In this document: one piece after another, positions 1 through 64,000 of the stretch
How the letters are laid out: the number at the start of each line of letters is the position of its first letter
How positions within the stretch are numbered: the stretch's first letter is position 1
IMG/VR virus record: IMGVR_UViG_3300032309_001546
Coordinates: 81,920 to 145,919 of that record
DNA from: a virus
DNA: 64,000 nucleotides
Strand: one strand, 5' to 3'
Position numbers and translations under genes: made by a program
Notes under the pieces: generated by a model
Database searches by the model: none
What the model was told of the DNA's origin: nothing
Seen by the model: the letters and a program-made list of their open reading frames with translations, nothing else

Positions 1-182
1 ATAAGCATCGCAGTCATCTAGATTGTAACCTTTAGCTACAAATCTAGCATTAAGCATTTGCGCAATTGAACTAATTGCTTGAATATCTGGATAGAAGCCA
101 GCGCCTCTGCTCATAAGCAAAGCGAATTGACCTTCTGTCGTGTTAATATCAAATCCAGTATTAAGATTATCCATTAGATCTC

Positions 183-524
183 CTAGATAGATTCATGGCT
201 CTTAAGTTTAAACTTAAGGTCTTTGCTTTCTGGTTGAGGAACATCACTAGCAATACTATGAAATTTTTCCAATGCAAGAGCAAACGAAGTTACAGGATGT
301 AAACTATAAGCTGTGCCAAGTAAAGTGCCACGGTCATCTGCATGCATAAAGCATGTAGCCCATCTACCTTCACTATTTAACCACATCTCAAATCTAAATC
401 TGCCAAATCTACAATACCAAACACCATCTTTAGCTTTATCAAAAAGTATTTTATATGTAGCTTCTAGATGTTGTCGATAAGTAAGAAATTCTTGATCTGC
501 TTTATTTATATTTAATATTGTCAT
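183..524 (-). CDS. hypothetical phage protein
   Basis: 113-aa ORF in a tightly packed minus-strand run. Confidence 0.7.
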   Translation of the reverse strand: MTILNINKADQEFLTYRQHLEATYKILFDKAKDGVWYCRFGRFRFEMWLNSEGRWATCFMHADDRGTLLGTAYSLHPVTSFALALEKFHSIASDVPQPESKDLKFKLKSHESI

Positions 525-545
525 AGTATCACTTGTTATAAAATA

Positions 546-785
546 TTATGTATTATGGCTTTCAACTAGTAAGTCTTGTTCTTCAACAATTAGAACAGTC
601 TTAAAGACTTTAGTTTCTCCATAAATGGGAATCAAAGATTTACGCATTGCAAAAACAAGAGGCTTAGACTCAGAAGCATTCATGTAATAGACTGGCTGAA
701 AATTTTTATCTAAAAAAACATATATTTCATAGGTCTTAAGCCAACCAGCAGGAGTCTCTCCATGCTCATAAATTGCCTTCGTCAT
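546..785 (-). CDS. hypothetical phage protein
   Basis: 79-aa ORF, start overlaps the upstream stop. Confidence 0.65.
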   Translation of the reverse strand: MTKAIYEHGETPAGWLKTYEIYVFLDKNFQPVYYMNASESKPLVFAMRKSLIPIYGETKVFKTVLIVEEQDLLVESHNT

Positions 786-916
786 TAGTTATCCTCTCTC
801 TGCATACTTAGCAGATGTTGAATATCTTCACGGATATCTTCAACTTTTGTAATTAGCTCCTCAACTTGTCTTTCAAGCTGAGTAATCTTAAATTCTAGAT
901 CGTATTCATCAGGCAT
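785..916 (-). CDS. small coiled-coil protein (MPDEYDLEFKITQLERQVEEL...)
   Basis: ATG at 916 preceded by GGAGGAGG-rich sequence; heptad pattern; the longer track start overlaps the next gene. Confidence 0.6.
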   Translation of the reverse strand: MPDEYDLEFKITQLERQVEELITKVEDIREDIQHLLSMQREDN

Positions 917-1193
917 TGTCGTCTTCCTCCTCCTCCTCAAGGTCTGCAAAGTCTTCCAGGACAAGAACAGGCTTGCTAAGAGCATCTCGCATCTGATTAA
1001 GCGTTTTCTGTAGTTCATCAAAAGACTCTGCACTTACAAAAGGCTCACAGTAAGTAGAAACAAGTCCATTTCTATACTGAACTTCTACGATGCGAAAATC
1101 CTCATAAACAGATCCCTCAATCTCACTAGTAGTCTTAAGGACTCTATGATTCCATGTAAAGCTATAGTCAAGGTCGTATTGATAATCACTCAT
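909..1193 (-). CDS. hypothetical phage protein (WNHRV...IVEVQY type)
   Basis: 94-aa ORF with acidic tail. Confidence 0.7.
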   Translation of the reverse strand: MSDYQYDLDYSFTWNHRVLKTTSEIEGSVYEDFRIVEVQYRNGLVSTYCEPFVSAESFDELQKTLNQMRDALSKPVLVLEDFADLEEEEEDDNA

Positions 1194-1261
1194 CCCAATT
1201 CCTGTAAAGTAGTATTGCTGTATACGTAAATAAAGTAATCATAAATAGACAGAGTAAAACA

Positions 1262-1732
1262 TTACTCAGCATCTGGCTTATCTTCCTCTTCTTCGTCCTC
1301 ATAATCAAGCTCTACAAGCTTATTACCAGTTTCTGCAATATACTCATCACTATGAGTCTTGCATAGGGTCGTCCACCATCCTCTGTAGGAACCACAGTGT
1401 CCGGGCTCACCACAGACCTCACAAGTCTTAGCACTAAGAGCTCTGGCTTCTGAGATAAACTTGTCAATAGTAGGACAACTATAGTCTAGATAAAAGGACA
1501 AAGTTCCAAACTTTTCTTTAACCTGAACAGCCTCAATAGTGTACCTAGGGTACGTAAGCTTAGTCTCATCAACATAAGCCTTAATCTTAGCACAAAGATC
1601 GTCAAGTAGCTGATACCATCCATCACCAGTATCAATGCCCCAACACATACATGTCTGAGTCATTGGAAGATGCCGCTGACAAAAGATATCAGGATATTTC
1701 TCAAAAAGCTGGTCTTGTAGTTCTTGTTTCAT
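1262..1732 (-). CDS. conserved phage hypothetical protein (GDGW...QVKEKFG...CEVCG)
   Basis: Motif pattern common in phage/environmental proteins, with a C-terminal CxxC. Confidence 0.75.
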   Translation of the reverse strand: MKQELQDQLFEKYPDIFCQRHLPMTQTCMCWGIDTGDGWYQLLDDLCAKIKAYVDETKLTYPRYTIEAVQVKEKFGTLSFYLDYSCPTIDKFISEARALSAKTCEVCGEPGHCGSYRGWWTTLCKTHSDEYIAETGNKLVELDYEDEEEEDKPDAE

Positions 1733-1863
1733 TATTCATCCTCTTCTGTGAAAAGATAGTCGTCTTCAACAAACCAAGATTCTTCATCTTCTAGGTATTG
1801 ACCTGAAGACTCGTCAGCAAGCTTATTAAGCTCATCAATAGCAAGGTCTTTCATTCTTCCCAT
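1732..1863 (-). CDS. small acidic protein (MGRMKDLAIDE...)
   Basis: 43 codons, AGGAG RBS, stop overlaps the next start; below the track cutoff. Confidence 0.6.
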   Translation of the reverse strand: MGRMKDLAIDELNKLADESSGQYLEDEESWFVEDDYLFTEEDE

Positions 1864-1872
1864 GTTAATCTC

Positions 1873-2271
1873 CTACCACCAACAGATATAGTAAACTTTC
1901 TTTCCAAGAGCAACTTCTATATAGGCTCTGCAAAAAATTTCAATATCTTCTCTAAGCCTATCTTCATTACAAAAGTCACCAGTATGAAATGGTCCATTTG
2001 CAGGCGGAAGATTACTAGCAAGAAGATCCTCAAAAAGTGCTTTAAGATCTTCTAAGTCTAGATAGACTTTCTCAACATTAAATGCGCTAATATCAAAGTA
2101 ATCATCACCAAATCTAACCGTACGCATAGTAACTTCTGGCTTATACTTTTTAAGCCAAAGTTTTTCAAACCAGGCATTAAGATCGCCATGTTTACGCCAA
2201 GATCCAATTTCTTCGTCATTTTCATCAGAATTCTCAGGATCTTCAATCCTAAGATACATATCAAGTCCCAT
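1873..2271 (-). CDS. MGLDMY-family phage protein, paralog 1
   Basis: MGLDMY...WRKH...GKKVYY.CWW; GGAG RBS. Confidence 0.8.
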   Translation of the reverse strand: MGLDMYLRIEDPENSDENDEEIGSWRKHGDLNAWFEKLWLKKYKPEVTMRTVRFGDDYFDISAFNVEKVYLDLEDLKALFEDLLASNLPPANGPFHTGDFCNEDRLREDIEIFCRAYIEVALGKKVYYICWW

Positions 2272-2280
2272 ATTATTCTC

Positions 2281-2673
2281 CTACCAGGAACTGGTATAAA
2301 AGACTTTCTTACCAATAGCAAGTTCAATAGCAGCTTTTCCAAGCAATTCTAGATCTATTTCTAGTTGTTCTTCAGTCTTCTCACTTCCTGCACTAAAAGG
2401 CACGTCTGTGTTAGGAAGCCTATCATTGATAATTGCATCTTGCAATTGAGTAAGAAGGGCCATATCCACGTAGACTGATACTCCATTAAAGCAACTAAGA
2501 ATAAAAGTGTCTTCTCCAAAGGACACATTTACACTGACTTTGTCTGGCTTATGATTTTCAATCCAAAAGTTTTCCATCCAACCATGAAGGTTAGAATGAT
2601 TACGCCAGTATGCAATCTTCTCAACGTCTCCTGTATTAGGATCCTCAGAAACAAAGTACATATCAAGACCCAT
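2281..2673 (-). CDS. MGLDMY-family phage protein, paralog 2
   Basis: MGLDMY...WRNH...GKKVFY.SSW; collinear with its neighbour. Confidence 0.8.
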   Translation of the reverse strand: MGLDMYFVSEDPNTGDVEKIAYWRNHSNLHGWMENFWIENHKPDKVSVNVSFGEDTFILSCFNGVSVYVDMALLTQLQDAIINDRLPNTDVPFSAGSEKTEEQLEIDLELLGKAAIELAIGKKVFYTSSW

Positions 2674-2715
2674 TTTATCACCTGTTATTAAGTGTTGCTT
2701 AATAGGTAAAAAATA

Positions 2716-3284
2716 CTATTTAAACTGTAAATTTAAATTATTAGTTGTTGCATAATCTGCAAGCTCTTGTCCATCACTAAAGCTTTTAAACTTTGAAAGA
2801 TCAGGACCAAAAAGTAAATATTGTTTTGTTCCATCCTTTATAAAAGTATAAACAATACAATGATTTAGCTTTGTTGTTTCATACCACTGTGACATTAACT
2901 CTCAGGTTCTTGTGGAGTTACTGGCTTGTCTTTGTCGATTGGAGCCTGATTAGCTAGCTTTGCAGCAAGTACAATCTCTTTTAGACGATTAGATAACATT
3001 GCAAATCTATCCATTTTAAATCCTTAGTCAACATAATTTTTAAAATTTGAATAATTAATTAGACTATTACCAAGTTTAGTAAGAACTCCGTCTTTCCAAG
3101 CAATTGAGCTATCCATAAGATCTCTTACTTCTTGCTCTGAAAGATTAGAAGTATCTTCACCTTCTTCGCTGTCATCAGTCAAGTAGATAATCCCATTACC
3201 TTTTGAGATTGCAATAGCGTCAAGAATATCTTCAGACTCAACAACTTCACAAGTTTTATTCTTGGGATTAGCATAAACGTACAT
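2716..3284 (-). CDS. three small hypothetical proteins (2716-2895, 2895-3014, 3024-3284)
   Basis: Consecutive ORFs with overlapping stop/start; AAGGA or AAGGAG upstream of the 3014 and 3284 starts. Confidence 0.55.
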
Positions 3285-3346
3285 ATATTATCTCCTTATT
3301 ATTAATTACCAATAATAACTAATAATAAGAAATAATCAAAAAGTAC

Positions 3347-3925
3347 TTAGATTATATGGAAAGCTGTCTTATAAAGCTCAGAGTCTTCTATATACTCTTG
3401 TTCTTTATAATAAAATCCAGTATCTTTATCTTGTATTTGTTGTTGTTGCACCGCTTTTATTACTTCATTCTTAAATAAGCTTGCAAAACCAAGTGTCAAA
3501 CCACCAAAAAGTAAACCAATTATTGTTCTAACTATAGTTCTAGTTAGCCATTCACGGTTTTCTGACTCTTTTTTCTCTTTTTCTGTCCGAATATCAACTT
3601 TTACACGCTCAATTTCTTTAGCTATACGGTCATTTTGATCAATCGTAAATCGCGTAAGTAATTTCTCATTTTCACTTCTATTTAACTCTATAGTCTTATT
3701 AATCGCTTCTATCTGCTGACGCTGAAGCTCAGCAAGCGAATCAAGATCTTTCTCTACGTCTCTGAGACGCATATTTATTCCGGGATTTCCGTCATAAGAT
3801 CCAAGGACTATTGTCTTTAGATCATCAATTGCTTTATCATGTTTTTCATGACTTTTCTTTAAATCATCAAGCTTAGTGTTGATGGAGTCAAGTAAAGAAT
3901 TAGGGCAATCGGTTGAGTTTGACAT
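3347..3925 (-). CDS. coiled-coil membrane protein (holin/XhlA-like architecture)
   Basis: Long coiled coil followed by one hydrophobic helix (IIGLLFGGLTLGFASLF); GAGG RBS. Confidence 0.55.
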   Translation of the reverse strand: MSNSTDCPNSLLDSINTKLDDLKKSHEKHDKAIDDLKTIVLGSYDGNPGINMRLRDVEKDLDSLAELQRQQIEAINKTIELNRSENEKLLTRFTIDQNDRIAKEIERVKVDIRTEKEKKESENREWLTRTIVRTIIGLLFGGLTLGFASLFKNEVIKAVQQQQIQDKDTGFYYKEQEYIEDSELYKTAFHII

Positions 3926-4252
3926 TGGGAAATCCTCTATAAATAAATAGTATTGTTAAAACATTTTCACCACCTGTATAGAGGAAACTAGACAATTCTA
4001 TCTAGCCCTAAATCATAGTGTAATTATACTAGAGTTTACAGTATCTTATACTTTTGATGTATTTTTGATAAAGAAAAAACCCTAGGTTTTACGCCACTTT
4101 TTCAACCATCTATTTTACTTATAAGTAGCAAAATAAAAATAGTTAAAATTAGCATAAAACCTAAGGTTTTCTTTCTTTTTAGCCTAAAGCGGCAAGCAAA
4201 TTAAAATAAAAGCAATGACTAGAAATATGATAGCAGCTGCTTGAATTTCCAT

Positions 4253-4474
4253 TTAATATCCAGAACGAGTTATGTTTGCAATCTCGTAGTGATCTTTATC
4301 ATAAAGACGCCAAGAATTCCAATCATCTCCAGGATCACTAAAAGAACTATGAACTAGATGAAATGTTTCAGCTTGCTGAAGTACAACTTCATTAAAGTTC
4401 AACTTAATACGCTCACTTTTAAGATACTCGCGAATATTCTTATTACCATTAATGGTAGCTCCAATGTAAGGCAT
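4253..4474 (-). CDS. hypothetical protein
   Basis: 73 aa, GAGGAG RBS. Confidence 0.65.
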   Translation of the reverse strand: MPYIGATINGNKNIREYLKSERIKLNFNEVVLQQAETFHLVHSSFSDPGDDWNSWRLYDKDHYEIANITRSGY

Positions 4475-4487
4475 TTAGTTCTCCTCT

Positions 4488-5954
4488 TTAGTAAGGTGCA
4501 TCAATCATTTCATAACCATATGCAGGAATTCCGTAAGGATATCCAGGAATAGCAAATTTAACTTTCTTTGGGGCAGGAGCAGGATACTCTAACTTAGCCT
4601 TCTTAATCTCAGCCTCGAGATAAGAAGAAAAGCTCTTACTAGCTGGTGTACTCTTATTGTTCCGGTCAAAACACTGAATAATATGACCATTAGTCATGCT
4701 GACCATAGCACATACGTTTCCTTTACGGAAAAACATATGGCTATTATCATTGTAGTAACTACCAATACAGTGTGCACAGTCACTGCCCGCGACTCTCATC
4801 TCATTAGAAGTCTTAATACGGATCTTTTCAAGATGCTCCGGCAAAGCAAGAGTAGGCATATCACGATCAGGAACATTAACATCATACTTAAGCAGTGCAA
4901 GACGATTCTGTTCCGCCGCGATTCTATGATTATTAACACTAGCATTAATCATTTCAAGAACACTCATAGTCTCGTAATCAATAGCACTAAGACGCTCATC
5001 TCTGGCTCGAAGACCAGGAAGGCCCATACGGTAACCATCCTTAATGAACTTTTCCACAGCCTCTGCAAGACCAGTACCAACATTAACAGGATGAAGATCC
5101 TTCATAGCCTTTACCCAGCCATCAAGAATCTTAACATCATTAACTTTGCTCATCTTCGTATAAAGAGTAGCCTGGTTCTTATCAATATCAGCCAGTAGCT
5201 TAGGGATACCATTGCCACTCATCTCTTCATTATGATTAATAGGAATCAACTGAACATACTCACAAGCAAGACCAGAATGGAACCAACTAAGCCGCCGATT
5301 ACTAAAGGTACGGTACTTGTAGCTCTGAATGAATTCCGCATTAATAGGATGATTTTGCATTAGAGACTTTGTCTCTGGAGCTTCATCTCTAGTCATAGAA
5401 ATTTTTCTAGGAGTCCAATTGCCACGAGGAGCATTGCCATTAGGCCAGATCTTAACAGAATCCCAAGCTTTCATAGTACGAATAGACTGAGGAATCTTAT
5501 TAAGCAGTACCCGTCTATCAGTATACTTCAAAGACGAGTAACCATGGTTAAAAGCGCGCTTTACAGTGAACTTTTCCCAAGGGGTACGGGCATTATGAAG
5601 ATCCTTAAGAGCCCAAGTAAGATCAACAAGATCATTAGACTCTCTAGGGAAGGAACTAGGATCCTTACTTCTCTCAGTAGTCTGATGACAAGCAGAGATA
5701 AGAGTTATCGCAGCATCAAGCTTATCATGCATATCCTTATGCCAGTAAGCAAGGCCGGCAACCAAGTTAATAATAGTCTTGTGCCGAGACATCATAGGCT
5801 TAATATAGTGCCATCTAGCACTTACTTTATAAGCACCATTCTTACTCTTATTACTGTAGTGCCGCGGCATATTCTTCATCTTAATATCAAGACGATCATT
5901 CATATTCTTCCACAAGTAATTCTTATCCTCAACAAACGCATTAAAGTCATACAT
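4488..5954 (-). CDS. PcfJ-like domain protein
   Basis: C-terminal EMRVAGSDCAHCIGSY resembles the PcfJ 'EG..M.HCV..Y' motif; start reassigned to ATG 5954 (AGGAG RBS). Confidence 0.55.
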   Translation of the reverse strand: MYDFNAFVEDKNYLWKNMNDRLDIKMKNMPRHYSNKSKNGAYKVSARWHYIKPMMSRHKTIINLVAGLAYWHKDMHDKLDAAITLISACHQTTERSKDPSSFPRESNDLVDLTWALKDLHNARTPWEKFTVKRAFNHGYSSLKYTDRRVLLNKIPQSIRTMKAWDSVKIWPNGNAPRGNWTPRKISMTRDEAPETKSLMQNHPINAEFIQSYKYRTFSNRRLSWFHSGLACEYVQLIPINHNEEMSGNGIPKLLADIDKNQATLYTKMSKVNDVKILDGWVKAMKDLHPVNVGTGLAEAVEKFIKDGYRMGLPGLRARDERLSAIDYETMSVLEMINASVNNHRIAAEQNRLALLKYDVNVPDRDMPTLALPEHLEKIRIKTSNEMRVAGSDCAHCIGSYYNDNSHMFFRKGNVCAMVSMTNGHIIQCFDRNNKSTPASKSFSSYLEAEIKKAKLEYPAPAPKKVKFAIPGYPYGIPAYGYEMIDAPY

Positions 5955-6159
5955 TAGTAAGTCTCCTAAGTAGATTAGATCATTGTTTAGCCAAGAGATA
6001 AAAAAGAGCACTGTAAGAGGCCGGCGCAGCCGGCCCATAAATAAAGTACATTGAAGACTATATACTAGTAAAGAGAGATAGACAGAGTAATAGGATATAC
6101 AGAAGAGATTAAGGTCTAGACAGTAAGGAGTATACATGTAGCATGACAAGTCATGTCCT

Positions 6160-6510
6160 GCTATACCCTGCGTTATACCTTGCTATACCCTGCAAATACC
6201 CTGCAGATCCCCTTAAAATACCTTGCTATACCTACCCCGCTCCTACAAACTATACCAATATACCTTGTCCTCGCGTAAGCCCGTCTTATACCTCTATATA
6301 CCCCTATATGCCAAAAGCATACAAGGCTATTCTCTGGACTCTTTTTGAACAAGTTCTTATACCCCTATATAGTAAACTTATATACTTGTATGTATACTTG
6401 TATACCCCTATGGGGCAAAAGCTGCCTTCATGAAACTCTGGATATCCATCGTAAAACTCTGGACTCTTTTTGGATCTTAAAAATGACTCTTATCTCTGGA
6501 CTCTTTATGG
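6160..6510. repeat. low-complexity tract: ~12 ATACC/TATACY repeats and 4 CTCTGGA(CTCTTT) repeats
   Basis: Seen directly; strand-skewed and non-coding. Confidence 0.75.
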
Positions 6511-6569
6511 TCTCAGAATCCTGGCCCGGTTGCTTGCATGTATAGCCCTTTATAGCTATATCCTCCTTG

Positions 6570-6599
6570 AAAAGAAAAACCCTGCTGTTAGGCAGGGTT
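6570..6599 (-). terminator. intrinsic terminator
   Basis: AACCCTGC-CTAACA-GCAGGGTT followed by TTTCTTTT on the minus strand. Confidence 0.8.
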
Positions 6600-6612
6600 C
6601 TCTTCCTTGAGA

Positions 6613-7002
6613 TTAGATCTCTTGGGCATGAGAGTGACGAGTCTCTCGATTAGGACTGTTAGCAGCACGGCGGCGCTTGATAGCCTCCAACTTTGCAGCT
6701 AGTTCATTTTCCTCACGTTCAGCATTCAAAGCATCCAACTTACGCTGGTACTCACGCTGAGCACGGGTCGTCTTTACTTCCTCAACAGGCTTACTAGTAG
6801 ATTGAGATGCTGCGGGTCTAATACCCTCAACCTTCTCAGTTACCATATTACTACCCTTCTTGAGGATAGGACCAAACAACCCCATGAAGATAGCAGGGAT
6901 TACTAGAAGAACAGTACCGAAGATACCCCAAAGGGCACCTGCTGCACCTGCTGCTCCTGCTTTGGCAAGAAATGTTCCGCCTTCTGCGCCTACATCAGCC
7001 AT
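6613..7002 (-). CDS. membrane-anchored coiled-coil protein
   Basis: Hydrophobic N-terminal segment then a charged helix; GGAGG RBS. Confidence 0.7.
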   Translation of the reverse strand: MADVGAEGGTFLAKAGAAGAAGALWGIFGTVLLVIPAIFMGLFGPILKKGSNMVTEKVEGIRPAASQSTSKPVEEVKTTRAQREYQRKLDALNAEREENELAAKLEAIKRRRAANSPNRETRHSHAQEI

Positions 7003-7004
7003 GA

Positions 7005-7319
7005 TTAGCCCTCCACTCGATAGAATGCACCTGCATTAGGTGCGTGAATCTGAATAGCGCGATAACCTGGATGAAGCGGCTTACCCGTTGCATCCTTCTT
7101 GTGTCGCTTTAGAAATAGAGGAAGGTTCTTGAAGCCCAAGGTGAATCCCTCGGCACCAATCTCCCCATTGCTCCATACCTCGATATCATCACCACCCATC
7201 TTGCAACGAGTAACGACGAAGCTACCAGCCTCTGTACGAACTCGTGCTACAGTAGGAACTGCAGGGTTAGATGAACCAACTCGAATCACACCACTCGCGG
7301 TCAAAACATCACTCATCAT
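7005..7319 (-). CDS. hypothetical protein
   Basis: Start moved to ATG 7319 (GAGG RBS); the longer track ORF runs through the tRNA. Confidence 0.65.
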   Translation of the reverse strand: MMSDVLTASGVIRVGSSNPAVPTVARVRTEAGSFVVTRCKMGGDDIEVWSNGEIGAEGFTLGFKNLPLFLKRHKKDATGKPLHPGYRAIQIHAPNAGAFYRVEG

Positions 7320-7364
7320 ATACCTCTCATGTTGTACTCTAGAATATAGAGCGTTTGGGGAAAG

Positions 7365-7439
7365 TGTGCCCGACTGGACTTGAACCAGTGACCTACGGCT
7401 TAGAAGGCCGTTGCAACTATCCAACTGTGCTACGGGCAC
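7365..7439 (-). tRNA. tRNA-Arg (anticodon UCU), no encoded CCA
   Basis: GTGCCCG/CGGGCAC acceptor, D arm, ACGGC-CTTCTAA-GCCGT anticodon arm, ACTGG-TTCAAGT-CCAGT T arm. Confidence 0.93.
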
Positions 7440-7467
7440 GCAGCCTAGGTTTTACCCTAGTAGTTGT

Positions 7468-7962
7468 TTAGAAGCCGTCTCCATCCTCGAAGACAAAGTT
7501 GTCAGCAGGATTTCCGGCAGTCTGACGACGACGCACAGTAGTACGAGCCACAGCACGGACTGCAGGAGTTGCCACAGGACCAGCCGCCTTCATCTGCTGA
7601 GGAGCTGGAGTAGAAGCAGGTGCTGCTTCCTTGGTTGGCCGGCGACCATAGTTGATCTCATTCGCGACAACTTCAGTGATGTAGCGGGTCTCACCCTTGC
7701 TCTCATACTGACGAGTCTTGATTCGACCCTCGATCTCGGCCTCACTACCCTTTGACAGGTACTTGGCAGCATTCTCTGCAGCCTTACCCCACACAACAAC
7801 ACGATGCCACTCCGGCTCACTGACCGTCTCTCCCGCCTTATTTACGTACTCGTAATTAGTGCAGATAGACAAAGTAGCCCGGCTACGGCCAGTTTCAGTC
7901 GTAGACAACTTGGGATCATCACCAAGGAAACCACGAAGCTCAACACGATTCTTATTACGCAT
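7468..7962 (-). CDS. ssb: single-stranded DNA-binding protein
   Basis: NRVELRGFLGDDP...EWHRVVVWGKAAENAAKYLSKGS..EIEGRIKTRQY; acidic-aromatic tail (EDGDGF). Confidence 0.95.
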   Translation of the reverse strand: MRNKNRVELRGFLGDDPKLSTTETGRSRATLSICTNYEYVNKAGETVSEPEWHRVVVWGKAAENAAKYLSKGSEAEIEGRIKTRQYESKGETRYITEVVANEINYGRRPTKEAAPASTPAPQQMKAAGPVATPAVRAVARTTVRRRQTAGNPADNFVFEDGDGF

Positions 7963-8049
7963 CTCTCATCTCAACTTACCCATCCACTGATGGTAATGTT
8001 TATTTCAATAAAGCATAATACTCACGATAAAAAGCGAGCGCAGCGAAGC

Positions 8050-10149
8050 TAATGTATGCCAAGTACAAAGATCTGAAACATTGTACTAACAATGCTCAAA
8101 AATGTAATGGCAAAGTATAAAACGAAGATCCCACTGATAATGTCCCACAGTGTAGATTTCTTCATGCTAGGAAAAACACTATCTCTGAAAGCACATTTGT
8201 GAAGAGTACCTTCAGTATCCAAGCTATTCCAATCAACGTAATGATTCTTTGCATTATTACCTCGTAGCTAGAGCCAAGATAGCAATAGCAGGCCAGATCA
8301 GACTAGCCGCAGTATAAGCAAACACAAACCAGACAGGAACCACAACGCTTGCAGTTCCATTGATGTGGCTCATAGTGAAGGATACAGTACTCATAAGAAT
8401 TGACTTCATTAGATCCCCTTTCTGGTTTCGGCGTCTCCGATGTTGACGAACTTTGCTCCCTTGAATTTGCGGTACGAGGCGATGAGAAGGCCTGGGACTC
8501 TCTGTACCCAGATGCCACCTTGTGCTTTGATTCGCTTTGCGATCCGCCTTGCAGCGTATCGATTAGGCGTTTCATGCACGGAAAGACATCCACTAGCAAC
8601 AAGTACACTGTACATTAGATCTCCTGGTTGCGGATGATTTCAATTTCTTGACTGATCCGGATATCCCGGACAGCAAGCATCAAAGTACTGATACGGTCAA
8701 CTCCCCAGACTGCTTCCAGCATTGCAATCAAGTATGCAATGTTCTCTGCATTTCGGTAGTTGATGTCAAAAAGACGGTTATCGACTTTATCCATAGGATC
8801 TACGTTTTCCATGTTCTTCTCCTACTTGATGTCTTCAGCGCGGGCGATTGCCTCTGCTGCGAGAATGATGCATTCAAGGTTCTCGAAGTTCTTTTCAAGA
8901 TACTCGATGCGGTTACGGGCCTTACGAGATCCTTCCTTGATTGCGAAGTCTTCATTCCACAGAGGAGCGGTGTCCTGAAGTAGATTGAATGCACAACGGT
9001 ACTCTTGGAGCTGGGCCTTTCGACTTTCACGGGTATTAGCCGTAAGGTTGATGTAAGTCAGGTGATGAAAAGTATCGGTAATCAGACTCTTTGTCTCGTA
9101 CATTTATTCCTCCGAGGAATTGTTGTTGAACTTGAACTTGCGGCATCCATTCTTAGATTCCTCCTTCCGGGGGTCTCCATGGTTGCCGTTCTTGAAACCA
9201 CCGTAAGCAAGCGTCATTGCGGCGCTATCACGACGAGGGACAAACTTATCTTTCTTTACAGTCTTTGACATTGTAACCTACAGGTATAAGTAGCTAGAAT
9301 CAAAGAACATCACTGCTGCGATGATCCAGAAAGCAACGCCGCCATAAAAACTGGCGACGAGAAGGGTTGTTTCAGCAAGGTTGAAGGTGTGCTCTTCAAA
9401 CCGCTCCTTGTCAATGTTGAATGTAATCTTCATGACCAGTAACTCCAGCGAAGGATGTCAATGAGGACCATGAATGCGCAAGCAGCGAATCCAAGTCCAC
9501 TAAGACAGAAAAAGAACAACGTGCAGAATTGCCAATTGTTCACAGTAACAGCATACTTACCAACTTGAATCTTGTGCATTCTTATTCTCCTTCAGGAAAC
9601 AAACGAAAGAACTTATCCTCTGCCCAGTCTTCAAATGAGAAGTCCAGTTCTCGGTCAAGACCAAGTTCCGCAGCTTCAATCAACAAGTTATCCTCATTCT
9701 TGTCAAACCACTCTTCAAAGTCAATCATGGTGTCCTCCTTAGGACATAAGGGTTTAGAATTGTTCGAATGCCTTCTCAGCGTGAGCAAGCGCAAGGACAA
9801 GGCTATCTCTGTAGCCCTCAAGCTCTGGATGGGTTGGTAGTACACCATTTGCCCGCGTAACCAAACTCTTGAGAGTAGATACCATGCCTTTCAGCGCATC
9901 GTAATCTATTCCACTATGACCAGCATACATCTTCATCATGACTTACTCCTCCAAACCAGAGTGATTGAGGAAGTCCCCGATAACGGCATGGATAGCGCTG
10001 ACCTTGTCACCAGCATATCCGTTCCAGTCATGGACTTCCATGCTATTGTCAGCGCGGACATCAAGGCCAAGGATCATGACATCTCCCTGGTAGATCTTGA
10101 TAAACGCAGATCCAGTCTCTATGTTCTTCAAAAAGTCTACAGTCAGCAT
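8050..10149 (-). CDS. cluster of ~12 short hypothetical genes (incl. 8409-8615, 8615-8812, 8822-9103, 9582-9728, 9754-9939, 9943-10149), several membrane peptides
   Basis: Abutting minus-strand ORFs with GGAG/GAGG RBSs; plus-strand track ORFs here are shadows. Confidence 0.6.
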
Positions 10150-10179
10150 GTTGTCCTCCAAGGACATAAGGGGGAAAGT

Positions 10180-10246
10180 CTTCCTGATAGGATTCGAACC
10201 TATCTGCTAGACCCGCAGAAGGCGGGTTTGCAATACCATAAGGAAG
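10180..10246 (-). ncRNA. tRNA-like mini-element 1
   Basis: CTTCCT/AGGAAG acceptor, TATGGTA D-like loop, long stem, GATAGG-TTCGAAT-CCTATC T arm. Confidence 0.6.
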
Positions 10247-10333
10247 TGATTCAGCCTTTGTGGCTACTGGACATGACACCCAATAGGTTATCCTACCAAC
10301 GGGCAGGTTACAGGCTGTTGACCTATTGGACTA

Positions 10334-10897
10334 CTAGTTCTCTGGGAAGATGTTTCCCAGCAGAAACTCTTGACATTCCAGTCGGGAGCTGGGCTCGTAG
10401 TAAGGAGCGAGTTCAGGATCACGGGCGTTGACCTTGGCTCTCTTGGCCTTGATCTGTTCCCTGAAATCCTGAAGTTCCTTGCTGCCCTTCTCCATGCGCA
10501 TGATAGAGTCTGTCTCGTTAGTGAGGACTTCTCCCCACAACTTCAGACCCTTCTTCAACGTCTCAAGGAACACGGGAGTCATGGATACCAGGTGAGCAAT
10601 CTGGTAGAAGCAATTCTCGTGGACACTGTTCTCCAAAGAGATGCCGACATCTCTCCAGCCAGTGCCATGGTCCCAGTACAGACCCTGGAACTCCAAGTCA
10701 ACTACCTGGATGGTGTTCGGAAAACTGACCTTGAAGGTCGTATCTTCCCACCTCTTGCTCCAGGGGTCCTGTTCCTTAGCGGAGTAGAAGTTCTTCGTGC
10801 TCTTCTGGACAACCTCGATGTTCCAATCATGCTCTTCACAGATACTCTCCAGAGTCTTCTGGATGATAAAGTCAAGGACAATGTCTTTCATGTTCAT
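10334..10897 (-). CDS. hypothetical protein
   Basis: ~185-aa ORF, start approximate. Confidence 0.7.
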   Translation of the reverse strand: MNMKDIVLDFIIQKTLESICEEHDWNIEVVQKSTKNFYSAKEQDPWSKRWEDTTFKVSFPNTIQVVDLEFQGLYWDHGTGWRDVGISLENSVHENCFYQIAHLVSMTPVFLETLKKGLKLWGEVLTNETDSIMRMEKGSKELQDFREQIKAKRAKVNARDPELAPYYEPSSRLECQEFLLGNIFPEN

Positions 10898-11023
10898 TCT
10901 CCAGTAAAGAGGTAACATTACCTCTGAGGTTATAAAAAGTGCTCCAGTTTACAGACATGGAGCAAGGTCACGGGACACCATTATTTGTGCTCCCCTATAC
11001 TAGGCTGTTTCTCACCTAGTAAT

Positions 11024-11094
11024 TCAATCATATGGGAATCGAACCCATAACTAGATATCCATAATGGTATATCTAGCGTCACCAGACTAATCAA
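11024..11094 (-). ncRNA. tRNA-like mini-element 2
   Basis: TATGGG-TTCGATT-CCCATA T arm, CTAGATAT/ATATCTAG long stem, TCTGGTGA D-like loop, G-U-rich acceptor. Confidence 0.5.
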
Positions 11095-11140
11095 AAGGGT
11101 ACGGGTCGTCTTATTTGCTAGCGTGCGAACCCCTTCCCAG

Positions 11141-11350
11141 TCGTTACTAGCGAACTAGTAACCACCCCATGTCTATATAACTACTAGGGCAGGGGTCCCT
11201 AATAATTAGCCCATGTTTACTCTCATTACTCGCGGCAGGGCTCCGCCAGTAATAAACCCTATGTTTATCTCGTTACTAGAAGCAAGGGACTAACTAGTAA
11301 CCACCCCGTGTTCATCTTGTCCATTAGTGGCTGAGGCCCACTAACAGCCA
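11141..11350 (-). repeat. five degenerate hairpin units joined by RTRRACAYRGG linkers
   Basis: GTTACTAG/CTAGTAAC stem occurs twice; linkers TAAACATGGG, TAAACATAGG, TAGACATGGG, TGAACACGGG. Confidence 0.65.
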
Positions 11351-11551
11351 GCCTATCTTTATAGCCAGGTTTGCAACCCTGACACCCCTAGGTTTCCATG
11401 AACGGTAGGCGCGTTCATGTGTTTCTAGAAGGATTAGAAGGTGACGTCTTGCAGTACGAACAATAGGGTTTACATCCCCTACTATTCGCAATGTAACCTG
11501 CGTGACGCCGTAAACTTGTGAGCATTTTATAGACCTACTCAGGTCTGAGGA

Positions 11552-11758
11552 TTACACGAAGAAGCGACGAGCCACGTGAACGGCCTCAATGAGAGACTCA
11601 GAACCAGTGCTGGCATCTTCCTCGTATTCCTCGAAATCGACAAACTCTTCAGGACTGTCCGGGCGATGGCTCCAGTCGATGCGGTCAATGACCTCATCTT
11701 CGCTACCGACAGGAATGTTGAAGCAATCCTCAAAAGACACGAACTCAACAGGGACCAT
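11552..11758 (-). CDS. small acidic protein
   Basis: 68 aa, GGAG RBS, very D/E-rich. Confidence 0.65.
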   Translation of the reverse strand: MVPVEFVSFEDCFNIPVGSEDEVIDRIDWSHRPDSPEEFVDFEEYEEDASTGSESLIEAVHVARRFFV

Positions 11759-11844
11759 GACAGACTCCGTTTGTTACGAAGACACACATAATGTCTTCAC
11801 CATGAAAGGCGAGCGCAGCGAGCCTAATACTGTGTAGCGGAGTA

Positions 11845-11881
11845 AAAATAAAACCCCAACACATCCTACTGTGCTGGGGTT
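11845..11881 (-). terminator. intrinsic terminator closing the ~400-nt non-coding unit
   Basis: AACCCCAGCACA...TGTGTTGGGGTT followed by TTATTTTT. Confidence 0.75.
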
Positions 11882-12272
11882 CTATCTCTCTATCTCGCAT
11901 TAGGACACTAGCAGGGTCACTACTAGTTACGAGTCTATCAGCCCAAGAGGAGGCTTATCCAAATCGTAATGCGGAATTGGCAACCGCACCTGTCTACTTA
12001 CACTAGAACCCGACAGGCCCTTTCTAGTGCTTTGATACCCGACAACTACTGGTGTGGTATCTACTGGAGTCTTGAGCCCAGTCTACTCTCCTCCTGGGTA
12101 CGCCTAACTAGGCTCACCATGCTCCCCCGAGGTTGGGAACATGGGTACGGGGCGCGTAACTGCCCCTTCCCAGTTTTTATGTTAAGCGGACTGGGAACCG
12201 CCCCTGTCTGATACATACCAGAAGCCGACAGGCCTCATCTGGTACGAGTAGCGGTAGCTACTATCCGCCATG
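11882..12272 (-). ncRNA. candidate structured ncRNA with two related H-type pseudoknots
   Basis: No minus-strand ORF; consecutive hairpins; repeated loop GGCCTGTCGG with downstream AGACAGG. Confidence 0.55.
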
Positions 12273-12401
12273 TGAGGCGAGCGCAGCGAGCCTAATAGAA
12301 TCCTATTACCTGGACTCTGTCTGGCCATACTAGTAATGCAACTATTTTTGGCCGACCCTAGTAAAGGGGTTTCCCCCCGAGTAGGGGGGTTTCGTGGGGG
12401 T

Positions 12402-12445
12402 AAAAAAGTTCCCCTCCCACACTGTAAGTGTGAGAGGGGGGTTCT
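12402..12445 (-). terminator. intrinsic terminator of the SSB-like gene
   Basis: CCCCTCTCACAC-TTACA-GTGTGGGAGGGG then AACTTTTTT. Confidence 0.75.
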
Positions 12446-12925
12446 CTAGTCCCAGTCGCCAGCAACAGGGGCGGACTTGCGGGCGGCAGGCTTGGCGGCG
12501 GGCTTGGCAGGCCTCGCGGGAGCCTTGGCAGCGGGCTTGGCGGGTGCCTTGGCGGGCTCCTCGACAACACCGTGACGACGCATAAGCGCCTTCTCGGTGG
12601 CCAAGAGACGAATCTGGGCCTTGCTGTACACGATGAGCCTGGTGGCGTTGTGCCAGGCCTTGTCATCGCTCTGCCAGGACTCCGTCTCGAGGCCTGCCCC
12701 GTCGATGTGCACGAAATTGTACCCGCTCTCGTCCGCCTTTGCGACGAACCAGTTCACGAGCTCCTGGCCGACCAGACGCACCCGCGTCCAGTTGGTGTCC
12801 TCCGTCCCGTAGGACGAACTGACCGAGAAGTCCGCGTACTTTCCGCTGGCCCCGATCACGGGCTGCTTGCCCATGTAGCCGAAGCCCGAGACCTTGAGGG
12901 TGAGAAACTTGCGATTCTGTTCCAT
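12446..12925 (-). CDS. divergent SSB-like OB-fold protein
   Basis: TNWTRVRLVG and LETESWQ match the SSB pattern; AKPA linker; acidic-aromatic tail GDWD; GGAG RBS. Confidence 0.65.
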   Translation of the reverse strand: MEQNRKFLTLKVSGFGYMGKQPVIGASGKYADFSVSSSYGTEDTNWTRVRLVGQELVNWFVAKADESGYNFVHIDGAGLETESWQSDDKAWHNATRLIVYSKAQIRLLATEKALMRRHGVVEEPAKAPAKPAAKAPARPAKPAAKPAARKSAPVAGDWD

Positions 12926-12969
12926 TGACGTTCTCCGTGGTAAGTGAGCCAAAGGCGGCTCATCATGAA

Positions 12970-13140
12970 AGGCGAGCGCAGCGATGCCTGTGCTGCGGCG
13001 TTGTTGCTGTTGCCTGCGTAGCGCAGCGGAGCAGGCTGTGTTGCTACCTGCGGAGCGCAGCGAAGCAGGGTAACCACGTAGCGCAGCGGAGTGGTGTGTC
13101 CTGTGGTTCTGATGAGCGTAGCGCAGCGGAGTGAATCAGA
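12970..13140 (+). repeat. cluster of five GC-GCA-GC triloop hairpins with GA/GNA internal mismatches
   Basis: 12970-12989, 13013-13035, 13047-13069, 13073-13095, 13108-13140; single copies at 6019, 8033, 11807, 12275. Confidence 0.85.
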
Positions 13141-13211
13141 GGCGAGGACTCGGCGCAGCCCAGCGGAGTATCTGGACTTTTTTACGACTATTTGTACTAT
13201 TTTTGTATTAT

Positions 13212-13238
13212 AGAAAGAATAGCCCATTGCTGGGCTAC
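13212..13238 (-). terminator. intrinsic terminator of the giant ORF
   Basis: TAGCCCA-GCAA-TGGGCTA then TTCTTTC. Confidence 0.8.
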
Positions 13239-13250
13239 TCAATCTAATGG

Positions 13251-16200
13251 CTACTTCTTACCCGTGATACGGTTAAGACGTGCCGCGACACCGGCCTTCT
13301 TCTCCGAGGGAGCAGGGGCGGGCTTCTCTTCAGCCTCAACCTCGGCGTCGAAGTCATTGGGATCGATGAAGATAATCTTCAGGCCCGACTCTTCAGCGTA
13401 ATCAACCGCATTCTTTGTACCGCCAGTGCTGCCATCCCAGACAGCAATGACGATATCGGCGCAGTCAATCATCTGCATGTTACGGCGCTGCATGCAGAAC
13501 TTGTCTTCGCCATAGGTCTTCTCGCTGACCTGGACGACTTCGCTGGCAACTTCCAGCATGTTCCAGTAGCGCTGCTTGGCTTCGCGGGGCCACATAGCCT
13601 CCTGCTCTACACAGGGGATCATGACCGTGAACGGGATACCCATCTCGTGCGCAATCTCTGCCGCATCCTGGTCAACGCCAAGGGCACCGCCAGTGATTAG
13701 CCAGAGCTTCTCACCGTGCTTGGCAAGACCACGCTCAAGCTGAGCCGCAATCTGTTCACGTACCCAGATGCGCTTCTCCGCATTGGGATTGTATCCGCCG
13801 ATCTTGTCGGGACGGTGACCAGTGAAGGCCACAAAGAAGTACTCCGTCTCTTCGGCTTCAACTTCCTCAGTTGCAGCCGCGATCTTAACCTTGAAGGGAT
13901 CGACATACAGCATACCGGGCTTGTAGTCTGCATACCCTTCGGGGCGGTTGTTGTGGGTAGACTTCGCGCCCGCAGGAGGATTCGGCAGAGTGCTGACATC
14001 CCGCTTCTGGATGTAAAGCATTACTCCATCAAGTCGGGCTTCGTCATACCAGGCTTGAGGGCCCTTCTGGCGGATCTGCCACTCGCTAAGGTCAACGCTA
14101 TCAGCATCAAACTCGATGTAGGGGCCATGGTCCCCGTACACAATGCGTGCGTACTCGGTTGCAATAATGCTTCCATTCGGGGTTTGGATTTCCCCATCAA
14201 AGCCCTGACCATCCTCACGGAGTCCGAGTTTGGCTTCGACTTCACGCTTGTCGGCTTCGCGATTAGGCAAACCAAGCGTTGTGGACTTGAAGTCTTCGGA
14301 CTCTTCGTCTTCGGCAACAGGGCACACAGCGGCCATCGAGGGGCCATTGTCTTCGTATCTGGCTTCGCAGGTCGGGCAGAGACCGGCCACGAAATCCCCC
14401 TCGACTTTGCAGTCCTCACAGGCATTTGTGCAAATGCGGCAGCCAGCGCCCTCGCACACTTCGCACACAGATGTGGGGATGGACTCTTCTGCTTCTTCCT
14501 CAGTCTTGTTGGCAAGGCGCAGCAGGACGTCAGCGTGGCAGGCTTCGGGTGCACAATGGCAAATCAACGACTTGCCAGTAAGTTCTCCGAGGCTATCCAT
14601 GAGATTAACCTGTGCCTTCACCCAAGCCTCGTACTTGGCAATGACTTCCTCACGGTTGCCATCGCGGCCAAGGACGAAGGGATTACCCCACTTGCTGGGA
14701 CGGCCAACGTATACCGCACCGGAAGGAATATCCTTATCTGCCCGGTTGTAGACGGCAGGTGCAGCGTTAGCAACGACCGGAGCGCTAGCCTCAGTGGCTT
14801 CAGACTCTTCGTCTTCGCTGTCCACCCAGCAATCGGTGTAATCGAAGCGGTCGCTGCTCTTGGCCTTCTCGTCTTCCTCAAAGACCTCGGACTCTTCCTC
14901 TTCGTCACCGTACTGGCTAGGGTCGAAGTCCGGGTTCTCTTCACCGAAGTCCGGCTCTTCTGCATCTTCCGGCTCGGGCATCTCGTCAGCGTCCTCCGAG
15001 ATGTCATACTCGTGCGAGGGCTCATCCTCGTAACCCTCCTCGTACGTATCCTCTTCAGGCTCATCACCAGAGAAGACATCGTTGAGATCCTCTTCGCCTC
15101 CACCCTGAGGACCGTTGTCGTCGCCAAGGAAGGTGAGGATCAGGAAGCTGTTCAAGCCCTGAGGCGCGAACCTGGTGCCAACAGCCACGGTGCGACCCAT
15201 GACAGTTTTACCATTCTCGTCCTTGGTCTTGATGTCGGGGTTCCACTCGGTAACCCACTCACGCTCCACAAGCTCTGCCTTCACCGCAGTACCCGGGAAG
15301 ATCTCGATCAAGCGACGCAGGAAACCGAATGAGTCAGCAGCTTCAAGCGTGCTCATAGCGTTGAAGCTGTCGAGCTCAGCCTGCGCTTCTGCGATCTTTG
15401 TCTCGCTGGGCTTCTTGGCCTTCTTCAAGTCAGCCAGTGCGTGACGAAGCTCCTCACCCTTGTTCTTCCGACGAAGCTCGATCTGACGACCGATTTCGCT
15501 GACAGTCGCAAGCTGACCCTCAAAGCCATTGGCCTCTCGACCATCGCTGATGCGCACGCCGGGCAGGCTGAGAAGACCATCGATCCCCCAGCCAAGCTTC
15601 TCGCCGTCACCGCCGAAGCCACCGCAGTTCTTCTCACCACGGATGTAGGCGAGGAGAGCTTCTGCGTCCTGGCGTACCGTCGGGGTACCACCCTTGCCCA
15701 AGTAGAGAGCAAGCTGACGGGCTTCACCGAGGCTGTTATCGTCGAGGCCGTTGATTGCGGCAATGCCATTGCTGGACATCCAGTCCGTGAGGTATTCCCA
15801 GGGACCGCCGACGAAGAACGCAGTGGTAGCGATACCGCCATTCGCCTTAAGGTTGCCATTGGCATCCTCGGTGATGGTGATCTCAAGAGCCTGTGGCTTC
15901 GCATCCTTGCCGACCTTCTTGGCCTTCTCAGCAGGCTGCAGGTAACGATTGGCAAAGGCAAGCCAGGCCATCTTCACAGCAGCGTCGCGGTCTTCAGCCT
16001 CAAAGTTCTTGAGGATGTACGACTCGATCTGGGAGTCTACGAGTTCAATCGCCGCTCTGATGGGCATCGCCGAGTAGGCCAGCCAGAGTGCCTTCTTGGC
16101 ACGCGAGATGTTGCCGCCAGCCAGCATTGCACTGACGACCCTGTAACGACGGTTGCTCTCGTGGCCTGCAGGAGCCATGATCTTGTGGATCAGTTCCTGG

Positions 16201-19200
16201 TTGGTCCAAGCCTGGAGGTTCTTGAAGCTACCGGGGCTCCAGTTCCAGTAGAGCCAGGCCTCGGTCTCTTCGCCAGGGGCCTCGTCTTCCGTGCGACCAA
16301 GCCAAGCAGTGAGCGTCTGGTGCAGGACGTTCTGGCGACCAGCTTCCCACTGAGCATTGGCGAGGGATTCGACCTCATCGATGCACCACTGGCGGTAGTC
16401 AGCCCAGAGGGTGTAGACCTTCGAGCTAAGCTCACCAGCGACGAGGTGGGTAACGATCTCGCCTTCTTCGTTGCGGACGGGAGCGGTCACCTTCGTGCCA
16501 TTCTCGAACAGGGGCTGCATGTCTTCACCGAGGACAGCAACACGCTTGGCCGGGTCGACGAACAAGCTCTTCGCACCAAGGCTGAGCTTCCGCAGAACGG
16601 CAGGCACGAATGCCCAACCTTCACGGCCCTTGCCTTCGGTGACAAGGTCAAGCCAGACCTGGTAGACCTGCACCATCCGGTAGGATGCCCAGGCTTCAGC
16701 GTAACCCGTCATCTTGACCGCTGCGTCAACGATGTCGGACAACGTCACGCCGAAGAGGAGCGTCTCGGAGATCTCCTCACGAAGCTCCTCGAGGAAGGTA
16801 GGCAGCTTCACCCAGCCAACAGCCAGGGACATGCCGTAGATCTTCGCGTTAGCGACGATACCAATCGCCTTCTGGAAGACGTTCTCCTCCATGTTCATCA
16901 CCGACTCGTACAAGCTCTCGTGGCTCATACCAGCAGTGGTGGCTTCGACCGGCGCTTCGGGCTCCGTAACGGCGGTAATGACGAAGTTCTCCGTCTTCAC
17001 CTTGAAAGCCTGACCGAGGATCGTGGCCGCGTTGAGGCGGGTCCACAGGCTCTTGTTCTCCGGGATACCGGCGACCATCTTAGCACGGAGCGCGTTCTTC
17101 TGTGCACGCTTCTCGGCGTTGAGCTTCGCCTTATCAGCAAGAGCGGTACGCCAGGCCAGACCCTTCACGATGAGCATGGCAAGCTTACCACGCGCAGTGG
17201 GGCAGCGGTCATCATAGTCCATGCCTTCGTTTGCCTGGAGCAGGAGGACTACCGTGTCTCCGCTCGCCGTGGTGAACATGATCACCATACGGCCGCTTAC
17301 GCCGATGATGAAGATATTCAGGCTTTCCGGCAGCTCACGGATCTCCGCAACCGTGCCCGACGTTTCGCCGGTGGGGTTACGGAAGAAGATTGCCAGGTTG
17401 GGCGCGCAGTTGTTCTTCGCCCAGCGAGCAAAGTTGGTGCAGTAGACAATAAGACGACCATCAGCCGTCTTCGTCTCCAGCTCCATGGTCTGCTTCGCCT
17501 TCGTAGCAACCTCCTCAGAGTGCTGCCCTTCAGCAATCCAAGCCGCATGCAGCATCGGCCAGAGGACCGGGATGGGGTAGGTTGCCCACAAGTCGCTTCC
17601 CTCCTCGGTAACAGGAGCGATCTTCATCGAGCCAGGCTCAATGTTCTTGCTCAAGGTGCCAACCAGCTGCTGTGCCAGCATGCGGAAGGGGAGAACAGGG
17701 ATTCGCATCGCGCCGAGGAGCTTCGCAAGAACGCTGTTGCGGTTGTCCTCGACCTTGGCCTCTTCGTCGCCAGCAACGAAGTCGTCAGCATCCTCGTCCA
17801 GACCCTTCAGGAAGTCGGGGAGACGCTTCTTGGCGTAGGCGATGTAGCCAGCAATGAGCTGGTAGAACTCCTTCGAGTTGACCTCAGCTCCGAGAAGCAT
17901 AAGGATCGACTGAAGCGACATAACCGCCTTCTCCTTCGTGAGCGCCGCAGTGCCGGGGATCCAGCAAAGGGCATAGTCGTTCTGGGTAGCGGACCACTCG
18001 GTCTTCACCTCACTGGCAATGATGCAGACGCCTTCAGGGAAGTACCGAGCCGGAAGCGGGATGCACATACCCTTGATCAGACCTTCGCTGGTCAAGATAC
18101 GAGCCACCATCGGAGCGGTCAGACCCATGGCCTTCGCCACGTCGGCACGGACAAGCACAAGGCCGTCGAAGAACTTGACCAGTGCAGCGGCAATCTTGCC
18201 CAGGTCCAGGACCTTACCCGGCAGGACAACGCGGGCAGTAACCCGCGAGATCCAGTACGAGTCAGCATACTTAGCAATGCGGCCCAGGGTCTTACCCTTG
18301 AACCGCAGAGCCGCCATGCTGACCTTCTTGGCTTCGGGCGTGCAGTAGAGGGTCATACCCTTCTGCAGAACCCGAATGGTGACAAGGCCAAGCTTCTTAG
18401 CGTTGGCCACGGCATCGGTATCGTCGTCAGCGACAACGAGACCTTCGAGGAGTCCAGGGCTATCGTCAGCCGCAGGACTAGTAGCACACGCCTCCTCAAG
18501 GAAGGCTGCGAACGTGCCGGGAGTGCATACCCGGACTTTCTTGTTACCCATCTTGTTCTCCTTAGGGGTGGGTGCCCCGGTGTGCTTCGTCGAGGCCAGG
18601 ATGATTCCCGGCTTAACGGAAGCTTTGGTGTCGTTGTTGGTGCTGGTGGCTTCACCGTTTAGGTCATTGTTGACCTCGGCAAAGATATCCTCGCAAGCCG
18701 CCATAAGACGAGCTGCGATGGCTGAGATGGCGTCGCTGGGGATGCCGGCATAGAGGCGGTCATAGCCACCTCTCATGGTCAACTCGGTACCGTCCGCCTG
18801 GCAGACATTGCAGAATTGGCCCTTTGAGCCAAATCCTGCAACACCGCAACCGACGCAGGTCTCGGGCCCGCAGTCGGCTTCGCTGGGCTTAGCCTTAACC
18901 ATGGCCTCGAGCTTCGTCGCAAGGGCATTGCCCACTACAACGAACAGGATACCGACGATGCCGACGACAAACAGAAAGCCGGGTCCTGCAAGGAACTCGG
19001 CCGGGCTCTTAGCCCAAGCGGCTTCGACCGCCTGGCTGAACGTGGGTGCTGCAGCGGCGAGTACGGCGATAAGCGGGGAGCTGGCCTTCACCGCATTGCG
19101 GCGTTGGCGGCTCAGTTCCCGCTTTCTGGTGCGCTTCTGGGCATCCTCAGTCGCCGTCATGGCGAAGAAGACGCTTGCGGTATCCTGTGCGGACTTGCCC

Positions 19201-20048
19201 GTGTTACCACAGACAGCGGCTTCGATGCGCTTGGCAAGGGTGGTCTTGATGACCACAATCTTAGCGCCGATAGCTACGGGCTTCACAGGAGTAACCTGCT
19301 TGGCCTTTGCCGCCGCGATGTGCGCCGAGAAGGTCATGGCCTTCGTGACGCGGGGGAATTTCGCGACGGGCTTCGCAGCAGCCTTAGCGACGGGCTTCGC
19401 AACGGGCTTGGAGGCAGCCTTGGGAGCAGGCTTTACAGCGGGCTCAGCGACGGCTTCCACTGCCACTTCCGTGACAGCAGCAACCTCGATGGCAGGGGCA
19501 GGGGCAGGCTTCACAGGAGCCTTAGCGACAGGCTTGGCAATTGCCTTCGGAGCGGGCTTGGCGACAGCCTTGGGGATATGGACCCCCTTCGACCGCAGCC
19601 AGCGGTCAAGGCGGATAGTGGTCCAGCAGTTACGCCGGGCCAAACGGGCTGCATGGCGGGTAAGCGCCTGCAGCCTGAGCGACGCCGCCGACTGGGCAGC
19701 AACAGTCCGCCGAAGCGGAAGGACGATGGCGTATACGTTCGCCAGAAAACGGGCCACGAAGGCCAAGATGACACGGACCATGGGATGGTCCTTACCCTCC
19801 GCGAGGAGGATTGGGGTGGTCGGCTTCACCGAATTGGCAAAGCGGACCACGAGGGAAGCGGGGATGCGGGGAGCGATGCGGGTTGCAGCCTCCGTGACCA
19901 GCACGAAGCTGGTGACGAAGAAGCTGACTAGGGCAGCGGCCTGCTGCGAAAGGGTGGGGGCCAGCTGGGCCTCCACGGTCAGCGCCGTTGCGAAAACGGC
20001 GAACACCACAGCCACGATGGCGGTGATGGCGAGTTGGATCCGAGACAT
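13251..20048 (-). CDS. 2265-aa multidomain protein: membrane N-terminus, putative two-barrel (YonO/QDE-1-like) RNA polymerase core, acidic linker, DUF4326, Zn ribbons, unknown YADYK domain, YspA/SLOG (DUF1273)
   Basis: Ordered motifs FDG..., R...G.IKG, FFRNP, GMDYDD, IGIVAN, IVDAAVKMTG; YVGRPSKWGNPF...CHCAPEACHADVL; FTGHRP...GGALGVD...RN..MID...AVWDGS.GGT; AGGAGG RBS. Confidence 0.75.
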   Translation of the reverse strand: MSRIQLAITAIVAVVFAVFATALTVEAQLAPTLSQQAAALVSFFVTSFVLVTEAATRIAPRIPASLVVRFANSVKPTTPILLAEGKDHPMVRVILAFVARFLANVYAIVLPLRRTVAAQSAASLRLQALTRHAARLARRNCWTTIRLDRWLRSKGVHIPKAVAKPAPKAIAKPVAKAPVKPAPAPAIEVAAVTEVAVEAVAEPAVKPAPKAASKPVAKPVAKAAAKPVAKFPRVTKAMTFSAHIAAAKAKQVTPVKPVAIGAKIVVIKTTLAKRIEAAVCGNTGKSAQDTASVFFAMTATEDAQKRTRKRELSRQRRNAVKASSPLIAVLAAAAPTFSQAVEAAWAKSPAEFLAGPGFLFVVGIVGILFVVVGNALATKLEAMVKAKPSEADCGPETCVGCGVAGFGSKGQFCNVCQADGTELTMRGGYDRLYAGIPSDAISAIAARLMAACEDIFAEVNNDLNGEATSTNNDTKASVKPGIILASTKHTGAPTPKENKMGNKKVRVCTPGTFAAFLEEACATSPAADDSPGLLEGLVVADDDTDAVANAKKLGLVTIRVLQKGMTLYCTPEAKKVSMAALRFKGKTLGRIAKYADSYWISRVTARVVLPGKVLDLGKIAAALVKFFDGLVLVRADVAKAMGLTAPMVARILTSEGLIKGMCIPLPARYFPEGVCIIASEVKTEWSATQNDYALCWIPGTAALTKEKAVMSLQSILMLLGAEVNSKEFYQLIAGYIAYAKKRLPDFLKGLDEDADDFVAGDEEAKVEDNRNSVLAKLLGAMRIPVLPFRMLAQQLVGTLSKNIEPGSMKIAPVTEEGSDLWATYPIPVLWPMLHAAWIAEGQHSEEVATKAKQTMELETKTADGRLIVYCTNFARWAKNNCAPNLAIFFRNPTGETSGTVAEIRELPESLNIFIIGVSGRMVIMFTTASGDTVVLLLQANEGMDYDDRCPTARGKLAMLIVKGLAWRTALADKAKLNAEKRAQKNALRAKMVAGIPENKSLWTRLNAATILGQAFKVKTENFVITAVTEPEAPVEATTAGMSHESLYESVMNMEENVFQKAIGIVANAKIYGMSLAVGWVKLPTFLEELREEISETLLFGVTLSDIVDAAVKMTGYAEAWASYRMVQVYQVWLDLVTEGKGREGWAFVPAVLRKLSLGAKSLFVDPAKRVAVLGEDMQPLFENGTKVTAPVRNEEGEIVTHLVAGELSSKVYTLWADYRQWCIDEVESLANAQWEAGRQNVLHQTLTAWLGRTEDEAPGEETEAWLYWNWSPGSFKNLQAWTNQELIHKIMAPAGHESNRRYRVVSAMLAGGNISRAKKALWLAYSAMPIRAAIELVDSQIESYILKNFEAEDRDAAVKMAWLAFANRYLQPAEKAKKVGKDAKPQALEITITEDANGNLKANGGIATTAFFVGGPWEYLTDWMSSNGIAAINGLDDNSLGEARQLALYLGKGGTPTVRQDAEALLAYIRGEKNCGGFGGDGEKLGWGIDGLLSLPGVRISDGREANGFEGQLATVSEIGRQIELRRKNKGEELRHALADLKKAKKPSETKIAEAQAELDSFNAMSTLEAADSFGFLRRLIEIFPGTAVKAELVEREWVTEWNPDIKTKDENGKTVMGRTVAVGTRFAPQGLNSFLILTFLGDDNGPQGGGEEDLNDVFSGDEPEEDTYEEGYEDEPSHEYDISEDADEMPEPEDAEEPDFGEENPDFDPSQYGDEEEESEVFEEDEKAKSSDRFDYTDCWVDSEDEESEATEASAPVVANAAPAVYNRADKDIPSGAVYVGRPSKWGNPFVLGRDGNREEVIAKYEAWVKAQVNLMDSLGELTGKSLICHCAPEACHADVLLRLANKTEEEAEESIPTSVCEVCEGAGCRICTNACEDCKVEGDFVAGLCPTCEARYEDNGPSMAAVCPVAEDEESEDFKSTTLGLPNREADKREVEAKLGLREDGQGFDGEIQTPNGSIIATEYARIVYGDHGPYIEFDADSVDLSEWQIRQKGPQAWYDEARLDGVMLYIQKRDVSTLPNPPAGAKSTHNNRPEGYADYKPGMLYVDPFKVKIAAATEEVEAEETEYFFVAFTGHRPDKIGGYNPNAEKRIWVREQIAAQLERGLAKHGEKLWLITGGALGVDQDAAEIAHEMGIPFTVMIPCVEQEAMWPREAKQRYWNMLEVASEVVQVSEKTYGEDKFCMQRRNMQMIDCADIVIAVWDGSTGGTKNAVDYAEESGLKIIFIDPNDFDAEVEAEEKPAPAPSEKKAGVAARLNRITGKK

Positions 20049-20292
20049 GAGTTACCTCCTAGTCAACGGGGTCCAGCGCGATCTATAGGGAAGCATTCCC
20101 TATGACCGACATACCAGTGTCTTGTAACACACTGGAAGATTTCTGGTCCTTTATGGGAAGGACCCTGTTTAAAACCCTGGCTTTCTGTTCGCTCCGGCAT
20201 TGACCCATACTACCTTCTTGGAAGATACTGGGGTGCCATTCGAACTATCCGGCCCATTGCGACCACCCCTTAGCAGAGAGCTGGTCCACATT

Positions 20293-20323
20293 TTAGCCCA
20301 TAGTAGTGCAACTATTTAAGTAT
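20293..20323 (-). promoter_or_regulatory. class-A repeated motif (TACTTAAATAGT-N0-11-ATGRGYTAA) upstream of the polymerase gene
   Basis: Same motif precedes every unit from 20.3 to 27.1 kb. Confidence 0.7.
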
Positions 20324-20339
20324 CGTACAAAAAATACCC

Positions 20340-21893
20340 TTCCTGGGAAGTTCATTAAAACACTTACACACCCAGTGTGCAGTTTGCTCAACGCATAAAT
20401 TACTAGTCTGATACTTGTTAACAGACCAGCGATCTATACGCCGTGAACCCATCCAGGGACGCCAGGAGCCTTGCCTCCGTCCTGGGATTAGCTTCGCACA
20501 TTAGCATGACATAAAGCGTTTTATCCCTTAAAGGATTCTTGCGCTGCAGTCTTCTTCTCCCACTACATTACTAGACTAGAGGTTCAATGGGCCTCTATGC
20601 TAGGGATCTTGCCGCCGAATTGCGCGAGAAGATATAACCATCCTACTCCTTTTGAGAGCAAGAGCATCTAGTAATTACCTGACCTATGTGTAGTTATCTA
20701 TGGGCAAACAGATCCTAACAAGAACTGAACCTCTGGCAGCGGTTTCTTGTTAGTTTAGGCGTACAAGCGCCTATCCCCTCTTATACGTGCATGCCTGGCA
20801 GTCATCACATACTAATTGGGGGCTGATCTTTTGCTTGCATAGTGATTTGGGTTCTTCTTACCAGTAAGAGCGGCGCTACTCGCTAAAACCAGTATATAGG
20901 GTGTTTATAACCCAATCCAAATGCAAACGGCTCCTCGGTATTTCAACCGAATCACAGCCTTCTACAAGTGTCAAGTGTGGGAGTCAAAGACACAGCATCC
21001 TTCTTGGGACGCTTTGTGTCATACTTCTGTTACGAAGCTAAAGCAACGAATCTCACCATCTCACAGACCAGGTCCTGTCTACACAGTAATCAACTGTATA
21101 GCGGTTATCTGATCTGTCCTCGTTGATTCCTCGTTATCTCTGCAGAAGGGCTACCGCTTAAAGTAGAAATCCTCCTGGATAACTTGGTCCACCGGCCACA
21201 CCTGCTAGAGTGCGCCTACTCTGTCTCACGACAGTTGGGGAATTATGCAGCATTTACTCTGTAAAAACAGGGAAAGGGTTCAGCACTTGCCGCCTTGCTT
21301 AAGGGCGGGAGTTTGCCTATCACGAGATCTGCTTGTGTCGGTTTTGCGGGGTGTTTTTGTTGAGGTTCCCCTTTTGCCTCCTTTTTTAAAGTCCGTACTC
21401 TCTTTCGAGGACAACAGACTTAGTGCGCGTAATCAACGCTTGGGAAAGTTAAAACCCATATAGTCATCTTTGGTGAGGGATGACGCCCTACTGCCGACAG
21501 GCAGACCCCTAAAATCTCTATTAGCCATACTTGACATCCACACCACCGACATATTAGGAGCTTTCGCCCCCGGAAGAACTGTTCCTCCTTGGTGTTTCAG
21601 TCTGTGTTGCAGGCCGTACGAGATCTTAGGTTGACAGTTTTTCTGCTACCGACTTTTAGGGATTGCTCCCTCCGCCGGATTTATGCAGGAACACAGTTTT
21701 GGCTGTTAGCCTAGCTGCTTATACTGTCCTCGTGTCCTCTCCGACCATCCACCTTTGGGCATGGCCAGATACTGCACAAGTCAACGAACCGGTAAGATTC
21801 GTTGCTTATTTTTTATGGGGCGTTAACTACGTGCAAAACCTTGCCAACGCTGATCCCCACATATGGTCACTCCATATGTTTAAGACTCCACTG
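20340..21893 (-). ncRNA. candidate giant (~1.55 kb) structured ncRNA
   Basis: No minus-strand ORF of 60 aa or more; two class-A motifs upstream; dense hairpins with GNRA loops on the minus strand. Confidence 0.6.
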
Positions 21894-22080
21894 TTTAGCC
21901 CATAGTATTCTTTTGACGACTATTTTTGGACTATTTGAGTAAAGTAAAACAATTTAACCCATAACTATACAACTCTTTGAGTATTAGAGAAAAAATAGCC
22001 CTTAACGCGGGCTAGACGTGCTTTTCTGTTCCCAAGAAGCAACTCTCGGATGGGCACCACCCCATCAGGCACCTCCCGTT

Positions 22081-22368
22081 TCAGGGAGACGGGCACTCCC
22101 CATCTTTGAGGTGACGCTTGCTGCGCACACAGCCGTATTCGGCCATGCGAGCCTCCACCTTGCGAAGGTGAAGAGTGTCACCCCAAACCGAGATGTAGGG
22201 TTTATTAGCCAAAGCTCCGAGAAGCCGGCCAATTCCCCACATCACGTCGGAAGCCTCGTCCTTGAGTTCTTCAAGGTTTTTAACCTCGAAAAGCTCTACT
22301 GCCTCTTCGGCAATATGGACGATAGCAACCCGGATGGGAAGCACCTCAAGACATTTACAGAAATGCAT
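22081..22368 (-). CDS. possible MazG-like all-alpha NTP pyrophosphohydrolase
   Basis: EEAVEL...EELKDEASDV resembles EExxE...ExxD; AGGAG RBS. Confidence 0.5.
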   Translation of the reverse strand: MHFCKCLEVLPIRVAIVHIAEEAVELFEVKNLEELKDEASDVMWGIGRLLGALANKPYISVWGDTLHLRKVEARMAEYGCVRSKRHLKDGECPSP

Positions 22369-22526
22369 CTGTAGACTCCTTGTGGTAATGCTGTATGCAG
22401 TACAGCGCTGTGAGTAAAAGGATCTTTACTTCACTGTTTAGCCCAGACTAGTGTACTATTTAAGTATGTTTCAAAGAATGACCCATCTTGCGATGGGTCA
22501 CTCAGTGATGTCTCTCTTCCCTTTCT

Positions 22527-22889
22527 CTACTTCCGCCAGGCCCCAGTACGAGCCTCGACCACAGTCTTGAGGTTGCAGTAGAGGTTGCCCACCGCATAGC
22601 GGCAGGGGGTAGCGGTGGTCAGCCAGTCCTCGTTGGACTGAAGGTCGGGACCCTTGGCCATGGCCAGAGAGTAGCGAGCTTCCTCTGACAACTGGCATTT
22701 GGCCAGAGTCTTGCGGTGCACCGAGACCTTGACGGTGTCGATCTCGCCGCTGAAAGAAGCCGCCACGTGGTTCCAGCCGATGGCCTTGAGGGCCTCGACG
22801 ATCTCCGTCTTGTAGACCGAGACGGGAAGGGTGGGGGGGAAGGAGATAAGGAGCGCGCTATCCGTCACATCATTGATCTTCTTGCACAT
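22527..22889 (-). CDS. cassette hypothetical protein
   Basis: GGAGG RBS before ATG 22889. Confidence 0.75.
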   Translation of the reverse strand: MCKKINDVTDSALLISFPPTLPVSVYKTEIVEALKAIGWNHVAASFSGEIDTVKVSVHRKTLAKCQLSEEARYSLAMAKGPDLQSNEDWLTTATPCRYAVGNLYCNLKTVVEARTGAWRK

Positions 22890-23034
22890 GGTTTCCTCCA
22901 TTGGAAAGGCGGTGTGGCGCACCGTGGCAGGGGGTAGAATCTGCCATCTTCTAGTTCATAGTAGGACTATTTAAGTACTATAGATTACTTACCCCACCTT
23001 GCAGTGGGGCTTTCATCTACCTCAACCTCAGCTC

Positions 23035-23181
23035 TTAGTCCTGCATGCAGCTCCACGAGATGCCGATCCAGGACAGGATCAGAAGACCCGCGCAGACCGG
23101 CTCCATCACGCCAGAGCCAAAGCTCCAGCCGAGGGTGCAGGTTGCGAGGAGGAAGCTGGCGGTAGCGATTGCATTCTTCAT
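23035..23181 (-). CDS. cassette small two-TM peptide
   Basis: 48 aa, hydrophobic, GGAG RBS, fills a cassette slot. Confidence 0.65.
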   Translation of the reverse strand: MKNAIATASFLLATCTLGWSFGSGVMEPVCAGLLILSWIGISWSCMQD

Positions 23182-23325
23182 GACATTCTCCAGTTTGGCA
23201 TCATTCTTTACGAAGTGTAAAGCTATGTATGCCCACAGCCTAGCCCATACTACTATTTGTGTATCCTAGAAAAGATAGCCCACCTCCTCAGGGTGAGCCA
23301 TCCTATCTATCCTCAATCGCTCTAG

Positions 23326-23505
23326 TTACTCGCTGCGGTCAGCAAGCCAACCACCACGACGCACCGACTGGCGGCACGCGAGGCAGTCACAGCCCCAAAG
23401 GGCGTCGGCGATGTCGCTTTCCCAGGCAAACTCCTCTTCCTCCGTGAGGAGGACGATGAGCTCGATCTGAAACAGGGCGAGGATCTTGACAAGAATCTTG
23501 TCCAT
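23326..23505 (-). CDS. cassette small protein (CxCxxC)
   Basis: AAGGAG RBS before ATG 23505. Confidence 0.7.
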   Translation of the reverse strand: MDKILVKILALFQIELIVLLTEEEEFAWESDIADALWGCDCLACRQSVRRGGWLADRSE

Positions 23506-23630
23506 GGCTAACTCCTTTACGAGTGGGGACGACATTATCCCAAAGCTGGCCAAAGATTAACTCATAGCAGTACAACTATTTATGTATTGTCGATTACTTA
23601 CCCCTTACGGGGCTTTCGTCGGGTTGCTCT

Positions 23631-23891
23631 CTACTTGTCGCCGCATACCGGGAGTGGCGTGCCGTTAGGCACGTCACTCATCGGGTGTGGGTGAGTCGCA
23701 GAGAAGTCTACAATCCACCACCGCCAACGGGTTTCCCCGCTAAGGCTGCAGTCGATCTCAACAAGCTCGTCCTCAACGCAGTACCCAGCAACCTTCGGCT
23801 CGATCGTACCGGTGGTCGGCACGGGGAGCGTGTTGTTGCTGGAGCAAGCGGTGAGGAGCGAGGCAAGCAACGCGATCTTCAACTTATCCAT
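23631..23891 (-). CDS. cassette lipoprotein
   Basis: MDKLKIALLASLLTA-C lipobox; AAGGAG RBS. Confidence 0.75.
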   Translation of the reverse strand: MDKLKIALLASLLTACSSNNTLPVPTTGTIEPKVAGYCVEDELVEIDCSLSGETRWRWWIVDFSATHPHPMSDVPNGTPLPVCGDK

Positions 23892-24015
23892 GAGATCTCC
23901 TTTCGGTTTGGGTGACATTACCCATCTCACCGTTTAGCCCATAGGACTGTTTAAGTATTGTTCAAAGAATAGCCCGCCTAAGCGAGCCACTCGATGATGC
24001 AGTCTACCTCATCCT

Positions 24016-24216
24016 CTAGTCATCGAATCCATACTGCCAAAACAGCGAGGACACGATGGCCATGCCGATCAGCACGATCGTTGCGAACGTGCCGAGAGCG
24101 TTGAACAGGTTCTCGGGGCCGGCGACCCGAAGCCAGTTGTCCATGAGGCAACCAGCGAAGAACATATTCAAGAGGTGAACGAAGACGCGGACAATGTTCC
24201 AGAGAACCTTAACCAT
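24016..24216 (-). CDS. cassette two-TM membrane protein
   Basis: AAGGAG RBS; two hydrophobic helices. Confidence 0.7.
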   Translation of the reverse strand: MVKVLWNIVRVFVHLLNMFFAGCLMDNWLRVAGPENLFNALGTFATIVLIGMAIVSSLFWQYGFDD

Positions 24217-24357
24217 GACAGACTCCTTTCTAGTAATATTCCCCAACGAAATGCGGGGCTATATCACCACACTTTAACCCACACTACTTGAACTATTTAA
24301 GTACAGTAGAAAAGATAGCCCACCTTGCGGTGAGCCAGAGCTTCCCTGATTGTGGAC

Positions 24358-24648
24358 CTAAGGCTTGTTAGCCAAGTGGTCCGTGATGGCCTTGCTGTTG
24401 CCCTGCGAAGGGCAGCACCCAAACTCGCGGAACCAGTAGTCCCGCTTGTTATGCCACTTCTTCTTGGCGGCCTTCTTCCGAGCCTCGCTTGCCTTTTTAC
24501 GGGCAGCACGGACAGAGGCGCGAATCTTGCGAGCCTGCTGACGAGTTTCCTCGTCAACAAGCCCGCAGAACAGGATCATGAAACCCGTTCCTGCACCCCC
24601 GAGAAGAATGACGGCGAAAATCAATCGCAACCACATCATCGAGTCCAT
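24358..24648 (-). CDS. cassette membrane-anchored basic protein
   Basis: AGGAGG RBS; TM helix then K/R/A-rich helix. Confidence 0.75.
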   Translation of the reverse strand: MDSMMWLRLIFAVILLGGAGTGFMILFCGLVDEETRQQARKIRASVRAARKKASEARKKAAKKKWHNKRDYWFREFGCCPSQGNSKAITDHLANKP

Positions 24649-24806
24649 AACAAACCTCCTTTACGTTAGGTTAGCGCTCTGCGAATCTGCAGTTTACGCC
24701 ATGTCATGTCACCTTCTAAGTCATACTATTTAAGTATCTTAGAAAAAATGACCCGTCCAAAGACGGGCCATGTTCCCTTGCCCACCCTAAGGTGAGCCGT
24801 TGCTCT

Positions 24807-25049
24807 TTACCTGAACGGAACGTACAGGTAGAGAGCGCGACGATTGAACCCAGTCGCCTTGTGGATGCTCGCGAAGAGCCGGTATTCCGGGGGCGAGCTG
24901 GTCATGGCGCTGTAAACGCCACGTGCGACCTGGTAGCCGCATCTGCTCCCGCGGTTCTCGAAGGCAGTCCAGGCCGCAGCCTGAGACAGCCAGTCGAGAA
25001 GACGATCCTCCTCTGTCTTGGGGGTCGTCTCGTTGGTGTTGTTGCTCAT
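24807..25049 (-). CDS. cassette hypothetical protein
   Basis: AGGAGG RBS before ATG 25049. Confidence 0.7.
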   Translation of the reverse strand: MSNNTNETTPKTEEDRLLDWLSQAAAWTAFENRGSRCGYQVARGVYSAMTSSPPEYRLFASIHKATGFNRRALYLYVPFR

Positions 25050-25204
25050 TTTATCCTCCTTGAAGGTTGCAGTGTGGCGCACTGGGCAGGGGGTAGAATC
25101 TGCCATATATTAACTCATAGCAGAACTCTGTAAGTATTAGAGAAGAAATACCCCACCCTAGCATAAGCCAAAGTGGGGCAATCCTCTAGTCCATCAACCA
25201 GTTA

Positions 25205-25432
25205 TTACCAGTTGAAATCCTGCTCAACATGATGGAGCACCTCAGTGCCAAACACGCTGAACCGAATCAACAGTCGAAGGCGCACAGGGGTGCCACCCTC
25301 GATGCCGTGGTGCTGCAGCCCAAAGGCCACAAGATTCTTCCACCCACGGCCGGGGTGGGGAGTGGTGTCAATGACAACACCGTTCACCATGGTCTCAACC
25401 TCAAGCAACTGCATCTCGGTCGTGATCATCAT
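25205..25432 (-). CDS. cassette hypothetical protein
   Basis: GGAGG RBS before ATG 25432. Confidence 0.7.
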   Translation of the reverse strand: MMITTEMQLLEVETMVNGVVIDTTPHPGRGWKNLVAFGLQHHGIEGGTPVRLRLLIRFSVFGTEVLHHVEQDFNW

Positions 25433-25632
25433 CTTATCCTCCATTGAAAAGGAAGGGAATTTCACCCCACCCGAGAACACTCTCAGGATTTGAAGTTCAT
25501 AGAAAATTTGAACCTCCACACTTTAGCTCATACTATTTAAGTATATAAGAAAAGATGGCCCATCCTCTCGGACAGGCCACCTAAGCTAATACAAGCTGAC
25601 TCAAGGGCTCAAAGGATCAAGCTCTCAATCAA

Positions 25633-25833
25633 TCAATGCCAGGGATTACGCCCAGCAGGATTGAAGAAGCCGCGACGGGCGCACTCACGCTTGATCTCCT
25701 CGCGCCTCTCTTCCATATCCCGGCAGTAGCTGTTGCCCCAGCCGTACTGGCTGTGGAAACGGACATCATCCGCGAGAAGGTTGACGGAAATGAGGGAATT
25801 GCAGTTCCGAATCTCAATCTTCAACTTATCCAT
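25633..25833 (-). CDS. cassette hypothetical protein
   Basis: GGAGG RBS before ATG 25833. Confidence 0.7.
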   Translation of the reverse strand: MDKLKIEIRNCNSLISVNLLADDVRFHSQYGWGNSYCRDMEERREEIKRECARRGFFNPAGRNPWH

Positions 25834-25973
25834 GGCAAACCTCCAGGTTGAAATCACTCCTATGAAATATAGGTAGTGTGCCAAATGTTAACTCATAGTA
25901 GTACTCTGTTAGTATGTTAGAAAAGATAGCCCCCGAAGGGGCCAGAGCTTGACCAGAGCGTGAGCTCTAGTTA

Positions 25974-26237
25974 CTACTTGTACATCGCCTTAATGAAGGC
26001 GTTCTCGATGGCGCGAACCAGCTGCCAGCTCGCGTTCATCTCCTTGTCCAGGTCCCAGGAGGAACCGTCCTTGGCCTCGATGTCCTTGAGGCGGGAGATC
26101 TCGACCTTGATCGTGCTAAGCGTGTTCCGAAGCTCCTCATGGGAACCCTCTTTGATACCGTTGTTGTCAACAGAATCATTGAAGGTTGCCCAGCAGGTCT
26201 CCGCAATCTCGCTCATCTGGATCATGCTCTTGTTCAT
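25974..26237 (-). CDS. cassette hypothetical helical protein
   Basis: GGAGG RBS before ATG 26237. Confidence 0.7.
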   Translation of the reverse strand: MNKSMIQMSEIAETCWATFNDSVDNNGIKEGSHEELRNTLSTIKVEISRLKDIEAKDGSSWDLDKEMNASWQLVRAIENAFIKAMYK

Positions 26238-26394
26238 CTTATCCTCCGTTGGTTGGAAGGGAATTTCACCCTGCCCGAGACAATTCCCAGGACTTGAAGC
26301 TAGTAAGATTACCAACTCCCACATGTTAACCCATAATACTATTTGAGTATCTTAGAAAAGATAGCTCGCCATTACAGCGAGCCAGAGCTAATCT

Positions 26395-26751
26395 CTAACG
26401 CCAGTTGTGAACAATGCTGAACCAGGGTTGAACCAGGTCAGCCGGAAGCTCCTTGTGGAGCTTATCCGTGATTTCCCTCCACTCCAGCATGTGCTGGTAG
26501 CGGATAGAGGACGGGATCTCACGGTTGTAGCCGTGGAACCCCTCAAACCAAGCGACGAACACCTGGATATCCTCTGCAGTAGCCTTGCGAGCCTGATCCC
26601 TAATCTCCTCAAGGGAGACCTGGGCAGCAGACTTGACGGCAGGAGCAACGTTGACAGTCTTGACGCTCTCCTTCCCGAAGGGGAAGAAAAGAGTAACAAG
26701 GCCGACGACGAAGCAAAGAGCCATCAAAGCGACAAGAATAACGTTCAACAT
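26395..26751 (-). CDS. cassette membrane-anchored protein
   Basis: AGGAGG RBS; N-terminal TM helix. Confidence 0.75.
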   Translation of the reverse strand: MLNVILVALMALCFVVGLVTLFFPFGKESVKTVNVAPAVKSAAQVSLEEIRDQARKATAEDIQVFVAWFEGFHGYNREIPSSIRYQHMLEWREITDKLHKELPADLVQPWFSIVHNWR

Positions 26752-26870
26752 GGCAAACCTCCTGGTTGAAATCGTTCCTATGAATTATAGGTAACGTGCC
26801 ACAAGTTAAGTCATACTATTTGTGTATGTAAGAAAGAATGACCCACCTTGCGATGGGTCACTCAATCAGG

Positions 26871-27062
26871 CTACAGAGAGAAGTATCTCTGTGACCACAC
26901 GACGGACAGGCTGTTCCACGTACCCCAGGTCAGGGTGCTATGGCGGGTGTGCTTGTCCATGCTGCGGTCGATGACATCAAGCTCCTTGCGGGAGACTGCC
27001 GAAGCAATCTCTTGAAGGAACTTCTTTGCCAGGTACTCATTAGACGCGACATTGATTCTCAT
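26871..27062 (-). CDS. cassette hypothetical protein
   Basis: GGAG RBS. Confidence 0.7.
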   Translation of the reverse strand: MRINVASNEYLAKKFLQEIASAVSRKELDVIDRSMDKHTRHSTLTWGTWNSLSVVWSQRYFSL

Positions 27063-27165
27063 TGTCTATCTCCATGAAGGGTGAAATTACCCACATACTA
27101 TCCCATACTATTTAAGTATAGGAGAAAAAATGACCCATCTCTCGATAGGTCATTGATCCTAGTAC

Positions 27166-27654
27166 CTACTTGATGTAGGTATTGATTGACATCAGGCTGC
27201 GCATAGCCTGGTGTTGATACTCCGTTTTGGCAACCCACTCAAAGGTCGCCTCAATGGAGCGTTCGAGCCGATTAAGCGGCCCGCTGAGGAACTGAATCTC
27301 ACCCTGCGACATAGGCGGGGTAAGGTCCGACTCAACAAACTTAGCAAAGACATCCCACTGGTTGTTAAGCCAGAGAGTGAAAGATGCGTGAGCCTGTTGA
27401 GCCCGGACCAAGCGTTCCATTGCTTGATCCGTCGTGATGTTCTGAGCACAGGCGTTGATGCCAGTCCTCCAGACGCAAGTCTTGAGGCCCACCGCCTGGA
27501 TCTCAAGAACATCACGCTCCACTGCAGCGACCTGCTCGTGGAAGTACCGAGAGATCATCCCGGCGGTGGGTGCCTCATTGGTTGAATAGGTATAAATACC
27601 CTCAACCGATGAAGCGTTGACGAGGAGAGCGGACACGATAACGTTGTTCGACAT
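27166..27654 (-). CDS. cassette hypothetical protein (first gene of the minus-strand block)
   Basis: GGAG RBS before ATG 27654. Confidence 0.7.
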   Translation of the reverse strand: MSNNVIVSALLVNASSVEGIYTYSTNEAPTAGMISRYFHEQVAAVERDVLEIQAVGLKTCVWRTGINACAQNITTDQAMERLVRAQQAHASFTLWLNNQWDVFAKFVESDLTPPMSQGEIQFLSGPLNRLERSIEATFEWVAKTEYQHQAMRSLMSINTYIK

Positions 27655-27779
27655 GATTGACTCCAAGACAAAGGGCGGAATTGCCCACACACTAGCCCAT
27701 AACGGTACAGGCGGTCGATCCAAAGGGGGTGGGCTAAAACGAATAGGGGGTACACATCTTTACCAGGCGGGCTATATAG

Positions 27780-28110
27780 AGTACCCACTCTTTTCCGAAA
27801 AAAAATATATTAATTATATATATCCAGATATATAGCCTGTCTTTAGATTGCTCTTTTCCAAAAAAAATATATATAAATATATAAGCCTATATAGAGTTCT
27901 TTAGGCAAGTCTACGTCCCCTTTTCAGACCTATACCCCCTTTTCCCCTAGCTTTCCCACTAAGTGTTTTCTCAAAATATATATAGAGGTTTTCCCCTATA
28001 CTATATATAGGACTTTTCCTTATACATATAAGGTCTTTCCTTAAATAATATTTAAGGTTTTTTCCTTTTCCCTATATAGCGTCCCTTATGGTATCAAGTT
28101 AATAAAGTTT
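27780..28110. repeat. AT-rich low-complexity strand-switch region with CTTTTCCRAAAAAAAATATAT direct repeats and many TTTCC/TATATAG units
   Basis: Seen directly; lies between divergent gene blocks. Confidence 0.75.
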
Positions 28111-28119
28111 AAACTTAGT

Positions 28120-29442
28120 TTGATTACTAGTAAGAAGTACTCTGTTTTGGCACACTATAACGACATTAATAAGGCTAATAATAAGAAGCCTAGGTCTTCA
28201 CACGATAATAGTGCTGGGCGGGGAGTTGATAACCCATATAAGAATGCAGAGAGACTAGCTCAACCTACTTATACTGGAACTATCTCTGGACAAGTTATAG
28301 ATCCTTATACTCTTAAGAATAGCTTAGAGTTTTCAAGTAGGGAAGAGGAGATGCCTTTTGACTTGCAAGCTCTTTCTGAAGAAGAAAATGTTAATGTTAT
28401 AGAGAGCGCAAAGGGCCTTCCTACTAGGGGTCTTGCTATCAGTGAGGATAAGTCCTTTACTAAGACTGCTAGTCTCTTAAAGGACTCTAGTCTCGTCTCT
28501 GGCAATCATAATACTAATGGTCTTGGCGGCGTGGAGGCCAGTACACAAATACTACTTGATAGAGTTGGGGAGCTTTTAGATAACGATGAAACATTACTGG
28601 AAAGAGCTGAGCCCCTTGATCATACTTCTTCTACTTCTATCTCTCTTAAAGATGCTTTTCAAAGTGCTTTAGACGCCAGTGATCCTAATACTATAGATGT
28701 TAATGCTTTCTTCTCTAGCAGTAGTCTTGGGACTTTTCTTGGTAGTGATCCTGATCTATATAAGGACTTGCATATAACACCTCAGAGTGCCGCTAGAATG
28801 AGGTCGCATCTTGCCGCCGTTAAACATGGTACTTATGCTAGTGTGCCTCTTATCTGTAAAGGATATGAGAGTTGCCCCATTCGCAGCTCATGTTGGTTTG
28901 CTGTTAAGAAGGACAATGGAAGTATTGATCTTGCCTCTAGTAAATTCCCAGTACTGCAACCTTGCCCGGTAGAAGCTAGTATTCTTCAGGTTAAGGTTAA
29001 GCAATACTGCAGTGAGAACTTTAGAGATATGAATAACATTACCCCTAGTGTTATTAGCTTGGCTACCAAGCTTGCTGAACTAGATATCTATGAGATCCGG
29101 GTTAATATGCTGTTATCTCAAGGTGACAGCCTTGGCGAGGGTAGAGACTTAATGCAGGAGGCCGTGCTAAGTAGCGACTTACATGGTAATCCTGTTAAGA
29201 CTGCGATGAAAGAACATCCTGCTTTTGCGTTGAAGGAACGCTTTCAGAAGATGCGTAGTCAATTGATGAAGGAACTTTTAAGTACTCCAGAAGCTAAGTT
29301 AAATGCGAGGGCTAAGATGGAGTCTACTAAGGTTGAGAGTGTTAGTTCAACAATGACAAAAATGTCTGCTGCATTAAGTAAGATTAATAGTTTAATAAGA
29401 GATAATAAAGATAGTGATCCTTTTGATTACGAAGATGATTAG
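28120..29442 (+). CDS. putative terminase small subunit-like protein (start uncertain)
   Basis: C-terminal EHPAF...MRSQLMKELLSTPEAK resembles P27-type TerS; Cys cluster; heads the packaging operon. Confidence 0.5.
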   Translation: MITSKKYSVLAHYNDINKANNKKPRSSHDNSAGRGVDNPYKNAERLAQPTYTGTISGQVIDPYTLKNSLEFSSREEEMPFDLQALSEEENVNVIESAKGLPTRGLAISEDKSFTKTASLLKDSSLVSGNHNTNGLGGVEASTQILLDRVGELLDNDETLLERAEPLDHTSSTSISLKDAFQSALDASDPNTIDVNAFFSSSSLGTFLGSDPDLYKDLHITPQSAARMRSHLAAVKHGTYASVPLICKGYESCPIRSSCWFAVKKDNGSIDLASSKFPVLQPCPVEASILQVKVKQYCSENFRDMNNITPSVISLATKLAELDIYEIRVNMLLSQGDSLGEGRDLMQEAVLSSDLHGNPVKTAMKEHPAFALKERFQKMRSQLMKELLSTPEAKLNARAKMESTKVESVSSTMTKMSAALSKINSLIRDNKDSDPFDYEDD

Positions 29443-29473
29443 CTTTTAACTATTTGTACTTTAAGGGATTTAA

Positions 29474-32400
29474 ATGGCACAATTTAGTCCGCGAGTAAGA
29501 GCCGCAAGAGACTACATTTTGAATCCCGACATGGATCCTATCAAAGCAGCAAGTGCTTTGTATGGAAAGCATGCTAATGCTAATACCTACTTAAGTACTG
29601 TAGATGCTAGTGTTCGCGGTATTTTCACTGCTAGTACTGCTATTATGAAGGGTACTGCTAGGTTTACTGGCGACGTAGCTAAGTCGCTGAATAAGGTTGT
29701 TAAACCTCGTAAGATTATAGAAAGTACATTAAGTAGGTTGATTGGTCAGAAAGATACAAATGATATTTTAAACTTTACTGATAATATCCTTAAAGAATCT
29801 ACGGATGCTTTAAAGGAGATGGGTAAACAAATATCTATCTTTACAACTGAGTATGCTGCTAATGCAACTAATATGGAATATGGGGGAAGTGCAAGTAACG
29901 TACTTAGAAGTATGAAGACTGCAATGCTTTCTGCTAGTGGATATAGTTTCTCTGTTAATGAAATGATACAGAATACTGTAGTTATAGACATTGAGACCGG
30001 CGGCCTTGGCAAGAATGCCCCGATTGTTCAGATGGCTATGGCAGATATATCTCGTATTCCAAATATGAGTCAAATGACTCCTGATGAGATTAGAGCTTAC
30101 CAGGAAGAGATAGCCAGATTAACTCCTCGTGAGCAATTAGAGCGAGGAATGCTAAGCATGCAGATGCTGCCTGAAGCAGTTCTCAGAGATGATGCTAGAA
30201 CTGCTGCTAATGGAGCTGTACGCACACCTACTTACAATATGACTACACACTTACCAAGGAGTGCTCAGGCTTTCCAAGAGACTTTTGGTGGTTGGGGCTT
30301 GCATACTGAAGGCTATACTATCGGAGACTTTTATCGAGAGTATGCAGATGAAGTAGATCCGTCAGCCGCAGATCCTAATGATCCTATGGCTCGTAGAATC
30401 TCTGATGCTAATATGGCTTCTATTAGAGCAAATCTTGAACAGCATGGTTTTATTTCATTGCAAGATGGCAGAAGACTATATAGTCAGAGAGAAGCGACTA
30501 AGTGGTCAACTATTTTTATGAAGAGGGCCGCAGATGAGAATAAGAATTTAACTGCAGCTAATATTTCATTCGAATCTTTTCGAGTAGGTAAGCTGCAGAA
30601 TTTCTTTGTTGAGGATGCAGAGGTAGGAGTAGATGACAGAGCTGTCAACTTTGTTATTGGCAGAGATCAAATGACACAGGCTGAGAAGGATAAGTTCTTC
30701 CTGAATAATGATCCAGATATTGTTGCTGCTTTTGGCGGAGAACTAAAAGGGCACAAAGATATAAGAGATATGTATCAAGCGACTTGGAAAAGTAAGTATA
30801 AGCTTAATATCTTAGATGAGAATAATTATTACTTTGTAGACCAGTTTAAGACTTTGCAGAACAAAGGAAGAAGCAATGAGATGATAAATCTTTTTCCTGA
30901 GTTTATGCGTCGCCTTGGCGGCGGATTAAAAACTTATGACCAGCAGAACTTGACTAAGATGTTATTCTCTGGGCTAATGCAACTTGACTATATTCCTCAT
31001 AGCCAAGATATCTTCTCAGGTACAGCTATTGACTGGGCGACTAGAACTGCTTTGGGCGAATCAGAAAGTCACTTAGCTTTCTCTGACGTTTTACAGCAGG
31101 CTAGAATCATGACAGAAGGTAAGTTAGGTGACGCGACTTCTGATGTCTATAACATGACTAAAGCAACTGGATCTGCTGCCGTTGGTGACCAGGTAAAGGG
31201 AATGTTTTCTGCGATAAGAGTCTTGCTTGATCCTAAGAGAAAGACCTGGTTTGATTTAGGAAAAATTATTAGAGAGACTGAAGTAAGTGTTAACCATCCT
31301 ATTCAAAGAACAACTGAAGCAGGTCAAGTATTTAATGCTCCTGCTGCGTTAGGTAATCTCCAATTTACTGGAAGTATTGCTGAGGTAAACAAGCAATATA
31401 ACATTACCAAAGAACTATTAAGAATAAATGAGACTGTAGACCATGCACTAGGAGTAGGCAATACTCTATATGACCAGAGAGGAGCGGGATTAACAGAGAC
31501 AATGCCCGCGAGACAACTAGAAGCAAACAGCCCTCAGTTAAGAGAAGGTACAACTATCGAATACAATGGTACTACTTACCAAACACGTGCTAGTATACAA
31601 ACTCCATCTGGCCGAATGTATCAGGTTCAAGGTTCGAATGCTCTTATTCCAGCTCAAGATATAACAATTCCAGCACAGGATGTCACCTGGTTTGAAACTG
31701 GACATGAGCCTTTCTCTCTAGGAAGACAGACAGGACAAAAGCGCCATGAGCTTACAACTCCTGACAGTAGAAGTTTATACATGAGCTATACTACTCATGA
31801 CTATGAGTTGACAGATAGAATTAGAGAGCAACATCAAAGCCATCTTGCAGCAGGAGCAACGGCAGATGAGGCAAATGCAGCAACGAAAGAATGGCTAGTT
31901 GGTCAGTATGCGGAGACAAGAGGTATACAGTCAACTGGTAGAACTGCTCCTGGAATGATTGACCAATTCCGTACTTTAATGGGAATGTTTAATAATCGAC
32001 AAGAAATGACAGATACTTTGCGCTTCCAGATGGAACATGGTAAGAAAGCAATGGATGCATCTATTCATGAACAAGTAAGAGGTAGAGTTGCAGAAGTTGC
32101 AAGACTAGGCAAGGAAGACATTATAACTCCGACACGAGACTTTGTAACCGAAGGCGCAAGAACTGTTAGTGATGTCTTCTCGGGCCGTCGCTCTTTAAAC
32201 GATATAAGCTTAAGTTCTATATCTAATTTGCCAAATGCAATAGTCCAGCAGACTTTTAATGTAGATGCAGACTTTGCAAGAATGTTTACCCGTGTTGCTG
32301 GTAGGCCATTGGCTGTTGCTGGAGCAGTAGGAGCAGTTGCTGGAGCTGTAGGTGCTGGCTATATGGTAGATGGTCCAAGTTGGAAAGCAACTACAGGTGA

Positions 32401-33295
32401 CATTCTTAAAATGACAGGCGAGGAAAAAACAATCCTTGAACAGGGACATCACAAATCTGGTGGCAATCTTCTTGATGTTTCTACTCCTTATCTTGGAGAT
32501 ATACAACATATCAATCCAAATGGCGCAGTACTAACTGCACTAGACTCTAGTAAAGTTGATTATGCGATTGGTGACGGTGACACTGTTGAAGTCTTGTCAA
32601 AAGGCTTTCTTGGTATGGGTAGAAAAAAGCTAGGAAGTATCCGTGTTGCAGGCATTGACACACCGGAAACTTCGCATGGTGGTGGTAATGGACCAGGTAA
32701 TATGCCTTACTCTGCTCAGGGTAAACAGTACTTAAGCAACGTGCTTAGCTCTAGAGAAGGAGCTTATGTTGCTATTGGACCAAAACAGACGTATGGTCGC
32801 GCCGTTGGTCTTGTTGTTGATGAGTCAGGAATTAACTATTCTCACCAGATGGTTGAGCAAGGACTTGGTTCAGTGCTTTATCGTGAAACTCCATTTGAAG
32901 ACTTAATTAGCCAGAAAGATTATAATCGAGCTGAGAATAGAGCAAGAGCTGGCAACAGAGGAATGTGGAGTGAACCATTCTACTATGGTGCACAAAGCGG
33001 GATTGAAGGTAGAGACAGAACTGGTTGGAATAAAATGACACCGACTAATGCTTATAAATTTAACTTTGATAGAAGTCCTGGCACAACTACTGAACAAGTT
33101 GAAAAGATGAGAGAACCAATGGAGATGGCTCATTCTTTAAATAGTATAATTGATACAACACAAGAAGATTTTTTAAATGCTGCAGGCAGTAGCATTGGAA
33201 GAGGTAATCATAAAGCATTGATGGCAGATATGCAACAGATGGCGCTAGCAAATAGCATGCAAAAAAACCGAGGAAGAGGCAGGGAGCGTAGATAA
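29474..33295 (+). CDS. large protein with DEDDh (DnaQ-like) exonuclease motifs and a C-terminal staphylococcal-nuclease domain
   Basis: VVIDIETGG, ANISFE, HLAFSDV; GDGDTV...IRVAGIDTPE...YGR...ARAGNRGMW. Confidence 0.75.
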   Translation: MAQFSPRVRAARDYILNPDMDPIKAASALYGKHANANTYLSTVDASVRGIFTASTAIMKGTARFTGDVAKSLNKVVKPRKIIESTLSRLIGQKDTNDILNFTDNILKESTDALKEMGKQISIFTTEYAANATNMEYGGSASNVLRSMKTAMLSASGYSFSVNEMIQNTVVIDIETGGLGKNAPIVQMAMADISRIPNMSQMTPDEIRAYQEEIARLTPREQLERGMLSMQMLPEAVLRDDARTAANGAVRTPTYNMTTHLPRSAQAFQETFGGWGLHTEGYTIGDFYREYADEVDPSAADPNDPMARRISDANMASIRANLEQHGFISLQDGRRLYSQREATKWSTIFMKRAADENKNLTAANISFESFRVGKLQNFFVEDAEVGVDDRAVNFVIGRDQMTQAEKDKFFLNNDPDIVAAFGGELKGHKDIRDMYQATWKSKYKLNILDENNYYFVDQFKTLQNKGRSNEMINLFPEFMRRLGGGLKTYDQQNLTKMLFSGLMQLDYIPHSQDIFSGTAIDWATRTALGESESHLAFSDVLQQARIMTEGKLGDATSDVYNMTKATGSAAVGDQVKGMFSAIRVLLDPKRKTWFDLGKIIRETEVSVNHPIQRTTEAGQVFNAPAALGNLQFTGSIAEVNKQYNITKELLRINETVDHALGVGNTLYDQRGAGLTETMPARQLEANSPQLREGTTIEYNGTTYQTRASIQTPSGRMYQVQGSNALIPAQDITIPAQDVTWFETGHEPFSLGRQTGQKRHELTTPDSRSLYMSYTTHDYELTDRIREQHQSHLAAGATADEANAATKEWLVGQYAETRGIQSTGRTAPGMIDQFRTLMGMFNNRQEMTDTLRFQMEHGKKAMDASIHEQVRGRVAEVARLGKEDIITPTRDFVTEGARTVSDVFSGRRSLNDISLSSISNLPNAIVQQTFNVDADFARMFTRVAGRPLAVAGAVGAVAGAVGAGYMVDGPSWKATTGDILKMTGEEKTILEQGHHKSGGNLLDVSTPYLGDIQHINPNGAVLTALDSSKVDYAIGDGDTVEVLSKGFLGMGRKKLGSIRVAGIDTPETSHGGGNGPGNMPYSAQGKQYLSNVLSSREGAYVAIGPKQTYGRAVGLVVDESGINYSHQMVEQGLGSVLYRETPFEDLISQKDYNRAENRARAGNRGMWSEPFYYGAQSGIEGRDRTGWNKMTPTNAYKFNFDRSPGTTTEQVEKMREPMEMAHSLNSIIDTTQEDFLNAAGSSIGRGNHKALMADMQQMALANSMQKNRGRGRERR

Positions 33296-36060
33296 TGTTA
33301 TCTCTTATAAGTAAAATCCTAGGGAAAGCTGGATCTGCCATTGGTAAAGCTGGTGGAGCTGCACGAGGAGCGGCAACCGGAGGCGCGGGTCGGGCTGCTG
33401 CAAGTGCTGGTCTCGGTGTCTTCAATGGAGCAGCAACTGGAGCTATGATTGGCTCTGCTATTCCTGGGGTTGGGAGTGTAGCAGGTGCGGTTGTAGGAGG
33501 TGTAACTAGCGCCCCTGTAAGGGCCGGCCTTGGTGGCTTAGCTCGACGTCTTGGATTGTCTAAAGCAGGAGGAGCAGCCGCTAGTTCTGCTGCTGGAGGT
33601 GCGGCTCAAGTAGTGCAAGGAGCTACTCCAGTCGGGGCAAGTGCAGCTTCTAATTTAGCTGGAGCTTTAATTGGAGATGCTGGAAGAGCTGCCCCTGCTG
33701 CTTCAAGGGCGGCCGCAACAACAGAAAAACAAGTAGCTTCTGTAAGTCGAAAAAAGAATAGAGGTGCTGGTAGAAGGGAAAAAATAGAAAGGGAAAAACA
33801 AGCCGCAGCTAGTGCGCCTGTAAGAACAGCCAAAGAAGCAACTTTAGGTCCCAATGCGAATGAGCAAGCACTATATGATTCTGCAGATGTTGATCTTCCT
33901 ATGCGTAAAGGAAAATCGCCAGCAGCAATGCAGTCTACAGATCATATTTTCCCTGGAAAAATGTCTGGTGCTGCGGATGAAGTTTCAGATTTTCCAGCGC
34001 GTAAAGGAAAATCAGCCGCAGGGGGAATGCAATCTGGAGACTCTCTTTTCTCAGGACAAGTGCCTGGTGTCACTAGACCAACTGAAGTTGGAGGAGCTGC
34101 TGCGGGAGAGGATATATTAGATCTTCCAGGCAGAAAAGGAGCAACAGGACCAGGAGCAGTTCAATCTGGAGACTCTCTTTTTTCTGGGCAAGTTCCTGGG
34201 GCTACTAGACCAACGTCTGCTGAATCTTTTGCTAGTGCAGAAGTAGATGCTGACTTACCAGTAAGCAAACCTAAAGATGTTCCGATGTTGCCTGGCACTC
34301 GACCCCAAGATGCTGCAATGTTGCCTGGCACTCGACAAGCTGCCCCTGCTCCAGGAGTGAACCCAGCTGCGCCAGATCCAAGTGTAGCAACACCTGGAGC
34401 CGCACCAAGTGCAGGCCCTACAACTGGAGCACAGGCAGCGAAGAAGATGCCAGGACCACCAGAAAGGATGGCTAATATAGTAACAGGTGGAGGAGATACA
34501 GTTGATGACATAAAGAAACTTAAAGATCCTAGTAGATTGATTGACTGGGCTGTTGGTCCTGCTATTGGAGCAGCAATTGGTGGTGCTGAAGGATTTTATA
34601 ATTACGACTCATCAAAAGAAAAAGATCCTCTATTAAAAGAGACACCTTTTATTGCACGTATGAAAGCTGCAGGTGAAGGAGCCGCTAAAGGAGCTGGCTA
34701 CGCAGCTGCAGGTATTGCAGGCGAGAGAGCTTTAGTTGGCATTGGCAAGATGAATATGTCGGAGTATCAGAAGTCTCTATTGCCTGGCCCAATAAGTTTA
34801 ACTGAAGCTTTTACAAAAGGATTTGGTTCAACAGCAGGAGCATCTGGCACTACTAGCATGGGAGGGATATCAAATAGAGTAACTGGTGCTTTTGACGAAA
34901 GTAGTGGTTATGTTGCGGCCCTTAGAACTGATAAAGGAATAAAAGCTGAAGAAGCTGTTTCGGGCAAGATAAGACAAGTAGAAAGAGAGGCGGCAGAGGC
35001 TACGAAGAAAAGGGCTGCTGCTGCAGCTTCTGCTCCAACCGCGACTGCACCTGCTGCGGCAACCGCAGCTCCAGCTGCAGCTGCAGGGGCAACTCCGACT
35101 CGCCGTACTGTTAGTGCTCCTCCTGCGAACTTTAGACCCGGTTCAATGACAACCCCAACACCTGCTCCTGCTGCTTCTGCAACAGCCGCTCCTTCATCTT
35201 TTCCAGCAGGTACCCCCGCAGCAGCGCGTAATCCAGCTTCGGCAGCGCCAGCGGCTGCGCCAGCAGCACCCGCTCCTCCTCCTCCAAGTGCTACAGTAAC
35301 TGCAGCAACAGCAGCTTCTAATGCAAATGCGCCAAGAGTTCAATCCAGAATTCAGATAGAGCAGCTTAATAAGCAGAGAGAAAAAATTAGGAATAATACT
35401 GCTGATAGTATGATGCACTTGCCAGATCATATGACTCCACAAAGAGTTAGCGATAGCGTGAACTCTGCTAGAGGTATAGTTGATGCTGGTGTTATTGCAG
35501 CAACTGCAGTAGGGGCACTCGCAGGTACCCCTATACTTATGGCAAAGCAAGCTGTTCATAATTATAAAGAACATATTTTACAGCCAAATGAAAAGACAAG
35601 TCAGGTCTCAGCAGGAATGAGTTTAAGAGGGCCTCAGATTCAAAATCCATTCTTGAGTGAAGGTCAAGCAACAGGTGAATATGGAATCCGCAGTACCTTA
35701 GATGCTCAGTTTGGAGATGGCGCTATTGCAAGGAATATTATAGCTGCAGGCGTAACAACCACTGTTGGTGGAGCCGCAATGTTTGGAGCAATGGGAGCTA
35801 CTAGTTATGGTGGTGGACCTGGTCACCCAATGAATGCTTTACAAATGAGAGATCCTGCAGTAAGTGCTAAGGCTCAGATGGACGCAGATGCAAGTAATAA
35901 GATTAGAATGAGTGATCCATCTCAGCTTGGACTAGCTGACGCCGAAGAAATGTACTATTCAAATCCGAGTATGAGACCAGTTCAAAGCAGATCAAGACCC
36001 GGTCAGTATAATGACACTGGTAATCTAACACTTGCTCTTAGTGCATTAAGAAGAGGTTAA
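33295..36060 (+). CDS. Ala/Gly/Pro-rich putative virion (internal/ejection) protein
   Basis: 921 aa, glycine-zipper segments, internal repeats. Confidence 0.65.
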   Translation: MLSLISKILGKAGSAIGKAGGAARGAATGGAGRAAASAGLGVFNGAATGAMIGSAIPGVGSVAGAVVGGVTSAPVRAGLGGLARRLGLSKAGGAAASSAAGGAAQVVQGATPVGASAASNLAGALIGDAGRAAPAASRAAATTEKQVASVSRKKNRGAGRREKIEREKQAAASAPVRTAKEATLGPNANEQALYDSADVDLPMRKGKSPAAMQSTDHIFPGKMSGAADEVSDFPARKGKSAAGGMQSGDSLFSGQVPGVTRPTEVGGAAAGEDILDLPGRKGATGPGAVQSGDSLFSGQVPGATRPTSAESFASAEVDADLPVSKPKDVPMLPGTRPQDAAMLPGTRQAAPAPGVNPAAPDPSVATPGAAPSAGPTTGAQAAKKMPGPPERMANIVTGGGDTVDDIKKLKDPSRLIDWAVGPAIGAAIGGAEGFYNYDSSKEKDPLLKETPFIARMKAAGEGAAKGAGYAAAGIAGERALVGIGKMNMSEYQKSLLPGPISLTEAFTKGFGSTAGASGTTSMGGISNRVTGAFDESSGYVAALRTDKGIKAEEAVSGKIRQVEREAAEATKKRAAAAASAPTATAPAAATAAPAAAAGATPTRRTVSAPPANFRPGSMTTPTPAPAASATAAPSSFPAGTPAAARNPASAAPAAAPAAPAPPPPSATVTAATAASNANAPRVQSRIQIEQLNKQREKIRNNTADSMMHLPDHMTPQRVSDSVNSARGIVDAGVIAATAVGALAGTPILMAKQAVHNYKEHILQPNEKTSQVSAGMSLRGPQIQNPFLSEGQATGEYGIRSTLDAQFGDGAIARNIIAAGVTTTVGGAAMFGAMGATSYGGGPGHPMNALQMRDPAVSAKAQMDADASNKIRMSDPSQLGLADAEEMYYSNPSMRPVQSRSRPGQYNDTGNLTLALSALRRG

Positions 36061-36062
36061 TT

Positions 36063-39000
36063 ATGGCGTTAAGAAGAAAGAGTTTACAGTCTCCGTCGCT
36101 CTTTAATATTCCTCCTGAAGCGGAAGAAACTTTTAATGTTTATGATAAGCAGGCATTAGAAATAGGTCAGTCAGTAGGAGGTGACAATAGAAGTTATTTT
36201 GATCAAATGCATGAAATTATGACCAAATCTGGTCACAATTTGGTTGGATTTGAATCAAGTGAAGCGGATATGGTAAATCAAACTTTAGGAGGAATGTCTC
36301 CTAGCCGAAGACTAGGATACGGACAAGGGACTCGAGCACATTATCAAAACCCAGAAACAGGATCGGTTAGAAGTGTTATTAATGATGATTTAGATACAGA
36401 TCATGCGGTAAACTGGATGGACAAAGAGGGATGGGAGCAACACCAAGCCAGGCACGCAAAGGCTGCACGTGACATGGGATATGATCTTCCTAGTCTGCCT
36501 GCGTTAAATCCGGATGGAACTGTTGCGCGACCTCATCATGCTGAAGCTGCTGTAGGTAATAGTCCAGGAGTTTCTTCTGCCTCCTCTTCTGCTTCCTCTG
36601 TAGTTGATTCTCCACCGCCAGCCCCTGATCCAGTCCCTGCCCCTATTGAGACTAAAACTCTAGAAGAAAAGAAAGCCGAAGTTTTAGGACAAAGAGCAAA
36701 ACAGCCACAGCGTGTTCCTCAACAGCATAATACTTGGCAAAGAACAGTTAGAGACTATTTAGCAGACGTAGCAAAGCCGCCGGAGCCATCTGCCGACCCT
36801 ACAAAACTTCGAGCAAAAGGCGGAAAGGGTTTTATTCCCACTCCTGTTAGGCAGGCTTTAACAGGAATGGGATATGAAATACCTGAGCCTGAGATGCCAG
36901 GCACACCAGCTCAGGGTGATAACCCGGCGAGTCCAGCGTATCATTCTAGAAAACAGGTTGAAGAGATGTATGGAATGGCAGAACATCTTGCTGGGCGTGA
37001 CCTTGAGAATGAAGCTCGTCTCCGATATTTCAATGATCAGAGGAGCGCGGGTAATGCCCCTGCGGCTCCTGCTAAGCTTGCTCAGGGTGCTGAGAAAGTT
37101 GCACAGGCTGCATCGAGTGGCGCTCCTATTCCACAGCCTGTTAGCGTAGAGGAATATCTTAGTGCTCATAATAAAATGATTAATGATCCGTCTCCGGAGA
37201 ATAAAGCAACAATGGAGCGTCCTGAGTATATGCAGACTCGGGCCAATGAAGGGGCAGCGATAGACAAATCACTGATGGAGCAGGCTAAGGCAGCAACACC
37301 TGCCGGAGCTAAGATTCCACAAGCAGCTGATGCTCCTGCTCAAGCCGCGCAAAAACTTGCTAGTACTGAGTCTGTACCTACGACATCCGCCCCTGCTAGT
37401 TCTGCTGCTCAAGCTGCAGATGATGGTCCAGGTAAATTTGATATGGGCGCTGTTCCTGAAGACAGAATACCAAAGCGCCCTAAGCCTGGGGAGCTAGGAT
37501 CACAAGAATATGTAGATAAACAACAAGCCGAGATAGAAGAAAGACAGCGTGCGCAGGCAAAAAAGAAATATGAGCAGTTGGCTAATTCTGATAACCCTAG
37601 ACATCGAGCTATGGCCGAGAAATTAAAAGCCAGAGCTGAAGGTGGAAATGTTATTAAGGATGGTAAAGCGGCTGGAACTCTTGCAGAGCAACCTGGCTCT
37701 ACTGTACCTAAAATATCAGACTCTCCTGCTGAAGCCGCACAAAAAGTTGCGAATACTGCAAGTGTACCTATTGAGACCGGCGCAGCAGCAGCAAGAAAAA
37801 GTAGTCTCCCTGAAGGCGCAAACAACTTAGGTACTACTAGCACTCCTGGTAGCAACCAAGCTGGTCCAACTACTGGAGCCCAAGCCGCAAGATCTGCCGC
37901 AAATATGTCACCTCCTGCCTTCGGACATCAAGGCGGAGAGGATGGCCCTGGAACCACAAGAGGTCAAGCAGCAAGAGGTGCTAGAGGCGTTGATCCAAAT
38001 CTTGATAGAAGTGTTGACAGAGTATTTGGCGAAGCAACAAATGGAGTTGCTAATAATGGAGCTAAGGTGGCTCCAGGTGCAGCAGTGCGTAAGCGTAGAG
38101 GAGCTGGAAAAACAGGAGGTGCAACTGGTGCAGCTGCGTTTCCTTCTTCTCCTGCGGCAGGAGCTGGTCCAGTTGGCGGGGCTAATGCTCCAGCAGGTTC
38201 ACCAGGCGCAGCACCATTATCTCCTAGTGCGGCCTATCAGGCCCAAGTAGAAGAAGCTAAACAGGCACGAGCTGCAAAAGCTGCTAGGGCAGGTGGTGGC
38301 TCTGGAGCTGCTGCAGCAGGGAAAGCTACCAAAGGATCAAGAACTAATGGAATGCTAAGAGGTATGGCATACAATAGCTCTCTGGTTGATAGAGAATTGG
38401 ACTTAACCACTAGGGGCTTTGTAGCCGGTATTGGATCTATTGCGAATGACCTTGGTCTTAATAGGCGTGTTACGGCATACGGAGCAGACGGAAAGCCGAG
38501 TTCTTACATGGATACTTTTTTTGGAACTACTATTAGAGGTGGAACTGGATATGCACATCCTTTGATGGATGATGCAGGTCGAGTTACTTGGACAACCGCA
38601 AAGACAGTTCAGGCAGCTACTGCTGGTTGGGGAAAACACATTGAAGACTCATTCCAAAGTTCTACTGGAATTATGAAAACAATGACGGGTATTAGGCGGA
38701 GTCTTTACAATGGTCTTGGTGGTGGATCAGATGGATTTATAAATAAAATGCTAACTAAACTTGGAGGTGCTGGTACATTGGTAGCTCCAGTTCTTATGGG
38801 TGCAACAGCGATTGCCGACTTCAGGCAAGGTTACAAGAAGGGTGGAGTGTTTGGAGGCATTGCTGGTGCTGGCAAAGGCATAGTTGCTGGCTGGATAATG
38901 AATAAGGTAGTTGCTGCCGCTCTACTTAATCCTGTTACTACTCTTATTGCTGGCGGCGCTATTGCCGCTGCTGCCTATGCAACATATAAAATCTTTGACG

Positions 39001-39251
39001 TACGAAATCAAGGAAATAACTATCTAAGACAAAGACAGATGCAAGGACCCTCATGGAAGAGTGGGCCAAGCGCAGGAATGAGTAGCTCTATGGGTAATAC
39101 AATTAGACAGCGAAGCATTCATGCTATGGAGAATTCACGATTCAATGCAATGAGATCTATGGGCAATGAATCCTATATGATTACAGCTCCGAAAAGCAGA
39201 TATGCTAACTCAACATCAATACACAGTACGGCTCCAATGCTATCTTATTAA
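36063..39251 (+). CDS. Ala/Gly/Pro-rich putative virion protein with C-terminal hydrophobic segments
   Basis: 1062 aa, just upstream of TerL. Confidence 0.65.
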   Translation: MALRRKSLQSPSLFNIPPEAEETFNVYDKQALEIGQSVGGDNRSYFDQMHEIMTKSGHNLVGFESSEADMVNQTLGGMSPSRRLGYGQGTRAHYQNPETGSVRSVINDDLDTDHAVNWMDKEGWEQHQARHAKAARDMGYDLPSLPALNPDGTVARPHHAEAAVGNSPGVSSASSSASSVVDSPPPAPDPVPAPIETKTLEEKKAEVLGQRAKQPQRVPQQHNTWQRTVRDYLADVAKPPEPSADPTKLRAKGGKGFIPTPVRQALTGMGYEIPEPEMPGTPAQGDNPASPAYHSRKQVEEMYGMAEHLAGRDLENEARLRYFNDQRSAGNAPAAPAKLAQGAEKVAQAASSGAPIPQPVSVEEYLSAHNKMINDPSPENKATMERPEYMQTRANEGAAIDKSLMEQAKAATPAGAKIPQAADAPAQAAQKLASTESVPTTSAPASSAAQAADDGPGKFDMGAVPEDRIPKRPKPGELGSQEYVDKQQAEIEERQRAQAKKKYEQLANSDNPRHRAMAEKLKARAEGGNVIKDGKAAGTLAEQPGSTVPKISDSPAEAAQKVANTASVPIETGAAAARKSSLPEGANNLGTTSTPGSNQAGPTTGAQAARSAANMSPPAFGHQGGEDGPGTTRGQAARGARGVDPNLDRSVDRVFGEATNGVANNGAKVAPGAAVRKRRGAGKTGGATGAAAFPSSPAAGAGPVGGANAPAGSPGAAPLSPSAAYQAQVEEAKQARAAKAARAGGGSGAAAAGKATKGSRTNGMLRGMAYNSSLVDRELDLTTRGFVAGIGSIANDLGLNRRVTAYGADGKPSSYMDTFFGTTIRGGTGYAHPLMDDAGRVTWTTAKTVQAATAGWGKHIEDSFQSSTGIMKTMTGIRRSLYNGLGGGSDGFINKMLTKLGGAGTLVAPVLMGATAIADFRQGYKKGGVFGGIAGAGKGIVAGWIMNKVVAAALLNPVTTLIAGGAIAAAAYATYKIFDVRNQGNNYLRQRQMQGPSWKSGPSAGMSSSMGNTIRQRSIHAMENSRFNAMRSMGNESYMITAPKSRYANSTSIHSTAPMLSY

Positions 39252-39279
39252 TAATAGAAATTTAAAAAATAAGAATAGC

Positions 39280-41421
39280 ATGAAAGAAAAAATCTTAAAT
39301 TTATCTGATCTTTACAAGAAGGTCGACACCGAGAGCATAGATGTTTCCTATGTTGACTATTGGAGTAAGATCCAAAACAGCATAATTCAAGAGTACATAG
39401 ATACCTATGGACTTAGAACTAAAACAAAAACAGGAGCAGCATGTTCAGTAGGATGTGAGAACTGCCAAGTCTCACATATAGAGAAGTATAAGAAAGACTA
39501 TCCTACGCATCCTATTGAAAGTAAAAGAAAAATAAAAGCAGATCCTAAAGCTTTTCCAACTCATGCTTTCCAAATTAGTTGTCCTCTTATTCCTAAAGAT
39601 TATCTTGAACAGTATTCTGACTTTGCCAGTGAGCTTTCTGCTGAAGAGAAAGATGCTTTAGTTATTAACACTGATCCGGTCACATTTGCTAGTAAAATGT
39701 TCAACTGGAAACCAAGAGCACATCAAGAGATTGCACTTAGATGTCAAAGCAAAAAGAAAGTTTATCGATTTGGGCGGCGTTCTGGTAAGTCGGATGCTCT
39801 TGCTATTGAAATACTATTTCATGCATTTACTAGAATTAGAGAATATTTTGATGAAGACATTAAAGAGAAAGTTAATGGGATTAAGATTCTTGTTTGTTGT
39901 CCTTTTGATTCTCAGGTAACTGCAATATTTAATAGAATACTTGAATTGCTTAATAGTAATGCTAGTTTAAGAAAAGAATTTAGATATAAGCAATCACCTT
40001 ATCATCAGTTAAGATTGGATAATGGTGCAATTATTTCTGGGTTTACTACTGGCAGCAATGGCGCTAGCGCAGTAAGAGGCCAGGACGCTCATGTTATCAT
40101 CCTTGATGAGGTTGATTACATGACTGAGAAGGACTTTACTACAATCCTTCCAATCGCCCAGTCCCATGGTGATTGTCTAATTAGAGCTGCCTCTACCCCT
40201 AGTGGTCTTCGTAGTAAGTTTTATGAATGGTGCCAAGAAGCAGCCGACTGGAAAGAGTTTTATTTCCCAACAGCTGTTATTGATGAGACTCCTTTCGCAC
40301 AGGCTAAGATCTCTTGGAAAAGTCTTCGCAATGAAATGAGACGAGAGTATACAAGTGATGGCTGGTTACAAGAAGTCATGGCTATGTTTATTAGCAACGC
40401 AGATGGCGTGTTTGCTGCTCCACTGGTTGCGAGTGCAATGGATGGCTATACTTATAGTCAAATGAGAGAAGCTAAAATGAAAGGAGACCTTGCGGGTTTT
40501 AGATACAGCCTTGGAGTTGACTGGAATACTAGCTTTGGTACTTGGATATGTATTACTGGATTTCATCCACAAGTTGGATTACAAGTAATGGAAGTTGTTA
40601 ATGTTCCTAAACAAAACTTTACTCAGCTACAAGGTCTTCAAAAAATAACTGAATTGCTTAGCTTTTGGCAACCTCATCATATCTACGTTGACAAAGGTCA
40701 TGGTGCAACACAATGGGAGACATTGAAAATGTGGTCTTCCCAGCAGAAAGCTGGGACTTACGAGTTTAATGTACAAAGAAGAATCAAAGCTTATGACTTT
40801 GGTAGTAAGGTTGCAATACGAGAGCCATCAAGTGGGCGAATTATTGAACATCCTGCTAAACCATTCCTTGTAGAAAATGCAGTTAGAAGATTCGAAGATA
40901 AGATGATTAGGTTTTCTTTTGAAGATGATTTGCTTAGAAAACAACTACTTAACTATATTATTAAGTCTCGTCAGCCTAATGGGACTCCTGTATTTGGACA
41001 AGATAATACAAGTATTGGAGATCACGCACTTGATGCATTTATGCTAAGTCTTGTAGCATTTACAATAGAAGAAGGACCTTTAGCTATGTCTAGAGGAATA
41101 GTTTCTAATTTTGGAATAACTGAAACTCTCGGACATTCTATTCTAAGCGAACAGAATCAAGATCCACATAATAAGAAATTAACAGGTGGAGAGTTGCTAA
41201 GGCAATTGCAAAATGAAAGGAACTCTGCTATAGATAGCAGGAAAAATGGCTCTGGTCCTTATGAGAAAAAGACAGAGCACTACAGTGACCTTGATAGAAG
41301 AGCATGGGAAAGAGATATGATTGTTACTAGAGATGGCAAAGGAAACATGGGACAAGCAATAGCTCCAGTGTTTAACTCCCGACACAATTACCAACGACCA
41401 AGTGGTCGAACTATTAAATAG
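39280..41421 (+). CDS. terL: terminase large subunit
   Basis: GRRSGKS Walker A, IILDEVD Walker B, ASTP coupling motif, RNase H-like GVDWN...DHALDA. Confidence 0.93.
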   Translation: MKEKILNLSDLYKKVDTESIDVSYVDYWSKIQNSIIQEYIDTYGLRTKTKTGAACSVGCENCQVSHIEKYKKDYPTHPIESKRKIKADPKAFPTHAFQISCPLIPKDYLEQYSDFASELSAEEKDALVINTDPVTFASKMFNWKPRAHQEIALRCQSKKKVYRFGRRSGKSDALAIEILFHAFTRIREYFDEDIKEKVNGIKILVCCPFDSQVTAIFNRILELLNSNASLRKEFRYKQSPYHQLRLDNGAIISGFTTGSNGASAVRGQDAHVIILDEVDYMTEKDFTTILPIAQSHGDCLIRAASTPSGLRSKFYEWCQEAADWKEFYFPTAVIDETPFAQAKISWKSLRNEMRREYTSDGWLQEVMAMFISNADGVFAAPLVASAMDGYTYSQMREAKMKGDLAGFRYSLGVDWNTSFGTWICITGFHPQVGLQVMEVVNVPKQNFTQLQGLQKITELLSFWQPHHIYVDKGHGATQWETLKMWSSQQKAGTYEFNVQRRIKAYDFGSKVAIREPSSGRIIEHPAKPFLVENAVRRFEDKMIRFSFEDDLLRKQLLNYIIKSRQPNGTPVFGQDNTSIGDHALDAFMLSLVAFTIEEGPLAMSRGIVSNFGITETLGHSILSEQNQDPHNKKLTGGELLRQLQNERNSAIDSRKNGSGPYEKKTEHYSDLDRRAWERDMIVTRDGKGNMGQAIAPVFNSRHNYQRPSGRTIK

Positions 41422-41428
41422 AGGACTT

Positions 41429-41866
41429 ATGGCTTTAAAATTATTTACTCTAGAAGACGATAATCAATTCCATGAAGTTGATAACGTTACTAAGAGAATA
41501 ACTTCATTTCATGACACCACTGATGGCTCATATAGCATATCTAGGTTCTACCTAGTAAATGATCCATTAGAATTAGGTTATGAAAACATTACTATTACTC
41601 TTGTAATCAATGGACTAGAAAATGGTCCAATTTCACAAAATGGTATTGTTTATCAACTGCTAGCAATGCGCAATGAAACTGCTCTCCCAGAGAATAATGT
41701 CTGGGAAAATATTCCTTTTAATAATGAAATTGCAATATCTAACATTGAAGCTGGTGTTGAATCTTATCGCTACTTCGCACTAAGAACTTACGTTCCTCGT
41801 GGCCATGGAGCTAACTATATTAACGAAGCAAATCTAAAGGTTCTAGCTACTGAAATAACAGGTTAA
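41429..41866 (+). CDS. hypothetical virion-module protein
   Basis: GAGG RBS before ATG 41429. Confidence 0.7.
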   Translation: MALKLFTLEDDNQFHEVDNVTKRITSFHDTTDGSYSISRFYLVNDPLELGYENITITLVINGLENGPISQNGIVYQLLAMRNETALPENNVWENIPFNNEIAISNIEAGVESYRYFALRTYVPRGHGANYINEANLKVLATEITG

Positions 41867-41867
41867 A

Positions 41868-44213
41868 ATGAAAATTGGAAAAATTAAAAAAGATGGAGAT
41901 CCTGCTCCGATTATAGGACTTGACGTAGAGCTAGCTCCTGACGGAGCAAAAGGTGTAATTAACCAAAACATTACGCTAGAAGAGGTCTTGGAAGAGACTA
42001 TAAGAAATAATCCTTCGGCTATAACTGATGACTCTGGTAATGTTGATCCTGAAAAGCTTCAACAGCTTGTGAGGGATATATCAATAAAGATTAATGCACA
42101 GTCTAACTATAATCAAACATTAGACACTCCTGTCTACAAGGCAGGTAGTAACAAGACAAACTGGGATCCAGAAGAAGTTGCAGCCTTAAAGCAATCAAAT
42201 AGAGAAAGAGCTGCAGACTTAATGAGAAAGATAGAATCTTCTCTAGATAAAGTAGATAAAGAGCTTGAAGATCTTGATTACTATATCGAGTACGACACAT
42301 CTAATCCTAGATTCGTTATGCTGGCAAAGTCTCTGTTCCCAGACCACACTCTTGGAGTTTTGCAATTCAAAGAAATTAATGAACTTAAGAAACTAAGAAG
42401 TCGAATAGGGGCAATAAAGGCAGCTGAGAAGACTAATAAATATAATAAAAAAACCAATAATCCTCTTATAAATCTGAATAAAGAATTTGAGCCAGAGCTT
42501 CAGGCTGCTTTGAAGTATGCTACTTTAAAGGCAGAAGCAGCTACAATTGAATCTATGAAGTTATCCATAATGGGCAATCAAGTAGAAGCTGAACGGACTT
42601 TAGCTACAGGCACAAGAGATCTTGCTATCCAATTGGGATGGGACAGTTTTGTTAGCGATATTACATCGGCAAGAGAAAAACCAATTAGGCTAGTAGATGA
42701 AGATGTAAGTTTTCCAAGAGATCTTCTTGAATTTGCAGGTGCCATTGAAGAAGACGAGGTTTTAATTACTGAGAATAATATAGGCTCAAAAGTTAGTCTT
42801 ATTCCTTTACAGAAGCAACTAGTAAAGGGAAAACAATCTACTGGCTATATTAGAGACTTACTTGGTAAGCTTGATGAGCAAAGTAGTTATGTTGATAATG
42901 TTCTGAATGGCAAGAAGCCTGTTCAGATAAAAAGAGGAAAGAATGGAAAGGTTGAGTATGATCCTATTACAATAGAAGATTGCTGGAAGTGTTTTAAGCT
43001 TTCCTGGGATGGACTAAAAGATTTCTCTGCCGGTATAGATATAGAATATGATGCTAAACTTGCGTTAGACAATATTGAGTATATGTATAAGAAGATAAAT
43101 TATGCGTTTGACTTACCTTACTTGATACAGCAAAATCTCTGTAGTCTTGTTAGGCTAGGCAGTTTGTGTCCAATCGAATTAGCTTTTCTTCTTTCATCTT
43201 TTCTTGGTCTATTCATGTTTACATGGAAAGAAATGTTCAGTCTTAGTGCGGCTGGATCTTTCCTAAAGGACCTACTTTTTCAAGGATTGCTTAAGCCTAT
43301 CCTTGGAGGATTACAGATTGGTCTCCAGCTTTCTGTCGGGCCTCTGCCTACTTATAAAAGTTGTGTATTAAACTCAATAACTAATCTTCAGTCTTTTGAT
43401 AATACTCTTGGTAGTTATGGCTTTAAAGTAAGCGAACTATCTGATTGGCTTGATGGCAAAGCAGAAAGTGTAGAGAGTGAGAATGGACAACTTATATTGC
43501 AAAAACTTATAACTGAAGGTAAAGCTGTTGCAGGCTTTGGAGAGACTGGAAATGAAGTTAGATTAGGAGAAGATGTACTTGCTCCAATGAGAGACACAGT
43601 TGTAAGCTGGGCAGGCGGAGATACTAAGGATAAGTTCTGGACTACAGTCACTAATCCCTTACTTGGTATAGGCGCACTTGATGCTCTTGAGATGTTTAAG
43701 GGCGCACTTGAAGATTTCACTGTATTTGCTGGAGAGCAGTCTGATATAGTTAAGTCTATCCTCAAGGCAATTGAATTTACTATGAAGGATGAAGGAGATT
43801 CGATTGTTGAATTGGCCGCTAAGCTTGCAGGTCTTGGTACATGTATTAGCCTACTGTATGGAATCTTCAGCGGCTTTAAGGATGCAAATATTGATGCTTG
43901 TATAAAGATGGAGATGCCAAATGGCGCAGGCAGTCCTTCAATTCTTGAAACACCTTTCACTATACCAGAGCTTGCTGAACGATTGAATATCACTGATATT
44001 AAATATGACGAAGCGGTAATCTCAAGGAATCCTAGCGCTGAAGGTTCAGCAGAGAAAGCTCTTGGCCAACAAGCTTATCTTTATAATCCTTTAACTGATA
44101 AAAGATTTAACTTAACTAATTGCGATAGAGCAAAATCATCTATAATAAGCAAAGGCGAAAGCTTGGAGTTCTGGAAGCGCATTGCACTAGGAGCAAATGT
44201 AGACAATGTTTAA
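41868..44213 (+). CDS. hypothetical protein between TerL and portal
   Basis: 781-aa ORF with hydrophobic segments. Confidence 0.7.
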   Translation: MKIGKIKKDGDPAPIIGLDVELAPDGAKGVINQNITLEEVLEETIRNNPSAITDDSGNVDPEKLQQLVRDISIKINAQSNYNQTLDTPVYKAGSNKTNWDPEEVAALKQSNRERAADLMRKIESSLDKVDKELEDLDYYIEYDTSNPRFVMLAKSLFPDHTLGVLQFKEINELKKLRSRIGAIKAAEKTNKYNKKTNNPLINLNKEFEPELQAALKYATLKAEAATIESMKLSIMGNQVEAERTLATGTRDLAIQLGWDSFVSDITSAREKPIRLVDEDVSFPRDLLEFAGAIEEDEVLITENNIGSKVSLIPLQKQLVKGKQSTGYIRDLLGKLDEQSSYVDNVLNGKKPVQIKRGKNGKVEYDPITIEDCWKCFKLSWDGLKDFSAGIDIEYDAKLALDNIEYMYKKINYAFDLPYLIQQNLCSLVRLGSLCPIELAFLLSSFLGLFMFTWKEMFSLSAAGSFLKDLLFQGLLKPILGGLQIGLQLSVGPLPTYKSCVLNSITNLQSFDNTLGSYGFKVSELSDWLDGKAESVESENGQLILQKLITEGKAVAGFGETGNEVRLGEDVLAPMRDTVVSWAGGDTKDKFWTTVTNPLLGIGALDALEMFKGALEDFTVFAGEQSDIVKSILKAIEFTMKDEGDSIVELAAKLAGLGTCISLLYGIFSGFKDANIDACIKMEMPNGAGSPSILETPFTIPELAERLNITDIKYDEAVISRNPSAEGSAEKALGQQAYLYNPLTDKRFNLTNCDRAKSSIISKGESLEFWKRIALGANVDNV

Positions 44214-45750
44214 ACTAAAAGCACAAGTTATCAATCTTAAGAATCTTGCATCATCTGTTAAGGTAATAGACGATGCTGAGAGTAAGATGCCTGCTCCTAA
44301 TTTAGAGAAGACAAAAGATCCTGTCTTTAACTATAGAACCACTCGTCCATACTTTATGAACGACTGGCAGAAGCTAGAGCATGACTTCAAAGAGATTGAT
44401 AAGGTTGCTACGATTGAAGCTTACTTACAAATTAGCTTTGATAAGAAGCTTTCTTTATTTATGAAAGAGGGCTATGAGGTTATGGGCAAGGATCCGGATC
44501 TTGTAGAGTATATAGAGCGTCGGCTAAAAGAAGTATGCTACGTTAGCCGGACTACGCCTAGGCAGTTTATAACTGATATAGCTAAGAACATTATTAGATA
44601 TAGTAATTGTTTCGTCCTTGTTAAACGCAATGACAAGACATCTGGTGGCTACACTAGAACAGACTCTAAAGGGCGCAAAATACCCCCAATTAGCTCACTT
44701 CATATACTTCCTACCAGTATGGTACAGGTAAAGGTCAACGACCTTAAACAGCCCGTAAAGTATCGACAATACAGCGAAGAGGACTGGACAGAGAATACCC
44801 GTCCTACGACAATCTATGAGCCTAGCGAGATTATACATTTCCATGTTAATAAGCTTGAAGGCTTTATTGTTGGTACTCCAAGATGTAGTGCTGCTATTGA
44901 AGATATTAAAGCTTTACGTCGAATCGAAACTGACGTAGAAGTTTTACTTCACCAGAGTATCTTCCCAATTGTCCAATACAAGATTGGGACAGATGCAATG
45001 CCAGCTACAATTCTTCCAGATGGTAGAGATGAGATTAGTATGGTTACTGAGGTTATTAATAATCAGCCACCAGAAGGTTTCTTTGTTACTCCTGAGCGTC
45101 ATGAAATTAAGATGATTGGCGCTGAGGGTCGTTCGCTCAGAGCAGAAGGTTATCTTGATTATTTCAAGAAGCGTGTTCTTGCAGCTCTTGGTCTATCAAC
45201 AGTCGATATTGGTGAAGGCGATACGGCTAACAGGTCAACTGCAGCCACTATGTCTAGTAGTCTTATTAATGCTGTTAAGAGTGACCAGCTTGTTCTTGAG
45301 GAACAAATTTACGCTAATCTTATTGTTCCTCTTTTACAAGAGAGTACAGAGGATAATTCATTTGACTGGCTTGAGCCAAAGAATAAAATTATTCTAAGAT
45401 TCAAAGAAATAGATGTTGAAAATCAAATAAAGAAAGAAAATGCTGCAATTCAGCTATGGTTGAATAGCGCAATCACGCATGATGAACTAAGAGATCGTAT
45501 TGGTATGTCAAGCTCCACAGATGATGACTGGGATCACTCATACTATAAGATGGTTACGGAGGCTCAAGAACTTCTTAGACTTGGAGCTAATCCAATGTCT
45601 CCGCTTGCTGAGACTTCTGCGAAGAGCGATAAGACTCCAATGTCTTCCGGTGATTTACAGAAGGCAAGAGATCTAAGAGCTGGTGCTGAGGCAAAGAAAG
45701 CAGCTGCCCCTGGACAAGATCCAGCAGATATTAAAAAAAAAATTCAATAG
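44206..45750 (+). CDS. portal protein
   Basis: Position after TerL; EIIHFH...GFIVGTPR...EDIKALRRIE and AITHDELRDRIG portal-like motifs. Confidence 0.85.
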   Translation: MFKLKAQVINLKNLASSVKVIDDAESKMPAPNLEKTKDPVFNYRTTRPYFMNDWQKLEHDFKEIDKVATIEAYLQISFDKKLSLFMKEGYEVMGKDPDLVEYIERRLKEVCYVSRTTPRQFITDIAKNIIRYSNCFVLVKRNDKTSGGYTRTDSKGRKIPPISSLHILPTSMVQVKVNDLKQPVKYRQYSEEDWTENTRPTTIYEPSEIIHFHVNKLEGFIVGTPRCSAAIEDIKALRRIETDVEVLLHQSIFPIVQYKIGTDAMPATILPDGRDEISMVTEVINNQPPEGFFVTPERHEIKMIGAEGRSLRAEGYLDYFKKRVLAALGLSTVDIGEGDTANRSTAATMSSSLINAVKSDQLVLEEQIYANLIVPLLQESTEDNSFDWLEPKNKIILRFKEIDVENQIKKENAAIQLWLNSAITHDELRDRIGMSSSTDDDWDHSYYKMVTEAQELLRLGANPMSPLAETSAKSDKTPMSSGDLQKARDLRAGAEAKKAAAPGQDPADIKKKIQ

Positions 45751-46385
45751 CGCCGCCTAGTGGCAAAGCTAATGCTAATGCTGTTAGACCTACAAATCAG
45801 CACGGTACTAAAAGTGGTCCGGGAAGTTTAGTTACTAATAGTATCTTGGACTTCGATGAATATAGAGAAGATGTAAATGGACTAGTTAGCCATCTAAAAG
45901 AGAAGGCTGACTATGACATTCATCCTGAGTTTACTGTTGACGCTGCCTTTGAGCGTTTCTCTATTATGCTTAAAGACAACAGTATTAAGGCTTACATAAA
46001 AGGCTACTCTGAATACGCCGACTCTTCTAACTTAACGAATGAGACGCATACTGGTAATATAGAATTCCAGCTAAAGGTTCAGAAATTCTTTATAGATAAG
46101 TTACACATTGAAATGCGCAATCGCCAAGGTAGTACTATAACTGATACTGCTAAGACGATTGGTCACAGGATGATGACTATCTACGAGACAGAAAGAATGA
46201 GAAGTTATAACTGGGGTGTATTCAATGCTTTAAAGGATAGTGGCGAAGAATCATACCAGGTATATAATCAAAGTAGTCAGTCTATAATAGATAATAGAAA
46301 AATCTCAGATAGTAAGTATTATGACTTACCACCTGATCATCCTAATAGCAAAGTCATTATAAGGAAGGCTAATGAAGATAAGTAA
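45741..46385 (+). CDS. MuF/minor-head-like domain, probably the -1-frame continuation of the portal
   Basis: Frame open from the A10 run; ETERMRSYNWG and LPPDHPNS resemble MuF motifs; no convincing start of its own. Confidence 0.6.
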   Translation, partial: NSIAPPSGKANANAVRPTNQHGTKSGPGSLVTNSILDFDEYREDVNGLVSHLKEKADYDIHPEFTVDAAFERFSIMLKDNSIKAYIKGYSEYADSSNLTNETHTGNIEFQLKVQKFFIDKLHIEMRNRQGSTITDTAKTIGHRMMTIYETERMRSYNWGVFNALKDSGEESYQVYNQSSQSIIDNRKISDSKYYDLPPDHPNSKVIIRKANEDK

Positions 46386-49377
46386 AAGACTATTACAAGA
46401 AGGTATTGTTCAAGACTATTTTGTTAATAGTGTTAAGGGCGATTTTACCCATGAAGTCTGGGATAAGAAGAGCCCTCACTTTCTTGATTTCAAATACTTT
46501 ATTAGTGATGGCGTTGCAGAGAATAAAGTTGGCCTAGTAACTCTTACAAAGGTTACTCACGGCATGAGACCGACTCAGAACAATCTTATCTATATGCCAT
46601 CTGATTTGAAAGACGCGATTCCTACACTTACCAGTCCTTACAATATTCCTATTAAGCCTATGCATAAGGAAGTTGCTATTGTTGATGGTAAGAAGATTGA
46701 GAATAGAGAGGTAGGTGCAGTTGGTCGTGCCATTGGTGGAACTTGGGTAGACAACCCTAAAGCTGGCTATAATGTTAGCTCTATAATGATCAAGGATGGC
46801 CTTATGCTTAAGGCTCCTGACGTTGCTATGGCTCCCTATATGAAGAAGCTTGCCAAGTCTGGAATGATGACTGATGAGGATTTTGAGGGCCTTGGATGGG
46901 TACTCGTCAAGGGACTTGTTACGGATCCAGAGGCTGTAGAGAAAACTCTTGATGGCCGCTATCTTACAGTTAGTGTTGAGATGACTCCTAATGATCTTTA
47001 CGATTCTATTAGTGGTAGATCATACAAGACTGACGAGATGGAGTGGGACATTGGCGACGACATTGATGGTGTCAAGGCTTATGGTGTACCAAGTGGTCTT
47101 CGCTATCGTGGCTATGCTTATGTTACACATCCTGCTGATGTCCATGCAAGAGTAATGAATTATAAAGAAGTTGGCGGTGACGCACTTCAGCAGTATCTAG
47201 AAAACTTTAAGACTACTATGGTTGTAACCGATTGCTTTAAGAATGCTGTCACTGACATTAGCGATTCAGAAATTATGGCTAGCTTTGACAATGGTCCAGT
47301 AGCTACAGCTCCAGTTGAAATTGTAGAAGATGATGTTGATCTTTACAGTCAACTATCAGAGGAAGAGAAAGCTCTAGCTGACTCCCTTATGGCTCTTGCT
47401 GCTAAGGTTGGACCTCTTGATAAAGCTTCTGGTATTTGGGTTGGTTATGAAAGTGGCCCAGAGAATGAGAATCTTAGCATTGGTGTTAAGTGCAGTAATT
47501 GTGCCCTTCATGCTAGCGAGAATCGTTGCAAAATTATTTCCGAGACTATAGAGCCAAATGGCTACTGCAGATTTGCTGTTATTCCTGATGGGCTAGTTTC
47601 AGCAAACAAAGAAGAAGAGCCTATGGAAGACCAAACTAAATCAACTAACCAAGAGGAGCAACAAATGCCCACTGCACTATCAGAAGACAGTAAGAAAGAG
47701 ATTCTTTCAATTGTTGACGAATACATCAAGTCAAAGTCAATTGCTCCTGTGGAAGTAATGTCAGAGCTTGAAGAGTTACGATCTGGCAAAGCTATTACAG
47801 ACGAAAAGCTTGCTAAGGTTGAGCTTGATACTAAGTCACTGCTGGACTCTGTTAAGGAATTCCTTGCTAATAACTTTAATGTAGAACTAGCTGATGACAT
47901 GTCAGCTGAGATGTTCTCGGAGATGGTAAAGACAATCACTATTGATGATGCTGTTTGGTCAACCGCTTACGTTAACAATCTTCCAGACAGTGCGTTTTTC
48001 TATATTGAGTCAGGTGGTGAGAAAGATGAAGAGGGTAAGACTAAGCCTCGCTCACTTCGCCATCTTCCATATAAGGGAGACGATGGTAAGATTGATCTTC
48101 CTCATCTTCGCAATGCAATTGCTAGAGCTGGCCAGGTCAAGGGTCTTGCTGAAGATAAGGTTAAATCAATCCAGGCTCGCGCCCAGAAGATGCTTGCACG
48201 TATGCAAGATGCCGGCAAGTCCAAGATGGACGAGTCTGAGTTTGGTGAAGAAATTCAAGATTTATTTGCTGCAGAAATCGATGACGCTGCCGAGGGATTT
48301 GTTCCAACACCAGGTATGGCATCAGCTGCTAAGCGTGCTCTTGAGTGGCGTACAGAGTTTAAAAGAGGTGGTACGCCCGTGGGCGTCGCCCGCGCAAGAG
48401 ACCTTATGAATCGTAAGGAACTCTCTGCTTCTACTGTTATGCGTATGAAGAGCTTCTTTGCACGTCATGAAGTTGATAAGAAGGCTTCCGGGTTTAGCCA
48501 AGGCGAAGAAGGCTTTCCCTCTGCTGGCCGTATTGCTTGGGATCTCTGGGGTGGCGATGGTGGCAAGAGCTGGGCTGATGCCAGAGCTGCCAGAATCCAG
48601 AGAATGAGAACCGAAGACAATGCTAATGATTGGGTGCTAGATATCTTTGATGACTACTATTCAGTAGAAGATGACTACAATGAGGATATTGAAGATGCCA
48701 AGACGATTAAGGTAGGCGACTTTGTTTCGTATGCAGTCAATAAGGATCCAGATCCTCTTAGATATGCAAAAGGTAAGGTTACTAAAGTTGACAGAGATGG
48801 CAAAGTTTCTCTTGATGGAACTAGCGAATCAAAAGAAGCAACTGGTGATGATCCTGTTGCTACTCTAGAAGTCTATATGGAAGTTGAAGATTCCGAAGAC
48901 CAGACAGAAGTTGAGACCCTTGATGACGCTTCTAAGGTAAAAAAGACCGATAGAAAAGTTATAAAGAACTTCTCTGAGCTTAAGAAGATTATGGCTCCTA
49001 TCATATGGAGCAAGAAAGAAACTCCCCCTATCGGTCCTATGGGAGACCAGCAAGATAGCTCCGAGGAAACGGTTATTGAGGATGCTAGTGGTGTAAGTGG
49101 TACTCTTGCAGCTAAGGCCAAAGAGCACAATGACAAGTACGGTGACAAAGAAGGCAAGAAGGTTACTACAGGTATGCTAAGGTCTGTCTACAATCGTGGC
49201 ATTGGCGCATACAAAACAAATCCTAGTAGTGTTCGCCCTAATGTCGCAAGTGCTGAACAATGGGCATTCGCAAGAGTCAATGGCTTTCTATATGCAGTAA
49301 GAGGTGGCAGTTTCAAGAGAAAGGCTTTCGACACTGATCTATTACCAAAGGGTCACCCAAAGTCTTCTAAGAAGTAA
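46372..49377 (+). CDS. prohead protease/scaffold with appended small domains
   Basis: H...VGR...DPEAVEKTLDGRYLTVSV...YVTHPAD protease-like N-terminus; lies between portal and capsid. Confidence 0.75.
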   Translation: MKISKRLLQEGIVQDYFVNSVKGDFTHEVWDKKSPHFLDFKYFISDGVAENKVGLVTLTKVTHGMRPTQNNLIYMPSDLKDAIPTLTSPYNIPIKPMHKEVAIVDGKKIENREVGAVGRAIGGTWVDNPKAGYNVSSIMIKDGLMLKAPDVAMAPYMKKLAKSGMMTDEDFEGLGWVLVKGLVTDPEAVEKTLDGRYLTVSVEMTPNDLYDSISGRSYKTDEMEWDIGDDIDGVKAYGVPSGLRYRGYAYVTHPADVHARVMNYKEVGGDALQQYLENFKTTMVVTDCFKNAVTDISDSEIMASFDNGPVATAPVEIVEDDVDLYSQLSEEEKALADSLMALAAKVGPLDKASGIWVGYESGPENENLSIGVKCSNCALHASENRCKIISETIEPNGYCRFAVIPDGLVSANKEEEPMEDQTKSTNQEEQQMPTALSEDSKKEILSIVDEYIKSKSIAPVEVMSELEELRSGKAITDEKLAKVELDTKSLLDSVKEFLANNFNVELADDMSAEMFSEMVKTITIDDAVWSTAYVNNLPDSAFFYIESGGEKDEEGKTKPRSLRHLPYKGDDGKIDLPHLRNAIARAGQVKGLAEDKVKSIQARAQKMLARMQDAGKSKMDESEFGEEIQDLFAAEIDDAAEGFVPTPGMASAAKRALEWRTEFKRGGTPVGVARARDLMNRKELSASTVMRMKSFFARHEVDKKASGFSQGEEGFPSAGRIAWDLWGGDGGKSWADARAARIQRMRTEDNANDWVLDIFDDYYSVEDDYNEDIEDAKTIKVGDFVSYAVNKDPDPLRYAKGKVTKVDRDGKVSLDGTSESKEATGDDPVATLEVYMEVEDSEDQTEVETLDDASKVKKTDRKVIKNFSELKKIMAPIIWSKKETPPIGPMGDQQDSSEETVIEDASGVSGTLAAKAKEHNDKYGDKEGKKVTTGMLRSVYNRGIGAYKTNPSSVRPNVASAEQWAFARVNGFLYAVRGGSFKRKAFDTDLLPKGHPKSSKK

Positions 49378-49419
49378 TATATATTTAACACGTAACACTA
49401 ATCCTTTTGGAGGAATAAT

Positions 49420-50235
49420 ATGGAAACTGAAATGACAACTAGCCCAGCTCAAGTAGCTGACGCTCTCAAGGGCTTACTTAGCAATGTAATTGCTCTCTAC
49501 TCAAGTGCACATCGTGCGCATTGGAATGTGGCTGGCCCTGACTTTGCTCAGTATCATGAGCTATTTGGAAATATCTATGATGACATCTACTCTAATTCAG
49601 TAGATCCACTTGCTGAGAATATTCGTAAGCTTGGCTCATTTCCTCACTCTCTTACTTATATGGTCGAGACAGCATCAATCAAAGATGACTCTATGACTAC
49701 TGAAGCAAGTGAACTTGCTCTTGATATTTACAAGAAGAATGTGACGATGCTTGGTATGCTTAAAGATCTCTTTGACATGGCCAACGCTGCTAATGAACAG
49801 GGTGTTGCTAACTTCCTTGCTGAGCGTATTGATATGCATCAGAAGTGGCAGTGGCAACTTAGCTCTTCCCTTCAGACTGCTGGTATGGAAATTCCAAGTG
49901 AATCTTCTACTGAGGAAGTTAGCGAAGAAATGAGTGGCCCAATGGACTCTGTGGAAGAGACAGTGACTGAGATTGCTGATAGCTCAGAGCCAGAAGAGAT
50001 TGTTATTGAAGATTCTGTTGAGCCAAAAGAGCTTGGTAAGAAGCTTGATATGAATACCATTGAAGATGCAATGGATACCACACCTGAATACTGGACATCT
50101 GTAGAGCGCAGAGTCGCTAGTAAATATAAGGAATTACGAAATCATGATATAAATAAAGCTGAGAACTATCTTGTTCAACAGGTGCGTTCTGGCTTTATTT
50201 CAGGAAAGTTTAACCCACTAGATGTGAAAGTCTAA
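49420..50235 (+). CDS. dps: Dps/ferritin-like protein with acidic C-terminal extension
   Basis: HWNVAGPDFAQYHELF...DPLAENIRKLG...HQKWQWQL Dps signature. Confidence 0.88.
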   Translation: METEMTTSPAQVADALKGLLSNVIALYSSAHRAHWNVAGPDFAQYHELFGNIYDDIYSNSVDPLAENIRKLGSFPHSLTYMVETASIKDDSMTTEASELALDIYKKNVTMLGMLKDLFDMANAANEQGVANFLAERIDMHQKWQWQLSSSLQTAGMEIPSESSTEEVSEEMSGPMDSVEETVTEIADSSEPEEIVIEDSVEPKELGKKLDMNTIEDAMDTTPEYWTSVERRVASKYKELRNHDINKAENYLVQQVRSGFISGKFNPLDVKV

Positions 50236-50256
50236 CCCAAATTATAGGAGAAAACT

Positions 50257-51816
50257 ATGGCAACATACAGAAAGTTTAGAGATATCGATTACGGTAAGCC
50301 GATTATCGCCCCTACGCATGGCGACACGGTTGCTCCTCAGAATGACCTTGCCGCTGCGGCTTGGCTACCCGTTGACCCAACCGATGCTAATATTGCAATG
50401 GGTTTCCACTCTTATGACTACCAACGCCATGTCTTCACCGACAAGGTTGTTATCATGCCTGGTAAGCTTGTCGCTCTTACGCGTGAAAGCCTTACTGGTG
50501 ACAATACCATTTCTTCAATCAATCAAGGTACCGTAGGTCGTCTTGTCCCGGCTGGTGTTCGTCTTGCTTGGAAGGCTGCTGCTGGTACAGGTGTTACTGT
50601 TCTCCAGTATACTGCCGTTGACGTCGCTGAGAGAATTGAAGACCTTGGTACAGGTCGCCCTGTCACAGGTCCTAAGACCTACACTAAGAATGCCCTTACA
50701 ACTAAGCTTCAAGAGCGTGGCCTTCTTGGCGACGGTGAGACTCTTGACCAACTAATTTCTCGTCCAATTGGTGTAGCTGCTAACGTGGTTTATGCTTGGG
50801 CCGGTGGCGATGGTACGCAGCCCAATAAGCTTCGTTTCATGAACTATCGTCGTGAGAATAAGTCAACGTTCTGGACTGGCCAGGACCATACCCTTCGTCT
50901 TCCTGTTGCTCCTGCTAAGTCCTATAACATCTCTGCTCTCAATCTTACGGTTGATGCAAATGCTAGCGCTTCATGGGATGGAACTAAGAAGCTTGTGCTA
51001 CTTGGTGATGGTACTACTGTTGCTGCAGCTAGCGCGGGCACCACACTTTCAAACTACTATCATGGTGCTGACTTCGCTAAGCAAGCTACCTATGCTAACG
51101 TGAAGGCTATGTTTGATGAGCGTTACGCTGATCTTGCTACTAATGCAAGTGCCAAGGTGCTTGTCCTTGGTCATCAGGGTATTGAAAGCAACATCTACAA
51201 TACCATTGAACTTTGGTCAGTAACTGGTGCTGGTACATCTACTCTTACACAAGGTACTAATCTTACATCAACCTGGCTAGCTACAGAAAAGGCAGCTCCT
51301 GCTGGCGTTAAGGCTGCTGGCGATTACTTTGTGGACCGTGATCTTGGTCTTCTTTTTGTGCACACTGACTGCCCTGCTACTGGTGACTATCTTGTTGCCT
51401 TCCGTCTTGCTGCTGAAGTTGAGTCATACAGTGGTAATGTCTTTGCTGCTGTTGGCAAGGCTGTCAAGCCTGGCGATTATCTCACCTACGATAAGTATTC
51501 CAACTTTGTTCCTTACATTGCTCGCCCTGACGAGACAGAGCTTATTGCAGAGCAAGGCACAGCCGGAGCTGCTGATCTTAGTGTAGTGGCTTATGTCAAT
51601 CCTACTACCTACCATCGTCCAGAGGACATTGTTGGTAAGTGCTATACGCTTGACCGTTCACCTAAGGCTGATCTTGCTACCGTCAAGACTTTCCACGATT
51701 ATGAAGGCGTGTCACTCGCTGATCGTACTCCTGGTTCGGCTAACGATGGTCATCCTGCAGAAATTCATCAGTCATTCGGTGGTCAGTTCGCTGCCATCGT
51801 GCGCGTCCTACTCTAA
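50257..51816 (+). CDS. putative capsid decoration/minor head protein
   Basis: Directly before the MCP with similar high-expression codon bias. Confidence 0.6.
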   Translation: MATYRKFRDIDYGKPIIAPTHGDTVAPQNDLAAAAWLPVDPTDANIAMGFHSYDYQRHVFTDKVVIMPGKLVALTRESLTGDNTISSINQGTVGRLVPAGVRLAWKAAAGTGVTVLQYTAVDVAERIEDLGTGRPVTGPKTYTKNALTTKLQERGLLGDGETLDQLISRPIGVAANVVYAWAGGDGTQPNKLRFMNYRRENKSTFWTGQDHTLRLPVAPAKSYNISALNLTVDANASASWDGTKKLVLLGDGTTVAAASAGTTLSNYYHGADFAKQATYANVKAMFDERYADLATNASAKVLVLGHQGIESNIYNTIELWSVTGAGTSTLTQGTNLTSTWLATEKAAPAGVKAAGDYFVDRDLGLLFVHTDCPATGDYLVAFRLAAEVESYSGNVFAAVGKAVKPGDYLTYDKYSNFVPYIARPDETELIAEQGTAGAADLSVVAYVNPTTYHRPEDIVGKCYTLDRSPKADLATVKTFHDYEGVSLADRTPGSANDGHPAEIHQSFGGQFAAIVRVLL

Positions 51817-51850
51817 TTAAAATCATAATCTCAATAAGGAGAACCGAAAC

Positions 51851-53137
51851 ATGTCAAGACTAAAGCACAAGAACCTAGAAATTGCTGATCAGAGTGAGCT
51901 TACAGCGCTCATCAAGAACAACGGTTGGCTTCCTGGCTCAGACCACTCCAGCGACTCACGTCTTTCAATCGAAGACGCGATTACGTCAGCTGAGCTTGGG
52001 CCCTGGGTCAAGCACTCAATTGTTGAGATTATGATGGAGCCGATGGAGCCTATGCTCAATCTTACCCCACTCCTTGATACCATTCCTGCACCGGATGGTA
52101 TTACTGAGTTCCGCCTTCCCGCCCTTTCAGCTTTTACTGTCCATAAGGTCACTGAGCTTGAAGGTTATCGTGAAGAGCGTGTGACAACTGGCGGTGGTAT
52201 GGCTACGGCCGCCATTGACAAGTGGGGTGTTATGATCTCCCTTACGCAAGAGGCAATCAAGGCTTCCAACTGGAATCTCCTTGGTTACTTGGCCCGTGAG
52301 GCTGGTCGTGCTTTCGCTCGCCGCAAGGAGACCGAAATCGCCAAGCACATCACGAACATCAGCGTTCCTGCGTTTGACAATCTTAATCCTACTCAGTCAG
52401 CTCTTGGTATCACGACTGGTCGTGACATCACGATGAAGACCAATGGTACTCTTACCATGGATGACCTTTTCAACGCTTATCATCTTCTCATTCAGAGAGG
52501 CTTTACGCCTGATACGCTTATCTGCCATCCCCTTACGTACCTTATGTTTGTACGCGACCCCGTCCTTCGTGCATTTGCCATGCAGAGCGGTAGCGGCAAT
52601 CTCTTTGGTAACTACTCGGGTTCAGCTGCCAACGTTAGCGGTGTTCCTGACGCCGTTAAGGGTGTTCTTTCAAAGGGTTATTCACGCGGTCAGCTTGGTA
52701 CTGGTGCCGATGGCTCCAAGGCCTCGCTTAAGGACTTCAACGTTAACGCCATCACAGCTGCTCCTCAGCTTCCTCTTGGCCTTCCGTTCGGTCTCCGCAT
52801 TGTGACCTCACGTTTCATGCCTTACGATCCTGCTACTAAGCTTACCGATATCGTTCTTTGCGATAGCAAGTCACTTGGTGCTCTAATCGTTGGTTCAGGC
52901 ATTGTTGCTGACGAGTGGGAAGACAAGTACTTCGAGACCTTCAAGATGAAGTGGTCAGAGAAGTGGGGTATCTTCATGTATAACGAAGGCCAGGGTCTAG
53001 TTACGCTTAAGAATATCTTCTGCGAGCAGAACTTCTACTCACCTGAGATTGCACGTCCTTACTACAATGTTACGGATGGCGATTTCCTTGCAGCGGTTCC
53101 TGGTGTTGCTCCGATTAGCACTCAGTTCCCTGACTAA
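51851..53137 (+). CDS. major capsid protein (HK97-like)
   Basis: 428 aa; KWGVMISLTQEAI...AGRAFARRKE, PDTLICHP; strong RBS; followed by a terminator. Confidence 0.88.
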   Translation: MSRLKHKNLEIADQSELTALIKNNGWLPGSDHSSDSRLSIEDAITSAELGPWVKHSIVEIMMEPMEPMLNLTPLLDTIPAPDGITEFRLPALSAFTVHKVTELEGYREERVTTGGGMATAAIDKWGVMISLTQEAIKASNWNLLGYLAREAGRAFARRKETEIAKHITNISVPAFDNLNPTQSALGITTGRDITMKTNGTLTMDDLFNAYHLLIQRGFTPDTLICHPLTYLMFVRDPVLRAFAMQSGSGNLFGNYSGSAANVSGVPDAVKGVLSKGYSRGQLGTGADGSKASLKDFNVNAITAAPQLPLGLPFGLRIVTSRFMPYDPATKLTDIVLCDSKSLGALIVGSGIVADEWEDKYFETFKMKWSEKWGIFMYNEGQGLVTLKNIFCEQNFYSPEIARPYYNVTDGDFLAAVPGVAPISTQFPD

Positions 53138-53164
53138 TAGTTAGGAAACAAGTAATAGATAAAT

Positions 53165-53200
53165 AGCCCTCAGGTCGAAAGGCCTGGGGGCTTTCTTTTT
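53165..53200 (+). terminator. intrinsic terminator after the MCP
   Basis: AGCCCTCAGGTC-GAAA-GGCCTGGGGGCT then TTCTTTTT. Confidence 0.9.
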
Positions 53201-53242
53201 GTTATAATGTCCCTAGCTAGATATTAATCACTAGGAGTAGAT

Positions 53243-53461
53243 ATGAGTTTAGAAGATAAGATCGCCCGCGCCCTTTCAACTGTCACGTCTAATAAGGACA
53301 TGGAAGCTCTATTCAGAAGGTTAGCCTTTGAAGAGCATCAGGCAATTATGGAAGATGAAGATTGCGTTATAGAGGCTGAGAGTCTTGAGACTCAAGAAAT
53401 TACTTTAGTTACTGGCTGCGAAGTTGATTGTACTCTTGAATCTTACATTGAGGAGTTCTAA
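53243..53461 (+). CDS. small acidic protein
   Basis: AGGAG RBS. Confidence 0.65.
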   Translation: MSLEDKIARALSTVTSNKDMEALFRRLAFEEHQAIMEDEDCVIEAESLETQEITLVTGCEVDCTLESYIEEF

Positions 53462-53463
53462 CA

Positions 53464-54570
53464 ATGGCTTTTACTATTGTTTCAGTTTGGCCAGATGATG
53501 GCTTTAATGTTTTTCCTACAGGGGAAAAGATTGAAATTCTTTTTAATCAAGAAGTCTCTGAGTTTCTTGCTGAGAATAGTATTAGTTTAGTTGGTCCAGA
53601 TAACCATATTGTTACTGGTATTGAATTTGAAGAAAAGCTTTATAAGTTCTCAAGTGAGACTAACTATGCTAAGGTCCTTGAAACCTTACATCTGAAAGGT
53701 GAAGTTCCGCTTGAGTTAGAGGTTATCAGATGTGATGCGTCTGGTAATGCTCTTGAAGAGCAAATGAGTTATGCTTACAGTGCTACTGTCAAAAGTAAAT
53801 TAATTATTAGACCTAAGTCTTTCTTGCAGGAGAAAACAGATTATCGCTTGCTAATTAGCGGGTCGTCTACTCCTGACAATGAATGGAGTTATATCGGATC
53901 CCGAACTGTATTTGATGCAGAGAAAGATGCCCTTACCTCTACCGGAGAAGGAATCCTAAAGGCTAGTGGATATTACACTGGAGCAACAAGTGATGTTCTT
54001 GTGGTTGAAGTTGCTAGGGCAGGCAGCTCATCTACTTGTAAATTAAACTGGTATTTTGAAAGCGCCGCACTTGTAACTCATGATCTTTTACCTTTAACCG
54101 GACGCAATAAGATTGCCAAAGATAAAGATATCTATCTAGAGTTAATTGGTGGCGCAGCTGATGCATTTAAGGTTGGAGATGCATGGACTATTAATCTACG
54201 TCCAATAGAATATCTTGCAGATACTTATAAGCTTGATTTCTCAACCGCTGCTAATCAAGTTAAAGAGCTACCTACTACAGTATCACAGAGTCCAATTGGA
54301 TTAGACGCTCCTACTCAGGCAGAGCTAGAGGCTGCCGCTGCTGAGTTTCAATTAGTAAAGATCGAACCAGAGTACGGTTCTAGTAATATAACTTTAAAGA
54401 CCAAGCAAATTATTCTTACCTTTAATAAGAATGTTGATCCTACTAGCGTAACAGCAGATACAGTTAAGTTGTTCAGGAATATTATGGATGGCAACCAGGA
54501 TGCAGTTGATGTCGGCTACTCTTGGATTGTTAATGGCAAAAAAATTATCATTAACATAATAAGGGAATAA
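53464..54570 (+). CDS. Ig-like (Big_5-type) domain virion protein
   Basis: IVSVWP...IEILFNQEV and IEP...IILTFNKNVDPTSV. Confidence 0.7.
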   Translation: MAFTIVSVWPDDGFNVFPTGEKIEILFNQEVSEFLAENSISLVGPDNHIVTGIEFEEKLYKFSSETNYAKVLETLHLKGEVPLELEVIRCDASGNALEEQMSYAYSATVKSKLIIRPKSFLQEKTDYRLLISGSSTPDNEWSYIGSRTVFDAEKDALTSTGEGILKASGYYTGATSDVLVVEVARAGSSSTCKLNWYFESAALVTHDLLPLTGRNKIAKDKDIYLELIGGAADAFKVGDAWTINLRPIEYLADTYKLDFSTAANQVKELPTTVSQSPIGLDAPTQAELEAAAAEFQLVKIEPEYGSSNITLKTKQIILTFNKNVDPTSVTADTVKLFRNIMDGNQDAVDVGYSWIVNGKKIIINIIRE

Positions 54571-54571
54571 T

Positions 54572-55660
54572 ATGTTAACCGTAATACAAGGAGAAACAGT
54601 TGATATTGTTTGTCAAGTCAGAGATGGCAATGGCTACTTAACTAATGGGCTTAATCCTATTGTCTCTATTTATCCCTATGGTAGAAAGCCTGGATTGCCA
54701 GGTGTGAATCTCGAAGATGATGCAATTGTCTATCAAGACGATCCTGGTGCAGCAACCAAGTATGGTCAGTACACTTACAGCTACTTAACTGCTGCTGATG
54801 CGCAGGTTGGTGAATGGTGGGCTTACTTCGAAGTGAATGTTGGAACAGCACTTGTTCCTGTCATGTTTACAAGCCTTATTCCGTTTAGTGTGCTTCCAAG
54901 TAGCAACTCTGCTAATGCTTATTCCCAAGATGACGGCTTTGATACTTTACTTAATAATAATCAATATGTTATAGAGATTAGAGGTATCAAGGAAGTTGGT
55001 GCTGCTGTTGGTTCTGTTGGTATAGAAGATGAGTCTTGGTTCACCAGCAGATACACTCCTATGTATGCAACTTATGATCAAGTCTTATCTAGCGTTGGTA
55101 GCATTGTAGGTGATGTTGACGCAGATACAGTTAACTATCTTATTTATAGATATTCAAAGATTGTTGAAGCAATGGTCTTTAATATGCCTCGTGAAAATGG
55201 AACACAGAAGTGGCTTGACTATGTGAAGATGGAATATGTAATTATTAACAGCTCCATTGATCTTATAGAAAACATTTCGCTTGCATTAGGTGCGCCTAAG
55301 TCTAAGCAACTTGGTGATCTTAAAGTTGAATGGGCTGACAACGCTGCGGCGTTAAAAGTTAAGATTGAGCAGATGAGAAAGCGTGACGAAGACTTGCATA
55401 GAATTCTTCACAGCAATGGTAATCTTTCCTATGGTGCTAGTCTTAATGCTGGTATGGCAATCAAAGGATACATGGGAGCAGACTATCCTGCCTTTGGTAG
55501 ATCAATTGATAACATGCCTAGATTCGCACCTAGTGTTAACGTTAAGACTAGACTGCCTGGATCTTACAGATACTACCCAGATTATGCTTATCAGAACCGC
55601 TATCGTTACCGGTACATTTATAGAAATATAAATGGGAACTGGCCAGATACTGGTAGCTAA
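54572..55660 (+). CDS. putative head-tail adaptor/neck protein
   Basis: Synteny; SKQLGDLKVEW motif. Confidence 0.55.
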   Translation: MLTVIQGETVDIVCQVRDGNGYLTNGLNPIVSIYPYGRKPGLPGVNLEDDAIVYQDDPGAATKYGQYTYSYLTAADAQVGEWWAYFEVNVGTALVPVMFTSLIPFSVLPSSNSANAYSQDDGFDTLLNNNQYVIEIRGIKEVGAAVGSVGIEDESWFTSRYTPMYATYDQVLSSVGSIVGDVDADTVNYLIYRYSKIVEAMVFNMPRENGTQKWLDYVKMEYVIINSSIDLIENISLALGAPKSKQLGDLKVEWADNAAALKVKIEQMRKRDEDLHRILHSNGNLSYGASLNAGMAIKGYMGADYPAFGRSIDNMPRFAPSVNVKTRLPGSYRYYPDYAYQNRYRYRYIYRNINGNWPDTGS

Positions 55661-55669
55661 GGAGGACTA

Positions 55670-56218
55670 ATGCCAATCGGAAAAAGTCGTTTTTATCGCT
55701 CAAGCTCGATTCCAAAGACTACACAAAAAGAAGTAGACTTACGCAAAGAGACTAAGGATACTTTTACAGGCTCAGTCTATGAAATTCCAAAGTCTTTTAA
55801 AGTTATGCTTAGAAAGTTTAGACGTAACGATAATAAGTATAGAATTCCATGTTCTTGTAATGTAGCTAAAGAGGGACAAGGTCATCAAAAATGTAGTGTT
55901 TGCCTTGGCGAAGGTTATCTATGGGATGAGCATTATGTTGATACTTTTAAGGTTGACATTGGCAGTGATCAAGAAAAAGCGGGCGCATCTCTTTTGACTG
56001 AAATAGGTAGGAGTAAGAAACAATTCTGTAAGTTCTATGTCCAAGATACAGTTACTATAGACTATGAAGACAAGATCATTGAGCTGGCACTAGAACCTGA
56101 CGGTACTCTTGTTAAGCCAGAACGTCGCCATATTGTTTGGACTATCAATACATTGAATGAGAAGAGATCAGATACTGGTCGAATAGAATACATAATCTTA
56201 TACTGCAGGAAATACTAA
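55670..56218 (+). CDS. putative head-closure/neck protein
   Basis: CSC...CSVCLGEGY Zn motif; synteny. Confidence 0.6.
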   Translation: MPIGKSRFYRSSSIPKTTQKEVDLRKETKDTFTGSVYEIPKSFKVMLRKFRRNDNKYRIPCSCNVAKEGQGHQKCSVCLGEGYLWDEHYVDTFKVDIGSDQEKAGASLLTEIGRSKKQFCKFYVQDTVTIDYEDKIIELALEPDGTLVKPERRHIVWTINTLNEKRSDTGRIEYIILYCRKY

Positions 56219-56219
56219 T

Positions 56220-56963
56220 ATGTTGAATCCCCTTAGCCCTCAATTATTCAAAGATTTAACTGAAGCTCAACAGAATGTGCTTGTTAATATTATGGAATCG
56301 GAAAACATTACGAATGTAAAAACAGAAGTAATGCCAACTAATATTATTCTTGAGCCTGGCGGCAGAGCTACTGTCCAGATGCAGAATGAGAGATTTAAGG
56401 TTAATAGTATATATGAAGTATCAACTGTCTTACAGCAAATAGTAGATATGGCAACTGCAACAATGAAGCCATCTTGGTTGAAAAATGATAGATTGATTAT
56501 TCAACGCCCTATCATTAATGTAGAGAGTGAAACTCCTGCTGTTGTTTTTTATGTTACAGATGGTAAACCTGGTGCAGCCGGGACTGGGCCTGTTAACTCT
56601 CCATCACGAAGAATGGTTACAAGTATTCTTCTTGGCAGGTACTTAGATCCGACAGATGATAGTTCAGAAGTATACTTGTATGGACAAAGACTAGACTACA
56701 ATATTAACTTAAGTGTTTACGCGAAAACCGCGCATGAAGCTGACATTATCAAGGAGTGGGTTGCGGATATTATCAAGACTTATCTATGGTATGTTAAATA
56801 CAGTGGAGTCTTAGACTTTACGTTTGTTGAAGATACCGGTGATGACACAGAGGCCCTTAGACACAAGAGAACTTTAAAATATGCTGTTTCAATTGAAAAA
56901 CTTACTTGGACCAGTATTCTTACCCTCAAACAAATCATTCTACAAATAACACCCTCAAGTTAA
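56220..56963 (+). CDS. putative tail completion/terminator protein
   Basis: Immediately before the sheath gene. Confidence 0.55.
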   Translation: MLNPLSPQLFKDLTEAQQNVLVNIMESENITNVKTEVMPTNIILEPGGRATVQMQNERFKVNSIYEVSTVLQQIVDMATATMKPSWLKNDRLIIQRPIINVESETPAVVFYVTDGKPGAAGTGPVNSPSRRMVTSILLGRYLDPTDDSSEVYLYGQRLDYNINLSVYAKTAHEADIIKEWVADIIKTYLWYVKYSGVLDFTFVEDTGDDTEALRHKRTLKYAVSIEKLTWTSILTLKQIILQITPSS

Positions 56964-56983
56964 TTTAATTTAAAGGAGAAAAG

Positions 56984-59419
56984 ATGCCATATACAAATTT
57001 ACCTGGTAGTTATGTACAGCTTCAGGACGGCAATCTGAGCTTTGTAACCAGAGATAACCGACAGTCTGTTCTAGTGATGGCCACCGCTGCAAAGGGTTTA
57101 ACCTCTGAGCCGTTCCTTATGGGTGACCTTGCTTCTGTTGTCCGTGAATTTGGTGCTACCTCAGAACTTGCCCGTGCTGCTTCAGAAGTTAAGAAAGGCG
57201 GCGCTAACAATATTTTCCTATATAGACTCCCAGGAGTTGCTCCTGAAGTGACTCGTATTGGTGCGGATGTTGATCGTGGAACGCCAAATGAATTGGGTAT
57301 TTCAATCGCTACAACTCAAGCTTCACCTGAGGCTGCTGCTAAGTACGGTGTCGCTTATCGTCAGGCCAAGAACATTGGTCCTGCAGGCGATGCGCCTGAT
57401 GGTCGTGCCACAACTGCAGAGCTTATGGTTGTCAACCTTGAGACTAATACGCTTGTCTGGCAGGGTACAGCTCTTGAAGGCGCTACGCTAGATACAGGTG
57501 ACGTTGACGTTCAGTTCGAACTTGGTGACGTAGATCCTGGCCGTGCTTCATGGGAGGATCCTGATTACACCACGAAAGAAGAACTTAAGTTCACCATTGA
57601 AGGACCCGCGATAACTGGTGGTACATTAACACTTGAGATCTCTGGATATCCTCTTGTTCAGACTGAAATTCCAGCAGCTGCAAGTGCAAGTGGCATTGTG
57701 GATAACTTCAAAACCTTGTTTGACGATTCTCCTCTTGCCGACATCTTTACCTGGGCTGATACCGCTGGCCTAGTCACAATAACCTGCACTGGAGACACAA
57801 ACGCCGATGGCGAACTTGTTTATCCCGATGGCCACCCTTGGGCTGGTTATACGGCTCGTCCATTCGTTTCTGGTTTTACCGCGAGTGAAGGCCTTACAGG
57901 CGTGACAATGTTTGGTACTTATAGCAGCTCACATGGTCGGGCTTCAGATATTGGTTTATATCCTCAGGATGCCAATAAGCCTTTTGCCGGAGCTGGTGGT
58001 GGCGTATTCGTTCCTCTTAATAAGATTGTTTCAGGTGGTACTTTCACGTCTTATGGTCTAAGTGGTGCTTCTTTTACTTTTGACTCTCGCTATAACTATG
58101 CTCAAAGAAACTTCAACTGGGGAACACCTAAGACACTTGCAACCTTCTCAACTGGTTCAACTGGCGAAAGCATTTCTCTTATGAAAAGATTCGAGAAGCT
58201 TCATAGCGCATTTGAAGATCTTGACCTCGCGCCATTTGACTTTGTCGTACCTTACGGCATTGCTCTTAATGCTAAGAACGCGGCAACTGATACTGTTACG
58301 TTTACAGAAGATACTTATCCAACTCCTAAGACGGCTCTTGATGCTCTTGGGTATTGCGCTATTGTCAACAATGGCGACTACACGTATACATACTACTGGT
58401 CAGATGATGGTCTTGTTCCTAAGATTGTTTCAGACGGCACCGAAGCAGATGATGTAACTGCTACTCTTCAGTACTCTGAAGTTAACTTTGCACATCTTCT
58501 TGCTAAGTATTGCTATGAGAACTCAAGCGACTATAAGTCAGTTCATGGCGTTATTGGCACTACTCTTCCTGATAGCATCACTGCCCGTGGTATTCGTGCT
58601 TACTTTGGCTATGGTCCTACATACGCTTATGACCGTGAGACTAACTCATACTTTATTGTTGGTAGCGGAAACGATGGCATTGGTCTACTAGGTAATAAGT
58701 TTGTTGGCGGTAAATCTGACTTCAATGGCGGCCTTAAGCATGGTGGTTTCTTTGCTACCCTAGACGGCACACTTGATTACACCAGCGGCAATGTTCTTCT
58801 TGACGCAAATAACAAGAAGATTGATCTAGGTAAGTATCTTTCAGTTATTGCTATCTTTGGCCGTGCCACTGATGACATCAATCCCAGAGGTCCTTCATAC
58901 TTGCTAAATGCTGCTACGGTTTACGCTGGCATGCTTCCTCAGGTTTCTCCTGTTGATTCTCTCATTAACATGACTGTTCCTGGTCTTGTTATTGACTACC
59001 GTCTTGAGACAAAGACTGTTGACGCGGCTTGTGGTCTAGGTCTTGTTGTTGCTAAGAATGAAGTGGGTATTCCTGTTATCGCTGACTCACCGACTTTTGC
59101 TTCTCCAACTTCTGACTACACTCGTCTAACAACGGTTCGTATTGTCAATAAGATCGCTGAAGAGCTACGCGGTGCTGCTAGACCTTACATCGGTAAAGGT
59201 CTCTCTGCTCCTAAGCGTGCTGCCCTTGAGTCTGCCCTTGGTGAGGTTATTAAGGCTAATATTGCCGGTGAGCCAATTCAGACAATTACTGGTGGTTCTT
59301 TCAAGATTGAGCAAACTGCCCAGGATCGTGTCCTTGGTAAGATGAAAGTGTATGTTGTTTTAACCCCAGTATTTGAACTTAGACAGATTACATTCTCTGT
59401 AAATCTAAGTGCACAATAA
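56984..59419 (+). CDS. tail sheath protein
   Basis: N-terminal LPGSYV; C-terminal SDYTRLTTVRIV...YIGK...LTPVFELRQI. Confidence 0.9.
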   Translation: MPYTNLPGSYVQLQDGNLSFVTRDNRQSVLVMATAAKGLTSEPFLMGDLASVVREFGATSELARAASEVKKGGANNIFLYRLPGVAPEVTRIGADVDRGTPNELGISIATTQASPEAAAKYGVAYRQAKNIGPAGDAPDGRATTAELMVVNLETNTLVWQGTALEGATLDTGDVDVQFELGDVDPGRASWEDPDYTTKEELKFTIEGPAITGGTLTLEISGYPLVQTEIPAAASASGIVDNFKTLFDDSPLADIFTWADTAGLVTITCTGDTNADGELVYPDGHPWAGYTARPFVSGFTASEGLTGVTMFGTYSSSHGRASDIGLYPQDANKPFAGAGGGVFVPLNKIVSGGTFTSYGLSGASFTFDSRYNYAQRNFNWGTPKTLATFSTGSTGESISLMKRFEKLHSAFEDLDLAPFDFVVPYGIALNAKNAATDTVTFTEDTYPTPKTALDALGYCAIVNNGDYTYTYYWSDDGLVPKIVSDGTEADDVTATLQYSEVNFAHLLAKYCYENSSDYKSVHGVIGTTLPDSITARGIRAYFGYGPTYAYDRETNSYFIVGSGNDGIGLLGNKFVGGKSDFNGGLKHGGFFATLDGTLDYTSGNVLLDANNKKIDLGKYLSVIAIFGRATDDINPRGPSYLLNAATVYAGMLPQVSPVDSLINMTVPGLVIDYRLETKTVDAACGLGLVVAKNEVGIPVIADSPTFASPTSDYTRLTTVRIVNKIAEELRGAARPYIGKGLSAPKRAALESALGEVIKANIAGEPIQTITGGSFKIEQTAQDRVLGKMKVYVVLTPVFELRQITFSVNLSAQ

Positions 59420-59441
59420 TTAATTCCTAAGGAGCAATCAA

Positions 59442-60083
59442 ATGGCAGAATTTACAGCAAGATCGTTCAACAGTTTCTCGGGAGCTGATATTAAGGCTGT
59501 CTTCGCAAATCAAGAAGTCGGCAACCTTATGGCAGTTTCATATGCTATTCAGCGTGAGAAAGCCCCTATCTATGTGCTTGGTGAAGCTAATCCTAGAGCA
59601 TTCTCACGCGGCAAGCGTGGTATTGCTGGATCCCTTATCTTTATCCAGTTCGACACTCATGCAATTCTTGAGCAATTCAATGTCGACGGTACCGATGACC
59701 TTGGTAAGTTTGCTAAGAAGAAGTATGAAATTTCTCCTCAGCAATTGAGTGCAGACGGTGTTCTTAACATTCCTCTTGTTGGCGAGGGAGCAGCAGACGC
59801 ACCTGGTTCAATGGCAGAAGTTGTGAAGGCATTCTATGCTGACCAGATTCCTGCTTTTGATATTACTGTTGCTGCAGCGAACGAATACGGTGCTGTTGCC
59901 CGATGCGTTATTCATGGCGTTGAGCTAATGAATGAAGGCTGGGGTATGGGTATTGAAGATCGCCAGGCTGATATGCAAACTACATATCTTGCACGTGCGG
60001 TTAGTCGTTGGACCGTGCAGGGCATTGGCGGTCGTGTTGGTACTCTTGAGCGTCAGGGCGGTGGAGTTATTCTTCGTCCCTAG
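59442..60083 (+). CDS. tail tube protein
   Basis: Follows the sheath; SFSGADI...REKAPIY.LG...FSRGKRGIAGSLIF. Confidence 0.8.
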   Translation: MAEFTARSFNSFSGADIKAVFANQEVGNLMAVSYAIQREKAPIYVLGEANPRAFSRGKRGIAGSLIFIQFDTHAILEQFNVDGTDDLGKFAKKKYEISPQQLSADGVLNIPLVGEGAADAPGSMAEVVKAFYADQIPAFDITVAAANEYGAVARCVIHGVELMNEGWGMGIEDRQADMQTTYLARAVSRWTVQGIGGRVGTLERQGGGVILRP

Positions 60084-60123
60084 ACAATAACTTAATCCCG
60101 GGCTACATTAAGTAGCCATAAGA

Positions 60124-60158
60124 AGCCCACGTATAATACATACGTGGGTTTTCTTTTT
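60124..60158 (+). terminator. intrinsic terminator after the tube gene
   Basis: AAGCCCACGTAT...ATACGTGGGTTT then TCTTTTT. Confidence 0.85.
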
Positions 60159-60168
60159 AAGGAGGGTC

Positions 60169-60309
60169 ATGTTAAAAATAAAACAATCAGTACAAGAACT
60201 AAAAGATAAGGCTGCGATTATACTAGCTATAATTACAGTAGTTGTTTTATTTGTATCCTATATAATATGGGTAGATATACAATCTGCTATAAAAGATTAC
60301 AAGAAGTAG
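60169..60309 (+). CDS. small single-TM protein
   Basis: AAGGAGG RBS, 46 aa. Confidence 0.6.
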   Translation: MLKIKQSVQELKDKAAIILAIITVVVLFVSYIIWVDIQSAIKDYKK

Positions 60310-60316
60310 AGTAACC

Positions 60317-61330
60317 ATGGCATATGACGAACAAGTCTTTAAGAACTCTATTCTACAACAAGGTAGAATGGGATTCTCTGGTTGCGATATAAATGCACTT
60401 ATCCGCTTGCCTGCTTATGCCAGAGGTGGTATTGAGCTTAACAAAGAAAAAGTATTTAACATTGGTACTCTTCAAACTATATCTATCTCAACCTACAATG
60501 CAAAAACCCCCATTAAAGCAATAGGCTCAAAGAATCCAATTGCGATTGCCAGAGGCGGCAGGACTATTGCTGGTAGCATGATATTTAACCAAATGCATAC
60601 TCATGTGCTTAATGAGAATACTTGGCCAAGTCTAACAACTAGAATGATTAAAGACGATGGCTTTTTAACATACAGTAGTGGTAATGTTGATTATATTATT
60701 GCTAATAGTGAGATTAAAGCAGATGCTCATCAGAAGGTTGACGATTACATCAAGAAAGAAAGCCTAAAGAAGCAATGGGATTTCTCATGGGACAATACCC
60801 TAATAGGTGAGACATCAAAGCCTTCCGACATTCCTCCATTTGATATTGTTATTGTTATGGTTAATGAGTTAGGAAATGTTGGCAAGATTGTTATTTATGG
60901 TGTTGACATAATCCATGACTCCCAGACTCTTTCTGTAGAGGACATCTATACTGAAGTTCAATATCAATATATTGCTAGAGATATTGAGTACTTCCATGCT
61001 GATAATTTTGAAGAATCAAAAGCTTGGAAGAGTCCAAATATGAAGTATGAAAAATCAGAAACTATCTGGGATCCAGAGGATCCAAAACGACCAGCTACTC
61101 AAGATGAGAGAAATGAGCTAACTACTAAATTTAGCGAGTTGGGCATAGATGATGGGTCGATTGGTGAAGTGAGAACTCAACAAGACATTCAAGATGCAAT
61201 GCAGAGAATTTTTGCATTGAAAGCAAAGAAAGACCAGGAGAATCTAAAACTCCTTCAAGAGACACAAAATCTGGTTGACAAAAAACTAGCAGAGCAAGCG
61301 GAGCGTCGCTGGAAGTATAGAGGAAAATAA
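60317..61330 (+). CDS. tube-like paralog (tube initiator/hub candidate)
   Basis: FSGCDI...RGGRTIAGSMIF...DIPPFDI. Confidence 0.7.
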   Translation: MAYDEQVFKNSILQQGRMGFSGCDINALIRLPAYARGGIELNKEKVFNIGTLQTISISTYNAKTPIKAIGSKNPIAIARGGRTIAGSMIFNQMHTHVLNENTWPSLTTRMIKDDGFLTYSSGNVDYIIANSEIKADAHQKVDDYIKKESLKKQWDFSWDNTLIGETSKPSDIPPFDIVIVMVNELGNVGKIVIYGVDIIHDSQTLSVEDIYTEVQYQYIARDIEYFHADNFEESKAWKSPNMKYEKSETIWDPEDPKRPATQDERNELTTKFSELGIDDGSIGEVRTQQDIQDAMQRIFALKAKKDQENLKLLQETQNLVDKKLAEQAERRWKYRGK

Positions 61331-62403
61331 TGAGTAGACAAGTTGCGACAGCATATACCGGAGCTAATATCTCAATAACAATTGGTGGCAAATTTATTGC
61401 CAATGCGTTTGGGATAAGCTGGGAATTGTCACAAAATAAGCGACCGATTTACGGATACAATAGTATGTATTACGATTCGGTTGCAAGTGGCCAAGTTATT
61501 GTTATGGGACAGATTTACATAAACTATCAGCATCCTAATTATCTGTCATCTCTTCTTTCGTCTTATTTTAAGAATGAACCTCTTGCAGCTTTAAATGTTG
61601 CTGGATTTGGAGAAACATCTTCACGAAATGGCGTTAATGGAGTTTTAAATACATATACAAATAGAGGCGGATCTGCAAGGCAAAATAGAAATTTTAATGA
61701 AGATCTAAACGCTATCTTTGATGATCCCGCATTCATGGCAAATCTAGGATCTGTTTTTACATCTGGACAAAGTATATCAGGATTTAAAAATTTTAAAAAT
61801 GTAATAAACCGTAGTGGAAAAGACGACCAAGGTAACCGCGTAATTGAAAGGTTTAACCAAGGCGACTACGACCTAATTGACAACGATAGTTCTGCTTTGG
61901 CATTTGTTGGAAATTTGGATTCATCTAGTCGTCGACAAGAAAATGTCAAACATCTTAGACCTGATCAGTTTACAAATAATGGGTCAGCTAATGTTGACTC
62001 TATTGACATTGTAGTTACTCATGGAGATCCGGGGTTGAACGATAAAAGTTCTGGTATCTTATCCTATACACCAGCCTCTAGTATTATTCTACGAGGTATT
62101 CATTTTATTGGCGAGGCTCAGCAAGTTATGGCTGATGATCAACCTATAATGGAAACATATAAGTTTATTGCAAGATCAAAAGAGGCCTTGATATCGGCTA
62201 CAATTCCTCCTCCGGAGCCAGTTGCTCCTGGGCAAAATACAGCAAATACTGGTGAAGCCGGAACAAATAGTGTTGCTGATATGATTGCCACTGTAGACGC
62301 AGCTAGGTTAGAAGAAATTAACAATGTAAGAAGGGAACAAGGGTTAACTCCTTTGACTGAATTACCAAAAATGACAACGGGAAACCAATCACCCGGCCAG
62401 TAA
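61330..62403 (+). CDS. tube-like paralog (tube initiator/hub candidate)
   Basis: YTGANI...KRPIYGY...YKFIAR. Confidence 0.65.
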   Translation: MSRQVATAYTGANISITIGGKFIANAFGISWELSQNKRPIYGYNSMYYDSVASGQVIVMGQIYINYQHPNYLSSLLSSYFKNEPLAALNVAGFGETSSRNGVNGVLNTYTNRGGSARQNRNFNEDLNAIFDDPAFMANLGSVFTSGQSISGFKNFKNVINRSGKDDQGNRVIERFNQGDYDLIDNDSSALAFVGNLDSSSRRQENVKHLRPDQFTNNGSANVDSIDIVVTHGDPGLNDKSSGILSYTPASSIILRGIHFIGEAQQVMADDQPIMETYKFIARSKEALISATIPPPEPVAPGQNTANTGEAGTNSVADMIATVDAARLEEINNVRREQGLTPLTELPKMTTGNQSPGQ

Positions 62404-62448
62404 ACGAATAAAAGTATAGAATTTCAATAACAACCCAGGAGATATCTT

Positions 62449-62997
62449 ATGAAGAAGAATGAAAAGACTACTACAGTAGATTTTGATACCGAGATTGAAA
62501 CAGCCCTTGAGGAGAAGCTTCGTATTGCAAGACAAGAAAAAGAGCTACTCCTAAAGGCTACTGAAGAGAAGCAAGCAGAGATACAGGCAGCAGAGGAAGA
62601 GAGAGAGCCCATTGAGCTTCCTCTTGCAAATGAAGCTGCTGACCAGAAAGAAGCACTCTACAGTGAACTTGAGAAGATGGGATGTTCAAAGAACTATCTT
62701 GTAAAGATGAAAGAGCGTCATGGCACTATCATTGTCTATCCTCACGAAGACAACAACTGGTTTGTTGTTAGGCCTTTAAAGGTCAAGGAAATGAGAATGA
62801 TAAGAGAAATCTCTGGTAGCGACGCAGAGAAGCTTAACAAGGAAATTCTTGAAGCTGCCTGTGTGTTCCCTAAGCTAGTTGACGAATCGATTGGCGAACT
62901 ACCTGCTGGTCTTCCTGATCTGCTTGTAAATATGATTAGCCGACTAAGTGCATTTATTCCTGTTGAGCTCGCTTTCTCTCTAAGCAAAGAGCTATAA
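62449..62997 (+). CDS. putative tail assembly chaperone
   Basis: VRPL...CVFP...LPAGLPDLL; synteny. Confidence 0.6.
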   Translation: MKKNEKTTTVDFDTEIETALEEKLRIARQEKELLLKATEEKQAEIQAAEEEREPIELPLANEAADQKEALYSELEKMGCSKNYLVKMKERHGTIIVYPHEDNNWFVVRPLKVKEMRMIREISGSDAEKLNKEILEAACVFPKLVDESIGELPAGLPDLLVNMISRLSAFIPVELAFSLSKEL

Positions 62998-63010
62998 GTA
63001 AAAATACAAT

Positions 63011-64000
63011 ATGTCATTAGATATCTTTAAGCACAAAGATATCCCTTTATATGTAATAGATATTCCGTACGGATGGAATAACATTCATACGGAATACTTT
63101 ACTCGTATACCTTGGGGTGAATATAAGCGTATTCGTTTTGCGGAGCGTGTACAAAGTATTCCACCATACGAGTTAAAGGTAAAGATATTCAGAGATTACA
63201 CTGTTAGAACTCCTGGCTGGACAGAGAAATCAATTAATGCTTTACCGGCAGGAGTTGTTGATACTGTTGCTGATTTGATAATGTATGTTAGTGATTCGGG
63301 AATCATTCCTGATAGTCAAGGCAAAATAAATATTCCTGCTTTTACTACAAGACTTAATATGTACAGAGCGATAGCTTCAACAAATGTTGAGTATCAGATG
63401 TATACTGTTATCTGTCTTGTGTTTAGGGCATACACCTATGAGATGCTAGACAAATTACCATTTGATAGAATTGCGAGTCTTTTTGCAAGTGCAGAAAGAT
63501 ACTTGCTTGAGAATCAGATATTAAAGGCTCCTCTTCAGATCTATGATCCTAATGAGATAAAGAAAGAAGTCCAAGATGCTCCTAAGCCAAAGACTCCTAA
63601 GAAGCAGACAGAAGAAGGTTCAATGCTAGAAGAGTTCCTCTTGCTTAAGGAGAAGCAAAAGAAAGAAGAGCAGAGTCAGGCCAAGCCAGACCTTAGTCCT
63701 GATGCAGATCTTAGCCATATGGAGAAGAAAGCAGCACGCGCAAAGAATCAAGCTAGAGATACTTCCTATATTGCTCCAAAGGATAACGTTGTTGTTTCCA
63801 ATGGTATTCAGGTAAAAGTGCCTGGTATCAAGATGGATAACAATAATGGGACTGGAGGATTTGACGAGAAAGACTTCGAAGGTCCTTTCATGACTGATGA
63901 AGAAGCTCTTAATTTGATGGTCGAATCTGGTAATGTTCCTGCAGGATATGAATTGTATCTGAGAAAGCAAGAACTCTTAAAGGAGAAGGAAGAGCAAGAA
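63011..64000 (+). CDS. putative second tail assembly chaperone (runs off the window)
   Basis: Open from ATG 63011 to the end; shares LPAG..D with the previous gene. Confidence 0.6.
   Translation, partial: MSLDIFKHKDIPLYVIDIPYGWNNIHTEYFTRIPWGEYKRIRFAERVQSIPPYELKVKIFRDYTVRTPGWTEKSINALPAGVVDTVADLIMYVSDSGIIPDSQGKINIPAFTTRLNMYRAIASTNVEYQMYTVICLVFRAYTYEMLDKLPFDRIASLFASAERYLLENQILKAPLQIYDPNEIKKEVQDAPKPKTPKKQTEEGSMLEEFLLLKEKQKKEEQSQAKPDLSPDADLSHMEKKAARAKNQARDTSYIAPKDNVVVSNGIQVKVPGIKMDNNNGTGGFDEKDFEGPFMTDEEALNLMVESGNVPAGYELYLRKQELLKEKEEQE

What the first reader, a model, noticed from the sequence alone, without database searches (positions are those of the whole stretch)
13251..15130. Polymerase fused to DUF4326, an unknown YADYK domain and a YspA/SLOG domain
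After a very acidic linker (~14800-15120) come DUF4326 (~14510-14750), CxxC ribbons, a domain with RIVYGDHGPYIEF...YADYKPG (~13890-14260) and a complete YspA-type SLOG (~13360-13840). SLOG domains bind or process nucleotides in conflict systems. Tethering them to a polymerase suggests a polyvalent protein coupling transcription to nucleotide/NAD sensing or counter-defence.
Basis: partly seen in the sequence, partly recalled or inferred. Interest (0 to 1): 0.7.

Follow-up and report, generated by a model that had tools for sequence, protein, structure and literature searches.

The report
Swappable nucleotide-processing tail on giant phage protein
The last 520 residues of a 2265-residue phage protein are a string of swappable modules (DUF4326, zinc ribbons, an undescribed beta-tent domain and a YpsA-type SLOG) of the kind phages use against nucleotide- or ADP-ribose-based bacterial immunity, but the body of the protein has not been shown to be a polymerase.

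Summary
One uninterrupted ORF (13251-20048, minus strand, 2265 aa) ends with five parts in order. They are an acidic linker (47 D/E in 105 residues), DUF4326 (Pfam E 6e-24), four CxxC pairs, a 'YADYK' domain and a complete YpsA-type SLOG (E 9e-17, GxD motif kept).

The fusion is not an assembly artefact. Seven relatives on separate contigs carry core, acidic linker and terminal SLOG in one frame.

The modules between linker and SLOG are cassettes. They are present, absent or permuted among phages whose flanking DNA is 82-95% identical. The breakpoints lie on a repeated linker-coding sequence of 18-27 nt.

YADYK is a real family with no Pfam model: 458 cluster representatives, an AF2 model at pLDDT 96, and a beta-tent-like fold. 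It is fused to DUF4326 and/or SLOG in six other cluster representatives. One is a stand-alone 466-aa protein colinear with this whole tail.

The best reading is a polyvalent phage protein with a nucleotide/ADP-ribose-processing counter-defence array.

'Polymerase' stays unproven. The motifs are colinear with YonO, but the acidic loop is D-x-D-D rather than DxDxD, no profile match is significant, and the fold prediction failed.

This scan had already noted DUF4326/SLOG fusions on other DNA. I class this as a new variant of a known kind.

The parts
13251..20048 (-). Single ORF of 2265 aa (P0001), the giant modular protein
   Evidence: Seven relatives at 76-96% identity in the core, on separate contigs.
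18372..20048 (-). N-terminal region (residues 1-559): four hydrophobic, TM-like segments (1-30, 37-55, 90-112, 350-380), an A/K/P-rich low-complexity stretch, and one CxxC pair (398, 413)
   Evidence: Hydropathy and motif scan. The region varies among relatives.
15129..18371 (-). Conserved core (residues 560-1640) with invariant motifs DG, GL.KG..LP..FP, R.P.G..SG, NEG.D.DD and LSD..DA..K..G. A candidate two-barrel polymerase, unproven.
   Evidence: Alignments with homologues at 25-33% identity: P0010, P0009, P0193. hhalign against YonO is not significant. The fold prediction failed.
14814..15128 (-). Acidic linker, residues 1641-1745 (47 D/E, 3 K/R)
   Evidence: Present in all eight family members with variable length.
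14496..14802 (-). DUF4326 cassette (Pfam domain at 14520-14735, residues 1772-1843)
   Evidence: Pfam PF14216, 85 bits. The whole block is absent from L012, whose flanks are 91-95% identical. In L013 it lies after the CxxC block instead of before it.
14313..14486 (-). Cys-rich module, four CxxC pairs (residues 1855-1912), probably two zinc ribbons
   Evidence: Present in P0003, P0004, P0007 and P0008; absent in P0002, P0005 and P0006.
13860..14292 (-). YADYK cassette (domain at residues 1918-2060, nt 13869-14297): an undescribed family with a beta-tent-like fold
   Evidence: 458 representatives. AF2 pLDDT 96, pTM 0.89. VIA-align Z 7.1-5.0 to Mis18/Yippee, YPEL5, MsrB, cereblon CULT, DUF427 and Mss4. 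The block is absent from L012, L013 and L014.
13353..13832 (-). YpsA-type SLOG domain, residues 2073-2232, with the GxD signature (G-V-D at 2124-2126)
   Evidence: Pfam PF06908, 62 bits. Full-length alignment to B. subtilis YpsA (PDB 2NX2), E 2e-9. Present in all seven close relatives.
13254..13352 (-). Conserved basic C-terminal tail, residues 2233-2265
   Evidence: Many invariant columns across the eight sequences.
13837..14907 (-). Five copies of an 18-27 nt repeat (plus strand GGACTCTTCGTCTTCG-like, coding E-D-E-E-S-E) at 13837-13863, 14290-14316, 14481-14498, 14794-14820 and 14881-14907. Four of them lie on a module boundary; the fifth (14881-14907) lies inside the acidic linker.
   Evidence: the repeat finder families D1, D3, D4. 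The four boundary copies coincide with the indel and permutation breakpoints.

Best explanation
Region 13251-15130 encodes the C-terminal effector array of a giant modular ('polyvalent') phage protein.

A conserved core of about 1100 aa is followed by a floppy acidic tether. After the tether come DUF4326 (a rhodanese-phosphatase-like domain), a zinc-ribbon spacer, a new beta-tent domain (YADYK) and a YpsA-type SLOG. The trio DUF4326-YADYK-SLOG is a self-contained functional unit that also exists as a stand-alone phage gene. Here it has been grafted onto the giant protein as cassettes, each bounded by a short repeat that codes an acidic linker. These cassettes recombine among related phages.

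The most likely function is to bind or degrade small nucleotide or NAD+/ADP-ribose-derived molecules, or ADP-ribose-type adducts, that the host's defences make early in infection. In this reading the SLOG acts on the N-glycosidic or nucleotide part and DUF4326 on terminal phosphates. YADYK takes the slot that Macro or NADAR domains occupy in known DUF4326-X-SLOG fusions.

Shown here: domain identities, the reality of the fusion, the cassette structure, and the recurrent YADYK/DUF4326/SLOG linkage. Inferred: the substrates, the counter-defence role, and that the core is a polymerase.
For: - Domains: Pfam finds DUF4326 and YpsA above the curated cut-offs. The SLOG aligns over its full length to YpsA 2NX2 and keeps the GxD/E motif that Brzozowski et al. 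2019 (PMC6459960) showed to be needed.
- Fusion: seven relatives from JGI, ENA and Logan contigs all have core, acidic linker and terminal SLOG in one ORF.
- Cassettes: against L012 (flanks 91-95% identical), window 14496-14802 (DUF4326) and 13860-14292 (YADYK) are clean insertions. Against L013 the DUF4326 and CxxC blocks are swapped in order. The breakpoints lie on the repeated linker sequence.
- YADYK family: 458 representatives. Fifteen columns are invariant across 46 sequences, mostly polar or aromatic (N, R, E, R, D, Y, E, Q, Y, Y, Y), and H57 is nearly invariant. This looks like an active or ligand site.
- Linkage: among the top 150 representatives, YADYK is fused to SLOG in P0012, P0013 and P0118, and to DUF4326 in P0013, P0029, P0036 and P0059. 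P0013 (466 aa) is colinear with the whole tail of P0001, BLASTP E 4e-63.
- Polyvalent context: YADYK occurs in giants of 4258-6105 aa, one of which carries Pfam LPD38, 'large polyvalent protein associated domain'.
- Literature: Iyer et al. [quoted passage not shown] The EVADES preprint (10.1101/2025.06.06.658234) reports a phage SLOG protein, ORF83, that blocks type III Avs. Its amoeba-virus homologues carry DUF4326.
Against: - No substrate or activity has been measured for DUF4326, for viral YpsA SLOGs or for YADYK, so the counter-defence role rests on guilt by association.
- YADYK's other partners suggest nucleic acids rather than small molecules: cold-shock domain, AlkB-like oxygenase, pseudouridine synthase, adenosine deaminase, tRNA_edit, DCD and HIRAN.
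- The terminal SLOG is kept in every close relative at 86-98% identity while the other modules come and go. It may therefore be integral to the core's job rather than an add-on.
- Nothing here shows when the protein is made or whether it is packaged. The gene lies in a block of small, early-looking genes, not among the virion genes.
Confidence: 0.55

Rival explanations
1. The tail works on nucleic acid handled by the core. If the core is an RNA polymerase, the modules process the ends or modified bases of its template or transcripts. They might strip ADP-ribose or other adducts from phage DNA ahead of transcription, or trim or mark RNA 5' ends. That would make a polymerase with a tethered repair or end-processing unit.
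For: - YADYK's partners outside the DUF4326/SLOG set all act on nucleic acids or nucleosides: cold-shock domain, AlkB-like 2OG oxygenase, pseudouridine synthase, adenosine deaminase, tRNA_edit, DCD, HIRAN in the distant giant P0010, and a helicase fusion in BFVD.
- The beta-tent fold list includes the RIG-I, MDA5 and LGP2 C-terminal domains, which read RNA ends (Z 4.2-4.7).
- In Salmonella jumbo phage SPAsTU a stand-alone YADYK homologue lies two genes from an RNAP beta-subunit gene.
- Iyer et al. 2021 (PMC7824862) link DUF4326 with DNA replication and R-M components as well as with Macro, SLOG and NADAR.
Against: - The core is not shown to be a polymerase.
- A stand-alone core exists with no tail at all (P0193), and close relatives do without DUF4326 and YADYK. 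These modules are therefore dispensable for the core's activity.
- The fold matches are weak (Z<8). YADYK has no cysteines, so it lacks the zinc site of RIG-I-type domains.
Confidence: 0.2
2. The SLOG, and perhaps YADYK, is a non-catalytic sensor. It binds a host-made nucleotide or ADPr signal and switches the core's activity on or off, as proposed for the sporadic SLOG fusions to HTH, HNH, exonuclease, helicase and kinase domains.
For: - Iyer et al. 2022 propose exactly this for SLOG fused to nucleic-acid enzymes (PMC9503650).
- The SLOG is the one module that all seven close relatives keep, always at the very end and 86-98% identical.
- YpsA-clade SLOGs include known ligand sensors.
Against: - More distant family members have no SLOG: P0010 ends in YADYK plus HIRAN, and P0193 has no tail. 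The core does not need it.
- A 105-residue acidic, probably disordered tether is an odd coupling for allostery.
- The GxD motif and the full YpsA profile are kept, so catalysis cannot be excluded.
Confidence: 0.12
3. The fusion is an artefact (chimeric assembly or a missed frameshift), and the tail is really a separate small gene like P0013.
For: - This exact module order (DUF4326-CxxC-YADYK-SLOG) is seen only on this contig.
- A stand-alone DUF4326-YADYK-SLOG gene exists elsewhere.
Against: - There is no stop in 6795 nt.
- Core, linker and SLOG lie in one frame on seven other contigs from different projects.
- Every cassette junction is in frame and sits on the linker repeat.
- GC content is uniform across the modules (0.55-0.62), and the GC-rich gene within AT-richer flanks is reproduced in relatives.
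- The neighbouring genes are syntenic in L003 and L014.
Confidence: 0.03

Closest known systems
Viral DUF4326 / SLOG / Macro / NADAR 'ADPr-processing' fusion proteins (Iyer, Burroughs, Anantharaman & Aravind 2022, Viruses, PMC9503650); example Myxococcus phage Mx1 WNM70115.1, 'DUF4326 and YspA-like SLOG domain protein', 252 aa
   Same: It has the same two Pfam domains on one polypeptide in a tailed phage. The Mx1 SLOG is 42% identical. The predicted role is the same: disarming NAD+/ADPr-derived immune signals.
   Different: Here the pair is the tail of a 2265-aa protein rather than a small stand-alone gene. A zinc-ribbon module and the YADYK domain sit between the two. YADYK occupies the slot usually filled by Macro or NADAR, and no Pfam, NCBIfam or PHROG model matches it.
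Polyvalent proteins of phages and conjugative elements (Iyer et al. 2017, J Bacteriol, PMC5512222), including the coliphage N4 virion RNAP gp50
   Same: It is a giant multidomain phage protein. Its domain architecture varies between close relatives and it carries conflict-type enzymatic modules. YADYK co-occurs with LPD38 in another giant protein.
   Different: Neither packaging nor injection is shown. The gene is not among the virion genes. The core is unrelated to the T7-like module of N4 (PF00940 does not hit this genome, though that search rang in none of its control genomes either). No MPTase, MuF or other hallmark polyvalent-protein domain was detected.
Single-chain two-barrel RNA polymerases: YonO of SPbeta, QDE-1, crAss-like phi14:2 gp66, P23-45 gp96 (RNAP fused to the tape measure; PMC10770324)
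   Same: The order and spacing of short motifs match. DG to KG to R.P to the acidic loop is 31/231/54 residues here and 25/224/47 in YonO. The best unbiased hhalign segment is the KG motif. There is precedent for such enzymes being extremely divergent and fused to other modules.
   Different: The acidic loop reads D-x-D-D in all four lineages, not DxDxD. No profile or structure match is significant. The N-terminus is TM-like.
ORF83, a phage SLOG/DprA-like protein that inhibits type III Avs (as summarised in the EVADES preprint, 10.1101/2025.06.06.658234)
   Same: It is a phage-encoded SLOG-superfamily domain with a demonstrated anti-defence phenotype. Its homologues in amoeba viruses carry DUF4326.
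   Different: ORF83 is described as LOG/DprA-like. The domain here is YpsA-type. No direct sequence comparison was possible because the ORF83 sequence was not at hand.
Beta-tent fold domains (Yippee/Mis18, YPEL5, MsrB, cereblon CULT, Mss4, TCTP, DUF427, RIG-I-like receptor C-terminal domains)
   Same: They are the only consistent structural neighbours of the YADYK model: Z 7.1 to 4.2, 82-100 aligned residues. DUF427 and GFA also top the ESM-Atlas shape search.
   Different: Z is below 8 and Foldseek E is above 0.06. YADYK has no cysteines and so no zinc site. It has an added N-terminal helix with an invariant N-R..D. It has no sequence similarity to any of these families.

Membership tests
Pfam PF14216 DUF4326 | Match to the family HMM above the curated gathering score (25 bits), covering most of the profile | tested here: met
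   85 bits, E 5.9e-24, profile positions 6-81 of 82, residues 1772-1843. 89 bits on the isolated segment.
YpsA clade of the SLOG superfamily (Pfam PF06908) | HMM match above the gathering score (27.7 bits) over the full domain | tested here: met
   62.1 bits, E 8.6e-17, profile positions 1-167 of 168. phmmer to YpsA PDB 2NX2 gives E 2.2e-9 over chain residues 5-178.
YpsA clade of the SLOG superfamily (Pfam PF06908) | Signature GxD/E substrate-site motif (G53/E55 of B. subtilis YpsA; PMC6459960) | tested here: met
   In the HMMER alignment, YpsA 'GQLGVE' pairs with 'GALGVD' here. G2124, V2125 and D2126 are invariant in all eight family members.
Polyvalent proteins (Iyer et al. 2017) | Several unrelated conflict-type domains on one phage or plasmid polypeptide, with an architecture that varies among relatives | tested here: met
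   At least four distinct modules sit behind the core. Five different tail architectures occur among eight close relatives.
Polyvalent proteins (Iyer et al. 2017) | Packaged in the virion or transferred with the DNA and acting at the start of infection | not testable with these tools
   This needs virion proteomics or infection time courses. The gene context is a block of small genes divergent from the terminase-portal-capsid-sheath block, which does not decide it.
Two-barrel RNA polymerases (YonO / QDE-1 / Pfam PF05183 RdRP) | Sequence-profile match to the family | tested here: not met
   PF05183 gives no match in the protein at E<=10 or in the whole 146-kb record at E<=10, while the control rings in B. 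subtilis. A profile of the core finds nothing in PDB sequences at E<=10.
Two-barrel RNA polymerases (YonO / QDE-1 / Pfam PF05183 RdRP) | Metal-binding DxDxD loop in the second double-psi beta-barrel (PMC10770324) | tested here: not met
   The loop is N-E-G-x-D-x-D-D in P0001, P0010, P0009 and P0193. It has three acidic residues but not in the 1-3-5 spacing.
Two-barrel RNA polymerases (YonO / QDE-1 / Pfam PF05183 RdRP) | Profile-profile or structural similarity of two DPBB domains | tested here: inconclusive
   hhalign of the core against a 15-sequence YonO alignment gives as best segment the KG motif, at E 0.044 and probability 1.2%. The AF2 model of the core is unusable (pLDDT 33), so no fold search was possible.
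Beta-tent fold (Yippee/MsrB/CULT/Mss4/RIG-I CTD) | Structural superposition on family members | tested here: inconclusive
   The top 29 VIA-align rows are nearly all beta-tent families, but the best Z is 7.1 (rmsd 3.0, 89 residues aligned), inside the range the tool calls common. The best Foldseek E is 0.067.
Beta-tent fold (Yippee/MsrB/CULT/Mss4/RIG-I CTD) | Two CxxC pairs forming a zinc site (present in most, though not all, beta-tent families) | tested here: not met
   There is no cysteine in residues 1918-2066 and no conserved Cys column in the 46-sequence alignment.

The most novel reading that the evidence does not exclude
The core is a membrane-anchored, single-chain two-barrel RNA polymerase with a variant D-x-D-D metal loop. 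Its C-terminus is a plug-and-play rack of effector cassettes. YADYK is a new enzyme family that replaces Macro/NADAR in the DUF4326-X-SLOG triad and removes ADP-ribose-type marks or signals right where the phage genome is first transcribed. This would be transcription physically coupled to erasing host immune chemistry.
Probability: 0.15. Interest if true: 0.8.

Novelty: new variant of a known kind. Interest (0 to 1): 0.55.

Why it matters
- DUF4326 and viral YpsA SLOGs are widespread in large phages and giant viruses, and are predicted but never shown to disarm NAD+/ADP-ribose-based immunity. This locus adds a third recurrent partner. YADYK has hundreds of members in phages, giant viruses and marine eukaryote transcripts and no description, so the triad becomes a defined unit that can be tested.
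- The cassette structure is seen at nucleotide resolution, with insertions, losses and a permutation all at one short repeated linker sequence. It is a clean natural example of how polyvalent proteins are assembled and reshuffled.
- If the core does prove to be a polymerase, this would be the first SLOG/DUF4326 array tethered to one.

Tried and rejected
- AF2 of the core (residues 540-1645, 8-sequence alignment) gave pLDDT 33, so no fold search was made on it. Both fold jobs were then spent, and the more diverse core alignment found later could not be folded.
- A profile of the core against PDB sequences found nothing at E<=10.
- ESM-Atlas feature searches with the YADYK domain and with the core gave no usable hit.
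- hhalign of the core against YonO alone and against a YonO alignment was not significant.
- Pfam RdRP, T7-type RNAP, and the Rpb1 and Rpb2 domains in the whole record gave no match. The PF00940 control rang nowhere, so that search is uninformative.
- A word-based search for longer relatives of the core with a profile returned only the six known close relatives and missed P0010.
- The IMG/VR scan found no further relatives. The metagenome scan found one, L005.
- Foldseek of the YADYK model against PDB gave nothing at E<=1e-3.
- A YADYK profile against PDB sequences gave only a chance GDHGPY match in a GluRS.
- A literature search for the YADYK motifs found nothing relevant.
- Considered and rejected: that D-Y-D-D is a reverse-transcriptase YxDD or an RdRp GDD motif. 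The Tyr is not conserved (it is L in the other lineages), and there is no upstream invariant Asp for a palm motif A.
- PADLOC gave only a weak ShosA (DprA-like) hit to the SLOG, E 4e-4. I record it as a lead, not as evidence.
Full report
**What is there**

The window is the last 64 kb of a 145.9-kb IMG/VR virus record. It is a myovirus-type phage, with terminase, portal, capsid and sheath genes on the plus strand from about 39 kb onward.

On the minus strand, 13251-20048 is one ORF of 2265 aa with no stop. The finding concerns its last 620 or so residues.

Pfam places DUF4326 at residues 1772-1843 (85 bits, cut-off 25). It places a full-length YpsA-type SLOG at 2073-2232 (62 bits, cut-off 27.7, profile positions 1-167 of 168). 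Residues 1641-1745 hold 47 Asp/Glu and 3 Lys/Arg. Four CxxC pairs lie at 1862-1894.

**The 'YADYK' domain**

Residues 1918-2060 match no Pfam, NCBIfam or PHROG model.

An exhaustive phmmer search of 1.84 billion cluster representatives found 458 proteins at E<=1e-3 and 202 at E<=1e-10. Of the 150 best, 37 have 200 aa or fewer, 107 have 200-2000 aa, and six are giants of more than 2000 aa, the largest 6105 aa.

A 46-sequence alignment has 15 invariant columns, mostly polar or aromatic. The recurring motifs are N-R..D, Y.R.VYGDHGPY.E, Y.Q.R.V, PNPP and NNR.EGYADY.PG..Y. That pattern suggests a ligand or active site.

AlphaFold2 on this alignment gave pLDDT 96 and pTM 0.89.
- Foldseek against PDB found nothing at E<=1e-3.
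- The exhaustive VIA-align search listed, almost without exception, beta-tent-fold proteins: Mis18/Yippee Z 7.1, YPEL5 6.6, MsrB 6.2, cereblon CULT 5.6, DUF427 5.4, Mss4 5.0, TCTP, and the RIG-I, MDA5 and LGP2 C-terminal domains at 4.2-4.7.
- The ESM-Atlas shape search put DUF427 and GFA first.
- These Z values are inside the range the tool calls common, so I call the fold beta-tent-like with moderate confidence.
- The domain has no cysteine, so it lacks the zinc site of most beta-tent families.

The family is rare in cultured material: 3 of 50,697 phage records, 1 plasmid, and 6 loci in 185,579 species genomes, found with a single peptide pattern. BFVD holds uncharacterised members from uncultured phages and a pithovirus, and one fused to a helicase. 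One cluster includes a marine eukaryote transcript. No paper mentions its motifs.

**The fusion is real and modular**

A word-based search with the core found seven relatives, 76-96% identical in the core, on separate JGI, ENA and Logan contigs. All have core, acidic linker and terminal SLOG in a single frame. What lies between linker and SLOG differs:

| Proteins | Modules between linker and SLOG |
|---|---|
| P0002, P0006 | none |
| P0005 | a different Cys-rich segment |
| P0003, P0004 | CxxC only |
| P0008 | CxxC then DUF4326 |
| P0007 | the other Cys-rich segment, then CxxC, then DUF4326 |
| P0001 (here) | DUF4326, CxxC, YADYK |

At the DNA level, against L012 (flanks 91-95% identical), window 14496-14802 (DUF4326) and 13860-14292 (YADYK) are clean insertions. 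Against L013 the DUF4326 and CxxC blocks are permuted.

The breakpoints fall on copies of an 18-27 nt repeat coding E-D-E-E-S-E. Copies lie at 13837, 14290, 14481, 14794 and 14881. The first four sit on module boundaries and the fifth lies inside the acidic linker. Recombination between these linker repeats is the obvious shuffling mechanism. This is an inference from the coincidence of repeats and breakpoints.

GC content is even across the modules (0.55-0.62). The contrast between a GC-rich gene and AT-richer flanks recurs in relatives. The neighbouring genes are syntenic in L003 and L014. An assembly artefact is therefore very unlikely.

**The triad is a unit**

P0013 is a stand-alone 466-aa gene on a 76.9-kb phage-like contig. 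It is colinear with the tail of P0001 through DUF4326, YADYK and SLOG, BLASTP E 4e-63.

HMMs built from the window's own modules find further links among the 150 best YADYK proteins:
- SLOG in P0012, P0013 and P0118.
- DUF4326 in P0013, P0029, P0036 and P0059.

Pfam agrees for P0013 and P0029. So YADYK is linked to DUF4326 and/or SLOG in six other clusters at 50% identity, in several orders.

Iyer et al. [quoted passage not shown] They predict that it handles terminal phosphates of ADPr derivatives, and that viral YpsA-like SLOGs sense or cleave cADPR-type signals. In the DUF4326-X-SLOG layout X is usually Macro or NADAR. Here X is YADYK. By position I infer a comparable role for it, namely binding or hydrolysing an ADP-ribose-type moiety.

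A phage SLOG protein, ORF83, is reported to block type III Avs, and its amoeba-virus homologues carry DUF4326. The SLOG here also gives a weak match to ShosA, the DprA-like partner of the Shosta toxin (E 4e-4). That is only a lead.

**Alternative pull towards nucleic acids**

The other YADYK partners act on nucleic acids or nucleosides. They are cold-shock domain, AlkB-like oxygenase, pseudouridine synthase, adenosine deaminase, tRNA_edit and DCD, HIRAN and a helicase. In Salmonella phage SPAsTU a stand-alone homologue lies two genes from an RNAP beta-subunit gene. The substrate could therefore be a modified base or an end on DNA or RNA rather than a free small molecule. I keep this as the main rival.

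**Is the body a polymerase?**

Three distant homologues of the core turned up:
- P0010: 2771 aa, 25% identical, on a syntenic 149-kb contig. Its tail is YADYK plus HIRAN.
- P0009: 26% identical in the core.
- P0193: a stand-alone 1081-aa core with no tail.

Across these, the invariant residues cluster in the motifs DG, GL.KG..LP..FP, R.P.G..SG, NEG.D.DD, N.F...G..A and LSD..DA..K..G.

Their order and spacing resemble YonO. DG to KG to R.P to the acidic loop is 31/231/54 residues here and 25/224/47 in YonO. The best unbiased hhalign segment between the core profile and a 15-sequence YonO profile is the KG motif.

That match scores only E 0.044, probability 1.2%. Four further tests gave no support:
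- Pfam RdRP hits neither the protein nor the genome.
- PDB sequences give nothing.
- The universal DxDxD loop (PMC10770324) is D-x-D-D here.
- The only fold attempt failed at pLDDT 33.

No other RNAP is detectable in the record. I put the two-barrel polymerase reading at roughly even odds. It is a lead, not a result.

The N-terminal 560 residues carry four TM-like hydrophobic segments and an A/K/P-rich stretch. That is unusual for a polymerase. It would suit a protein inserted in, or passed through, the membrane at infection. This is speculation.

**Verdict**

What is new:
- A YADYK/beta-tent-like family that joins the DUF4326-SLOG network.
- The grafting of that triad onto a giant lineage-specific phage protein.
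- A nucleotide-level picture of cassette exchange at linker repeats. The YADYK cassette is 68-74% identical between phages whose cores are only 25-30% identical.

Similar DUF4326/SLOG fusions were already noted by this scan on other DNA and in the literature. The class is therefore 'new variant of a known kind'.

Noticed in passing
window 13251-20048 versus 28000-64000; L014, L003, L005: The giant gene is much more GC-rich (0.59) than the structural module (0.42) and the left end (0.36). The same contrast between gene and flanks recurs in relatives (0.54-0.60 against 0.45-0.54).
   Followed up: partly
window 18372-20048 (residues 1-559 of the ORF): There are four hydrophobic TM-like segments (1-30, 37-55, 90-112, 350-380), an Ala/Lys/Pro-rich low-complexity stretch and a CxxC pair (398, 413) ahead of the core. 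This is odd for a soluble polymerase. The region is variable or missing in relatives.
   Followed up: partly
window 13860-14292 versus P0010 (L003:10001-18316) and P0009: The YADYK module is 68-74% identical between phages whose cores are only 25-30% identical, while typical family members are about 45% identical. This points to recent lateral exchange of the cassette.
   Followed up: partly
L005:4966-8211: A stand-alone 1081-aa homologue of the core (about 32% identity) has no TM region, no acidic linker and no tail. The core is therefore a separable unit.
   Followed up: partly
window 29474-33295; L003:673-4662; L014:423-3899: A 1158-1329-aa protein with a SNase-type endonuclease domain is conserved in synteny, upstream of the giant gene and divergently oriented, in all three phage lineages. 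It is followed in the window by ORFs of 921 and 1062 aa with no family match.
   Followed up: no
L015:5920-6345 (Salmonella phage SPAsTU, MH221129.1): A stand-alone YADYK homologue (34% identity) in a cultured jumbo phage lies two genes downstream of a gene annotated as RNAP beta subunit fragment 3. It could serve as an experimental handle for the family.
   Followed up: no
window 13254-13352: A basic C-terminal tail of 33 residues after the SLOG is strongly conserved in all eight family members. It could be a targeting or packaging signal.
   Followed up: no
window 13353-13832: The SLOG gives a weak PADLOC match to ShosA (E 4e-4), the DprA-like antitoxin-like partner of the Shosta defence toxin. 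Antitoxin mimicry is a possible mode of action.
   Followed up: no

Follow-up and report, generated by a model that had tools for sequence, protein, structure and literature searches.

Does a long stretch of phage DNA, located directly upstream of a polymerase-like gene and devoid of genes of its own, act by means of the RNA transcribed from it? The stretch (20340-21990) lies in the window, the 64,000 nucleotides of DNA analyzed here, which form the last 64 kb of the 145,919-bp record of an uncultured freshwater phage. The initial annotation had proposed that its minus strand encodes, in a cassette of its own, a giant non-coding RNA (ncRNA) of about 1.55 kb. This proposal is supported by the lack of a conserved ORF, by frame-breaking indels, whose length is not a multiple of three, by strand-specific stability, as measured by the minimum free energy (MFE), and by covariation. 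Taken together, the sequence data make it very probable that a functional, independently expressed, structured ncRNA of about 1.55 kb is encoded on the minus strand, from 21890 to 20330.

The gene-free cassette and its boundaries

Past about 28 kb, the plus strand contains genes for the large terminase, the portal, the major head protein and the tail sheath, which identify the phage as one of the myovirus type. Among named terminases, the best identity to that of the window phage is only 28-30%; uncultured relatives in IMG/VR, 174-176 kb in size, carry terminases which are 87-92% identical. When the whole window was analyzed by cmscan at gathering thresholds, a single tRNA was detected (7365-7439).

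Between 27119 and 13208, the minus strand carries one cassette arrangement about 17 times: a short G+C hairpin, ending in AT(T/C)TTTTCT, is followed by ATACTTAAATAGT, by 0-9 variable bases and by (T)ATGGGCTAAA..GTGG. The repeated element resembles a terminator with a phage-type promoter behind it, the latter indicated here as the class-A motif. Most units of the array are 300-500 bp long and contain one small ORF each. The class-A motif is absent from the 174-kb relatives and is not a repeated element in IMG/VR, where promoter-motif scans revealed no phage with multiple copies and the degenerate pattern produced single chance matches only: the motif is, therefore, lineage-specific.

The unit containing the predicted RNA spans 1.6 kb, from its class-A motifs to a terminator-like hairpin. 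Two tandem motifs, along with that of the next cassette, had been noticed initially, and all are present. The distal one (21945-21984, minus strand) features ATACTCAAAGAGT at 21984 with TATGGGTTAAA at 21963; it corresponds to a 42-nt duplication, found in four of the eight haplotypes described below and missing in L166, L164, L137 and L136. The proximal one (21886-21942, minus strand), with TTACTCAAATAGT at 21942 and TATGGGCTAAA at 21904, is found in all eight, where TTACTCAAATAGT is accompanied by an invariant CCAAAAATAGTCGTC and by TATGGGCTAAACAGTGGAG. By likeness to the other cassettes, transcription would start near 21890.

At the opposite end, the terminator-like hairpin (20329-20350, minus strand) is composed of CUUCCCAGGAAGGG followed by UAUUUUUU and is invariant across all haplotypes; throughout the array, each class-A motif has an element of this kind in front of it. 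A generic terminator scan missed it because of the spacing of the tail, and flagged 20381-20365 instead. Directly 3' of the hairpin lies the class-A motif of the next cassette (20292-20323, minus strand; pair at 20323/20302), which holds the polymerase-like gene. The unit is flanked, on the same strand, by a 95-aa early gene upstream (22081-22368, with a terminator at 22014-21990) and by the gene of a 2265-aa protein downstream (13251-20048).

The absence of minus-strand ORFs of 60 aa or more, already pointed out in the initial annotation, is evident: the longest one in 20340-21990 is 46 aa (table 11), and nothing substantial opens in the region when TAG is recoded as Q, TGA as W (table 4) or TAA as Q. 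Within the whole 145.9-kb record, 20089-21244 is the longest stretch without an ORF of at least 70 aa; the remainder, up to 21990, contains only chance ORFs on the plus strand, of 72 and 80 aa. Eleven sense ORFs of at least 20 aa may be found in the window haplotype, none of them with a Shine-Dalgarno-like motif (0 out of 11); such motifs do precede real genes of the array (AAGGAG before 22368, GGAGG before 20048). No sense ORF of at least 30 aa is intact across all eight haplotypes. The transcript features 26 indel runs, 23 of which are not multiples of three and 21 of which involve a single base. Antisense ORFs of 72-90 aa on the plus strand were also considered, and were rejected because single-base indels shift their frame between haplotypes. 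Decay of a former gene had been raised as an alternative at the outset; a tblastn search of the window, with the proteins of relatives lacking the RNA, revealed no gene remnant where the RNA lies. A large ornate ncRNA may be operationally defined as a non-coding RNA longer than 500 nt, with a conserved complex fold: as for its coding side, no conserved frame is found here.

Conservation, predicted fold and covariation

Homologous loci were retrieved by using the 95-aa gene (22368-22081) as a handle, both as exact product and through the members of its 90% cluster. Independent freshwater metagenomes provided eight different haplotypes of the ORF-free stretch, with 92.7-96% identity to the window (alignment A2); the contigs carrying the locus derive from several studies, one at least being labelled as freshwater metagenome and others coming from JGI lake-type samples. 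In every haplotype, the 95-aa gene and a protein of 1826-2265 aa are separated by the same stretch of about 2 kb in which no gene is called.

Among haplotypes, identity over the 5' 690 nt of the RNA is 95.8-99.4%. For the 95-aa gene it is 93.4-99.7%, less than for the 5' part of the RNA in six out of seven comparisons; the gene lying beyond the 95-aa gene is either missing or 83-86% identical, and the first 900 nt of the large polymerase-like gene are 74-90% identical. Changes within the RNA are concentrated in a few patches of its 3' half.

The RNA is restricted to one sublineage. It is absent from the other phages which carry the 95-aa gene (an 82% identical version and other cluster members), where the large gene or more small genes come directly next, and related phages, at 82-92% protein identity, do without it: it must, therefore, be dispensable for this type of phage. 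No match was obtained either by blastn of the RNA against 50,697 phage records or by BLAST in ten related IMG/VR records. A search by nhmmer of all fetched loci and of the rest of the genome matched only the shared promoter and terminator ends. A covariance model of the conserved 310-nt core (R1) found only the window's own copy (G000); it detected no copy in complete genomes of relatives, with no match in G001-G003 and G006, nor in 32 related loci. Exact-word scans added no new contig from the metagenome collection and gave none in IMG/VR. A search for truncated gene calls, baited with the first 200 aa of the polymerase-like protein, was empty, as was one for related loci with the whole 2265-aa protein.

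Folding of the whole transcript yields an MFE of -581.7 kcal/mol on the minus strand vs -495.2 on the plus strand; in a windowed scan, the minus strand is favoured in five out of eight windows. The RNA is predicted to fold as two large closed domains plus terminal hairpins, with all positions given here on the minus strand. The two 5' hairpins (21817-21879) include an 8-bp CAUAUGG-AGUGA-CCAUAUG stem, just past the predicted start; a one-sided change, from A-U to G-U, is found in a 5' hairpin at alignment columns 87/107. Domain A (765 nt, 21042-21806) is multibranched and is closed by a 17-nt helix (21807-21791/21057-21041, 94% complementary); it includes the most conserved core (21632-21324) and carries hairpins with GAAA, GCAA and GUGA tetraloops. 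A composite stalk, about 57 bp long (21041-20976/20543-20488), closes domain B (554 nt, 20488-21041), which bears variable hairpins, in which stems are swapped while pairing is kept. The 3' domain (20342-20457) contains a 23-bp hairpin (20443-20389), with one-sided, wobble-compatible changes.

Stability of the two domains was evaluated against dinucleotide shuffles of the 765-nt and 554-nt folds. For domain A the MFE is -284.8 kcal/mol vs -225.1 +/- 7.5 for the shuffles (z -7.94), for domain B -213.2 vs -151.6 +/- 6.3 (z -9.75); in both cases the centroid is almost identical to the MFE structure. On the plus strand, domain B scores a z of -6.81, with a poorly defined centroid. For the conserved core, z is -2.75 on the minus and -0.77 on the plus strand.

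All the hairpins listed in the initial annotation are present: CTGTC-GUGA-GACAG at 21234-21221, GGGGC-GAAA-GCUCC at 21571-21556, CUC-GAAA-GAG at 21409-21400, UCGGU-UGAAAU-ACCGA at 20950-20935 and the hairpin at 20715-20753, whose arms (CTAACAAGAA/TTCTTGTTAG) are 100% complementary and enclose a conserved CUGCCAG loop. The complementary pairs CAACGAA/TTCGTTG and GACACA/TGTGTC are also there; rather than forming local hairpins, as had been suggested, they are more likely parts of long-range helices. The GNRA-type loops (GAAA twice, GUGA and GCAA) read correctly on the minus strand only, the one predicted from the motifs, as originally stated. The palindrome CUUAAG occurs in two hairpin loops, at about 21300 and 21158, and may be seen as a hint of homo-oligomerisation by kissing loops. 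An 11-nt complementarity between 20708-20698 of the RNA and the promoter motif was judged to be coincidental, since this segment is paired inside domain B. Neither tRNA-like modules nor tandem repeats were found in the RNA.

Conservation of the fold was evaluated by RNAalifold on the A2 alignment: of 527 predicted pairs, 71 are variable, with 21 two-sided and 39 one-sided canonical differences. In slid controls, in which the 3' partners were moved by 1-3 columns, the corresponding figures are 0-4 and 14-21. RNAalifold itself exploits covariation, and the count was therefore repeated on an MFE structure for which only the window sequence was used: canonical pairing in all haplotypes is kept by 52 out of 82 variable pairs (18 two-sided, 34 one-sided), vs 9-22 of 91-103 in slid controls and 25 out of 77 for the plus-strand fold. 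One-sided changes which keep the pair do so mostly via G-U, thus favouring one strand. In a two-sequence test, where the window was compared to L123, seven out of nine double changes are compensated (0-3 in controls). Compensatory changes in the eight haplotypes are far above the slid-partner counts: with respect to the fold expected of a large ornate ncRNA, 18-21 two-sided pairs are found, vs 0-4 in slid controls.

Covarying pairs are spread over at least ten helices, with differing partitions of the haplotypes. Examples of compensated stems are GGCU-AAC-AGCC, changed to GGUU-AAC-AACC, GUUAUC..GAUAAC, changed to GUCUAAUC..GAUUCGAC, and UGUG/CACG, changed to CGCG/CGCG. In the 20753-20715 hairpin (columns 1228-1264), pairs 1233/1259 and 1234/1258 covary; in L143, L144 and L136 a different, again self-complementary, sequence stands in place of its distal stem, with the CUGCCAG loop kept. 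For the long-range closing helices, 10 out of 11 variable pairs are still canonical. Significance of the covariation was assessed by slid-partner and strand controls on eight close haplotypes: the homologues are mosaic and none is less than 90% identical, so that the events are limited in number and lack phylogenetic independence; in the conserved 5' half, variation is too low for most of the helices to be probed.

Possible roles and the adjacent polymerase-like protein

The RNA is probably the product of a separate gene, provided with its own promoter-like motif and terminator-like hairpin, in the midst of about 17 cassettes otherwise holding small early genes. It would be made early in infection, from the phage-type promoter, and would act as an RNA, not as an antisense or cis regulator; selection has kept the fold specifically on the minus-strand RNA, across the eight haplotypes. 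As to its action, an architectural role is tentatively favoured over the others: a stable, self-folding particle similar to GOLLD and ROOL, either an RNA-only or an RNA-protein assembly, may bind a partner, or sequester or enclose it. It is possible, if somewhat doubtful, that the RNA is the first example of a separate class of giant phage RNAs, forming a higher-order particle, as GOLLD and ROOL do, or acting in catalysis during early infection; if true, no larger structured RNA, apart from ribosomal ones, would be known from a bacterial virus.

Alternatively, the RNA might be a decoy or sponge, titrating an early host factor such as RNA polymerase, as 6S does, an RNase or an RNA-sensing defence protein. 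Hypervariable early-gene arrays are the usual site of host-takeover and anti-defence functions, and the locus lies within a hypervariable array of small early genes; the long imperfect double-stranded stalk predicted for the RNA would also fit. The fast-changing peripheral hairpins of domain B would then reflect an arms race, with stems swapped and loops such as CUGCCAG kept. The latter pattern, however, is also expected from neutral drift under structural constraint; since, in addition, neither 6S nor any other Rfam family is matched, a decoy, second in rank to the architectural role, is rather unlikely.

Other alternatives involve the gene next to the RNA. Its 2265-aa product, described in the initial annotation as similar to the RdRP family, is recognized by Pfam only for DUF4326 and YpsA/SLOG, both C-terminal, and an exhaustive profile-free search retrieved 20 relatives among 1.8 billion representatives. 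The family alignment features invariant RxP and G-D-x-D-D and near-invariant DG and KG; in the aligned segment, G-D-x-D-D corresponds to G436, D438, D440 and D441, an aspartate triad in a non-canonical DxDD spacing, vs DxDGD. The similarity holds at the level of the fold. A two-barrel core is located at residues 500-1290, approximately; in the AlphaFold model of residues 507-1283 or so, pLDDT is 86.5 and pTM 0.84, and the top 28 Foldseek matches in the PDB are all to the two-barrel polymerases QDE-1, plant RDR2, crAss-like phi14:2 gp66, P23-45 gp96, P32 gp64 and P74 gp62 (E 1e-5 to 5e-3, TM 0.23-0.40). According to the model, the protein has a two-barrel polymerase fold of the QDE-1/crAss gp66 type, across both barrels.

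Distant relatives carry the polymerase core as a fusion with a PIF1-type helicase, after which come, as separate products, a YpsA+DUF4326 protein and an SSB. The PIF1 fusion and the SSB context may be taken as hints that the protein serves replication or priming no less than transcription.

A role of the RNA as template, primer source or scaffold for this polymerase, part of which had been put forward in the initial annotation, would be in line with the fold of the neighbour, as QDE-1 is reported to have both DNA- and RNA-templated activity (PMC9508822). Adjacency of the RNA to the polymerase gene is kept in all eight haplotypes; these belong, however, to one close lineage and amount to a single observation. 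Moreover, a terminator-like hairpin and a fresh promoter-like motif divide the two units, and the suggested search for homologues next to related polymerases was negative: no such RNA is found, upstream or anywhere searched, for the homologous polymerase genes of L126, L154/L155, L168, L170, L171 and G001-G003. For these reasons the proposed role is unsupported, and is to be regarded as an improbable, minor rival.

It is quite improbable that the RNA is a giant cis-acting leader, controlling expression, processing or stability of the polymerase mRNA upon read-through of the terminator. Strand and order are conserved, and structure is also predicted for the 240-nt 5' UTR which precedes the polymerase gene (z -3.8; 89-94% conserved); but an invariant hairpin with a T-run and a complete class-A motif intervene, and relatives express the polymerase gene without the RNA. 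A length of 1.5 kb would also exceed that of known leaders by far, none of which, to our knowledge, approaches it. Finally, a non-functional region (a decayed gene, a spacer or palindromes relevant to DNA only) would account for the absence of homologues beyond one lineage and, if the gene were much decayed, for the empty tblastn search, but is extremely improbable, as the 5' half of the RNA is more conserved than most flanking coding sequence, domain z-scores range from -8 to -10, and the excess of pairs kept on the minus strand (52 out of 82, vs 25 out of 77 on the plus strand) is not expected of palindromes or neutral decay.

Comparison with known large RNAs

The relationship of the predicted RNA to known RNAs was also evaluated. 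Analysis of 20000-22400 by cmscan, at E up to 10, produced one chance match to a lncRNA (E 0.69, 21.8 bits vs a gathering threshold of 45). The families suggested for this check by the initial annotation (GOLLD, ROOL, OLE, group I and II introns, RNase P) were not matched, nor were HEARO, 6S, tmRNA and rRNA fragments. ARAGORN detected no tRNA or tmRNA in 19900-22500. Since Rfam, ARAGORN, BLAST against phages and the covariance model in related phages were all empty, the predicted RNA, about 1.55 kb long, constitutes a family of its own, not described before.

6S RNA, a decoy for RNA polymerase, is about 180 nt long and features a long imperfect duplex stalk. Such a stalk is also predicted for domain B, a resemblance which is not accompanied by an Rfam match. 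OLE is found in bacteria (Bacillota), with dedicated protein partners encoded nearby. It is reported to be a large, ornate, highly conserved RNA of about 600 nt, acting in a ribonucleoprotein complex (PMC12054373 and PMC9723947). The RNA described here is likewise large, ornate and non-coding; OLE differs in not being phage-encoded, and has no Rfam match to it.

GOLLD was first seen in lake metagenomes. Both GOLLD (RF01998) and ROOL (RF03087) form RNA-only nanocages (PMC12286853) and, like the predicted RNA, are encoded by phages or prophages, are very large, multi-domain and ORF-free, and feature GNRA-type loops (PMC12286853). They differ from it in several respects: no sequence or structure match is detected by cmscan at E up to 10; the present RNA is located in an early-gene cassette with a phage-specific promoter-like motif, not in a tRNA island; and its predicted architecture consists of two closed domains, one of them with a stalk of about 57 bp. 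The greater length claimed at the outset is also found: at about 1.55 kb, the RNA is roughly twice as long as GOLLD, many members of which are just over 800 nt.

The predicted domain folds are unusually well defined and make the RNA a good target for cryo-EM and probing, while close phages, some with and some without it, lend themselves naturally to a comparison aimed at the function of such RNAs. Very large non-ribosomal structured RNAs are rare, and GOLLD, ROOL and OLE each brought an unexpected architecture, the latest being the RNA-only cages; to the few giant RNAs known from phages, the one predicted here would add an example roughly twice as long.

Loop motifs within the RNA and predicted structure in the flanking transcripts

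Two distinct hairpins in domain A (window 21042-21806) of the predicted structured non-coding RNA carry the palindrome CUUAAG in their loops, at about 21300 and 21158 on the minus strand; in the window haplotype, the second loop (~21158) reads UUUAAG. The two loops may establish a kissing contact, either within one molecule or between molecules. The segment GGAGGCAAAAGGGGAACCUCAACAAAAACACCCC, found at 21362-21385 on the minus strand, is nearly invariant across all haplotypes: for this segment an H-type pseudoknot can be predicted to form, composed of GAGG/CCUC and GGGG/CCCC pairings with A-rich loops.

Structure is predicted also on both sides of the RNA. Upstream, the region comprising the 3' half of the conserved 95-aa gene and its terminator (22100-22299, minus strand) folds with a z score of about -9.3 (25 shuffles), far stronger than that of the adjoining coding sequence. 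Downstream, the 240 nt 5' UTR of the polymerase-like gene (20049-20290, minus strand) is structured (z -3.8), and is 89-94% conserved, as compared to 74-90% for the start of the coding sequence.

The cassette array and the promoter-like copies

The terminator-promoter cassette array extends over 13208-27119 on the minus strand, and is composed of about 17 units, with one small ORF per unit. Units follow the pattern GGG..AT(T/C)TTTTCT, then ATACTTAAATAGT, a spacer of 0-9 nt, and TATGGGCTAAA..GTGG. This motif was not found in the 174-kb relatives, which are uncultured IMG/VR phages. Otherwise close haplotypes differ in the gene content of the array. Upstream of the RNA, a distal promoter-like copy is located at 21945-21984: this 42-nt duplication is featured by four of the eight haplotypes (the window, L123, L143 and L144), and is missing from L166, L164, L137 and L136.

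G+C content is 0.56-0.64 over the polymerase-like gene together with the genes on its 3' side (12001-20000), 0.46-0.47 in the RNA cassette and 0.32-0.45 in much of the remaining window. The early block that holds the RNA also contains a second stretch devoid of ORFs, 620 nt long, at 10919-11538.

Candidate polymerases

At the start of the structural operon, a 440-aa protein (28120-29442, plus strand) weakly matches the virion RNA polymerase domain PF21769, with a below-threshold E value of 0.005. It is followed, on the same strand, by proteins of 1273, 921 and 1062 aa (29474-39251), for which no family matches were found, apart from one SNase domain. The proteins encoded at 28120-39251 may constitute a virion-delivered polymerase, reading the class-A motifs, which head each cassette.

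In the polymerase-like gene (13251-20048, minus strand) the two-barrel core is fused to DUF4326 and SLOG domains. In the distant relatives (L170, 5001-12193; L171, 4244-13655) the core is fused to a PIF1-type helicase; YpsA+DUF4326 forms a protein of its own there, encoded, like an SSB, directly downstream of the fusion. The conservation of this neighbourhood (PIF1-type helicase, YpsA+DUF4326, SSB) suggests for the polymerase-like gene a role in DNA replication or priming, instead of, or besides, transcription.

Follow-up and report, generated by a model that had tools for sequence, protein, structure and literature searches.

The closest described system is that of the PeSL (promoter-early stem-loop) mobile regulatory cassettes, known from hyperplastic genome regions in T4-type phages (Arbiol et al. 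2010, PMC2839356; Comeau et al. 2014, PMC4122927). There, composite repeats of terminator and promoter precede the small ORFans of a variable early region; between close relatives, whole ORF modules have been inserted, deleted, replaced or reordered, the changes ending in the repeats, and homologous recombination from repeat to repeat is the inferred mechanism. A second point of comparison is provided by the early and pre-early promoter sets of phages that encode a two-barrel RNA polymerase of their own, such as P23-45 (gp96/gp64), the jumbo phages phiKZ and AR9, and the crAss-like phi14:2 (gp66, PDB 6vr4). P23-45 encodes a pair of these polymerases, a separate conserved motif belonging to each, and also has a conserved terminator motif (PMC10770324); the promoters of jumbo-phage RNA polymerases are short and phage-specific, for example T(-3)ATG(+1) in phiKZ (PMC7598289). 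In bacteria, a GGGA motif immediately downstream of the -10 element boosts sigma-A promoters (PMC3526302).

We analysed a stretch of 64,000 nucleotides (the window) in the 146-kb contig of an uncultured freshwater-type phage. Its array shares the features listed above for PeSL cassettes, but it belongs to a phage outside the T4 type (the nearest TerL sequences are those of Moorella MTATph1 and Bacillus 0305phi8-36, at <30% identity), the promoter part has neither a -35/-10 pair nor an AT-rich UP region, the hairpin is always upstream and keeps phase with another conserved box (A), boxes A and B are separated by a spacer that changes in 3-nt steps, and two of the cassette slots are filled by a polymerase gene and by a unit of 1.5 kb without ORFs. 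As in the phages with two-barrel polymerases, short motifs that are highly conserved and specific to the phage recur ahead of early genes, there are two motif classes per genome and perhaps a sequence-specific terminator element, and the invariant TATG of box B is similar to the phiKZ promoter; unlike in those phages, the link between polymerase and box B is a predicted one, a single such polymerase was found in the contig, the catalytic loop is DxDD rather than DxDGD, and box B also precedes the polymerase gene.

Organisation of the array

Sixteen units follow each other in direct succession on the minus strand from 27704 to 20286; 14 of them carry a small ORFan gene, one (1.5 kb) is free of ORFs, and one carries a 2265-aa gene (Table 1). 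In each junction a GC hairpin with a 12-13 nt tail, mostly T-rich, is followed by box A (ATACTTAAATAGT), a spacer and box B, and downstream of box B come a structured leader, a Shine-Dalgarno (SD) site and the ATG. The 14 ORFs (48-162 aa, from 27654 to 22081) all have an SD site and a GC-rich hairpin on their 3' side; the hairpin tails are T-rich in 12 cases (TATCTTTTCT or CATTTTTTCT type), while in the other two the tail is TAAGTAATC, without a T-run. The array of single-gene cassettes described in the original prediction is real, with its ORFs, hairpins and enriched motifs on one strand. The series extends further than was given there, as far as the promoter of the 2265-aa gene at 20286. Unit 1 (27704) has box B but neither box A nor hairpin upstream, and the 28 nt 5' of it are conserved in all relatives.

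Table 1. Units of the array, all on the minus strand (positions in the window; spacer, nt between the upstream box A and box B)
Unit	Extent	Box B	Spacer	Gene and product	Hairpin	Box A
1	27107..27704	box B alone: hexamer CGTTAT at 27704, ATGGGCTAG, GTGG to 27685; leader		A, 27654-27166, 162 aa	27154-27129	27119-27107
2	26815..27110	TAGTATGGGATAG	0	B, 27062-26871, 63 aa	26863-26836	26827-26815
3	26338..26818	TAGTATGACTTAA	0	C, 26751-26395, 118 aa, N-terminal TM	26384-26362	26350-26338
4	25903..26338	TATTATGGGTTAA	3	D, 26237-25974, 87 aa	25944-25927	25915-25903
5	25532..25900	TACTATGAGTTAA	6	E, 25833-25633, 66 aa	25582-25553	25544-25532
6	25125..25535	TAGTATGAGCTAA	0	F, 25432-25205, 75 aa	25180-25149	25137-25125
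7	24725..25122	TGCTATGAGTTAA	6	G, 25049-24807, 80 aa	24771-24748	24737-24725
8	24292..24728	TAGTATGACTTAG	0	H, 24648-24358, 96 aa, TM	24337-24316	24304-24292
9	23946..24286	TAGTGTGGGTTAA	9	I, 24216-24016, 66 aa, TM	present	23958-23946
10	23575..23946	TCCTATGGGCTAA	3	J, 23891-23631, 86 aa, lipobox LLTAC	TAAGTAATC tail	23587-23575
11	23252..23569	TGCTATGAGTTAA	9	K, 23505-23326, 59 aa	present	23264-23252
12	22966..23252	TAGTATGGGCTAG	3	L, 23181-23035, 48 aa, lipobox/TM	TAAGTAATC tail	22978-22966
13	22455..22963	TACTATGAACTAG	6	M, 22889-22527, 120 aa	present	22467-22455
14	21972..22450	TAGTCTGGGCTAA	8	N, 22368-22081, 95 aa	22014-21996	21984-21972
15	20311..21966	two tandem B boxes (hexamers 21966, 21907)			near 20347-20334	20323-20311
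16	13195..20305	TACTATGGGCTAA (20305), 250-nt leader	9	20048-13251, 2265 aa, two-barrel RNA polymerase domain at aa ~560-1240	present	A-like, ATACAAAAATAGT, 13207-13195; no B after, instead ACTCCGCT at 13169

Between 19900 and 28200 there are 21 terminator-like sites, against 6.7 +/- 1.9 in shuffled sequences, and they are mostly on the minus strand, immediately ahead of box A. With up to two mismatches, TACTTAAATAGT has 28 matches in the window where 7.8 +/- 3.0 are expected, and 15 of them lie at 20311-27118, every one on the minus strand; with at most one mismatch, all 11 matches of the 146-kb contig are inside the array. TATGRGYTAR is found 12 times where 1.3 matches are expected, and the array holds 11 of the 12. 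Both boxes are confined to the array region, one 7.4-kb stretch of the contig.

About 5-6 of the 14 array products have membrane or lipoprotein N-termini (TM or lipobox), and a Pfam search of all 14 gave no family above threshold. The array ORFs are under purifying selection, with pN/pS between orthologs of 0.08-0.38. Unit 15 contains no SD-preceded ORF in about 1.5 kb, matches no Rfam family and has no gene called in its counterpart in any relative; it shows about 90% nucleotide identity to them.

The two boxes and their spacing

The consensus of box B is A-n-TAsTAT-GRGYTAA-nnn-GTGG, and the ATGRGYTAA motif that had been recognised earlier is present as part of this longer element. The palindrome ATACT-TAAAT-AGTAT, reported as frequent, exists only in the sites with a spacer of 0 and in one with a spacer of 3 nt. 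The spacer had been taken to vary freely from 0 to 11 nt; the actual A-to-B values are 0, 0, 3, 6, 0, 6, 0, 9, 3, 9, 3, 6, 8, 9 and 9 nt, with 26 nt at the ORF-free unit. The value of 8, at unit 14, is the sole spacer below 25 nt that is not divisible by 3, and it is identical in relatives. This quantisation in steps of 3 nt is unaccounted for by the cassette model presented below.

The absence of a fixed sigma70 -35/-10 pair was correctly anticipated: a scan of the coding strand found no such pairs, and sites aligned on box B contain no -35 information and no TG extension. Box A lies at a constant 12-13 nt from the upstream hairpin, as counted on the sequences, and its distance from box B is variable. 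Box B without box A or hairpin heads the whole leftward region in our phage and in its relatives L036, L037 and L039, and box A with a hairpin but without box B is present downstream of the giant gene in our phage and in all close relatives. Because box A is phased to the hairpin and each box can lack the other, boxes A and B are probably not a single unit, and on this point the original reading, which stands as regards cassette shuffling and the missing sigma70 pair, probably does not hold. Since the first unit has box B by itself, this box is likely the core promoter and the site of transcription start; for box A we infer a functional part of the terminator side or else a movable upstream promoter element.

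Candidate readers of box B

The giant gene product is a QDE-1/crAss-type two-barrel RNA polymerase, whose core has a fold like those of QDE-1, RDR2, the crAss phi14:2 vRNAP and the P23-45 RNAPs, with invariant DG, KG, RxP and GxDxDD. This single-chain phage enzyme is the most likely reader of box B, although we propose it tentatively. The suggestion comes from the class of repeated intergenic motif, which varies between phage groups in step with the polymerase (in groups without the A/B array the polymerase domain is 31% or 22% identical, against 85-93% for the giant protein in the four lineages that have the array) and follows neither the phage sigma (84% or 68%) nor a neighbouring 440-aa gene (82-90%), and from the invariant bases of box B (T.TG, TA and TGG), with conservation extending far downstream of the -10-like hexamer. 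Other observations count against it: relatives with a polymerase domain of only 22-31% identity have a B-like box, CTATGTACTAAGGGATGAGGG, at their first leftward promoter, our phage has the ACTCCGCT motif class in common with the group whose polymerase is 31% identical, and box B contains a TANNNT hexamer with G-R-G and a purine at 7 nt. In addition, as box B also precedes the gene of the polymerase, the phage enzyme would need to come with the virion.

Box B can also be read as a -10 (TANNNT) element with a GGG discriminator for a bacterial holoenzyme, and it is possible, if less favoured by us, that it is an ordinary -35-less, -10-only (TAsTAT) promoter read by the host sigma-A holoenzyme; the cassettes and their shuffling would be unchanged, the G-rich discriminator would strengthen the promoter, transcription would start at the A/G of TAA, and the phage polymerase would be an early product for other signals, for example the ACTCCGCT class. 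The hexamer (51 sites) has T at position 1 in 44, A at position 2 in 42 and T at position 6 in all, and is directly followed by G-R-G and by a putative purine start about 7 nt downstream, with no -35; bacterial promoters of the -10-only kind that have a GGGA-type discriminator are arranged in this way (PMC3526302). Relatives that have very different phage polymerases carry the B-like box at their first promoter, and the polymerase gene is located behind box B (in relative G001 it is the first leftward unit); both observations point in the same direction. Nevertheless, sigma70-type recognition normally needs an A at -11, which is lacking in 9 of the 51 sites; the invariant bases are those given above rather than -11A/-7T, conservation continues to about 8 nt past the presumed start with neither TG extension nor -35, and the motif is restricted to one 7.4-kb stretch, absent from the rest of the 146 kb, its class tracking the phage polymerase. 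Reading by the host core with a phage sigma, the array then being a middle/late class of -10-only promoters comparable to those of T4 gp55, appears improbable. A protein of 368 aa (L042:1003-2109) with sigma70_r2 is indeed encoded, in which only region 2 is recognisable and no region 4 was detected, and box B has no -35 partner; however, this sigma is 84% and 68% conserved in relatives without the A/B array, and the array is made up of small ORFans, heads the leftward region and adjoins the AT-rich control region, as is typical of early genes.

Cassette exchange and a model of the region

Four related contig lineages have the same boxes and a giant protein that is 85-93% identical, and differ in cassette sets and orders: A B C D E F G H I J K L M N in our phage, b B D C c E F d K L M N in L037, D W X Y L M N in L036, and e B X W Y g h G Y d L H j K k N in L039, the ORF-free unit and the giant gene being conserved in all four. 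The L037 ortholog of gene C is 88% identical and is placed after D, while the L036 and L037 alleles of gene D are only 30% identical. Non-homologous ORFs have leaders in common: those of units 5 and 3 are nearly identical, and the promoter and leader of unit 9 are ahead of another gene (d) in L037 and L039. In blastn comparisons, 43 of the 64 ends of homology blocks fall inside the block of hairpin tail, A and B, which represents 11% of the arrays; such ends are partly expected at junctions, because these are the only sequence common to all cassettes, and they mark the unit of exchange and not the exact crossover point. Gene order is not invariant in relatives, as the four lineages show, and the comparison supports gain, loss and reordering of cassettes at the repeats in the closest relatives, the role of recombination handle that had been suggested for the repeat.

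Three further readings of the repeats were considered. Box A (ATACT-N5-AGTAT) might be an operator at which a dimeric regulator, from phage or host, switches the whole array on or off together, and not part of a promoter or terminator, an idea that is compatible with the main explanation and is suggested by the perfect 5+5 palindrome of the 0-spacer sites and by the position of box A directly upstream of, or overlapping, the start signals; we regard it as unlikely, given that the palindrome is reduced to ACT/AGT in most sites with spacers of 3-9 nt and that box A is phased to the hairpin rather than to box B, occurs without a following B and is missing at the first unit. Some read-through is plausible because two hairpins have no T-run, and the boxes could then be RNA processing sites of one long leaky transcript from a single promoter at 27704, box B acting as a cleavage signal that leaves 5' hairpins. 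Very little probability is given to this reading, since the first box B has no upstream substrate and sits at the expected promoter position, and 12 of the 14 hairpins resemble intrinsic terminators. Finally, a row of single, unrelated small genes, mostly of no known function, between imperfect palindromes and with content that differs between relatives recalls integron arrays, the repeats corresponding to attC-type sites for a site-specific recombinase; yet a search of the contig (84% complete) found no tyrosine integrase, the control search being positive in 14/14 genomes, each cassette has its own start signal, SD site and terminator, the hairpin stems vary freely in repeats that are not attC-like, and the repeats extend into leaders and first codons, as homologous exchange predicts, so that an integron is scarcely credible here.

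We consider it probable that the locus is a hyperplastic early-gene region of autonomous expression cassettes shuffled at their junctions. Each cassette would consist of box B as core promoter (about 22 nt), a leader of 36-91 nt folding into 5' hairpins, an SD site, one small ORFan and a hairpin terminator with a tail in phase with box A, at 12-13 nt; with one promoter and one terminator per cassette, each gene would be transcribed separately and be shielded from the genes on either side. Unrelated genes are preceded by a nearly identical junction, which comprises the hairpin tail, A, B and often also the leader and first codons, and homologous recombination between junctions, either within a genome or between co-infecting relatives, would insert, delete, replace, duplicate or reorder whole cassettes. 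The logic of this exchange would be that of the PeSL cassettes, and the array would represent PeSL-like modular shuffling outside the T4-type phages and without a -35/-10 promoter.

Organization of the cassette array

The source contig (145.9 kb, 41% GC; CheckV completeness 84%), of which the window covers bases 81920-145919, belongs to a myovirus with genes for sheath, portal, major capsid and TerL; the latter is distant from known phages, its best matches, Moorella MTATph1 and Bacillus 0305phi8-36, being less than 30% identical. The array lies in a GC-rich island (50-64% GC vs ~39% elsewhere) that reads leftward, away from an AT-rich repeat region at 27.74-28.1 kb and from the rightward virion genes. 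This AT-rich stretch is a divergent control region, carrying repeated GGAAAAG/CTTTTCC and TATATA units, that separates leftward from rightward genes; its block ACCCCTATTCGTTTTAGCCCACCCCCTTT, with an inverted TGGGCTAA inside, is kept in all relatives and duplicated in one, G004. The island occupies the same place in all relatives and its sequence is highly divergent there: the polymerase domain that it encodes is 22-31% identical, whereas the flanking 440-aa gene is 82-90% identical.

On the minus strand there are 14 small ORFs of 48-162 aa (genes A to N), each with a GGAG/GAGG Shine-Dalgarno site and a GC-rich hairpin after it. No Pfam family reached threshold for any of the 14 products. The cassette ORFs are real genes, because pN/pS between orthologs is 0.08-0.38. 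Of all cassettes gene N is conserved best, at 91-98% identity across the lineages, and it resembles MazG/PRA-PH-type all-alpha NTP pyrophosphohydrolases below threshold (E 0.048). The array continues past 21895 with a unit of ~1.5 kb containing two B boxes, a terminator, a box A and no ORF, and then with a box B and the gene for a protein of 2265 aa. The ORF-free unit is a candidate large non-coding RNA: it has no Shine-Dalgarno-preceded ORF here and no gene call in any relative, and Rfam gave no match in it or in the array. Among close relatives it is ~90% identical.

The order within a junction is constant, namely hairpin, tail of 12-13 nt, box A (ATACTTAAATAGT), spacer and box B; at the sequence level there are 15 such junctions and one lone box B. 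Twelve junctions have a TATCTTTTCT-like tail and two a TAAGTAATC tail. The two TAAGTAATC-tailed hairpins have no T-run, and as intrinsic terminators they would serve a bacterial polymerase poorly; they keep the 13-nt phase to box A, and their tail type is also found in relatives. An alignment of 51 distinct box B sites, from this phage and three related lineages, gives the consensus A-n-T-A-s-T-A-T-G-R-G-Y-T-A-A-n-n-t-G-T-G-G, with T.TG, TA and TGG invariant, and information content below 0.75 bit at all positions upstream of -2 in the box B-anchored sites. Within the window, box A has 28 matches at up to two mismatches (15 of them in the array) against 7.8 expected, and box B has 12 (11 in the array) against 1.3; within the whole contig the two boxes are restricted to 20.3-27.7 kb, all 11 box A matches at up to one mismatch falling in the array, and are on the minus strand throughout. 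Terminator-like hairpins are three times enriched in the array. The original prediction, an array of some 14 single-gene cassettes each ending in a hairpin and a conserved motif, was thus borne out (14 ORFs, 15 junctions, enrichment above chance). Its view that a fixed sigma70 -35/-10 pair does not fit is also supported, none having been found on the coding strand of the array.

The two boxes are separable. Box A travels with the upstream hairpin: the distance between them is fixed, whereas that from A to B varies, and box B is therefore the best candidate for the core start signal. Hairpin distances were taken from the GC stem, because in RNAfold structures the T-tail pairs with purines upstream of it and so distorts the distance. 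The lone box B, at the first unit, has neither box A nor hairpin and is preceded by a 28-nt stretch conserved in all relatives. Conversely, after the 2265-aa gene a hairpin and box A stand without box B, in this phage and in every close relative, and the next signal is a different motif, ACTCCGCT. In distant relatives ACTCCGCT is found at the same phase, 13 nt past the hairpin stem, often followed directly by ATrGrCC; the bipartite layout therefore predates the present pair of boxes. In the window ACTCCGCT forms a second motif class downstream of the polymerase gene, with CGCTGCGCT(A/C)CG hairpins often following it.

The spacer, counted from the end of box A to the ATG in box B, measures 0, 3, 6 or 9 nt at 14 of this phage's 15 short-spacer sites, and is a multiple of three in 24 of 27 distinct combinations of box A and spacer over all lineages; the three exceptions are one orthologous 8-nt spacer. 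Spacers are built of NNT triplets (AGT, ACT, GCT, CCT) that extend AAT-AGT in box A and TAs-TAT in box B, and slippage or misaligned exchange in such a short triplet tract would yield steps of 3 nt. Three translational readings of this periodicity were discarded. A coding frame ending at the TAA of box B (..YLNS(x)nMG*) has no start codon, is often stopped just before box A and has no constant phase to the gene upstream, all three frames being represented. A mini-ORF ATG-NNN-TAA was rejected because it has no Shine-Dalgarno site and because variants with CTG, GTG and, once, TAC exist. Stops in all three frames do not explain the spacing either, as TAA or TAG is lost from the common variants of box A, ACACAAATAGT, ACTCAAATAGT and ACTAACAGAGT.

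With the purine of the box B TAA as +1, leaders of 36-91 nt result, which fold into 5' hairpins. They belong to a few families, reused before unrelated ORFs (as in units 3 and 5, 4 and 6, 7 and 13), and in some the likeness extends into the first codons (MDKLKI in both E and J; cf. MDKILV in K).

Coordinates of features in and around the array
Feature	Position in window	Strand	Remark
GC-rich island	12000-27700		holds the array
Divergent control region	27721-28110		AT-rich
Lone box B	27704	minus	first unit
TAAGTAATC-tailed hairpins	23616-23587; 23012-22978	minus	
Gene N	22081-22368	minus	95 aa
ORF-free unit	20340-21907	minus	cassette slot between box B and terminator + box A
Box B of the giant gene	20305	minus	
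Giant gene	13251-20048	minus	2265 aa
Box A + hairpin, no box B	13207-13195		after the giant gene
ACTCCGCT sites	13169; 13132; 13092; 11843	minus	second motif class
A/B-like pair	~12345-12310		AAAAATAGT ... ATGGCCAGA, 12-nt spacer
Structured ORF-free units	10900-12400		several, 82-90% identical to units of relatives G001 and G003
Four large genes	28120-39251		searched for a second polymerase
Phage sigma70-family gene	L042:1003-2109 (genome 32881-33987, outside the window)		368 aa, only region 2 detectable

Cassette turnover among relatives

Relatives found through the 440-aa gene (82-90% identical; genomes ~174 kb, terminal repeats in one) share the GC-rich island and its leftward direction; the box A/B array is absent from them, and they use repeated signals of their own, either ACTCCGCT with a GGCTCCTKCGTCGCC hairpin or GGGGCTATCGCCCC. 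Boxes A and B are both present in the relatives found through the giant protein (85-93% identical), namely the contigs L036, L037/L038 and L039/L040.

Order of cassettes in four lineages
Lineage	Order
This phage	A B C D E F G H I J K L M N
L037	b B D C c E F d K L M N
L036	D W X Y L M N
L039	e B X W Y g h G Y d L H j K k N

Gene N, the ORF-free unit and the giant gene are retained in all four lineages. Elsewhere the arrays differ, among other ways, by gain and loss, by swaps of neighbours (C/D, W/X), by relocation of L, H and K and by duplication of Y; alleles are also replaced, as at D, whose identity drops to 30% beside a gene C at 88%. Blocks of nucleotide homology start and stop at junctions, with 43 of 64 block ends inside the tail/A/B block, which makes up 11% of the arrays. 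Because junctions are common to all cassettes, these ends mark the unit of exchange and not the exact crossover. Gain and loss of cassettes at the repeats, which had been proposed from the sequence of this phage, is thus seen in both the content and the order of the four lineages.

Outside these lineages, a blastn comparison of the array with 50,697 phage records gave no match, and in IMG/VR the exact pattern of T-tail plus box A was matched just three times, each a single, unrelated occurrence. A scan of metagenome contigs for the A+B composite with 0-nt spacer returned one 1-kb fragment, L043. This contig of 1015 nt has two junctions of the array type and three cargo ORFs which, judged by eye and not by clustering, are unlike the products of all four lineages. 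The pool of cassettes is probably larger than that sampled here.

The giant protein and candidate readers of box B

The giant protein begins with TM-like segments and an Ala/Pro/Lys-rich stretch, and relatives have homologs of it that are 1483 to 3766 aa long. A polymerase core at residues ~560-1240 is followed by an acidic linker, a DUF4326 and, at the C-terminus, a SLOG (YpsA) domain. The core has 20 remote homologs, which share invariant DG, KG, RxP, GxDxDD and SDxVDA motifs; the putative catalytic loop G-x-D-x-D-D is invariant across 17 homologs of 20-31% identity and contains three Asp, spaced differently from those of the metal-binding DxDGD. PDB sequence searches with this domain gave no match, and the fold search alone did: for the AlphaFold (AF2) model of the core (pLDDT 87) the top Foldseek matches were QDE-1, RDR2, 6vr4, 8h2n and 8f72 (E 2e-6 to 1e-3, TM 0.25-0.44), and four groups of enzymes were matched with probability ~1: QDE-1, plant RDR2, the virion polymerase of the crAss-like phage phi14:2 and the polymerases of P23-45, P74 and P32. 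Because the modelled fold matches these enzymes, the giant protein is predicted to enclose a single-chain two-barrel RNA polymerase of the QDE-1/YonO/crAss gp66/P23-45 type.

A search of the contig with the polymerase profile found one copy only, and hhalign of the four large genes to the right of the control region against this profile gave no second polymerase. The Pfam vRNAP_dom match of the 440-aa protein is weak and below threshold. The T7-type RNAP model (PF00940) had no match in the contig, which is uninformative as its control likewise matched nowhere. The phage also encodes a protein of the sigma70 family.

We infer from sequence that box B is a promoter and that it may be specific to the phage. 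The two-barrel polymerase is our favoured though tentative candidate for its reader, with a likelihood not far below even. The class of motif shifts between phage groups in parallel with the polymerase (31% and 22% identical) rather than with the phage sigma (84% and 68% identical in relatives), which argues for the phage enzyme and makes the phage sigma an improbable reader. The host sigma-A holoenzyme is a substantial but minority possibility. In its favour, box B reads as a good TANNNT hexamer followed by G-R-G, with a purine 7 nt downstream, and so resembles GGGA-discriminator promoters (PMC3526302). Of the sigma70 -10 positions, T at -7 is present in 51 of 51 sites and A at -11 in 42 of 51. 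A B-like box stands at the head of the leftward region also in relatives with very different polymerases, and the polymerase gene is itself behind a box B. Set against the host enzyme, the invariant bases of box B differ from the -11A/-7T pair and conservation extends beyond the presumed start site; both points favour the phage polymerase. P23-45 and jumbo phages offer parallels for phage-specific motifs, for the presence of two motif classes in one genome, for conservation of a terminator motif and for a start element TATG (PMC10770324, PMC7598289).

A more far-reaching reading, which we regard as rather unlikely, is that the array is a complete, self-contained and portable system for early transcription, with its own DxDD polymerase, box B promoters, hairpin/box A terminators, cargo slots and co-evolving signals. 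Box B would then be the promoter of a previously uncharacterised DxDD clade of single-chain two-barrel RNA polymerases, carried within a giant TM-anchored protein, and the hairpin with its phased box A would be a sequence-specific terminator of the phage enzyme. As the polymerase evolved these signals would change with it, and they would serve at the same time as handles for recombination; the 3-nt steps of the spacer would record or tune the joining of terminator and promoter modules.

Relation to known cassette systems

Among described systems, the PeSL cassettes of T4-type phages come closest. They are composites of stem-loop and early promoter before ORFans in hyperplastic regions; modules are shuffled through them, and they give rise to mini-circles (PMC2839356, PMC4122927). 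The array studied here is alike in its repeated composite of hairpin and start signal, here recognized from sequence alone, in its concentration before ORFans at 20.3-27.7 kb, as in hyperplastic regions, and in the indels, replacements and shuffles, bounded by repeats, by which relatives differ. However, the promoter part of PeSL is a sigma70 consensus (-35, -10 and AT-rich upstream region), which is not found here, and the present phage, which has a sheath gene, is not a T4-type myovirus, as its TerL indicates. An integron is ruled out: the contig, 84% complete, has no adjacent tyrosine recombinase (IntI), PF00589 being absent from it where the positive control matched in 14 of 14 genomes, and integron cassettes are promoterless and driven by one Pc, whereas each cassette here has its own box B. 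Particular to this array are the separable A and B boxes, the phasing of box A to the hairpin, the 3-nt-step spacer, the polymerase gene and long ORF-free unit in cassette slots, and a motif class that co-varies with a DxDD two-barrel polymerase.

PeSL-type shuffling of regulatory cassettes is therefore not peculiar to T4-like phages or to sigma70 promoters; the case described here is a large myovirus unrelated to these phages, and its -35-less start signal may be that of the polymerase which the phage itself encodes. The array also brings together, in little space, many early ORFans with fast turnover, among them several membrane or lipoproteins, and early ORFans of this kind are the usual place for host-takeover and anti-defence functions. 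To our knowledge, few promoter rules have been worked out for QDE-1/crAss-type polymerases; for a new branch of these enzymes the 51 aligned sites offer a clean candidate promoter and perhaps a terminator as well.
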